Source: Hydrurus foetidus (lineage: Eukaryota). Taken from it: a DNA stretch of 51,418 bases. Every line of letters begins with the position of its first letter. Within the stretch, counting starts at the first letter, position 1. The notes under the pieces were generated by a model that did not search any database, had not been told where the DNA came from, and was given only the letters and a program-made list of their open reading frames with translations. Location: NCBI GenBank assembly GCA_900617105.1, contig UYFQ01000073.1, positions 1 through 51,418 on the forward strand. Direction: 5' to 3'. The position numbers and the translations under genes were made by a program. Positions 1 to 51,418 of the stretch are shown in pieces.

Positions 1-390
1 GGGGCATTGTTGAATCAAAAAATTGTTTCAACATCTTTCGAAACTCTTTGAAGCTTATCAATTAATAAAATGAACAAGTCAACATCTTGTTTTCTGATCA
101 CTGGCGTCGTTTGTCGTTTCGACAGGCACTGTGTGTGGTGAGGCCTGTGAGGTCGTCTCACTGTCCGTCCCCGAGTTGATTTGAAATTTGAAATTTGAAA
201 TTTTGCGACCCACGTCCACATTGAAGTCTGCGTCTTCAAGGATACTTGATACTTTTTTCGGCCAGAACTCAAACCCTCTACTGTACCTAAAGTAGGATAG
301 AAGATGCAGGACGAAGTGTCTGAAACGATATACCTCATCCTATGATTCGAATACAAATTACCAACAGAAAATCTAACTCAGTTTCGCAAC

Positions 391-1070
391 ATGACGCAAC
401 TTTTCCTCCTCTGCGTAGTACTTTTATTTGCTGGCAATGTCGAGTCTTTCAGATCACTCAAACAGTCTACCCGCGGATCTATCAAAATGTCTGCCAACAT
501 TTTTGACATCTCTTCTATCCTAACATCTGAACTGTTCAGCAGTCCATCCGCAAGGTTTGTTGCACTTTACAGAGTCTATCATAGCTTCATTCCAGCATGT
601 CGAAGTGAACGGAGCTGAGATAGGCTTGAAGACACCCATAATACACCTGAAAGTGTCATGACATTATTAACTCCATAATCTGACATAATCACCGTAGATA
701 CAATGGCGAGCTCATTCAGCAAGGTCTGAAGGCAGTGGAGCCAGTTGCAAAAGCGGCCAACTATGAATATGGAGCAGTGAACAATGACGCCACCCCCGTC
801 CTTGCGACATTCCTCCTCCTCTCGATTGCGATAGCTGCATTGGTGAGAGAATTTTACTGTATGCATATGTCGACTCCCACCATCAGTAAAGTTAATAACT
901 TAGGCAACGTCTTCTATCGTATACAGGTCCCATACATTTTGTCCATCGGTGAAGGTGCTGCCGCTCAGCAGAGAGGCAGAGAGGATGAAAACTTCATCGG
1001 AGACAATCAATTCGCCAAGAGAGCGAGGCTGGAGAGAGCGAAGAAGGAAGCGAGGAAGGGCTCTAAGTAA
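391..1070 (+). CDS. Small putative plastid-targeted single-pass membrane protein (3 exons), function unknown
   Basis: Exons 391-554, 698-842 and 927-1070 join in frame via GT-AG introns 555-697 and 843-926. The product has a hydrophobic signal peptide ending VES-F, then a Ser/Arg/Lys-rich transit-like stretch, matching the heterokont ASAF-type bipartite presequence. It continues YEYGAVNNDATP, a hydrophobic segment VLATFLLLSIAIAALVPYILSIG, and a charged tail. Confidence 0.75.
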
Positions 1071-3062
1071 ACGAAATGAAAATAAAACAATTCCTAAGAC
1101 TGTAACTGGACTTATGCGTAGTCTCAGTCAGTCACGCACGACAGCAGAGCAGACACTATTACTCATCACGAGAGATGAGAACTAATCTTCCTTCAGAATC
1201 GATTCATTTTTATTATAATTATTGCCCATACGCCATGAAATTAAGAGGATTGTGATGCTTAAGTTGGCTTGATTTGAACTCATAAATCTCGAAAATCAGG
1301 CGAAAGGAATATCTTATACATCTAATGTAATCTTAAAAGATTTTGTCGTCTATGCGGATTTCGCTTTTGGTCCCAAAGATCGATTTCATTGCTGCGATGG
1401 GATGCGCATCGGAATTCAATATTCCACTTCGCAGACAGTGATATTCTCACTACACTTTTCTTTTTCTTTTCCCTGCTACACACTGGATGTCAGACTCTAC
1501 GGATATTCGAAGCACACTTGACGTGTGTCTGGGAGATTAACATGGCAATGACTGTTTAACAATTTCACTAACCACTCGCGCACGATGTACTGTACAGCTT
1601 TGCCGTTACTTCGGACTGACCAAAATCTCAATTCGAAAGAAATTTAAAAAAGGCTTGTGAGCTGAATCCAAATTTGAATTAAGTGATAAAGAGAAATGAA
1701 AAGAAAGAAGGAGTAGCTAATTCTTTCAGCAAACGGACGGGCGAGATGAATGAGTACCGGCTTACGGCTTAATACAGCTCAATATGACACAACACAAAAC
1801 AGTGCGCGGTACGATGCAGTGACTGATGACTGTCACTCACTTCGCTTCGCTATCTTGTGTCATTCATTCGTTCATTCATCGTTATCGCTACAGTGCTGTA
1901 CAGATAAGTGCAGCTATCCTATCCTATCGATTCAATCGAACTCTATCACACCACATAACACGATATATATCACAAACACTTCTCCTATCACATTCATTCA
2001 ACCAAATAAAATACAATAAGATATACAGTGAGAAACGAATCGAGTCGGGTCGTACTGCCACGCTGTTTGGTCACCTAAGCATTTTTTGAGGAGCTAAAGA
2101 GGTAGAGGTAGAGAAAGAGGTAGAGAGAGGTGGTATAGATGATGAGTCTACGCCTGATGTCGATGCACACCAGGAGAGAAGAAGAGGAAAAAAAAGGTGA
2201 AGGACAAGAGAGAAGGAAAAGGGGAGGGGAGGAAGGAGAGAAAATAGAAGAGAAGAAGAGGTATTTGATTAGAATGAACAGGACTGAGTAGGAAGCACTG
2301 ATCAGATCATATCGGATCAGAAACAGGATGGCTGATCTAGTCAATCAATCAATGACTGAGTGAAAGAGGGCCCACTAAAAGAAATCAAATAGAATTACGA
2401 ACTATTATATCACTCCCCCTACACCTTATATGGAACAACGAACAATGTACAGTACAAACATGAACTAACCAAATGCAAGAAATCAAAAATAATGCAGATC
2501 AACATACTTAAGATTATCTATGTGCATGCATACATGGCACGAGAGGGGGAGGAAAGGAGGGGATGGAACAGGAAGAGAAGGAACGATTAATCTTTTCTTT
2601 TCATTTCATAAACTACGATGTACTGACATATTTCTCTATTGACGATTGCAAGATAATAGTAAAATAGAATTGTTAGCTGCCCTTCACATCAACACAGGCG
2701 CCTTGCTTTCCTTTCTCTTCACCAAGTTGAAGGGAAGGGAGAAGACAGGGGACAGGAAAGTGGACCAGATAGAGACTATAGGATTGGAGAGCTCATAGAA
2801 AGAGAGAGAGAGATAGAGATAGAGAGAAAGAGGGAGAAAGAGAAAGAGGGAGAGAAAGAGAGAGGGCTGGTAGGGAATGCAGTTTTCTTCACTCCATGTC
2901 GATGTAGCGGTCTTTTTTCTTTTCTTTCTTACTTATTCAATCCCCTCTTTCTTTTCTTATCTTGTCTGTCACTTCATCGGAACATTGTCGATACGGCGCT
3001 ACAGCATTGATGGTCACTCATCGATACCACACACCACATCACATTGAATCCTCATCCTCTCT

Positions 3063-6000
3063 TTACTTGTAGATGTTGGCGTATGCCCACCATGTCTCTG
3101 TGCACGTCTCGAGAGCCTTCACAAAAGCTGCTGCTGACTCGCTGGCCGCTTGATCCTTGGCAGAACCGTCTCTATCAAAGGCCCAATTATTAAGTGCCTC
3201 TCTTCTGTCAAGCTCTCTCCTCGCTGCTCTCCTTGATTCTTGCTCGCACACTAAGTCGCACACCTCTTGCATGCGCAGTGACGCGAAGGTGGTGAATGCT
3301 CTCATCTCTTCCACCGCATCTCTCTTCCGCGCCATGCTACAATAAGAGCGAGACCTGTGCACTGAGCGGTGATCTTGACTGTCCCTCGAATCGTCCGTTA
3401 GATCCCCTTCACTGCTCTCTCTCTCCCTCTCATCGCTGCTACTGTGATCCTCAAGGCGAGTACTTCTACTTTTCTCATCCACTCTGCCTGCACTCCATCT
3501 ACCTCCTCTAGCCTTGTGCGGTGACACAGAAGATGTCTCCTTCTCCATTTCCTGTGATGGCTGCACAGCTCTGCGTCTATGTTTCCTCGACCCTGGGGGA
3601 AAGGGAGAGGGGTTGAGCGCTTCCGTGTAGCAGTCCAACTCTTCCCTCAGCAGAGGTGTATCCATCAGGCAGGACAGAACGTCCTTGAACAGAGCAGTTG
3701 CACCTGGTGCTAGTCCCCCCTGCATCCCCTCTCCGCCCCTAACTGAACACTCTCCTCCTTCTTTCGATCCGGTTGGGTGAGAGGGGAGAGAGGTAGTGGA
3801 AGGAGAGTACATCCATGGATTGCGCTGCATGCAGAAGGACAGTAGGGCATGTGTAGCGTCTCCTAACGGCTCGTCTAGCACTAGATTGCCGTTACCGCCC
3901 TGCATCTCTTCCTCTCCCTCCTCCAATCTATGCTGCTCTCCCTCAGTCACCCTCGCCCTCTTTCTATCTTTCTCACTGCTTGAAGACGCTGCTGTATTAG
4001 AATTCGACATCACTCTAGCACTACCGGAAGGCCCGGTATACTCATTCCCTCTACTACTAGTCCTCGGAACAGAATTCATATTAGACCCCTTCATGTTATT
4101 TGGAATCGACCCAAGGTCCGCACCTCCTTGATGTGACGTCATGTAAGAAGAGGGTGCGTATCTTTCTCCTTCACTCATAGGCATGAGCACAACGTATTTC
4201 TCCTCTGAAGTCATGTCATCCCTTTCACCTGTTAACGCTGCCTGTGCTTGGCTGATAAGAATAGGCATCATCATTCCCTTTCCATGACTCTCCTCTGAAT
4301 CTGTCTCTACACCATGTCCGTGTGCCTCATACTCCTCCCTCTCTCTGACTGATGGGGACAAGTTCTTGACAACAAGTGGCTTGGAGGCCCAGTGCGCGTG
4401 GTCGTCCATGAGGGTAGCAATTACTGGTTGACTCTTCGAAGCCATAGGATAGTTGCTCGTTGGGATGGTGATAGGAGCCACTTTGGGGGGCATATCTTTG
4501 CCCTGGCCCTGTCTGACATTTTGCTGGTAATTCAGATATCTCGCATGCATCATTTGTGCCTGTGTCTGCACTTGGGATTGAGAATGAATTTGTCCGTGCA
4601 CCTGCTGGCCGTACAGTAATTGATGCGGGGCGGGGGGGCGGTAGCCGATTTGAGCCGTATGTGGCCGTGGCTGCTGCAAATAAGCCGGGTAAATACTTCC
4701 ATACGCATCTCTGTCGTAGGAATAGGATTGTTTTCTGGAGTCGGGGGGGCAGGACGGATCGGGCGGGTACCCACCCCCCGGCCACTGTGTATTGGCGCTA
4801 CTACCGTGGTGTGCGTGTACGTGGTGTGCGTGCATGTGACTCCCTCTCTTGTGCTGCCCTTGTCCCTCTCCCCCTGATACAGACACTGAACTGATTGAAC
4901 TCCTGTCATTGCCTCCCTTGCTGTCGCACAGACTGCCACTTGATTGAGAGTTGTCTGTAGCTGCTTCGGAAGGATCGTCAGAATCAGGCGACCTGTTGCC
5001 GTCACTACTGCTCCCTGGTGCACATGTAACGGACGACACTGGCAGTGTGTGCGCACTAGATGAGCCGTAGAGAAAGGCTAGAGATGACACGGCATGTGAT
5101 GTTGAGGAGTCTCTCTCCCTCCCGTCTCTCTTATCCACCAGTCGCACACTATCCCATGTCTGCATGGCATGCTGAGACAGTCTGTTGTTCTTTAAATCTA
5201 TCTTGCTCGGGTCATTCATATACTCTGGATGGTAGGAGTCACTAGGAATGCGCATTTGATATTCGTCTTCGTATCCCCACTGCTTGTGATTGGTACCGTG
5301 AACATTTTGGCCGTAATAGTACATTCCGGCTGAATTGTGTGCGTTATCTCCGCGCAGAACTTTCAACGTGCTTGCCATCTCATGTTCCTGCAGTCCGACC
5401 GATGCGGCATATACCTCGTATAACCGCTTCTCACCACCCGCAGCGGAACTTATTGGCAATGTACTCGTGTTTGTTTTTCTTCTTAATCTGTTTTAGTGTC
5501 GTGGTTATATATTGTCCATGTTAAATTATGTCATGATTATCGCTAGTTGTTCGAAACATTCGAATAGAGGCATCTGTTGTCACACCCTCTATACCTGTCG
5601 AGCAGATCTGGTTTATTTCTTTGAAAGCAGTCATGTGAGTATATCCAGGAACTTCTTTCCTTGCTCACTTTCTAAATTTGGTAAAATTCAAGGACATGAA
5701 AACGTTAATTGATTTTCATCGTGTTGTCATATCAACTACGTAGGAAAGGTTGGTCTCGATTCAATCTACAACGTAATTGTTTAACTATACAGAAGTTAGG
5801 AAGAATATGGATGATTCGACCCAACGGACCTTGAATGAGTAAAAGTTCAGTTGCCTTACAAAAGACTGAAACCGAGCATGTCGAAAATACTTGGGGAGAA
5901 TTTCAAGTTCAAGTCTTTTAGGTTCCTTTACTTCGAAAGCTGATCCATCTAGTAAGTCGAGTAACAGATATTAAGACATCACTCGAAAAGCAGTTCAGCC

Positions 6001-6229
6001 ACTCACGTAGCGGGAATTTTGTCAAGCACTAACAACTGAGTCAAGTGATGATACCTTGCGTCCAGCAGACAATATCGGATGACTCAGCGGAGTCTAATAT
6101 CTCATACAGTTTCTTCGTGAATGATGATCCTGACGTATTGAACCCATTCGGTGAACGCTCCTCATCGTCTTCTCCTATTGATGACGTTCTCGAGAGCCCA
6201 GTTTGCGAAACATTAAGAGTAGTCGGCAT
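3063..6229 (-). CDS. Heat-shock-factor (HSF) DNA-binding-domain transcription factor (4 exons)
   Basis: Exons ~6229-6055, 5948-5830, 5671-5595 and 5487-3063 splice in frame to give FTKKLYEIL...IVCWTQDGSAFEVKEPKRLELEILPKYFRHARFQSFVRQLNFYSFKKV...YSHDCFQRNKPDLLDRLRRK. This is the classic HSF DNA-binding domain. The start codon is uncertain; the first in-frame ATG is at 6229. Confidence 0.92.
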
Positions 6230-7728
6230 AACACTGGAATTTGCACGTTGCTCCACCGTTTGACTGAAGATACTTCCTCTAGATCGGCTTACTCAATCGA
6301 ATTGCCAGTGCCCTCCTGATACCTTTGGTTGAAGAATTAGCATCGAGGAGGTCTTCTAAATATCTTCCAGCTAGAATCCATCGTAAAAATAACAGATTTT
6401 CCCGCATCAAGATTTCCAAATCGTTGAAGTGCGTATCTACTTTTATCCCATGCGTACGTATGATTGCAGTGTAGGTACACAGGGGGACTGCAGTTTGCCC
6501 TACGTTTGACATTTTTTTGTGTTCCAACTGAGTTGAAGTCAGACAAGGGGGTCCCCAAAATTTTAGATCACACGATTATGGCACGTACGTATTGTCATAC
6601 GTAATCGTACCTCTTCCTGCGGCAACTGCAATCTGTAGACCGGTTACCGGTAGAAGACGGTACGTACTAGGTTGGAGTTTCAGTGTTAGATCATGATTCC
6701 CAAGTTCTTCGACGCATCATAAGAGGTGCAGATTGCTGTGTGGGAAAGATAATTTTCTGCTTCTGATTCGCTGACAGTGTGTCGGCAGCAACGAAAGAAT
6801 CTTCAACTGTGATGCCAATTATTCAGGTAGGTCTCGAAAAACTTTCGCAACACAAGAAGATTATTCCTAGAGGAATCGAACTCGCTCTTCTGGTGAGAAC
6901 AATAAGCATGCCGTTAGTAAATATTCTTCCGTTCAAAGGGGCTCCTTTCAATACCCCCTTTGTTCGTTCGTGCATGTGGTGGGACACGGTCTCAGTATAA
7001 TAGATTCAAAATAACTTCGCACAAAATATTTGGGAGCTGAAAACGAAAAGGAACATTCTTCACGCTTCACAAATTTTTACAGGACATACTCAAAAAGTGA
7101 TCTCGTTGAAGCATCGTTCACTTCAAGGAATGGAAATTGGTTTCAATTTCAATCGATAGAATTGAATATCAGAACAGTTTAACATGGCTTTACACGGAGA
7201 GAAAATCTCAGCTGTACAGTAAATGATCTTTAATTATGTAGATTATTACGCACAAATCATATAATAGTCATTAGTGGAGGAGAGAAGAGAAGAGAAGAGT
7301 TACTTGATCTTCGCAGTCAATAGTCGCACAGCCTACTGTACTTTCAAGGGGACCAATCTACTCGTGAGATCGATAGAGCTGTAGAGGATCTCGCTCTATT
7401 CTTCAAATATATGACCAAGTTTAGTAGCTGAAATGCAGGTGTCACTCAATCCAACAATGTCTTCGAGTAGGTAAAATTAAAATAGCATTCGTTAGATGGG
7501 CTGACTCTTCCACGTCAGTTAGTTCTGTTCCTCATCTCAGAAAAGCTCTTTCGATATTCTGTATGAATCAGATTTCTCCGTTGGTTGGAAGTCTCGTCTA
7601 CTGTACAGTAGTGAATGTTATGAGAAATTCATCCTTGGGATTGAATCCTTTTTTGTCGTGCGAGATTCTTGAGAACTTCATGCTGCTAATCCTTCGATGT
7701 CTTCAACAGCTCACCGAGATCCAACTGA

Positions 7729-8064
7729 TTACAAGGCGATTCCGACGACTGTGCATATGCAGGTCATTGTTTCATTTTCAAATTTTGCTGTGACTGAGCC
7801 ATCCGTTACAGCATCCCACAGTGCTGCACATTCATAATGGAGTCCGGCCCCCACTTTTTGAACTATAATAGATGACACGATAAATTTGAAATTCGGGGAT
7901 ACTTCGTCCCTCAGCTTTACAAGTAAGTTAGATCCAATTGAATCAATCCATTCCGATGTTTTCGCAGCGGAGTAATTTGACCCATCCAAAACACCAGTCA
8001 TCACTTCGACAGCAATTGGAAGTACTAGCTTGCATATCTGCGGGAATTCAAATTGATCCGCCAT
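7729..8064 (-). CDS. DYNLT1: Dynein light chain, Tctex-1 family
   Basis: Intronless 111-aa ORF with Tctex-1 hallmarks: Y...KTSEWIDSI...L, PNFKFIVSSIIVQKVGAGLH, ALWDAVTDGSVTAKFENETMTCICTVVGIAL. Assignment to a specific paralogue is uncertain. Confidence 0.9.
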   Translation of the reverse strand: MADQFEFPQICKLVLPIAVEVMTGVLDGSNYSAAKTSEWIDSIGSNLLVKLRDEVSPNFKFIVSSIIVQKVGAGLHYECAALWDAVTDGSVTAKFENETMTCICTVVGIAL

Positions 8065-10319
8065 CAAAGAGCTGTCGGAAGGTATCAGTTCCAGCAGTAA
8101 TCACTTCAAAAAAGAAAATATGGAGCACTCACGACAACTCCTGTGTAATATGCAGGAAACGGTTGGGTTCAAGATTCCGCCACTGCTGGGAAACGTGATG
8201 GAAGACAGGATCGATCCAAAAGAGAGAAAGAAGAGACACACACATGAGAGAGAACCGTTTGAAACCGACCGGATATACCGGATTATAACGGACCCTATCC
8301 GTTGTACCGTGTGAAATGTAGGATGCGCTGTGCAGTGCCTACAACCTACAAAAGTCTCTCTTATCTCCTGCGCTCTGAAGTGGACTTCTGTGATATATTT
8401 GAGTTTTTGAGGGACTACGTAACATTTAAGATTGTGTTAATATCAGGAGTGACACATATCTCATTAAGATCATCACTTCCTGAAAGGAATCGTTTCGAAA
8501 GATAAGCAGCATGACAGCATGACAGCATGACATGGTAATTAACTCACAGATAGAAAGTGATCTCGAAAAATCTTAGTGCTTTACCCACGTCGCCCTGAAA
8601 GTGCGCTGCTCATTAATCCGTGACTCTACTGTGCCCGTTGCATGGCACTTGTCTACCTTGCTGTTCAGTCAGTCATGCATCAAGTTAAATCAGATCAGAT
8701 CAAATCAAACCAAATCAAATCAAATCAAATCGAACCAAAGCATATAGCATTTTTAGTCTACGATTATTCTAACTTATCCCTCCTAGAGAGATCTCTCAGC
8801 TGGGGAGTGGGAAAAGGGGACTGAGGAATATTTCACATCTTGCGAAGCTCGGAAGGAGAGACACTGATGCGTGTGCCTCTTGACATGTTGTTGCCGTTGA
8901 GACAATGAGAGGAGTATGCCAAACAGATTGATTACTGTCCCGTTGTGAAGTGAAGAGGCTCACATCGAATAGTACATAAATTAACAGATCTTTCAGACGA
9001 GAATTTCGGGTGTTTTTTTTTGTACAATTGGACAAACATGCATTCAAAAAAGAAAAAGAAAAAGAAAAAAATGAAGAGAAAAAGAGAATAAGAAATAATT
9101 AAACAGAAAGGAGAAAATTGTGTGAGTAGAAATGAGCGAATGTGAGGAATGACCACGGTCATAATCGCTAATATTTGTCTCTATCGTTATGGCAATTTAA
9201 ACGTGAGAGAGCACTATCAGATTGAAACTTTAAAAAGCGGAAAGCTACTTCTGGAATTTTTCAGATTCAATTTCAGATCCAGATCCAGAGTTCTATTAGA
9301 CGTGAAGATGAAAATAGAAATATGACGCACAACTTGAGTTGTTGATTGAATTCGAATCTACAGCGCTATCAGCCCATCATCAGTTGTCTCAAGTAACAAG
9401 AGCACTCATCGTCAAAATTCCGTTTTTCTGATGCCGTAAATAGTAAATATATATATTTCATGTTGATGTTCCTCGTCGTTACTTCAGACTATGCTCATGG
9501 AAACTCAAAGTTAAGTTCGAATTCGATTCTGAATTGGAATCTAAAATTTTGAAGAGATTTAATCGCTGTCATTCCATTCCGTCCCTTTCCGCAATTTCAT
9601 TTCGTTTTCAGTGGTTACTTCTTGTGTACTACCCTCATCGATTTGACATGATTCGATCTCATTCCACACAATTTGATTTTATTTAGTTTCATCCGGATTC
9701 AATTCATACTGTACCATACCATACCATACCATACCAAGCAATCATTAGGCTTCTTTCTCCCTTTTTCACGCTATTCTGCTTGTGACGTCCTGTCCTGTTC
9801 TGTCCTATTGCCGATGGTATCATCATCTTGTCATCACCTTGTTATTATGGGTATATGGGTATACTATCTGGCACTGGTTTGAATGACCCCTAGTGCACTC
9901 GTAGGGGGTGGCGTACGTCATTGAACTGATTGACTGCACAGCTTAGTCAAGTCCCACTTTGTGTTGCTATCCTTAATGTGTCTTCGTGCCACTTTGTGTT
10001 GCTGTATATCGCCTTATTGAGCTGTGCCGTGCGATGCTAAGTATGACAGCGTTGATTACCATAGCGCACTCTTCCGCACTGTGCTGTACTGAATTGCACC
10101 AAACTGTGCTATTATGCACAATGCTGGATTCTGTTGCACTGCAATTCACTTTTCTACATCGCACTTCGCTTCCTTACACTGCATCGCGCGGCATTGCACC
10201 ACACTGTGTTGTGTTGTATTGAGCTTCTCCAATTACTGTGATATGGGTTGCCATCGCCATGCGCCTTCATGTATTCCATTGCGCTGCGCTGTTTTTTGAG
10301 TACTGTCTATTAATGTGTT

Positions 10320-10412
10320 CTGTATTGTATTGTATTGTATTGTATTGTATTGTATTGTATTGTATTGTATTGTATTGTATTGTATTGTATTGTATTGTAT
10401 TGTATTGTATTG
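10320..10412. repeat. (TTGTA)n microsatellite
   Basis: Direct tandem pentamer run. Confidence 0.95.
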
Positions 10413-10815
10413 TTCTGCACTATCTTGTTCTGTTCTGTTCTGTCTTACGGTCCTCTACTGGGGCCATACATGTTACGCAATTCTACGCTATGCTGTGCAC
10501 TTCACTGCACTGCTGTGCACTTTCATTCATTCCTATGTTGATTGCGGGGCTGCTATTCCTCTCGTATCATTTGCATGCTCCTTCCGACACAGCCGTGTGT
10601 GTGTTGTTGCGCCATGCCGTCGCTACACCTCACGTTACGCCATGCATGTCGTGTTATGCTGCAGCTAACTTTCCTCTCATTGATCCACCATACTTCATCG
10701 TAGCTGTTACTCTCGCATTAGTACAATTAGCACCATCCAAATCTACCTGCGATCGATTTCAATTCATACACGCAATCCTATCCCATCCTATCCCATCACT
10801 CACCTCTCACCTCTC

Positions 10816-13059
10816 TCACTTCGCGAGTGATGCGGAGGAGGAGTATATTTCAATTCTTGTCACAGCGGTGTAGATACACACTGCCAGCACGTACAGAATA
10901 TGCATGCACAGAAACACGAGGAACATTCGGAAATTGTGGAGGTTCTTCTTTGCAATGCATTTGCCAGTCCACTGTCGTAAAGTGCCATGAGATGTGTGGA
11001 TGAGAATAAGGTATCACTCAGACGTATGGGTTGAGATAAGACAAAATAAGTAGAGATAAGACAACATTAGATAAAATTAGAAAGGATTGGATAAATAAAA
11101 TACAAAAAGATTAGATAAAATAAGATTAGACAAAATAAGACGAGATAAAATAAGATAAGTAATGACAAATGAGATCAAATAGAATGTGATGGGACAAGAT
11201 GAAATTGTTTTGCATTGCATTAGGTGAGATGAGGGGAGGTGAATGAAGACGATGTAAAACGTGCAGTGCAGATAGATATCATATTGTTTATCATCCCATC
11301 ATAGAGAGTGAAATAACACTGTTTGCAAAGAGCTTCACAACATCGTCTCATGAACTCAACCATAAGATAAACTTCAATATTCTGTCACTTCTTACCGGGC
11401 AGTGGTGATCTAACTCATCCACACACACACCACACTCATAGCAATGCGCAGCCGTGACAGGCCTGCTGACGTGACATTGGCCGCACTCCATACGGCCAAC
11501 CAGAGAAGCACTCGCCCCGTTACCCACACCAACACCGGGGCTCGAATCCCTGCGAATATGAACTCTTTTTTTCTTCGTTTCTCCACCCTCGGAACACTCA
11601 GACCCTGGACTGCACCCCACGTCACATCCGGGGTCCCCTCGGGCCACTCCTACGATGTCATCCCCATTTTCAGAGTGGGTAGAGTTTCCGCCTACAGGGG
11701 TGAGGAACACAATGCCCGGATCGCTACACGCCGTACATGTGTAGAACCTGTTGAGGGAAAGATAGAAATGGAGGGAATTGAGATGAAGGTGAAATTGAGG
11801 TTGATTAGACATGTAGTGAAGATTAAGTCAGAATGCCATTGAGCTTAAATTTGAGTTAGTTTTACAGTGTCTTTGATGACTGCGTCTTTGTCGATGAGTG
11901 TGAATAATGTGGGATGATAAAATATCCTTTCATTCCTCGGTGAGAGTTAAGAATTAAGAATTAAGAGTTGAGAATTAAGAGTTAAGAATTAAGAGTTGAG
12001 AATTAAGAGTTGAGAATTAAGAGTTGAGAATTAAGAGTTGAGAATTAAGAATTAAGAGTTGAGAATTAAGAGTTGAGAATTAAGAGTTGAGAATTAAGAG
12101 TTGAAATTATCAGCGAGGTAGTAGCTTCGTCAACCGATCAGTGGAAAGGAAACACTCTAGTTCGCCAGTTTACTGCAATCAATTGGTTAGCGCACAAGTC
12201 GTGAGTCGAGTGCCCATATTATTTGTTTTGTCACGTGACGTAACGTCGTATTACATAAAATCATTTCATATCGTGTCATGTCACATAGCATAACATCGCA
12301 TAACGTAACGTAACTTGGTCGTGTCATGTTAAATTGCATGACATGATATCATACAGTATCACATCACGTCACATCACATCACATCACATCACATCACATC
12401 ACATCACATCACATCAAATGCCGTGTACAGTGTTGTGTAAGAAATGTTAATCGCACAGGAAATCCCTCAAAAAATAACATAAACAATCTTAAATTCATGA
12501 AAATACAACAAATTTAATTTAGTAAGTATTAGTGGAATCTCAGGGTAAAGGGACTTACCACAGAGTCAGTGCGCATGTCACGGTTCCTATCACAACAGCA
12601 GCTGGGTGCAGTAAGTACGCTACGTTCATCAAGAAGAACACTGTAGGCACTATTATCATTCCGAATGTGACGAACATGCACGGCCACTCAGGTCCCACCT
12701 AAAATGAGAAAGGAAAGAAAAGGATAGGAAGAAAAAGAAAGAGAGGAAGACAAGGAAAAAGAGAAAGAAATATCGATTTAAATTGCTGATTAGAAAGGGT
12801 GTAAGATATCCTTCAAACAGTGATAATTTGACGAGATTGATGTGGCAGGGAAATAGCAAATCTAACAGATCTAACAATCAAATACTAAGAAAAAGCAGTA
12901 ATGAGATGAGATGAGATGAAAATGACTAGTCAGTTTTGATGACGTGTGATGACTTACAAAAATTTGATAAGGAAAATGAGAACTTCTTCTTCCGCACACG
13001 AGAGTGGACCTTCCGATTTTATGAGGGAAATAAACAAAAGTGTTATCTTCAATCCTCTC
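10816..13059 (-). CDS. DHHC-type palmitoyl acyltransferase (at least 4 exons; 5' end unresolved)
   Basis: Exons 13059-12958, 12698-12559, 11747-11396 and 10971-10816 join in frame: VGPEWPC plus TM segments, TACSDPG, then CGQCHVSRPVTAAHCYECGVCVDELDHHCP|WTGKCIAKKNLHNFRMFL. The first exon may be 13481-13440 (MHSCPCAKSFPVGE|gtgaat), but this is not certain. Confidence 0.9.
11942..12106. repeat. 7/14-bp tandem repeat (GAGTTGA/GAATTAA units) in a DHHC intron
   Basis: Alternating GAGTTGA and GAATTAA heptamers. Confidence 0.9.
12360..12415. repeat. (CACAT)n microsatellite
   Basis: Tandem pentamer in a DHHC intron. Confidence 0.9.
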
Positions 13060-15223
13060 CTAGACAGTTGAGAAGAAAAGAGAAGAGAAGAGAAGAGAAT
13101 AGACGAGAAGATGAGATAAGATCATAGAGAGAAGTGGTGGTAATTAGTCTCTCGTGATGAGAGACCTTAGATGTGAGAGTTAGGACATAATGTATTCGAA
13201 GTTCGTATATTTGAAGACAGTTATCTATCTGAATGTCTGGATGTTCAACTATATGCTTTTAGAAAAGTCCGAACAATGGTCAACGATAGTAATGCATTCG
13301 ACTGAGAATAATGCTGTTGTGTGATTGCATGCGGTAAATTTAGAATTATCATCAAGTGATTCGGAGCTGCTGAGGATGCAATTCGTGACATAAGAAAACG
13401 ATGTGTTGGAGCGTTTAAGCAGAGCGATTTCACATTCACCTCTCCCACTGGAAACGATTTAGCGCAAGGGCAACTATGCATCTCAGAAACTGTTGTCGAG
13501 ATCGGAAATTGACGGCAGCTATCGGATCTATGCCGATGCTTCAGTCACTAGATGTTGCATTTTTTCACTTCACTCATTCAGTCGTAAATTTCAGGCTCTA
13601 CAGTAAACAGGGAAAAACTGATATCGTACGAAGCTAATTATGTCAGTAGAGAGCAGTTGAAGATGTCAGTGCACCCTCGTGATAGCAATGTTCGGATATC
13701 AATTCCAAAATCTCGCTGTTATCTGACGTCTTTATATTTCAGATTTCAGTTGAGCTTGTCGGAACTGCGTAATCTTCGGTAACGCAGCTCTACAGATTGG
13801 CACAAACTGAACAAGCTGGTGGGCTCGTTGTGGACCGTAATATTTTCGAATCGAAAACTATAACATGAAAGTACCGTAGTTTGGCCAATAATTCAGTGAG
13901 GATCGATCAGCGCATTGTGCATTGTGCCTGCGCATTGTACGACGTCGTCAGGGAATCGGTAGCGGACCTTGGATCTCGATCTCTCGTTTGAAATCACATC
14001 ATGGGTTCGGTTGTGTGTGGGTTGCAAGTTGTTGCAAGTCAGTCGGAACCAGAACCAGGAACCAGAAATTTCCTGTCAGATCGTTAGTTTCGTTGCCGAG
14101 CACCGCAAAAAGGAATCACGAAGTATTCAGTATTCAGTAATGTGTCTTGCATACAGTAATATGTCGAAAATTCATGGGGTACATTTCAACATTTGAATTG
14201 ACATTAGCGATGACATTCAGATCGGCGGTACTGCTCAGGCAGATATGATTCGAGTTCGTAAAAAGTTTTCTCATACGCGATTACAACTACAGCAAAAATT
14301 TTGTGTAGAAATCTGCAACGTACATTGGACATCAGAATACTTTCACATTACCGCAAAAAATTATCCACATCGCACAGAAATAAAAGATAGGAAGCAGAGA
14401 AGAAATGAATGGCAGAAATGACTAATGTAAAGGAATAGAAAGAACGGTCTACTAAAAGATAAATACTAGATGTTTCTTCAGATTAAGATTAAAATCATTT
14501 GCCTGATCGCCCATGAAAAAGATGTTTCGGCTTCATTGCGTGGGGCGGATAGTGCGTACTTACTTCAATGTGCGATGTATTTAAGAACTGTAGAAAGAAC
14601 ATAGAAGGCGCCGTTGTTCACAGTCATACATCTCATCTCAAATGAATACACAACGCCATGCAAGTGAGTTGCTAACCACTACAAGACCATTCAGTTACTT
14701 GTCATTTTATCGACTCGTTCCTTCGATGATGACACGGAAAACGTCAGTGATTCCAAACGGTTCCTGGTATAGGCACTTATCATCCTATCTTGACAAAGAT
14801 CACGGTTAATATAGAAACTCGCTGATTTTTTAAGATTAGATGGTAAGTTATTCTAGCTCCGAAGGGATTTTCAACATTTAAATGTAAGCTGAATGAGAAG
14901 ACATTGGTCAACAATGTTATCTACGGAGGGCGGGAATGAATTTGCACAAAGCCTCGTTTTTACATAAGCGGCTGCATGATCATCTCCGAATAATGTAGTA
15001 ACTGTAGACGGCGCAGATTGGTATATCATCAAATTGCGTAATTTTAGGTCGTGTTCGATGGAGTGAGCTTGTTAACCGTAATAGTTCGGGGACACAGTAC
15101 AAGTTCGGCATGTTTCCATTTATTCGTCATCGTGATCAGTAGTCTGTTGAGATTTCTCTGATCTGAATCACGCTTCAGCACGAACATCGTGTCAATATCC
15201 TCGTTGATAAAGACTCGAAAATT

Positions 15224-15466
15224 TTACGATTCATTCCTTTCATTTGAAGAGGCATTTTGCGCAAGTTCTCTGTCATATTCATTCCTTTGTTCCGCTAAAG
15301 ACTTTTCCTCCTGTGAATCAACCAAATCCTTGAAATACTTATGGCTGAATTCAAGTAAATCTAGTGGGTTGCTTCTGATCACAGCTTTAGTGTACTCCCG
15401 AATAATTTTTGAAAGATCTGGATGAACCCGAATCTGCTCAGCAGAAAAGATTCGATCGGCTTCCAT
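15224..15466 (-). CDS. RIIa dimerisation/docking-domain protein (radial spoke RSP11/ropporin-like)
   Basis: 80-aa ORF containing IFSAEQIRVHPDLSKIIREYTKAVIRSNPLDLLEFSHKYFKDL. This matches the RIIa D/D domain with the 'IF.AEQI' lead-in typical of RSP11/ROPN1L. Confidence 0.85.
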   Translation of the reverse strand: MEADRIFSAEQIRVHPDLSKIIREYTKAVIRSNPLDLLEFSHKYFKDLVDSQEEKSLAEQRNEYDRELAQNASSNERNES

Positions 15467-15880
15467 TTTAGATGAACTAAAGCGCTGTTTTGACGAAGCA
15501 GCTGCAGGCAGAGCTTTTCTGGATTGGACGTCGTTCTTCTTCTGATTTGTGGAGCTTCTTTACAAAAGACATGATTGATGTCGATATAGAGCGATGCCAG
15601 ATGGAAAGCGATGAGCCGTTTCACTGCGAAAGTGAACGATGATCTTATCCGGAACTCGAATCACGAATGGAACCAGAACCTTTCAGTTTCATCCTTCGGA
15701 AACCTGACCAAATGTTGGTCATCTGATAGAGATCAACAGACATCGAGACGAGAATCAATTTTTATCTGACATTTTGAAGAGTTGCATTGGAGACGAATTT
15801 ATCGCCTCTGCTGATCTACTGAGAAAGATTTTCGAATTCGCCATTATCCAACGCGTTTACTCCGAAGTTAGAGAGGACAA

Positions 15881-18800
15881 ATGGATAGATTTAATAAATT
15901 GAATTCATATTTTGTAGATAAGGAGAGAAAGAGGCTGGATGCTATCGCGAAAGATACGAAATCAGGACTGCCAGAGATGTCTCCTGCTGAGATTAAAGTC
16001 TCGTGCTTGGAAAATGGTTAGTAGAGCTGTTGAAGAATTCTCAACAGCAACTGTGGATATGTTAGGTGAAATAAATCTCTATCGTCGCAGGTGGCTACGA
16101 AACTCCGGAGCTTAATGACAAAATCTATCTGCACTTCAGGGGATTTAAGAAAATAGAGAATTTAGAACCTTACACGGGTTGCAAAGCTATCTGGCTGGAC
16201 AGCAATGGCTTCTCAGAAATAGAAAACTTACAATGCCTAGAGAAACTGAGATGCTTGTATCTCAGCAAGAATTTGATATCCAGAATACTGGGGCTGGACA
16301 CTTTGAAAGATCTTACTATCCTTGACCTATCGAACAATCGGCTGACTCATATTGATAATCTTCAGGAATGTTCTTCTCTACAAACGATAAATCTCTCGAG
16401 AAACTTCCTAACATCTCCTGAGTCGATAAAGCATTTCAAGGATTGTCTAGCGCTGCAGAATATTGATGTGACAAACAACAAACTGGAGTGTGATGAAGAG
16501 TTTTTCGATGTTCTGAAATCTATTCCTTCTTTAAAAGCGCTTTCTTGCAATGGTAACGAGTTAACCAGATTGCCTCACTTCAGAAAAAGGTATTACTCCT
16601 CTCATCTTCATCTCTCCACTCCATCTCTTCTCCGATCACGAGACTCTCCATAAAGTCTAATTAGTATAAGAATAGTGCCATCAGGAAAAGATTCTCTCGT
16701 TTACTTCTTGTTTTGGATCATTACAATCATCATAATTTTACAGGCTGATTTCTTCGATTTCTGCGTTGGGGTACTTGGACCGGCCCGTTGACCCCCAAGA
16801 AAGATACATAGCAGACGCGTTCATGACAGGTACAAATTCTACATATGTGTTTTTTACATTCTGTTCAGTGTCTTTTTATCGTCACTCTTCCTGAAATGCT
16901 CCACTCTTCAGTGGCAAGATGCGTCCTCTATAATGGTATGAAATAGATGCTTATTCAAATCAAATATCGAAAAGGAGCATCTGTCCCATTTATTCGATTT
17001 TCATTATTCCTCCTAGTCGACTTCATTTCGATACTTTCAGTGTTCATTACAATTATATTCTCATTCTCATTCTCATTGTCATTGTCATTCTCATTGTCAT
17101 TTTATTTTTATTTTTATTTTTATTTTCTATTAAAGGCGGAATAGAGGGCGAGGTGCAAGCTAGAGAAAACTGGCGAGCTGACCAGTTGAAGAGAAAGCAA
17201 GAAGAACAAGAGGCGACCAAAGTGCGTTACACTTTGATTTTGATGCTGTTTTCGAGAATTACGAGTCTTTCTTTAGAATTATATTTTCATCTTAATTGTC
17301 TTGCGTCATCTGCCCTATTTTCCTCTTTCATTGTTATTTCAATTCCATCTCTTTCTGTGATTAGAAATATCGCGAGGAGCAAAGGAAGATCAGAGAAGTC
17401 GCGAAGAATACCGCTGATTCGCTGAGAGCGAAGGTGAGGTCGCTAGTTGCTATATGATAGTGTAAATGAGAGAATATGCATAGCACGAGTAATTACACTT
17501 CTTATACTGTATTTTCGCATGCGTATGTGCGAATCAGAATAAAAGATTCCGTTCCTAAGCAGTAACATTATTCAAAATTTAAAAATGCACAATTTTTTGG
17601 ATTAAAATGTCCAAGCTGTAAATTTTGTTCATCGCGTTCTTAGGAAACAAGAGTATCGAGGAACATATACTGAATTTAAATTACATCAAATCACAGCGCT
17701 TGGCAGACATTGCGGATGGGACTCTTGTACTAAATAAAGAGGAGCAATCAGAGTTAGAAAAAGGAAATGAAAAGGAAATAAAATCCTTAAGGTGATCTAT
17801 CGCCACTTGATAAATTTGGTGTCGTCACCTTTATTCTGTTCTATCTTTATTTTGCTGTAGAGCGTAATATCCACGGTAAACATTTATTGATTCCTGTGAC
17901 AAGCGTTGCTGTACTCGTAATCTTGTAGTCCTTCCATCCCCTTTAACATCTCTTCTCCTCTCTTTTATTCATTCTTCTCATCTCTTATCTTCAAACCTTT
18001 TTCTCTCTGTCCTCTTCTCTTCTCTTTTCACTTTTTTCTCCTCATCTCATCTCACCTCATCTTTGACCTCTTCCCTTTTTTCTTTTTCTTTCCCCTCTCA
18101 GCCCCACACGTGCTCTCACTAAGGAGGAACTGGAAGAAATCGAATCATACGATTCAGCAACTTTCTCAGCCTACAAATATTCTTATGACCAAGCATGCGA
18201 TGTTTTTCAAATTAAAGACAGCAAAGGAAAGGAAGAAGAGGGAGACAAAGATGGAAGTGACACTAAAATGAGCGTATATGCCGAATCGAGCAGCAATAAT
18301 GATGGAAATGGTGAAGACAGCATCAAATTTTCAAAAGTAGAAGAAAGTTTGAATCCAGTTGAGATCGATTTGGAAGAAGATCACGACGCCATGGAACTCA
18401 CAGAGATTAATAATTTAAATGAGCAAGAGATAGAATTGAGAAAAGTAAAAGAAGAAAATGATTTCATACAGGGAAAGGAAGAAAAAGAAAAAAACGACGC
18501 GGCAGAGAAAGAAGCTGCTCAAGGTAAGAAAATTAGGTGCTATTTCAGAAAATTAGATGTGGAATCTTTCAATATATTTCTATTATGTATGTCTAATTTT
18601 TTACGAAATTTGTATTTGAAACTAAACTTTTTTCTTTCACTTTCGTTACACCATGCTGTGTTTTTTAATTTTATGAAGTAGTACGCTTCTTTCCTATTTT
18701 TTGTCTTTATTATTCAAGAATACTGCACACGCTTTCTAAAAAGTCAGCAAGAAGGAATTGTGCTCAATCCAAATACCTTTATATCAACCCTAATTTCATT

Positions 18801-20366
18801 GTTTTTTTTTTGTTTTGTCTTGATACAGAGAGAAAAGTACTGGCAATGGAAAAGGAAAAAAGAGAAAAACTTGTTTCTGACAGTGTACAAATGTTTAAAA
18901 ATCAAATGATAGTAGAAAAAAATAACAACAAAAAAAGTGAACAAGAAAATCAGAAGAAAAAAAATAATGTTTGGGAAAATGGTAATTTTGAAGTAGAAAG
19001 TAAAATAGAGGAAAAAGAAGAAATTGAAATGAGAATGAAAATGAAAATCCTGTTGAATGAAGATGGAGACGAAACAGATGTGGAATGCAGCGGTCCAAGT
19101 TCTGATTATTACAAAGTGAGTGATTGTAATTTCTGTCCACGTTAATGTAAATACGAATTATCATGCGATATTCTGTTTAATGCGAAATCTCAAACGATTT
19201 TCTGGGTTTCATCACAGTGTTCAGCGTTCACTTCTACCCTGTTGTGCTGTGTTCTATTTCAATGTCGTTCTGTGTTATGATTTTTTCTTCCTGTGCCATT
19301 TTGTAATCGCATAACTGCATCACATCTACACATCTAGCATCTAATCAAAAGAAATCCCACCTACACCTAATCCCTTTCTCTAATTCCCTCGCTCTCTCTT
19401 TACACCGCAGTTACGGCCACCCTTGCCCCCTTCTTTCTTCTTCCTCCTCTACTACTACCTCTTTCTCTACCTCTCCTTCTTCTTCTTCTTCTTCTCAATA
19501 TTTGTATTGGTCCGAGACTATGGACCTTGGACTTGCAGATTCCATCCGGTCTTGCTTGTTTGACTTCCAAGCTGTGAGCGACTCTCTCACAGGTATCCCG
19601 ATTTACTTCACCTTATCTTTCCTTACTTTTATTTTTACTTTATTTTACTTTTACTTTATTTTTTTCTTACATTTTATTTACTTTTACTTTTACTCTTACT
19701 TTTACTTTTATTTTATTTTACTCTTTATTTTACTTTACTCTTTTTTTACTTTACTTTTACTTTTATTTTACTTTACTTTTACTTTACTTTTACTTTACTT
19801 TACTTTATTTTATTTTTACTTTTATTTTTTTTTTTTACTTTATTTTACTTTTACTTTTCTTTACTTTATTTTTACTTTATTTTACTTTACTTTACTTTAC
19901 TTTACTTTACTTATGCAACTCACATCAAAAGCCATCACCTGGTGTGTTTATATCGTATTATATGCTGTTTGTCTTGTGATATGCTGCAGTGTTTGTGACA
20001 GGTATTGTGTTGTGTTGTGTTGTGTTGTGTTGTGTTGTGTTGTGTTGTGTTGTGTTGTGTTGTGTTGTGTTGTGTTGTGTTGTGTTGTGTTGTGTTGTGT
20101 TGTGACAGGTGGGTTGTCAAGATGTATACATCACTCGCTCTCTCGCCCACACACTCACTTGTTACCCTACCTCCCTTCCTCCCTGTTACCCTCTCTGTCT
20201 CTCTTTCTTCCTTTCCTCCTCTATTATACCTCTATCCCCCTTTTAACCTTCCTCCCATTTCCCCTCCCTCCTTTTTTTCCAGCTTCAGCCCTCAAGGGAT
20301 CTCTGGGTCATTCCGGAGACAGAGCCGTGAGAGAAGTAGCAAATGGAGGTGAGAGAGAAAAAGAAA

Positions 20367-20410
<44 letters not shown>

Positions 20411-21732
20411 CAGTTAGAGTTAGCAAGTAAGGATGAATGAAGTTTGACCTTCAGAAATAGATGGCTTCGTATTGGGCAATCTACGATGGAAACACCATCA
20501 TTTTCCTTTTTGAAATCCTCATCCTCTCCTCATCGTGCTCCTCGTCTGCCTCCTCTACTACACCTCCTCCCGATCACTATCTCTTCCAATCGATAGAACC
20601 TCCTTTCTCATTGCTTTCCTTCTCGTCCTTCCGAGCGCTCTCCTTCCCCACCCCTACTCCCGACTCCTTCGTCTCTGTCCATGCGCACTTACACCAACAC
20701 TGTTACGTACTTCGTACCCCAGGGTTTTCTCAACTGACCCCCGATGCGTGCCGATTGAGATGGGCAGAGCTGGATGCTGAGAAGTGGAGCCAAGTAGCTC
20801 CAAACACTACGTACGTACGCATGTATGTACGTACGTACATATATGTATACATAAACACGTACACACTTACATACTTCATACATGTTGCCCCCATTTCATT
20901 TCATCGTCTCTATTTAATCGAATTCTTTGCTTCTCCTCTTTTCATCTCATCTTTATTTTCCCCAGTCACTCAATTTGAACCACTCTGCTTTCATTCCTTT
21001 ACTCCCACTCCCACTACCTTACGATGCTCTTAGCTTAGCTTCCAATATTTATTCATATCATATCATCTTTTCTGAATTCATTTACTCCCTTCTTTTTCTT
21101 TTAACTTTATTTGTTCGTTCAAACAGGGCGCTTGATACGATCCACAAAATATGTGTGAACAAATCAGAAGGTATCGCTGTCAACCGGGCACACGCACACT
21201 TCACTTTGACCCTCCCTCCTCTTTTCTCATTGCGTTTAATTACACTTTAATCGCTACTCCTATTCCAGCAATTATTCCAGCAAGCGCCCTTTCTCTTCAT
21301 TCTTCTTCCTTCTTCCCTCCATTCTTCTTCACTGTATCCCTGTGTTGTTTATTCTTCCTCTTTTTAATTCACTTTCCCTTTTTGTTCGTATCTTGTTACG
21401 ATTGCACTGCATTTAATTTGCTTCAATGTGTTCGTCACTGTGTTTGCATAAAAGTTGCAGAGAGTAAGCATGCATGTCCGTGTCTGTTGTCTAGCTGCTT
21501 ATCTCCATGTCCACTAATGTGTTGAGTCTAACGATGACCACACTCCATTCATCCACCTAACGCACTCTCCGTATCGGTTTATATGACTTCAGGGGGTCAG
21601 CTGAACTACCACTCGCTGTCCTCTCTAGCGTCCGGCACTACTTCAAAGTACCTCATAGCGCCCACTCAGTTCCCATCAGTCGGAGACAATGAGGAGGAGG
21701 AGGAGGAGGAGGAGGAGGAGGAGGAGGAATGA
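15881..21732 (+). CDS. DNAAF1: Dynein axonemal assembly factor 1 (LRRC50/ODA7-like leucine-rich-repeat protein) with a long C-terminal extension; about 13 exons
   Basis: Exons 15881-16016, 16091-16589 and 16744-16829 give [38 protein letters not shown], several LRRs and [34 protein letters not shown], the DNAAF1 signature. Further phase-compatible exons lie near 17136, 17365, 17697, 18102, 18828, 19411, 20283, 20723, 21127 and 21593. They end in a poly-Glu tract and TGA at 21730-21732. There is one apparent 1-nt frame discrepancy near 19431-19440. Confidence 0.88.
19620..20103. repeat. Degenerate (TTTAC)n tract followed by (GTGTT)n microsatellite in a DNAAF1 intron
   Basis: Low-complexity TTTAC/TTTTA run at 19620-19912; pure GTGTT run at 20005-20103. 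Confidence 0.9.
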
Positions 21733-23291
21733 GATAGAGAGGAAGGCACCTCTTCACTTCTCTTCTCTTGACATTTCTTCCTGTTTCTTTTTTCTCTTCT
21801 CACTTCGTACTAATCTCATGGTGTAATCATCATTGAAATAAAACATTTCGTATTTAATTTCTAAATTCTCTTCACTCTATTTCCCCTCACACTCATTCTT
21901 ATTGTTTTCATTTTTCTCATCTTTCTCTTCGTCTTCACTGCATCTATCATGTGTGCTGTCTATCAGACACAATAAAACACATCGTGCACCATGGATCGAT
22001 GCTGACATCGCATATCTGTAGACTGATGTTGGCAGTATTGCATCTGAGCGTCTTCCTCTCGGTAACACTTGCAAAACATTAAACGTTAAAAAAACTTGTA
22101 ACTTTTGTGATTTCTTAATTACCACCTAATTAATTTAATACTATCCACATCACAAGTGCAAATGTAATTTATGATTCTTGGCTCTAGATTCCATCATCAT
22201 TACGTTACAAATGAGATTGGAACAGTCATAATGAAAGATAGAGTTGGTTAAATTGAATTGATTCAAATTGATTTAAATTACATTTAATTGAATTAAATTG
22301 GAGACAAATAGAGGAGGGATGTCGTCAATGTTGTGGTAGTGGTGCACAACGCATTTGACCCATTTACACAACACTGATGATTCACTCTCTCGATGCTATT
22401 CCTTTGCAGAGCAGAGAGCAGGAACGGTTACACACACGCACGATGGGCACACATGTACATGCAGACATGTATGCATGGATGTTCATGTGTAGACATAGTG
22501 GTGGCATGTACGTACATGAGTACGTTACATTCTATCATAGAAGAACACGAGTAACAGCAGTCAAACAGCGATCATATTGACAGGTACAAGCGACACTGAC
22601 ACTGACAATGACACTGACAGCGAAGATGGTGGCAACAAGATTATCGTGGTGCTAGTGATGGAAATGACAGTCGTACTCGTAGCGATGATTATGTCGAGAG
22701 AACGACAACGCTGACATCAATGCAGATGATCATCTATGTGTGACGTGTGATCGGTTGACTTTCATGTTGTGATGTGGTGGTTGCGATGTGATGATTGCGA
22801 TGTGGTGATTCGATGATGATTACATGATCATGACCATACTAAAGATGGATACTGACACAGTGTAAAGACCAAGTTCAAATTATGTCGGATGTTACGACGT
22901 CTTGCGATAATATTCATGCAGCAAGGGTGTTAAGAAGACGTACAGAGTCTCACACTTGCTAACAGTGCGGTGCATTTACGTGCAGATTGGATTGTTTTGA
23001 TCAGTCACAGTGGCGTGTAGAGGTGCAAGCATGATACGCTGTGTAGACGACAATTCTGTACTCACTGTGTTGTGCTATATTGTACTATTCTACGCTGTAC
23101 TGCACTGTACAACACCGTGTCATACTGCACTGTGTTGTGTAGTACCACACTGCACTACAGCGCGATGCTGTATTCACGTACAGTACCCTATTCAGTACGG
23201 TACTTAAACAGAAATGTCAAAGTCGTTTCTAAACGTCAGAATCGGTTTAACTAAATGCCATTAACCACAAAGATGATCCAAGTATCCGGTT

Positions 23292-26200
23292 TCACTTCAT
23301 CTCCCCACACGTCATTTCAAGGTGATTAATTCTGTTTTTCAGAGCTGTTACTTCTGATCGCATTTCCTCTGTTAATTGCTTCACGGCAGACGCAATGAGC
23401 ACGGATGCTTTCGAGTAGAAGACAGCGCTGTATCCCTCTGCATCTTCCTCCACCTATATAGAGAGGAGGGGAGAGGGGAGGGGAGAAGAGAGAAGAGCAG
23501 GGAGGAGTGGGGAGGGAAAAGAAAAGGGAAGAGGAATGAAGAGAAGAAAAGAGAAGAGAAGAGGAGAGAGAAAATAGAATAGAATAGAATAGAATAGAAT
23601 AGAATAGAATAGAATAGAAGAATAGATTAGAAATGAAATGAAAGGAAATGAAAATAGGATGGATGGATGGATGGATGGAAAGGGGAGGGGAGGAGAAGGA
23701 TCGCATGAGACAAGGCCTTGGAGGGGGTAGAATGCAAGTAAGGCAGTGCAGGATCGAATATGGTAGTAGTGGACGACAGGATAGAAGGGAGTGGACTGCT
23801 AAAGGATAGTACAACAACGTACCATGATATGGTATGGTATGTTATGTTATAATTCAAAAGGAGAGAAACAAGGATGACATTGCATAGCACAGTATAGCAT
23901 TGTATAACTGAGTATAATGTCACATGGTACGACACTAAATTGCAAATCCATTGTTTGGCGATAATCCTTACAACGCATAGCAATTCTGTAAAGAATCGTC
24001 ACGAAGAGAGGTGGAGTGTTCGTTGGCACTCTTTCATAAACTGCACCCAAGTAATCCACTCTTAATCAGCATCTAATCTTACCAGTTGAGGAGCAACATT
24101 TCTGACTTCATCAGCAATCCAACCAACTTGTGCTGCACTTGGAAAGTGGCGAGTTGGGAAGTCCGCAGTGCGGAATAGATAGGAGACCTGCGTGGTGAGG
24201 ATAGTGTGAAGCACTTATGGGTGAGATTCGTATGCAAGAAATAGATCCGATTTGAGTGGATTGACATCTACATGTAGACATGAGTGGGAACAGAAGACAG
24301 ATCAGGGGAAAAGTTTGTCAAGACGTGATGGAGTGGAGAAGAGAAAAGTAGAGTAGTGTAGAGTGCAATATGACCTTATAAAGAAACGAGGTACGAGTGT
24401 AGACACGATGTAAGTGATCACCATCATCAATGTAATCATATAGTAACGATAATTATCGGAAAGAATTGAGAGATATTCATGGAATCAGAAAAAAGAGTGA
24501 GCATTTACGGGACAGAGAATGTGGACAGAAATGCATCCATCAAATGAACTACAAAAACGAAATAGAATGAAATACACCTCTGCTTTTTCTTTCCCTCCCT
24601 CCCTCCCTCCCTCCCTCCCTCCCTCCCTCCCTCCCTCCTCCCTCCCTCCCTCCCTCCCTCCTCCCTCCTCCCTCCCTCCTTCCTTCCCCTCCTCACAGTC
24701 ACATACATGCACTTACCCCTGAGAGCTTGTTGACCACATCGAGTGAATGGGCACCGTCCAACGGCTCAATGTCGTACTTAAATCTCCTGTCGGAAGAATC
24801 CATATAGGGACCCGAACCCATCACACTGCCGTGCACAGATAGAGCTCCGCCTAGGGGGAGAAGGAAGGAAGGAAGAAAGGAAGAAGGGGAGGGAGAGAAG
24901 GAGAGAGTGAATTGAACAGAAACAAATGAAATGGAAATAAGTGAGATCAAATAAGTTCATTAGAGATGAGAATAGAATGGGAAAAAATGATTAGAATGAT
25001 TAGCATCATAGAATATATGGCCTTATGTATGCACGGAATCAGTTTCAATCTGTGTAATTCAATCCAATTCAATTCAATTCAATTCCATTCCATTCCATTC
25101 CATTCCATTCCATTCCATTCAATTCCATTCCATTCCATTCAATTCAATTCAATTCAATTCCATTCCATTCAATTCAATTCAATTGTTTATGCGGCATACG
25201 GTCTACCTACGGTTACTGTGCCTTCGACGTCCAACACTCCCGTCACGTCCAATCTATCGGCTGAGAAGTTTACATTATTGGTAGAAATAAGAAAATGAAA
25301 ATGAAAGTGAAAATAAAAATAAAAATACAAGCAAAAAAGAGAATAAAAATGGAAATGAAAAAAACTGAAAGCAGGAATAAAAGTAAAGACGAGAGTGCCA
25401 ATTGAATTGAAGACATAGGATAGAATTTGATGTATTACATGTGGGGAAGACGTTTCATTGAAATGAATATTGGAGATGGGGATCAGAAGTGGTAGGGAAA
25501 ATCTAGGACCGAGTGGTGGTGATGACTGCCCGATGAGATTGTGCGTGAGAACAGGTGTGTCGAAGAGATGCTGTATGAGACAAGACAAGACAAGACAAGA
25601 CAAGACAAGACGAGACAAGACAAGACAAGACAAGACAAGACAAGACAAGACAAGACAAGACAAGACAAGACAGGGCAAGACAAGACAAGACAAGACAAGA
25701 CAAGACAAGACAAGACAAGACAAGACAAGACAAGACAAGACAAGACAAGACAAGACAAGACAAGACAAGACAAGACAAGACAAGACAAGACAAGACAAGA
25801 CAAGACAAGACAAGACAAGACAGGGCAAGACAATACAAGACAAGACAAGACAAGACAAGACAAGACAAGACAAGACAATACAGGGCAACATGAGACGAGG
25901 CATCGTAGAAAATGTTACACTCAGTAAAATTATTTTACGCAAATAGATATAACAACTTTTGATTTTGACTCAACAAAATTGAATACACTTTACTGGAAGA
26001 TCACGGCTATTCCGTTATAATTCTTCTCAGCACTTACTTGTTATACCGGCCATGCCGTGTATCTCCCCTCCAAATATAACCGGATTTATGATGTTTGCAC
26101 GGCTGATGTTGAGCCTCATCCCCAAAGGGAGAAGGGGAGGACTTAAGGAACCTAGGGCCAGGGTCCCGTTGTTCAGAAGGGTCAGGGAGGAGGGACGGAG

Positions 26201-29200
26201 CCGACCGGTCTAAAGGAAGGGGGGTGGATATGAGTTGTGGTCAGATGTGATGTCGTGTATTTGTGCAGTGTGATGAGATAAGATTAGATGTGATGCGATG
26301 AAAAACGATACAATAAAAAGTGATTCATCCTAACACATTTCACTGACGAGAAACCACACCACATAGAAGAACGTCTAATCATAGAAAAAGGAAAAAGTAA
26401 GATAACATCAGATAAAATGAAATGGCATCGACTCACTTTTTCATCTGCGACAACTAAACTCTCTCCTATACTTCCATTCCCATCCTCACTCTCACCACTC
26501 TCTCCACTATCATTATCATTATCATTCTTTTTTCTGTTTTTATCATCATAATAATTGATTTTTATTTTGTCAAATTTTCCATCCTCAACTTTTTCTATCA
26601 AATTTTCATTCATTTTCACAATTTCATTCTTCTTTGTATCCACTTTCATTTTCATTTTCATATTCGTTTTTATTTTCGTGTCCGTATTCATGTCAAGTGA
26701 AATGTCGCTCGATAGAACGGACGCGTGTTCGAGCCGTACGTCTTTGAATAATTGACTCGCTGATATCGAACTAACAATACCGTTTTGGTCGATAATCAGT
26801 AAAGCGGATTCCGTATTTTTATTTTTTAGTGAGTTCAGGACGAGTTCTTTGTTCAATTCTAGTCGGTCAATCTGTTGAAAGCGGAGATGGTTTGGAGAGG
26901 CGAATAGACCAGGGTGAAAAAGTGACGAATGGTGTGGTGTGGTGTGGTATGGTATGGTATGGTATGGTATGGTATGGTATGGTATGGTATGGTATGGTAT
27001 GGTATGGTGTAGTATTTAAACTATGTAAACTGAAGTGAAGTGAATGACAAAGAATTTTTTTATTTCAAAAGTAATTACGAATAGAAAAATAAACTTCAAA
27101 ATTCTGAGCTCGCACAGAATCTAATAAAATGGAATGCCTTTAATACTTTCCGTGTTTACCTGTATATCTGTAGCTGGTTTAAGTTTTCCCTCTTTATCTG
27201 TGCTGATAATAGATGCTGAACAGGAAGAGTGTGGAGAGAAATACAGAATACAGAATTTGAGTGAGTAATGTGTGCGTCATATTCTTGGATAAAGATACAG
27301 GCAGTAATTACGATAGGAATCATTCATGAATTAATTCAGAATGCAACTAGTCATAGTATGGAGTAGTCGTGAAAAGTGCCCTTCACGGAGAAAAGTGATA
27401 TAGCAACGGAACAGCGCTGCAAAGCAAGAGATGCAGCTACTTGGTGTAAATTAGATTAGTAAAAATAATGAAGTTCGTATAATGAGGAAAATGCAGTTGA
27501 AGCAAATGAAACGAAAGGAACAAGACAGGCGAGTAAAGTAGAGTGGAGTGCAGTAGAACGATTAGTAGAGCTGAGGTAAAGCAGATGGACTGACCGGATC
27601 GCATGGAGGGGATTATAACGGATGTAGCCGCAATGTGCAGGTCCTCCATCACACCGCCAACTATCTTTGCGTTCGCCAGGACTGCATTGCTATCAGAGAG
27701 GAGGAAAAGGATAAGGAGAAGGAGAAGGAGAGAAGCGAGGAGAGAGAGTAAGAGGGAGGTAAGGATGGAGGGAATGAAGGAGAGAAGGAAGGATAAAGCG
27801 ATGAAAGGAGTAAATAATATTAAGCAGAAAATTATTGAAGTTGAAGTCGAAGTTGAAGTTGTGCTGTGTTTAACGTACGTCAGTTTGAAGCCTTTGACAT
27901 CCATATCTCCCCCCAACTCCCCCGCCACTATGCAGGGTGTACGGAGTATACCGGAAACCTTAGGCCGATTGACTCCGTTTAGTAGGGGTGTGACGGTGTA
28001 TGTGAGGGAGGGAGAGTCAAGTACAGTCCCGCCTATTCCGGTATACGGTATCCTCCCTTCAGTTAGCCGGTGAGACCGGAGTCTTCCAGCTGAAAACGTG
28101 AAGTCCCCTATGTCAATATCGTTTGCAGCACGGAACTCTCGTACTCCACGTAACTCCTGTGTAAGCGAGTGAGTGAGTGAGTGAGTGAGTGAGTGAGTGA
28201 GTGAGTGAGTGAGTGAGTGAGTGAGTGAGTGAGTGAGTGAGTGAGTGAGTGAGTGAGTGAGTGAGTGAGTGAGTGAGTGAGTGAGTGAGTGAGTGAGTGA
28301 GCGAGTGAGTGTGCGTGTAAGAGAGCGAGTGTAGATGTTTGTGTATATTGAACTTTAAATAATGATGTTTCTGTATTTAAGACATCATTAATGCTCACGT
28401 ATGTGTGTACATACACACACGTATGTGTGTACATACACACACGTATGTGTGTGTAGCGCATTCGCCCGAGTACGCACGAATGCTGATGTACGTACTTGTA
28501 TTGGTGTTCTGAGAGCTTGAACGTCGACCCAACTGATGGATAAATAGAGAGAGAGATGAGGGAGCAAAGCGACAGAATGTTGAGAAATAGAGTGAAGAGA
28601 GAGATTTAGGGGAGTGTGTATAGCACACTAATTTATAGTGTAAAATATAAAATCAGAAGTAAAGTCACCTTTTGACTTCACTCCTTACATCTCTTTCTCA
28701 TCCCCCCTCCCGCACCCCATCATCCTTCCTCTCCCTTCTCTCCCACCCCCATCCTTATCTTCATCCATTCTCACCTTTCTCTTCCCCTCTATTTTCCCCT
28801 CACCATTTCTCTACTCTTGTTGCTCCTCTCCTCTCCCAGTAGCACAGAGCTGTTAGAGGGGATCCCCAAGCTGCCCACTCTAACCGTGTGCAAATCTTTA
28901 TTCTGAAGCAGAAGAATTTTACCGGAATGGATCTTTGATCCGTCTATTCCATCCTAGAATTGACAATATTGAAGCGGCTGATTAATCATTCGCAGAATGA
29001 AGGAGATGTTTATGGTAAGAGGAATGTGACGAAAGTCAGATATCATGGAGATTAAATGTGCGCTCATATTGCAGTAAGTACAATGACGCCCAGCACCACA
29101 TCACTATACCACATGACATCACATGGCATCAAATGATATCGCACCACACCACACCACACCACACCACATTACACTACATTACATTACACTACACTACACT

Positions 29201-32200
29201 ACACTACACTGCACTACACTACACTACACTACACTACACTACACTACACTACACTACACTACACTACACTACACTACACTACACTACACTGCACTACACT
29301 TACACTACATTACACTACACTACACTCCACTCCACTACACTACACTGCACTGCACTGCACTACATTACACTACACTACACTACACTACACTGCACTAGAC
29401 TAGACTAGACTAGACTAGACTAGACTAGACTAGACTAGACTACACTACACCTCACTACACTATTCGACATTACATTATATTACACTACACTACACTAACT
29501 CACCTCGAAGACCAATTCGTTTCTCAGCTTTTCTCCATCGTCTTCGACCACAACAAAGGAAGAGGAGTGGGCGGGTATCTCGATCTTACGGCCAGCTTTT
29601 ACTGTATGCCGGTTAAGAGACAATCCGCCCTGGAGGGATGTCTGCAATTGGTATGAGAGTCGTTGAATTTATTGCATGGGAAAAGAATGAGAAAGTCATC
29701 AATATGACGCTGTGGAGGAGCATTGTGTGAAATTGTACTTTACTGTAATATCACACAGTCATACCTTGTTTTGTTACTTAGCGATTTCGTGAAATCATAT
29801 GGTACCATCGTAGTAGTGAGTCAACTTACTAATCAGTCATATTGTGTGCTTACATGCGTTGTGTGTTGCATCGTCTCATGCCATATCAAACCAGACGTTA
29901 CCTTCAGATCCATTTTTACGATATCACGTTTGAATATATCACATCTCATTACATCATACCGTACCATACCATGTACTCATGAACAAACCAAATAGCTTAT
30001 TGTAATACCAAAGCAGAATAAAATGTCCGCTTTTCGTGCCCAAAACTCAAACACCTCGGGTCACGTTCAAATCACCCCACACCACACTAAAAAAGCAAAA
30101 TATCTGGGGAACCTTCCTCTTTTTGATTTTTAGTATGGTGTGGGATCAGTTTTTGACAATTCCACACACACGTTTGAGTTGGATTTTGGGCATGAAAAGC
30201 GGACATTTTATTCTGCTTTGGTAATATACTGCACCACTAACAAATATCAGTGCAAGAATACGTACGTGTTTCTGTACGTACAGCCCGTCCCCCCCTAAAA
30301 GTACCGCCCCCCCAACCGACCGGAAGGTCCCATCCCCGGTTATATCCACCACTATCTCCCCTGGGGGAAAAAGGGAAAAATAGAAAAGGAAAAGAATGAG
30401 ATGAGTTGAGATAGAACAGAATGGGATAGCAGAGGAGAGGAAAGCGAGGGAAGGGTGAAGCAGGCTAGCATGGGATAAGATGAAATATAATAAAATAAAA
30501 TGAAAGAGGATAGGGTGGGAAGGAGCAAGATGGCATTCAGTTGAACACAATGGAGTAGAGTGGAACAGATAAGAATAGTATGTTATAGTATATACTATAA
30601 GATTTGGTGAGATAGGACAAGGTTGAATAAGGTAAGTGTAGGTGTGATGAGATGTGGGGGAGGAGAGGAGTGGAGGTATGCAATAAGGTTGAAAAGGGAC
30701 ATAACAAAAAGCACTGAGAAACAGCAAATAAATCCTGCATTAATAGGAAATGAATATTTCCTTCAGAATTAATTGAACCAATTAGCCGTGTTGCGGCCAA
30801 TTATACCGGACATCTCACCCTTTTCGTCTCCTGTTCCTTCAATTTCTTGTTTTTCTTGTTTTTTTCGTTTTTCACTTTCCATATCATCTTCGTTTTTTTC
30901 ACTTTTTTGACCCCTTGTGCTTCTCCTTGCTGTGAAATACGAAAATTGGCTGCTCTCCGTGTTTACCCGTAGACTGATGACGGATCCGGTAAAATGTCCT
31001 GAATCACTATTAAAAAATAAATTATTTATTTGGCATGGCAATAACGCATTTATAAAGTACGACAATAACACAAAAATTGCAGACAAAAATCATCGCGAAA
31101 AACGCAAGACGAATTAAGACGTAAAAAATTGCGAAATAAAAGTGATCAAGTTTCCGTGAAATACCTGGCGAGACTTAATAACGGTTTTGCGTAATTGGTA
31201 CTGCGAGAAAATGCGGATAAAGTTCCGCACTCAAAATCACTGAAATAAAAATAGTTGTAAAGTATGTGTTTGTGTAAGTACAGTACATGAGGATGGGAAG
31301 CGATTGGTAATTGGCGGTAGACTGAAGCTGATGATATTGACTAATATTTACGTAGTGTATACATAGCAATTAAACAATGGGTAGGGCGATACAGCGCAAA
31401 GAAACAAAGTGTGTGAGCAAGAAAAAAAAATGAAGATAGAGATGATAAGAAAGAGGTAGAGAAAGATGAAGAATTCAAAAATTGTTGACCAATTTACGGG
31501 AGTATGGAAAAATGAAATTCAAAAAACAGAATAAGAAAAAGGAGACTGCGAGCGTGCAAGCAAAGAAAAAAACAGATCGAAAATACTGTAAGTAAGATTT
31601 TAGTTTCAATATGATTTGTTAACAATTGAAATGCAATGTCATTTAGGATGTGAGTAATAAAATGATGACGAACCGATTTGTCATATTTAGTGTTCCGCTC
31701 TCGAGAGTTAGTCCGCCTTTCACTGACAGACCACCTGCTAATATCTGATTGAGGGAAAGTAGAAAGTAGGTAAGAAATAGCATACAAAAACGAACACGCA
31801 ATCCCTCCCTCCCTCCCTCCCTCCCTTCCTCCCTTCCTCCCTCCCTCCCTCCCTCTCTCTTACCCTCCCTCCCTCTCACCCTCCCTCCCTCCCTCCCTCC
31901 CTCCCTCCCTCCCTCATTCACACAAGTCACACACATTCACGCACACTGACACATGCATTCACAAGAACGCACGTACAGTACTTCGTATGATTACCTTGAC
32001 TCCCCCAGCATTCACCACTATTCCTCCCGAGCTCATTTTCATGCCCTGGGGAGAAAGGAAAAGTTAAGTAAATTAGATGCAGATTCAGATATGTCTATAG
32101 TATCAGATTTTGTTATTAGAAGAGTGCAGTGGAGGAGAGCAGAAAAAAGAAATAAAAGAGACAAATTGTCCGATGGCCAAACAAACAGGAAAAAAAGCAA

Positions 32201-35200
32201 ACACACACACGTAAAGAATCAATCATAGATATGAAGAAAAAAGAATAGATGTGAAAAGAGAAATAATCAATAAAGATATAGTCCGTGTAAAGATGACGTA
32301 GTAAAATTGCCATAATAGTGGTGATAAGTGCAATAAAATGTGAAAAAAAAGAGGTTAGAAGTTAGAGTTGTACAAAAACTTGTCCGATCAAAATAATAAT
32401 AAAATCAACAAAATACCACTTAACAAAAAAGAAAAACTCAGCTTCTTGAAAATAGGAAAAAAGTTAAGATACAATTAATGACGTACTTTAATGTCCATCT
32501 GTCCGTCACTGTGTATTTCAAAAGTAGTTACTCCACCTACAACAGCCTTGATCAAACTAGCGCTACCTCTTTCTCTACCTCTATTGTTGTTACTAGTGCT
32601 GTTGTCGGAGTTGAACGTACTGTCCGTACGAAGCAATATCATCGATCCTAAGAAGTAACAGAAAGGTAATAATGATATTAAAATGATGATAATTATGTCG
32701 ATAAAAATGATGGCAGTAAAGATGACGATGATTGCAAAGCACTAGGATGTTGCTGAAAGGTACACTACAGCACACAGTAGTTGTAACGTTGAGCTGCAGG
32801 TGACCTTCGCGACAGAAATCAAATAACAGTGCAACATAGTGATCAGATCACTACATATCAAAATCACTACCTTCCTCATCTACACCAAAGTCTCCCTCTC
32901 CCTCTCCTTTTCTTCCTCTTCGTCTCTGTGTTTCATCCTGCGATTGCTCTACGGTTGAGAGGGAAAGAAGGGGCCTAAACCCGTTCCGGCCTACCACACT
33001 AACACCCCCACCCTCGATATCGCACACACTACCGGATGACCCTCCTATCGTAACGCCTTCTATGACATTCAGTCTACCAGCAACTTTCAGTTTCCCTTTA
33101 ACCGCTACCCCCCTGTCTATTCCGACATCACCGGTTAACGGTATCCGGAATGTCCCGTTGGATACGGTAAGAGATCCGGTTGACTTAACATCGCCTTGTG
33201 ACGACACAGAGAACACTTGAGAGTTGTCTGTATAGGCTGATATGTGCATTCTTCCATTCTCATTACGATATCTATTCTCCTCCTCTATCTCCTTCATTTC
33301 TTCTTCTTCTCTCTCGTCAATATTTGTGGCACCACTTTCTCTGCCTTCTCTTCTCTTTCCCTTCCATCCTCCCCTTCTTCTCTCTTCTTCAGTTTCTAGT
33401 TTTCTCTTTCTCACTCTGTCTTCCTCTCCCTCTATCCAGCTCGCTAACTTAAGATCAGAGAAAATAAAGAGAAGGAAAGGGGATTCAAGGAGTGATAGGA
33501 AAAAACATTGGACAGAAAAGAGCACAGAAAAAGCTTTCTTACATTTGCGTTTTCATCTTCGAACACTTGCGTGTCCACAGATTTGGTACCAATGTCAACG
33601 TGTCCTAGATATTTGGTATCAATTTGAAATAAAAAATGAATATGCAAATAAAAATACATTTTGGGTATGAGCTAGAAATAGAAAGAGCTGGAAAGGGAAG
33701 GAATCCATAGAGAAGCGAAAGAGAGACAAAAACGGTGAAGTGGAGATCTAAAGAAATAGGTAGAGTAAGTAATAGCGAGTGTCTAACTTATTCAGTAAGA
33801 TTGAGTGCGGATGTGAGGGTGAGGGACATACAGCAGGGAAGACAATCAGTGGCGAATATAGAAGCCCTCTAATAAGCGAGGTACTGACATAACTGGCATG
33901 TGATAAGACAGAATAATAAGAAAAGAAGTGAACCCGGACATAACCTTCCACTCTCCTTCCCTCCCTCTTATCCCTCGCTCCCTTCCTCCCTCCCACTCCC
34001 TCCTTTCCTCCCTCTTATCTCCCAATATGTCATGATCCTTCCCACCCTAATTTCCACTCCTTCCCCCTCTTGCACTTACCCAGTATCCGCGCTTCTCCAC
34101 TGTGCAGTACTGCTCCGTCTCCTCTAAGGCTGAACACAGGACGATCGCTATTCAACTAAAAGCGATGAAAGAAATAAGCGCAGTAAAGGAATTAAAAAAA
34201 GAGGGTAAAAAGTATGTTAGTAGTATCAGTATACAATCTAATCATATGATAAGATAAGATGAGATATGGCGCATTATATCATATCACATGGCACCTCACA
34301 CATACGCGTCTCCATACCACACTACACTATACTACACTACACTACACTACACTACACTACACTACACTACACTACACTACACTACACTACACTACACTAC
34401 ACTACACTACACCACACTATACCACATCACACTACACTATACTACATCACACCACACTCCTTTGCACTGCACCACATGCACATGACATGGCAAGACATCA
34501 TTCACTTGACAACCACACTAACCTGCAGTAATTTGAAATCCACTGAAGGATTTCTGTGCGCTGTGACTGAGGGAACCGATCCCGTGAAGTACGGACCATC
34601 GTGTGTGTTTGCCATGATATCCTAGAGGGATGGGAGAGATGGTGGGAGAGGGAGGGAGAGAGAGAATGATGGAGGGTTTCAACTTGTGTTTAAGAACTCT
34701 CATGGTTCATTTTTTGAATACTTGTTCGGTATATTTAATGCGATAGTAGTTATGATCACTTGATCAGTCAGTCAGTCAGTCAGTGTACGAGTCAGTGAGT
34801 CAGTCAATCAGTGTACGAGTCAGTGAGTCAGTCAGTCAGTCAGTCAGTATACGAGTCAGTCACTCAGTCGGTGAATCAATCAGTTAGTCAGTCAGTCAGT
34901 GAGTGAGTCAGTCAGAATCAGTGTGTGAGTGAGTGAGTCAGAGTCATCGTCAGTCAGTGTGAGTCAGTCAGTCAGTCAATCAGTCAGTCAGTCAGTCAGT
35001 CAGTCAGTCAGTCAGTCAGTCAGTCAGTCAGTCAGTCAGTCAGTCAGTCAGTCAGTCAGTCAGTCAGTCAGTCAGTCAGTCAGTCAACAGTCAGTCAGTC
35101 AGTCAGTCAGTCAGTCAGTCAGTCAGTCAGTCAGTCAGTCAGTCAGTCAGTCAGTGTACGAGTCAGTCAGTCAGTCAGTGAGTCAGTGAGTGAGTGAGTG

Positions 35201-37255
35201 AGTGAGTGAGTGAGTCAGTCATTGTACGAGTTAGTGAGTCAGTGAGTGAGTGAGTCAGTGAGTCAGTGAGTCAGTGAGTCAGTGAGTGAGTGAGTGAGTC
35301 AGTCAGTCAGTCAGTGGAGAATTTTTTACACCTTGTCGTCAGTGATGTCGTCACAAGCTGCCCCCTTGAACCCTAAGTGGCACATACACTCTCCCTTGAT
35401 TTTGAGGCACTCTCCATGTCCCCCACACTCCAAATACCCTAAGGTGCAGTGCGGTGTAGTGAAGTGCAGTGTAGTGTAGTGTAGTATAGTATAGTGGAGT
35501 GTTTTGTGGTGTAGTGGAGTGTGATACAATGTAGCATAGCGTAAAATAGTTAAGATTAGTGTGTAAGATGGAGCATCATATCTTATTCAGTATCATCATG
35601 TGATGCAATGCAGTGCATCACAGTAGAAACAAAATGACACTGCAAAATAATCAACACACATAAGAATCTGATGCTAAATACGTACGTACTTACTTGGTAC
35701 GTTATCAGAAACGACATCTTCAAATACGCACTTCACTCCTTCCACTACATCGCTGTCCACCAAGGTAGTGTTGCATTGAAACATCGAAATATTTGGATTG
35801 CCCGTGTGTTGCACAATATTGTTCATATACGGTTTCAAAGGATATTTCTGTATACTAAAAAGAAATGACCCTGTACCAGATTCCTGATTTATATTTTCAG
35901 TTTTGCAATTTACTGTTTCTGTACTCTTCCACCCTTTTAATATTTCAGTGCATGTATGATCGGACAGCTTGGTCGTGTTAGCCGGGAAAGATACAGTCGA
36001 CCCTACGGTATACATAGGGGAGTCTTCTAAATAAGTGCGGCATTAACAGTCTGGAGAAAACGTGTACAGACATCCTCTCTTAAGTGCGTATACACAGACA
36101 AATTAATATTCCCTCTCTCATGTACACATCCTTTCTCCCTCAACTTTTCTATGAATCTCTCACTGACTCACTGACTGACTCACTCATTCACCACCTCACT
36201 CACTCTGTGTCTGACTGTCTCACCCACTCAGCCACACCCTTTCGCCACACTTGCACACACACACACTCTCATGCACCTGCAAAAGTGACCCCTAATGTCC
36301 CACTCATGATCCCTTTTTCCACCGACGTGACGAGTCTCACAGTACGCCTTAATGGGGTGGAATCTAGATCCAAGATCTCGAAAGCTGCAGGACACACCTC
36401 TACAGTAATTGATCGGAAATGGCCGTCGTTAATTTACCGTTATGCGGGTATGGTAGTAATGAATGTATATTAGGTGAGTGGTGATACGTATGAATTCAGG
36501 GAGGAGTATCCTGAGTAATAGCAAGTAAAGTTTGCTATATAATACAGCGAATTGGTGATATACGAGTGTGTATTGTAAGAGAGATTCGTGATGAACATGT
36601 GATAAAAAGATAAAATGCGAATCGGTAATAGGTGTGATAGCGATATCACAAACGATGTAAAATCAATAAGAGGAGAAGCAAAGATTGAGACAAAGATTTC
36701 TACTTCTAAGAAGCAGTTCCCACAAATATGTTTCAAAACATGGTACAAAATGCGTTCACATCTAATAAGTCGTGAATGGTACACAGGAAGACAAAAATCA
36801 TCATTACTATCGCTAGTGGTTTGACAAAAGTCGCATCATGTCATACTTTGAGAACAATCGTCTCCAGTGACTCCCATGAAACATTCGCAGAAGCCTCCTT
36901 CTTGAGGTCTTGCACAGATTCCTCTCTTATTGCACCAATTCGGACATCTGTACGCGAAACGAAATCAGTGTAGCCAAGGATCTCATTAGAAGCTGATGAC
37001 AATTACGACGGAGTGCCTGCTGGAATGTGTGGTTCTTGCTGAATCAAAAGCTGATTGATCGTCATGGTGATACATTGCGCAACAGGTGGTCACTGTTTTT
37101 CAGTTTGACTGATTTGCAAATTGCAGACTGATTGAAGCATATCAACAGTATTCCTCTTTAAGATTCTATTCAGGAAGGACTTACTCCGCAGAAATCTTCA
37201 GGGACCAGATGAACAGCGCGCAAAGCTGGATACATCGACTGCTACTTGTTGACAT
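23292..37255 (-). CDS. Secreted EGF-like / tail-fibre-like repeat protein with C-terminal Peptidase_S74 intramolecular chaperone (ICA) domain; about 27 exons, about 1,300 aa
   Basis: Exon 1 (37255-37185) encodes the signal peptide MSTSSSRCIQLCALFIWSLKISAE. EGF-like modules: CPNWCNKRGICARPQEGGFCECFMGVTGDDCSQKVCP (36947-36847 plus the next exon) and YLECGGHGECLKIKGECMCHLGFKGAAC (35438-35332). Gly-rich beta-strand repeats follow. The S74 domain reads GSGPYMDSSDRRFKYDIEPL...LDVVNKLSG (24850-24717), VSYLF...QVGWIADEVRNVAPQL (24187-24083) and VEEDAEGYSAVFYSKASVLIASAVKQL plus a coiled coil and TGA (23452-23292). Almost all junctions are GT-AG and phase-compatible; one near 28836 is doubtful. Confidence 0.85.
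25057..25880. repeat. (ATTCC/ATTCA)n and long (GACAA)n microsatellites in S74-gene introns
   Basis: Pentamer runs at 25057-25183 and 25579-25880, with a coding exon (25260-25209) between them. Confidence 0.92.
28167..28310. repeat. (GAGT)n microsatellite
   Basis: Tetramer run in an S74-gene intron. Confidence 0.95.
29143..29500. repeat. (CACTA)n/(GACTA)n compound microsatellite
   Basis: Pentamer run that switches unit by single substitutions. Confidence 0.92.
30008..30221. mobile_element. MITE (214 bp, probably Tc1/mariner-type) in an intron of the S74 gene
   Basis: 38-bp terminal inverted repeats CCAAAGCAGAATAAAATGTCCGCTTTTCRTGCCCAAAA with one mismatch, flanked by TA on both sides (30006-7 and 30222-3). 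Extra internal inverted segments; no coding capacity. Confidence 0.85.
34313..35315. repeat. (CACTA)n (34313-34455) and (CAGT/GAGT)n (34763-35315) microsatellites
   Basis: Tandem runs in introns on either side of exon 34621-34523. Confidence 0.92.
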
Positions 37256-37797
37256 CGCGACACTACCTATAAGTTCTCAGGAAGTTTCAAAATTCCCGAA
37301 AATTTCACGCAAAACCGACGCTAAGACGAAATCAATTGATTACGTTGCAGATCTACACCTTGCTAGCCATGAAATATGCCACATAGAGCGGATATGAACC
37401 TACCAGCTGTGCTGCATGGTGATCGAAACTCAAATACTGAAGAGACTGTAGACTGAATGTAATAGAACTCCCAACATTGTCCTCTGTCCGTCACATACAT
37501 GTCCATCGTGAATGTCGATGTGCTACACTTTCATTTGACATCATTCACCATCAATTTGGTACTGTTTGGCAACTTTGCATGTTGCTGCAATGAAGCAGCT
37601 GATACCTGCAGAATCTTCTCCGTTTTAGTCGCTTTGGTCGCTTCGAAAATCAGCGATATCATTGAAGTGAACGGAAAGACGCACCTAAGCATCCTCAAAG
37701 CAAAGCTAATCCAAATCTACGCCATCGGAATTGACAAGCACGCACATTCTCAGAACCTCTGAAACTATTTGCTTCAGCAAAACACCTTGTACCAGAT

Positions 37798-40700
37798 ATG
37801 TCCTTTGAAGCGCTTCGTATACTCTTGGCAGTCGTGACAATATTGGTTGGATTACCATCAGCATACACTGAGCGGACACCAGGTGCACCATGCGTTCCTG
37901 TGACTGGAAAAACAGCTCTATTTATCGGCCAGGATTACTACTCTATCCTAAACTACTCTGCGGCTGTTAGGAGTGATCCCTTCGGAGTCATGACATACAC
38001 AGGTGAGAAGAACGTTCCTCGACCATTCCTTCAGTACACTCCAAAGAACACTTATCCTCCAGAAAAGACTGACACATTATTTTCTGGGCGTACGATATGG
38101 GCATCATAAATCTTTGCTGATTTTAAGGGACATTTGGTGAAAGTGAAGTATTTGTTGTTGGTCAGCTGTTGTCGCTCCTGTCGCATGTTGTGAGATAAAC
38201 ACAAAACCTTGGTGCAGTCAAGCGCATTACACATCTAATACGCAACTCGCGCTATAGGATGGGAAGCAATTTTTCTGATTGACTAAGATTCGTCAAGCTG
38301 ACTCTAGCCGAAGTAATCTTTGAATTCATCGGAATGCATCACCTGTTATGTTATGTTATGTTATGTTATGTTATGTTATGTTATGTTATGTTATGTTATG
38401 TTATGTTATGTTATGTTATGTTATATTATGTTGTGTTGTGTTGTGTTGTGATGTGATGTGTTGTGTTGTGTTGTGATGTGATGTGTTGTGATGGGATATG
38501 CTGTGATGGGATGGGATGTGTTGTCATGTGCTGTGCTGTGATGTCATGTCATGTCATGTCATGAGCTCTGATATGATATGATTGGATATGATGTGATGTG
38601 ATGTGATGTGATATGATGTGATGTGATGTGATGTGATGTGATGTGATGTGATGTGATGTGATGTGATGTGATGTGATGATGTGATGTGATGTGATGTGAT
38701 GTGATGTGATGTGATGTGATGTGATGTGTTATGATATGATGTGTTATGATGTGATATGATATGATATGATATGATATGATATGATATGATATGATATGAT
38801 ATGATGTGATGAGATGTGATATGATATGATGTGATGAGATGTGATGTGATGTGATATGATATGATGAGATGAGATGTGATGTGATGCCGCCAACAGCTTG
38901 CAAAAATCTCTCTGTATCACACGATCTCTGATCATTGTAGTAGTTGAAGTAATGGTTAGGAGGGTAGTCAGTGACATCATAGAAAGAAGTGTCGTGATGT
39001 GACTGATGCCGTACGCTCGTATGTACAGCAACGCATGTCATCTTGTGCTGTGAATTTTTCCAAACTCAAAACCAATAATCAAAAGCTGGAAGCCAAAACA
39101 ATATCCTAAAATTCAAATCTACTATTACTTTATAACATAAATCTAAATGTTCTATTATTTATTTTTTATCTGCTTTGTTAACAAATAAAGCGCTGCGCAG
39201 TGATACGGGTAATTTGGCCGGATTACACAGTCCGGTTAATTACGGCTCCGGTATAGAGTGGGCAGGTGGACTGATTCACAGATACAACACGACATCGCTG
39301 CAAATCGGTGAGAAGTCATTCATGATATTACTTAGATAGCAATCCACATTTTTTCATCGGTTCATATGATGTCTTCCGAAATTATTGTTTTTCAGTATGA
39401 TTTTCTTTATTTGTTTGGTAGAGTTTGTCTTCCCCATTCAATTCCACTGTATTTTAGTACGTTCTATTTTATCCTATTTTATCCTATCCAATTTTCGTAA
39501 TGTTTTGTAACACTGTTAACAGTTTGGACATTTTTACTGTTTCTGAAAAAGCATTTATTTATTCCGTTCAAGTTATGTATTCTGTTTGACACGAAATCAT
39601 CTCATGCATCGTGAGGAAGTCACAGCGAAACAGTAATATCACATTTTCGTGCTCTGAAATGACCGCTCAGAACAACGATTCCCTCTCTATATTCGTCAAA
39701 CTTGCTCCAAGAAAATCCTCAAAAGTGCTGTTTTGTTTTGTCTTCAACAACAATACATGTGTCTTGTATATTACATATCACATACACTTATTTCATGATC
39801 GACTATCACACCTAATACGACGATACTTGTACCAAACAGGTTTGTGGCTAGTTGGCGCGTGTGACGACATAGTCGCTGGAAAATTATCAAAAGAAATTAA
39901 ACGATTAGCGACCTTTTTTCTGTCCATTTTTCCAACACCAGTCTACCTGCGAATCGGTTACGAGTTTGACTCACCCGAGAATGCGTATCATCCTATTTCG
40001 TACATCACTGCATTTCGAATAATAGTGGATGCCATGCGAATGTACAATGTACAGAATGTCGTGTACGTGTGGCACTCTTATTCTCAAATCCCTCAAGGGG
40101 GAATGCTGCAGTCAAATTGGTATCCAGGTAATCGATTTTATGTCCAAAACAAATTCCATCGTTTTACATGATGTCCTATTATTCATTTTGTATTGTGCTG
40201 TACTGACATATGATGTATACTTTTACTACAATGTCGCTCATGCACTTAGGAACATAACGGATGTGTATTTTCTATACATAAAAAATAAGTTCACCATTTC
40301 CCAACACCATTCAAGAATTTGCTAGCATGTAATCTGTGTAACTGCCATCAATCGCAGGGGACGATTACGTAGACTGGTGCGGAGTGAGCATTTTCCAACA
40401 ACCGTATGCGTGTCAAATTGCTGACAAGTGCACGGTAAGAGCGTTTATGTATATTAGAAGTGATCGATAGGAAGGAGTGGCGATGATCACGAACTTTATC
40501 AGTACGTGCTATGTTCCTACCTACCTACCTACCTACCTTCCTATCTCCTTTCCTCCTCCACTTACTTATACTATCCAACATTTGTTCTGAAAATATCTTA
40601 AATGCCCTCTGCACCACTCACACCACTCGACTCAAATACCCTCTAAATTACCCTTAATATAGATGCCGTATGCTGACGAATTAGCCCTGTTTTGCAAGTC

Positions 40701-43143
40701 GAAAAAGAAGCCCATTATGATTGCTGAGAGCACCCCCTTTGGGGGGATCAATCAGGGACTGAACTCGGGGGGCAATCAAGCAGGTGCGTGTTAATGTGTT
40801 AGTGTGAGTGAAGGAATGAAAGAAGGAGGGAGGGAAGAGGGTGGGGCAGCGGGAGGGAGGGAGGGAGGGAGGAGTGTGCGAGAGAGGGACACAGTGTGTG
40901 TGAGTGGATAAGGAAGGGGGTGAGTGATGGTGAGAGGAAGACAGGGAGGGATAGAGAAAAGGAAATCGGTCAATCGTGGGTTCAGCATAACTGGTAATTG
41001 ATGAACGCTCTATTTCAGTGCAACATAACTGAACGCTATACAGCGTGACCCCTCTTTATGTCATCTGTTTCCTTCCACCAACCCAATCCTCATCATGCAT
41101 CACACATCTTTACTTATACAACGTCAACTATTACCACTCCATCCATACGGTATGCATGCAGCTCAATTTATAATGCCAACTACGCAGCATGGGTCTTTTC
41201 AGTATGCTCGCTTTGCTTAATCATATCGTATATTATCATATCGCATAATATCATATCTCACCTCAACACACTACACTACACTACACTACACTACACTACA
41301 CTACACTACACTACACTACACTACACTACACTACACTACACTACACTACACTACACTACACTACACTACACTACACTACACTACACTACACTACACTACA
41401 CTACTACACTACCTACATACACTCACTCATTACACTCTTACCATCACACCAACCACAACCAGGTTATATCCGTCATCTCTCATCATGACTCATCTTCATT
41501 GTATTCGTATTCTATTCTTTTCTACGTTCTATTCATACGTTCTATTCTATTCTATTCTATTCTATTCTATTCTATTCTATTCTATTCTATTCATTCTATT
41601 CTATTCTATTCTGTTTTATTCTTTTCTATTCTATTCTATCTTATTCTATTCCATTCTATTCTGTTCTATTCTGTTTTATTCTTTTCTATTCTATTCTATT
41701 CTATTCTATTCTATTCTATTCTATTCTATTCTATTCTATTCTATTCTATTCTATTCTATTCTATTCTATTCTATTCTATTCTATTCTATTCTATTCTATT
41801 CTATTCTATTCTATTCTATTCTATTCTATTCTATTCTATTCTATTCTATTCTATTCTATACTATTCTATACTACTCTATTCTATACTATTCTATACTATT
41901 CTATTCTATTCTATTATTTGTATATTCTTACGCCTCGTGATCATCTCAATAACGACACGAGTACATCACTTGGGAGACGACAGATTACGGCAATGTGTTT
42001 TACTTTTTGATAATAATTGCACTCCTTGTATTTTGTCACATGAACTTCTCCTATAATAAAATAACTTAAAATCTAACTTAATTTCATTATTTTTACCCAG
42101 ACATGATGTGCGTATTTGGTCTTACATTAATTGCAATTGGGACGCCCAGCCGATGTGGCAGTTGAAGCATGCGAGCGGTGTTGCGTGGGGAGACTCGAGA
42201 GTGGAAGGTGAGAGAAAAGTGTAACACTTTTATGAGAGATAAAAAATGTTACACTTGTATGGAGTGAAATAGAGTGTTGCATTTTCATGACGAGTCATAA
42301 AGTGTGACACTTTTATAAAGAGAAACGAAGTGTTACACTTTTGAAATGTGGAATAGAATGCAACACGTACATAGAGGGATACAAAGTGTTACACTTATAT
42401 GAAGACAGAGTAACAGTGCATGGATAGAGAAATAGAGTGTTACACTTTCATATTGTATTTTAATTTGCAGTCTTTTTGTACATTTCATATTATGTTCTAT
42501 TGTATCATATTGTCTTGCGTAATGCAGCACTATTTAATATCACGTAACGTCATACTATATTATACTATTTTGTTTTTCTGTGTTGTATTATAAGATGCTA
42601 TTTTTTTCTTTTTTCCAAGATATGACTCCAATAAAATGTAAGTGTGGAAATTGATTAGCATATCTTCACATACGTAAACATTTTGACTCTTCATTACTTC
42701 TCACTTGCAAGTACACATTACTCTGCATCACATTCTTTTTCATCACAGAATATCCGGTAATATATAAAAAGTGGCAAGATGAAGTGTTACACTCTGATCG
42801 ATTTCGATGGGTGGCAAAAGAAATAGGAAGGGAACATTATTGCCGAGATAAATTGATCACACCCGGCTCAGGAGGAGGAGGAGGAGGAGGGGGTGACACA
42901 AACGATGACACATCGTATGATGATGACGACACATATTCAGAATTCAAAGACGACGAAAATGAGATCTTCTCCTTTGATAATTATTGGTTTAAATTGAAAA
43001 CTATTTTCGCAAGCGATGTAGCGTTAGTGCTCTACACTGTACTTATTATACTGTGTCTGTTGTATCTTGTTTATTATCTTTTTGTGAATCACGAAATATT
43101 GAGGTTAGCTAGGACACGCAGTGGTTACTCCTTAGTTGCATAA
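37798..43143 (+). CDS. Glycoside hydrolase family 26 (beta-1,3-xylanase/mannanase-like), type I membrane protein; one internal exon appears to be missing
   Basis: Exons 37798-38002, 39191-39307, 39840-40127, 40358-40434, 40663-40783, 42101-42207 and 42749-43143. Signal peptide; LFIGQD; VYLRIGYEFD (acid/base Glu); WYPGDDYVDWCGVSIF; KPIMIAESTP (nucleophile Glu); WSYINCNWDAQPMW...WGDSRVE. The C-terminus has a TM helix and a GYSLV tail. There is a phase mismatch between 40783 and 42101. Confidence 0.85.
38345..38886. repeat. Compound (TTATG)/(TTGTG)/(ATGTG)/(ATATG)n microsatellite
   Basis: Array with a 5-bp period in GH26 intron 1. Confidence 0.92.
41268..41915. repeat. (CACTA)n and (ATTCT)n microsatellites
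   Basis: Runs at 41268-41412 and 41505-41915 in a GH26 intron. Confidence 0.92.
42218..42447. repeat. Degenerate ~28-bp minisatellite with palindromic AGTGTNACACT core
   Basis: Core variants start at 42218, 42245, 42273, 42301, 42329, 42357, 42385, 42407 and 42436. Confidence 0.65.
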
Positions 43144-43261
43144 AACAAGAAATAAAAGAATGAAATAAAATGAAAATAAAATGAAATTAAATGCAAATAA
43201 AATGAAATATAATGCAACTAAAAAATTAAAATGAGTATTACGAAGCAAAGCGTTGAATTAT

Positions 43262-43652
43262 AAAAATGTAATGAAATCAGATATAATAAAATGTAATGAA
43301 ATCAGATATAATAAAATGTAATGAAATCAGATATAATAAAATGTTATGAAATCAGATACAATAAAATGTTATGAAATCAGATACAATAAAATGTTATGAA
43401 ATCAGATACAATAAAATGTAATGAAATCAGATACAATAAAATGTTATGAAATCAGATACAATAAAATGTTATGAAATCAGATACAATAAAATGTTATGAA
43501 ATCAGATACAATAAAATGTTATGAAATCAGATACAATAAAATGTTATGAAATCAGATACAATAAAATGTTATGAAATCAGATACAATAAAATGTAATGAA
43601 ATCAGATACAATAAAATGTAATGAAATCAGATACAATAAAATGTAATGAAAT
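43262..43652. repeat. 25-bp minisatellite (ATGTWATGAAATCAGATAYAATAAA), about 15 copies
   Basis: Near-perfect head-to-tail units with no spacers, just 3' of the GH26 stop. Confidence 0.95.
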
Positions 43653-45819
43653 TAAATAAAACCCCTGAAACAAAGGAAAATGGAACGGAATACCAAATAG
43701 TAGACATACGGATACCAATGGAAATCAAAAGTTGGACAGCACGTAAATCAATATCGATAATGCATGAATATAAATATAAATAAAAACATGAATCGTAATG
43801 AATGAGAAAAGGCAGGTGATTGTAAATTATTGGTGAAGAGAAGCATGAAGGCGGCTGTGAATCTGACATGAGTGCAGCAATTTAAATGAATACAATTACA
43901 CATACATCTATTCATAAACGTATACACATACATGCGAGCATAAGTCATGATACGAGTAAATGTAAAGTACAAACGCGAATTCTTGCACGAACAGTAATGC
44001 AATTAAGTTCATACGTGAAGAAAACAGTGATAACGTCGTAACTAGGAGCATAGATGCACGAGAAGGTAGGAACGTGAAAAGAAAAACGCTGATGTTATGC
44101 AGAATTGGAAAATACACGAAATACTAGAAAAAATCGAGTTTAGGAAATAAGATTTTTAAAGAGAGAATCAGTACTTGGAATGAAATAGCAAAAGAGACGT
44201 TTTATAATTTTATTTTCAGATACTTGCGAACTGTCTGTCGTCCTGACTTCGCAATCTGTATTTTTTGCTGCACAATTTTTCTTTTCTGGAAGCTGTCCAC
44301 ATTTCTTCTTTTGGAATTTGGAAGTTAGGGTCATAATTTAAATTGTAGCATCGCAGTACATCACAGTCTGGTTAGCAATTGTCTTTTAATTTCGTAATTT
44401 TGTTCTATCTCTATCGTGTTTCCAGTTCAATTTTGATTTTCATTCAAAATAAATAAAAAAAGTTAATACTTCATTTTCAATTAGTTTTACACCTTAAAAA
44501 CTTTATCTCGCCATTTCGATCACTTCTCGAATGGGATATTAGTAACATTCATTTATAAATGTTGGTGATGTTTTTCTTCTTTTTTTCGTGACTTGCAAAA
44601 TTTCTATCCCATCAAAATTTTCGCATAAAAAAACAGCGAAAAAATTTTCCAAACCTCTCTCGATACATAATATAAGTATATTATCATTTTGTATTATTGT
44701 TGCACAGTGGATAATTTGAGCCCAATACTGTCTCATTCAGACATTATTTCGTCTAGTCTCGACACTTTTTACAAAAGAGAAAACATGTAAAAATAAGAAA
44801 GCGCCAAAAAAGTTTTTATTTACTGTGATGAGAATCACTTGTGTTTGTATAATTATTTACAAGTGAAGATCTTACACATGTCAGAAGTATACCTTACACA
44901 GAAAAAATCCATACCCACTGTACCGTATTCAAAAAACAGTTTGTATTTCAGGGAGTGGATTTTTGCATTTCGTGTTGAGGATTGATGAAATAATGTGAAA
45001 TAAAATAAAATAATGTGAAATAAAATGGGGTGGGTGGAGAGAGGATTATTTTCAAATGTATACGGTTGTTCTAAAAAAATGGTAATGAAATTCTAAAAAA
45101 TTAGTAACCAAATACTTGTAACCGTGGTATCATAATAATGAAAAAAAAAGAGAAGAAAAAAGAATCTCTGTTCGTCTATGATTGCTCACGTGTCGTATAA
45201 CTTGCTTAACTTTTTGTATTCATATATTCTCTATCTAACAATCAAAATCAAATTATGTAACTAAATGCAAATTGAAAAACACGATATAGACTGTAATTAT
45301 GATGACGTACTGACTGACTGGTCTTTCTAGATACTTTAGAACAGTCAAAAGAAGGTATGTCGGAATTTTTATCTAAATATTCGAAGAATATTGAGCAGTT
45401 TCCGTTTCTGTCATTTTGGCGGTTATTGCTCTTTACAGAAATAAGATGTTCTACTTCCATCAATTTTGTGCAACAATGCCACTTCACAACTAGTTGTATG
45501 CGCTACAAACACCCATCTGACACTTCTCCATCCTATTTCTTTCTTCTGTACAGTAGCGGAAGTATCCATACTGTAAAGTATTGTTTCGGCACACAGACAG
45601 GAAAAATGTTTTCAGTTTTCAACACTCAGCTATCAGAGTCGAATTGCAATCACATCCCAAAGGAGAGATGACTTGCTGACTTCGACCGCCATAATTTGTC
45701 ATTTATTATTTCCTTCCGGTCCAAATATTGTATAGAGGAGAAATAGAAGCAGGGCGAGGTCTCGATGATAGCTATGATACGTATTTTCTTCTCGATGCTT
45801 CATCACGATGTCACAGTAT

Positions 45820-46231
45820 TTACATCACAACGATCGAAGAATTGATGCGTTCCTCCTCCTTGGGAGATTCCTCATGAGGATAGCAGCTTCTGAGAAAGCA
45901 TAGGAATATCGTCATGACAGCGGCTGCGCCAAGAATTAATCCGACAATCGCAGCAATCCACACAAGGCTTCCTATCGGGACAGCGATAAAAATTGAGATG
46001 TGCGCCTTTATTTGAGCTGGAATTCTTGCAGTTTATTTAGATGTAAATGGCCGCTAAGATTGTACATGCCGAGCAAGGCGGGGAAACGTGACGAAGACTA
46101 GGTTGTGTGGTGAATGTTCTTGTACAGGACGAACCTTCACTTATCGTATCACGGATGTGCGTTCTTGCACTCTTGATCACTGTCGATGACACGTTCGCCT
46201 CCAGTGTGGCAGCTACAGCTCTCATATACAT
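45820..46231 (-). CDS. Possible small single-TM protein (2 exons), unknown function
   Basis: Exon 46231-46135 spliced through a GT-AG intron (46134-46017) to 46016-45820 gives ...AHISIFIAVPIGSLVWIAAIVGLILGAAAVMTIFLCFLRSCYPHEESPKEEERINSSIVVM*. Support is composition and splice phase only. Confidence 0.3.
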
Positions 46232-46848
46232 GGTACTATTATGACTTCAAAGATTCACAAATTAGGATCATGGGAGACAGACAGTGAATTAGGCTGGACT
46301 GAGCCATGCTATCGGAGGTCTTGAAGTAGTTTCTATTCAAAAAATGCAATCAATTGCACAGGCTTATCTCGTAACGCACCGAACACGCACTCCAACAGAA
46401 AAGACCAGTGAAAGTCAAGCATATCAAAACTTTAATTGTACCCTACAATTAATTGACAATTAATTGCAATTATTGTTTTGCTTTAATTGATTGTTCCTTC
46501 TTCCACAGGAAAATACAATTAACAATTAATTGCAATTAATTGCAATTTTTAATTGTTCCAATCAATCCTTAAAATTGCAATTATAATTGCAATTAATTGC
46601 AATTATTTGTTAGTATTATTACTGATAATTAATTTTTGACCCCACACACACCATAGACCCAGAACCCCATTACCCAGAACCCAGAACCCAGTTAGGCCAA
46701 TTGACAAGGTGACGACGCGGCAACTGACGACAACAAACCGACGAATCGCACCTCAACGAAGCATAGCTGCACTACAACCACATTCTCGGACAACCCAACC
46801 CACTGATTCACTGATGGCTGTTGGCTGGTCAGTGATCGTCGGTTGAGA

Positions 46849-48690
46849 ATGGCTCTGTTCAACAAAGAAAGGGCACAATTTTTCTTCTCAAAAGGTCCTG
46901 ACATTATGGATGGAGCAAAGAAAAAGAACAACTTCAAATGCAGGAGTAACGAGATTGTAGGAAGGGAATGTTGCAGTATTAAGAGTTCTTTTGCCGTCAT
47001 CGTAAACTCTGGATTCACGAACCTCAAAAACCATTTGAAGGAATGCATCCCGAATTATGAGGCAATTTACGCTGGCAGAGAACAGGGTGTCGACATTCGA
47101 AATCATGTCATTGTCGATAAGATCAGTCAGAACATATATGGTTGGATCGATTGGGTGATAACAGACAATTTACCGTTCAGCTTTGTTGAAAAGCAAACGA
47201 CCAGGAAGTATTCCAGGAAAGATCCGATCAGCAAATACACCCTGCTAAAGTACATGGATCAACTCGGATTCGAATGTGAAGGGAAGCTCTCAGGTTTACT
47301 CCCAAATCGTTTTGGTATCCTATTCGATGGGTGGGACAACGGCAACTCTACGAACTATTGCGGAATCTTCGTAAACTGGTACGATAAGGAGAAGGATGCT
47401 GTGCGCACTTACCTGCTGAGGCTAGCGCCGTTAATTCGATGCGACGATTTCGGTGCTGACAGTCATATCGAGACCATAGGCGTTTTCCTTGCGAACGTTG
47501 GGAAGAGCTGGGAAAATGTTGCCGTGGTTATGGGTGACAACACGGAGACGAACTTAGCGATCGCAAGAAGGTCGGGGAAACCTTTCCTGGGTTGCTTCTC
47601 ACACAGGCTGAACTTGGGGGTTAAGGTGTTCCTGAGACCATACAGGGTGGAACTAGAACTCGTAAATTCGCTCATGGTAGCCCTATCGTCAAAGAAGAAT
47701 TGCGGGCGTTTGCGAGCTGGAGGTTGTAAGTTGAGACCTGTTAGGCAACATGAGATTAGGTGGAGCGGCACCTTTCGAATGGTTAAGCAGTACTTGGCAA
47801 TCAGGCCATTTCTCAACGTGCATCCGTGGAATGTACTTAATCAAATTCTGGCCCTTCTGCCGAGTCCTATTCAGGAAGCGCGCCTGCTTCATCTGTACGA
47901 TGACCTGAAAAAATTCGAATCAATCTCTAAAGGGTTACAGAAAGCGGAGGGTACATTATATGAAGCAAGATTTGCGCTGGACTGGCTCTCGGATAGGTAC
48001 CCTGAGACGAAACCTAAGTTATCCCCAGAATTCGCCGACCAACAGTGGCGCCCTTTCGAGAGTGCTGTTGTCAAGGTGCAGAGTGGTCAAGAGAACGCGC
48101 TGACTGCAGATGAGAAAATATCCCTACAGCCATTCCTTCTCGCAGAAGAAATTCCCCCTGAGCCAGAAGCTGTTCCTGTTGATATTGGGGATAATTTCGA
48201 GGCACTCATGAAGCGAGCTAGGAGAGAAATTCCTGTCTTGGAAGCGTCGAAGTATATAAACCTGTCCTTCGTGAAGGCCGACACTTGCGTCGTCGAGCGC
48301 CTTTTCTCTATCACTAGGAAAGTTTGGCGTGAGGACAGAAAGAGCATGACACAGGCGCACATGGAGCTGGTGATGTTCCTTAAGTGCAACAGAGACTTAT
48401 GGGATTCTCAATTAGTATTCAAGTGTCGAACAAATCCGCGACGTAGAGTCGTCCCAGCCGCTGCTGTAGCAGCTGATGATGCGGCACCTGCTGATGATCA
48501 AGCAGGAGATGGAGGAGCAGCATTGGGGGAATTGGTTGCTTTCTTAGCTGACTTAGATGCTGATGGATTTGGCCAACATCAGAATGTCTTCGTGGGGGTT
48601 GATAACGACGCAGATCTGCCTGAAGACGACGAGGCAGAGCTGGAGGATCCTGATTCCGACTTTAGCGATGATGAGTTTGCATATGTATAA
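46849..48690 (+). CDS. hAT transposase
   Basis: Uninterrupted ORF of about 613 aa. It has a BED-like N-terminus (C...C...GFTNLKNHL), NLPFSFVE, FDGWD (first D), MGDN (second D), CFSHRLNL (CxxH), IRWSG, VERLFS (E; dimerisation region) and an acidic tail. Confidence 0.93.
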   Translation: MALFNKERAQFFFSKGPDIMDGAKKKNNFKCRSNEIVGRECCSIKSSFAVIVNSGFTNLKNHLKECIPNYEAIYAGREQGVDIRNHVIVDKISQNIYGWIDWVITDNLPFSFVEKQTTRKYSRKDPISKYTLLKYMDQLGFECEGKLSGLLPNRFGILFDGWDNGNSTNYCGIFVNWYDKEKDAVRTYLLRLAPLIRCDDFGADSHIETIGVFLANVGKSWENVAVVMGDNTETNLAIARRSGKPFLGCFSHRLNLGVKVFLRPYRVELELVNSLMVALSSKKNCGRLRAGGCKLRPVRQHEIRWSGTFRMVKQYLAIRPFLNVHPWNVLNQILALLPSPIQEARLLHLYDDLKKFESISKGLQKAEGTLYEARFALDWLSDRYPETKPKLSPEFADQQWRPFESAVVKVQSGQENALTADEKISLQPFLLAEEIPPEPEAVPVDIGDNFEALMKRARREIPVLEASKYINLSFVKADTCVVERLFSITRKVWREDRKSMTQAHMELVMFLKCNRDLWDSQLVFKCRTNPRRRVVPAAAVAADDAAPADDQAGDGGAALGELVAFLADLDADGFGQHQNVFVGVDNDADLPEDDEAELEDPDSDFSDDEFAYV

Positions 48691-48789
48691 CGAAACTCTT
48701 GAACTCAGTCTTTCCCTTCATCCTGTATGTGTTCTCTTGATTAAAATTTAAAATAGCTCTTACAAACGATACATAAGATTTCCCTTTAA

Positions 48790-49045
48790 GTTGTGATGTT
48801 ACTCCGTACAGCTCTCAGCCGGAAGCTTTGAAGGCAGAACCCTTCTTACTAGACCGTACTGTATGACTCCGTACCATGCGTATTATCAGACCTCACTGGC
48901 TTTGCCCCATAGAACGAATCGGGGACATTTTTAAATAGTGTAGTCCACTTAAACCCCTAGCGCACCAGATTCAGGGGGGATTCGAACCCCCTCTCTAGGG
49001 GCGGGAAGATCCAGGCAGCTAACCACTCGGGGAAGCTGGAACTTG
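48790..49045 (-). mobile_element. tRNA-derived SINE-like insert nested in the hAT 3' non-coding region
   Basis: The minus strand has an A-box-like TCCCCGAGTGG (49033-49023) and a B-box GGTTCGAATCC (48988-48978) inside a perfect T-arm GGGGG-TTCGAAT-CCCCC, with tRNA-like A-B spacing of 34 nt. The anticodon and acceptor arms are degenerate. The segment is GC-richer than its flanks and bounded by direct TTTAA repeats (48785-48789 and 49046-49050). Confidence 0.6.
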
Positions 49046-49496
49046 TTTAAAGAGTAATTTATATCAATAGACTACAATGAATTGTACAATTAATTGTACA
49101 ATTCAATTATGCCTGAATAATTGCACAATTAATTGTGTGCAATCAATTGTACAATTAATTTAGTACAATTAATTGTACAATATCTAATAATTGGTCAGCC
49201 TCATAACATTAATTGCAATAATTGATTGTCAAGCCACCTGACCCCTACAATTAAATTGCAATTAATTTTTTTACATGCTTGGTGAAAGTTATGTTGACAA
49301 ACCCCGAACCGCAACCCGCTGGAGATTCTTTTAACCGAATCAGTTTGACTGTCCAGGATTCGATATTTCATATACAGGATCGGATCGGAAGGTATACAGT
49401 GTGCACCGTGTATTATCTATTCTCTCTGGTGTTTTGTCTCAAAATTATCCCGTTTCAAACAAAGAAGCTCAAAAGAATAAACGCGGATCGATATTA

Positions 49497-49551
49497 CGGG
49501 AGCAGAATAAAATGGTTCCTGTTTAGTATGGAGCATTTTATTCTGCTCCCG
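49497..49551. mobile_element. 55-bp mini-MITE / hairpin related to the 30008-30221 MITE
   Basis: Perfect inverted arms CGGGAGCAGAATAAAATG ... CATTTTATTCTGCTCCCG flanked by TA on both sides. It shares AGCAGAATAAAATG with the TIR of the intronic MITE. Confidence 0.7.
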
Positions 49552-49791
49552 TAATACTAATTTCTAACTTGACTATTTCTCTCTCGACGCAATCACTATC
49601 TTTCGATAGGGATTGCCTATTTCACTTTCTCAATTAATCTTTGCCTCTTGTTGTGCCAACACTTTACTGAACGTGTAGATCTGATGGCACATTGCTATGT
49701 AGTATCTGACATGACAAAATGAAGCACTTCATGTCTGTAGTTACTACAATTGTACTGCAAATGGTCATCCATGTTAAAACTTTCAGTTCTA

Positions 49792-50363
49792 TGTAGCTGT
49801 CTTGAATCCTTCAGTTCTTGAGGTACTATACCGTTCTACCCTCTCTCCTAAGTCAGGGCTTTTTACTGATGATATCCCCAAAGAGATTGTCCATCTGCTG
49901 GCTAGGTCATAGGAATCATCTTTCAGCGTTCGATTCGGAATTGCAATTTACCAGACTATCGGCGACTGTTCGACTTTTCTTTCTCTTCTCGGCAGAAACT
50001 ATTTCATGATGATAACTTTATCTAGCATTTTACGATGAGGAGGCTTCAACTGTTCCCTTCAACTGCTGGTGAGCGATTTCATGGTAAATCTTCTACAGGA
50101 GGTGTGGCCGAAGTCGGGGCCTAGGACGTTGGACGAAGGTTGTTGTTGGACGAAGGACGGTGGACGTGGAGCAAAGGAAACGATGCTGGGAGGAAAGAGT
50201 TGTGCTTATATCTTACAGTTGAATATATGAGGTGATGTGTATACTAAGAGTACTCACGTCATATAGGGAACTAAGACCTAAACTGGAATCTGGGCGTAAT
50301 GAGCCTATTGTACCTAGTGAACCTAGACACATTGTGTCCACGTAGGGATGCAATAAGGCTACA
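49792..50363 (-). mobile_element. 3' LTR of a Ty3/Gypsy retrotransposon
   Basis: On the minus strand a polypurine tract AAAAAAGGAAGAACGGGTAG directly precedes TGTAGC (50363). The matching inverted end GCTACA lies at 49797-49792. It sits about 200 bp downstream of the integrase-chromodomain stop. Confidence 0.7.
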
Positions 50364-50565
50364 CTACCCGTTCTTCCTTTTTTGAAAATGTACAAAATGA
50401 AAATGTGCGATGTAAAATATGAAAGAAATAGTAAATGTATATGAAAACTTGAAATAATTATGTCAGACTTTTACTGACTAAACTCTCCAAAAAAAGACAT
50501 TTTAGGTAAAAAAATTGGAGAGAATCCTCATGGATAAAGTTTCAAGGGTGTATGTATATATAAAG

Positions 50566-51418
50566 TTAACGGTGTTGTTTATTGATTAATTTTGTCATAT
50601 TATTATGACGTAAATAATCATGAAGTTTAACAACATCACGAAGACTTGAGTAAGGTTCCCAAGTGTTTTTATCAGAAGGGTAATTTAACCACTTTACTCA
50701 AAACTCTATATGAGTACGTTGATGTTTGCCACGATGATCAAGGATATCTTGAACAAAGTATTCCATATGATCACGTTGTGCAACATCTAACGGATTTGTG
50801 ATCGATGGGTCAAATAGAAAAGGTTTCATGGCAGATAAATAAAATTCTGATGTTTTCTGAGTGACTAGATCATATAAAGTGTAACGCGAATTTTCGCCAC
50901 TAACGACTTTTAATAGACCTCCCCAATGCGTGTGAAGACGTGAAGGAGGGGATCCATCCCGATAGTGCACTAAGACATAAGAGTCTTTTGGATACTCTAC
51001 ATGCTGAAAAATTTGAGACTGACTTTGATGAAGCAGATCTGTGCAAAGAAGTTCTTTAGCCGAAGCTTTCAGAAGGCTTTTTTGCATTTTGAGTAGATTG
51101 CTCATACGCTTTGACAAAGGTTTGTCATCAGTAACATATCGCTCAGCAGGTGGTAAAAAGATACCCCTATCGACGATTTTCAAACGATCACTGTGGTTCG
51201 AATTTAATATTTGTTGCACAAAGGGTAGTGACGTTTTATAATCTTCTAGTGTGACATTATCGAATGCTAATGCACGAAGATGTCTATTAACTTCTTTATT
51301 CATGCGCTCAACAATAGCATTTTCTTCTTTAGAATATGCTAAAGCTAGATAATGTTGAGTGCCAATAAGAGTTAGAAACTCTTTGATAACTTCGGAAATG
51401 AAGTGTGGCCCATTATAG
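50566..51418 (-). pseudogene. Degenerate Ty3/Gypsy (chromovirus-type) integrase C-terminus plus chromodomain; runs off the window
   Basis: Reads YNGPHF...AYSKEENAIVERMNKEV (integrase core, where the usual DNG reads YNG), SRLHTHWGGLLKV (GPY/F-like), then YFVQDILDHRG...IEF*VKWLNYPSDKNTWEPYSSLRDVVKLHDYL. The chromodomain is interrupted by an in-frame TGA at 50700-50698. Confidence 0.88.

What the first reader, a model, noticed from the sequence alone, without database searches (positions are those of the whole stretch)
23292..37255. Eukaryotic secreted, self-cleaving phage-fibre-like protein: signal peptide + EGF + beta-repeat shaft + Peptidase_S74 chaperone
Seen in sequence: a gene of about 27 exons, invisible as a whole in the ORF track. 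It encodes a signal peptide, two EGF-like modules, about 900 aa of Gly-rich beta-type repeats and a C-terminal ...YMDS-S-D-R-R-F-K...GWIADEV...coiled-coil domain, with no obvious TM anchor. Established knowledge: S-D-x-R-x-K with G(F/W)IA(Q/D)EV and a terminal coiled coil is the Peptidase_S74 intramolecular chaperone of phage tailspikes and fibres (e.g. K1F endosialidase) and of MYRF. It drives trimerisation, then cleaves itself off using a Ser-Lys dyad; both residues are intact here (Ser codon 24794-24792, Lys codon 24779-24777). Inference: this protist secretes a stable trimeric fibre with EGF modules at its N-terminal end, built by a domesticated phage-type folding mechanism. It could be part of flagellar hairs (mastigonemes), an extrusome or a prey-capture adhesin. 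The many spliceosomal introns argue against contamination.
Basis: partly seen in the sequence, partly recalled or inferred. Interest (0 to 1): 0.88.

Follow-up and report, generated by a model that had tools for sequence, protein, structure and literature searches.

The report
Self-cleaving fibre with flagellar-hair head
An intron-rich gene, with relatives in golden algae and water moulds, joins a head like that of flagellar-hair proteins to a predicted three-stranded fibre that ends in a phage-type chaperone predicted to cut itself off, which makes it a candidate for the thin filaments on those hairs.

Summary
The minus strand carries 26 exons (37255-23292), about 1,300 aa: likely signal peptide, EGF, an alpha/beta domain, EGF, a 956-aa shaft and Peptidase_S74 with Ser and Lys five residues apart. 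24 of 25 introns are GT-AG; the odd one lies where the window lacks a short piece seen in a DNA run. Four eukaryotic loci encode the whole architecture as one ORF. Named relatives are Mallomonas and Phytophthora. The dyad is kept in 23 of 23 family rows with the domain. A homolog's mid-shaft, without the chaperone, folds as an intertwined trimer (0.88, best control 0.00). New here: the head is of the mastigoneme (OCM/Mas) type; a Phytophthora relative matches all six chains of the tubular-mastigoneme entry 9ufe, none of which carries S74. Best reading: a chaperone-folded trimeric fibre, likely a terminal or lateral filament of flagellar hairs (0.5). Expression, cleavage and location are untested; RNA runs gave no test. 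S74 in eukaryotes is known, so a recent phage origin is not shown.

The parts
23292..37255 (-). Whole gene, 26 exons, about 1,300 aa. Exons (5' to 3'): 37255-37185, 36947-36847, 36399-36277, 36002-35694, 35438-35332, 34621-34523, 34155-34080, 33604-33543, 33447-32871, 32647-32487, 32045-31995, 31744-31674, 31006-30807, 30360-30266, 29641-29504, 28953-28837(+missing end), 28532-28496, 28156-27879, 27689-27595, 27215-27160, 26871-26437, 26209-26038, 25260-25207, 24850-24717, 24187-24083, 23453-23292
   Evidence: collinear with full-length homologs
37185..37255 (-). Exon 1: likely signal peptide (aa 1-23)
   Evidence: sequence; same position as hydrophobic leaders of homologs; no predictor run
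36847..36947 (-). Exon 2: first EGF-like module, like the third EGF module of OCM proteins
   Evidence: Pfam EGF_2 / EGF_Teneurin; profile alignment to 9ufe chains
35694..36399 (-). Exons 3-4: conserved alpha/beta domain between the EGFs, four invariant or nearly invariant Cys and an N-N-x(3)-H-x-G motif
   Evidence: alignments; homolog model pLDDT mostly 84-92; best fold match 9d93 Z 10.4, rmsd 2.5, 103 aligned
35332..35438 (-). Exon 5: second EGF-like module, like the terminal EGF of OCM proteins
   Evidence: Pfam
25207..34621 (-). Exons 6-23: shaft of about 950 aa, beta-rich, with charged low-complexity inserts in exons 9, 13 and 21; the conserved part (about aa 540-890) is predicted to be an intertwined trimer
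   Evidence: trimer job on homolog P0091 385-715
28836..28837 (-). Point at which the window lacks the end of exon 16 and its donor (assembly collapse or deletion allele)
   Evidence: loose ends of two contigs of run X2; six residues in homologs
23292..24850 (-). Exons 24-26: last beta-helical turns, Peptidase_S74/ICA domain and terminal helix (likely coiled coil), stop at 23294-23292
   Evidence: profile match to 6f45, 7dc3, 8jov
24792..24794 (-). Predicted catalytic Ser (aa 1187 of the model)
   Evidence: spacing as S587/K592 of MYRF
24777..24779 (-). Predicted catalytic Lys (Ser+5)

Best explanation
The gene encodes a likely secreted protein with a mastigoneme-type EGF head, a long shaft predicted to form a three-stranded beta fibre, and a C-terminal S74 chaperone predicted to cut itself off; it likely forms the thin terminal or lateral filaments of the tubular flagellar hairs. 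Proposed course: the signal peptide takes it into the ER (inferred); three C-terminal coiled-coil and ICA domains meet and set the register (from MYRF, phage and Bdellovibrio work); the shaft zips into an intertwined trimer (predicted for a homolog); the Ser-Lys dyad releases a 12.8 kDa tail (inferred from conservation); the three EGF heads dock on the OCM/Mas tube as kin of its subunits (inferred, untested), leaving a fibre about 60 nm long (956 aa at about 0.65 A per residue, a rise taken; relatives with 2,000-2,300 aa shafts would reach 130-150 nm). The fibre and cleavage part I put at about 0.85, the flagellar-hair location at about 0.55 given that.
For: Shown in sequence: architecture and dyad. 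One-ORF homologs with EGF and PF13884 in 4 of 24 loci (L002, L003, L006, L008); the other loci are partial or intron-split. Dyad in 23 of 23 family rows that end in the domain, near-duplicates included. Homotrimer of homolog P0091 385-715, no chaperone included: ipSAE 0.88 in three runs, best of 3 controls 0.00, pLDDT 84, runs agree in at least 96% of contacts, many best inter-chain pairs six residues apart; the mark was reached by 21 of 30 solved homo-pairs and 0 of 23 single chains (eukaryotes 17 of 29 and 0 of 30), calibrated on two copies only. Head: Phytophthora relative P0115 aa 13-184 matches all six 9ufe chains at E 1e-39 to 2e-27; the window's protein aligns to P0115 and P0114 over aa 44-284 (E 4e-18, 1e-21) and over the tail; its two EGFs correspond to the third and last EGF of OCM chains. 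All named family members are from flagellated stramenopile genera (Mallomonas, Phytophthora; flagellation recalled). Mastigonemes have terminal and lateral filaments (PMC2108286 abstract); the six 9ufe chains are 209-748 aa and match the family only in EGF-bearing parts. The window holds Tctex-1, RIIa-domain and LRR genes that fit a flagellated cell (the reading as flagellar is my recall).
Against: No location data. RNA runs X4 and X5 laid no read on any of the six exons tested, which is no test of expression. The window's own head lacks the first two EGF modules that give the strong OCM match; for the chrysophyte-type alignment the 9ufe matches are moderate (E 2e-10 to 1e-3), close to L-selectin at 5e-4. 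Homology of the middle domain to any OCM domain is not shown. Phytophthora zoospores hold 18 EGF proteins of which only three are known mastigoneme proteins (PMC12223298 passages), so an EGF head does not fix the location; none of the 15 EGF rows I saw is annotated S74. Relatives P0120 and P0121 have the head but no S74, and P0119 lacks it too. The trimer may pass from memory of phage beta-helices, and was run on a 30%-identical homolog. Distribution was sampled thinly; absence from non-flagellated stramenopiles was not tested.
Confidence: 0.5

Rival explanations
1. The same self-cleaving trimeric fibre, but used elsewhere on or outside the cell: cell coat, cyst or scale matrix, attachment or prey-binding fibre, in the manner of Bdellovibrio MAT adhesins or the TLP-12 glycofibril.
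For: Many EGF proteins of zoospores are not mastigoneme proteins. Shaft length varies from 861 to 2,336 aa and the C-terminal end is exchangeable (P0120, P0121), as in MAT S74/NS74 subgroups (PMC10769870 passages). The shaft is Ser/Thr-rich in Phytophthora (27-32%).
Against: The oomycete head is a near-complete OCM-type module, a family reported as unique to flagellate stramenopiles (bioRxiv 10.64898/2026.09.11.750887 passage). No membrane anchor is seen, so the fibre needs a protein scaffold or is released.
Confidence: 0.35
2. A mastigoneme-family protein that works inside the ER or Golgi as a nucleator or ruler for hair assembly and is not part of the mature hair.
For: PnMas3 is reported as needed for development rather than in the mature structure; hair shafts assemble in the perinuclear space; no S74-bearing chain is in entry 9ufe.
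Against: ICA-folded beta fibres described so far are stable end products. Flexible filaments would be expected to be missing from a helical average (inference).
Confidence: 0.08
3. In this genome the gene is broken or split (a deletion allele at 28836, or two genes), or it is a remnant of an inserted virus-like element.
For: The window lacks the exon 16 donor. No RNA support was obtained. Polinton-like viruses of protists carry S74 fibres (PMC12220804 passages).
Against: Run X2 holds the missing piece and no X2 contig spans the window's form; all 26 exons align to homologs in order; 25 introns; ordinary eukaryotic neighbours; no viral relative; that paper lists ochrophytes among the groups whose PLVs lack the domain.
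Confidence: 0.07

Closest known systems
Tubular mastigoneme proteins OCM1-6 / PnMas1-3 / Sig family (PDB 9ufe)
   Same: Leader peptide, no membrane helix, the same EGF modules; the oomycete relatives carry the three N-terminal EGFs, an inserted domain and a closing EGF in the OCM order.
   Different: OCM chains end after the last EGF (209-748 aa); here a shaft of 860-2,340 aa and an S74 domain follow. The window's protein lacks the first two EGFs. Kinship of the inserted domain is not shown.
Phage tailspike and tail-fibre chaperone, Peptidase_S74/ICA (PF13884; endoNF, PDB 6f45, 8jov)
   Same: C-terminal S-D-x-R-x-K dyad, G-W-I-A motif, terminal helix, beta-rich region upstream.
   Different: Nuclear, intron-rich, disulfide-rich EGF head, likely ER route; no relative in viral or prokaryotic contig scans.
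MYRF ICA domain (PDB 7dc3)
   Same: Eukaryotic ICA with Ser and Lys five apart and similar residues just upstream.
   Different: MYRF is a membrane-bound transcription factor with the ICA in the middle; here it is terminal, behind a long shaft.
Bdellovibrio MAT fibres (PMC10769870)
   Same: Signal peptide, conserved N-terminal domain, variable-length trimeric shaft, S74 and non-S74 endings.
   Different: Bacterial, prey-binding shown; no EGF head; no sequence relation found beyond the chaperone.
TLP-12 glycofibril candidates of alveolates (bioRxiv 10.1101/2025.09.30.679562)
   Same: Protist triple-beta fibre with a predicted C-terminal ICA domain.
   Different: Strict dodecapeptide repeats, about 20,000 aa, alveolate; no EGF head mentioned.
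Unstudied database entries: Phytophthora KAG7386686.1, KAG3114519.1, KAE9020280.1; Mallomonas annulata EP01041 P001065
   Same: Same family; automatic labels already say EGF-like or Peptidase S74 domain-containing.
   Different: No description or function found in the ten paper searches.

Membership tests
Peptidase_S74 / ICA (PF13884) | Profile match at or above the Pfam cut-off | tested here: met
   Exon 24 alone 22.9 bits (cut-off 22), exon 25 continues the model; unspliced homologs 42-61 bits
Peptidase_S74 / ICA (PF13884) | Ser-Lys dyad, five residues apart | tested here: met
   23 of 23 rows; spacing from PMC8326128 section 7
Peptidase_S74 / ICA (PF13884) | Upstream region forms an intertwined homotrimer | tested here: met
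   Prediction only, on homolog P0091 385-715: 0.88 against 0.00; may reflect likeness to solved fibres
Peptidase_S74 / ICA (PF13884) | C-terminal trimeric coiled coil | tested here: inconclusive
   Long terminal helix in a low-confidence monomer model of P0024; no trimer job on this part
Peptidase_S74 / ICA (PF13884) | Autocleavage before the Ser | not testable with these tools
   Needs expression
OCM/Mas tubular mastigoneme proteins | Three N-terminal EGF modules plus a closing EGF | tested here: not met
   The window's protein has only the third and closing EGF; met in the Phytophthora relatives. So I file it as a relative, not as a core OCM member
OCM/Mas tubular mastigoneme proteins | Signal peptide and no transmembrane helix | tested here: inconclusive
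   No TM by hydropathy; leader weak, no predictor run
OCM/Mas tubular mastigoneme proteins | Inserted domain of OCM fold | tested here: inconclusive
   No sequence match; 9ufe not listed in fold searches and may not be in those libraries
OCM/Mas tubular mastigoneme proteins | Restricted to flagellate stramenopiles | tested here: inconclusive
   Named members only Mallomonas and Phytophthora; non-flagellate genomes not screened
OCM/Mas tubular mastigoneme proteins | Located in the mastigoneme | not testable with these tools
   No location data
Polinton-like virus or phage fibre gene | Viral context, intron-poor, viral relatives | tested here: not met
   25 introns, eukaryotic neighbours, none of 11 viral pattern matches confirmed

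The most novel reading that the evidence does not exclude
The terminal and lateral filaments of stramenopile tripartite hairs are phage-tail-fibre-like triple beta fibres, made by a mastigoneme subunit whose C-terminus was extended with a shaft and a self-cleaving chaperone before oomycetes and ochrophytes split; shaft length sets filament length, and the two size classes seen among homologs (about 900 and about 2,100 aa) give filaments of two sizes.
Probability: 0.3. Interest if true: 0.85.

Novelty: new variant of a known kind. Interest (0 to 1): 0.62.

Why it matters
Tripartite flagellar hairs define the stramenopiles and reverse the thrust of their flagellum. The tube proteins are known and solved (9ufe), but I found no named protein for the thin filaments in my searches. 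This family offers a concrete candidate with a testable mechanism: a 13 kDa release that depends on one serine, and a filament length predicted from shaft length. Even if the location is wrong, it is a conserved family of eukaryotic secreted fibres folded by a phage-type chaperone in algae and oomycetes.

Tried and rejected
No whole genome is held, so copy number and Mas paralogues in this organism were not checked. Exon 4 alone found no homolog among 106 candidates; exon 18 found the family (80 hits, most of them unrelated repeat proteins such as P0001). No RNA holder listed; X4 and X5 laid 0 reads on 28315-29135 and only microsatellite reads on 35530-37400: no test. Alternative readings of exon 17 (another frame, a micro-exon, a GC donor) were dropped. 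The full-length monomer model was poor (mean pLDDT 36); Foldseek gave nothing under E 0.001 for it or for the head; VIA gave the head domain Z 12.1 and 10.4 with a Bxb1 tail-tip protein and aa 569-654 of P0024 Z 9.5 with a tailspike domain, which show fold only; 9ufe was not listed. Atlas searches returned one unnamed 212-aa EGF cluster without taxa. ICA tree: chrysophyte-type rows group at 96/90, oomycete rows at 98/97, their union is neither found nor rejected (p-AU 0.152; 5 of 27 rows dropped as long or near-duplicate); no MYRF or PLV sequence was in it. PPTG_14518 (812 aa, EGF, signal peptide, GO 'protein autoprocessing', spectra in both cell-body and flagellar fractions) could be an orthologue or a Hint-domain protein; its sequence could not be fetched, so it is not used. 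Paper searches for S74 with stramenopile or oomycete terms, chaperone with mastigoneme and the 9ufe paper found no description of this family; most subscription papers are not in the library, bioRxiv supplements are closed, and I saw 15 of the 18 EGF rows of the zoospore table plus one more.
Full report
Observation. I rebuilt the gene on the minus strand by coordinate. It has 26 exons from 37255 to 23292. The spliced model is about 1,300 aa with no internal stop when six unknown residues are allowed at one junction. 24 of 25 introns are GT-AG, and exons are richer in GC than introns, 0.465 against 0.398. Pfam on 12 single exons finds EGF on exons 2 and 5 and PF13884 on exon 24 (above cut-off) and exon 25 (below cut-off alone). 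No membrane helix is seen by hydropathy; the leader is weak and was not run through a predictor.

The one broken junction. Exon 17 needs a phase-2 donor that the window does not have. Two contigs of DNA run X2 break at 28836/28837, and the loose end on the exon 16 side reads on in frame for five codons to a phase-2 GT; no X2 contig spans the window's form. Seven of eight homologs have six residues at this place and one has eight. The window therefore lacks a short piece, through assembly collapse or a deletion allele. X2 may be the window's own source, so it is not independent. RNA runs X4 and X5 laid no read on exons 1-4, 16 or 17; that is no test, and splicing and expression remain unshown.

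One protein, one family. Exon 18 found full-length relatives; P0024, P0044 and P0048 carry both EGF and PF13884 at or above cut-off, and P0068 below it for S74 because it is cut short. A profile search added Mallomonas annulata and Phytophthora fragariae and a further search other Phytophthora species. In 4 of 24 metagenome loci the whole architecture is a single ORF. The window's model aligns to these from end to end, for example to P0090 at E 2e-120 over aa 14-949 and 7e-37 over aa 946-1282; every exon aligns to some homolog, exons 1 and 21 least. Scans of viral and prokaryotic contigs confirmed none of 11 and none of 40 pattern matches. Neighbours in the window are Tctex-1, DHHC, RIIa and LRR genes. 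The organism is likely a flagellated ochrophyte near the chrysophytes; this rests on the nearest named homolog only.

The chaperone. Of 26 family rows examined, 23 end in the domain and all 23 keep S-D-x-R-x-K; three (P0119, P0120, P0121) lack it. Some rows are near-duplicates. The family profile matches phage chaperones 6f45 and 8jov and MYRF 7dc3. In MYRF the dyad S587/K592 is required for cleavage and trimerisation of the domain is needed (PMC8326128, abstract and section 7); in Bdellovibrio Bd3182 the S782A change blocks processing (PMC10769870, passages). Cleavage here is inferred, not shown.

The shaft. It is 956 aa, 12% Gly, with charged inserts; in relatives it runs from 861 to 2,336 aa. 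Three copies of the conserved mid-shaft of homolog P0091 (385-715, chaperone not included) scored 0.88 in three runs against a best control of 0.00, pLDDT 84, at least 96% agreement of contacts, with many best inter-chain pairs six residues apart. The mark was reached by 21 of 30 solved homo-pairs and 0 of 23 single chains; on eukaryotes 17 of 29 and 0 of 30, and by only 1 of 7 with no older solved relative. The calibration held two copies only, and the pass may reflect likeness to solved phage fibres. It supports an intertwined trimer; it does not show it.

The head. Between the EGFs lies a conserved domain with four cysteines that folds with good confidence as an alpha/beta domain, closest to a Bxb1 tail-tip domain (Z 10.4, rmsd 2.5, 103 aligned). 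The Phytophthora relatives have two more EGFs in front, and their first 180 aa match all six chains of the tubular-mastigoneme entry 9ufe at E 1e-39 to 2e-27. The window's two EGFs answer to the third and last EGF of those chains. So the family looks like an OCM-type subunit with a fibre and chaperone added. Against over-reading: the chrysophyte-type head alone matches 9ufe only moderately, kinship of the middle domain with OCM is not shown, and zoospores hold many EGF proteins that are not hair proteins (PMC12223298, passages and supplement file 1).

How it likely works. Secretion into the ER, trimerisation from the C-terminus, zipping of the shaft, release of the 12.8 kDa tail, and docking of the EGF heads on the hair tube, leaving a filament of roughly 60 nm (rise per residue taken). 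Ochromonas hairs have lateral filaments of two sizes and one to three terminal filaments (PMC2108286, abstract only), and Phytophthora hairs have terminal filaments (bioRxiv 10.64898/2026.09.11.750887, passages). None of the six 9ufe chains has the shaft or chaperone. I give this 0.5, another surface or secreted fibre 0.35, an assembly factor 0.08, a broken, split or viral gene 0.07.

Novelty. ICA domains in eukaryotes are known: MYRF, alveolate glycofibril candidates (bioRxiv 10.1101/2025.09.30.679562, passages and section 7) and polinton-like viruses (PMC12220804, passages). Databases already label the Phytophthora proteins EGF or S74. Earlier notes of this scan describe other protist S74 fusions (unchecked). 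I found no paper on this family or on a link between S74 and mastigonemes in ten searches; the paper behind 9ufe was not in the library and may discuss it. A Cafeteria proteomics preprint (passages) did not bear on it. The origin of the domain is unresolved. Verdict: a real gene, a new variant of the ICA-folded trimeric fibre, with a good but untested claim to be a flagellar-hair filament. Interest 0.62.

Noticed in passing
window 46807-48690 (+): Intron-free 627-aa ORF that looks like a hAT-type DNA transposase (recalled motifs; no Pfam hit).
   Followed up: partly
window 37735-43143 (+): Divergent multi-exon gene starting about 500 bases from this gene's start: leader peptide, glycoside hydrolase 26-like motifs by recall (no Pfam hit on single exons), and a hydrophobic segment near 43000.
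   Followed up: partly
window 7729-8100 (-), 15224-15559 (-), 16075-16653 (+): Tctex-1, RIIa-domain and LRR genes, which by recall resemble a dynein light chain, a radial-spoke or ropporin-type protein and a dynein assembly factor; several likely flagellar genes lie in this window.
   Followed up: partly
window 11348-11827 (-): DHHC palmitoyltransferase exon.
   Followed up: no
window 346-1070 (+): Small protein whose N-terminus looks like a bipartite plastid-targeting leader (recalled pattern), suggesting a plastid-bearing ochrophyte.
   Followed up: no
P0120, P0121 (unnamed proteins): Same mastigoneme-type head and a beta-rich shaft, but a different C-terminal domain in place of S74: a non-S74 branch of the family.
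   Followed up: partly
P0093, P0109-P0113, P0116-P0118, P0122: Phytophthora fragariae and P. rubi entries range from 2,074 to 2,528 aa with near-identical heads, suggesting repeat-number variation of the shaft or assembly differences.
   Followed up: no
window 35530-37400: DNA run X3 shows many allelic differences; the four small indels listed for it, and one in X1, all lie outside the exons (too few to be significant). A contig of run X1 covers exon 4 with its introns at about 96% identity, so it is DNA of a close relative.
   Followed up: no
PMC12223298 supplement file 1, row 1013: PPTG_14518, an 812-aa secreted EGF protein annotated 'protein autoprocessing', found in zoospore flagellar and cell-body fractions; may be an orthologue.
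   Followed up: partly
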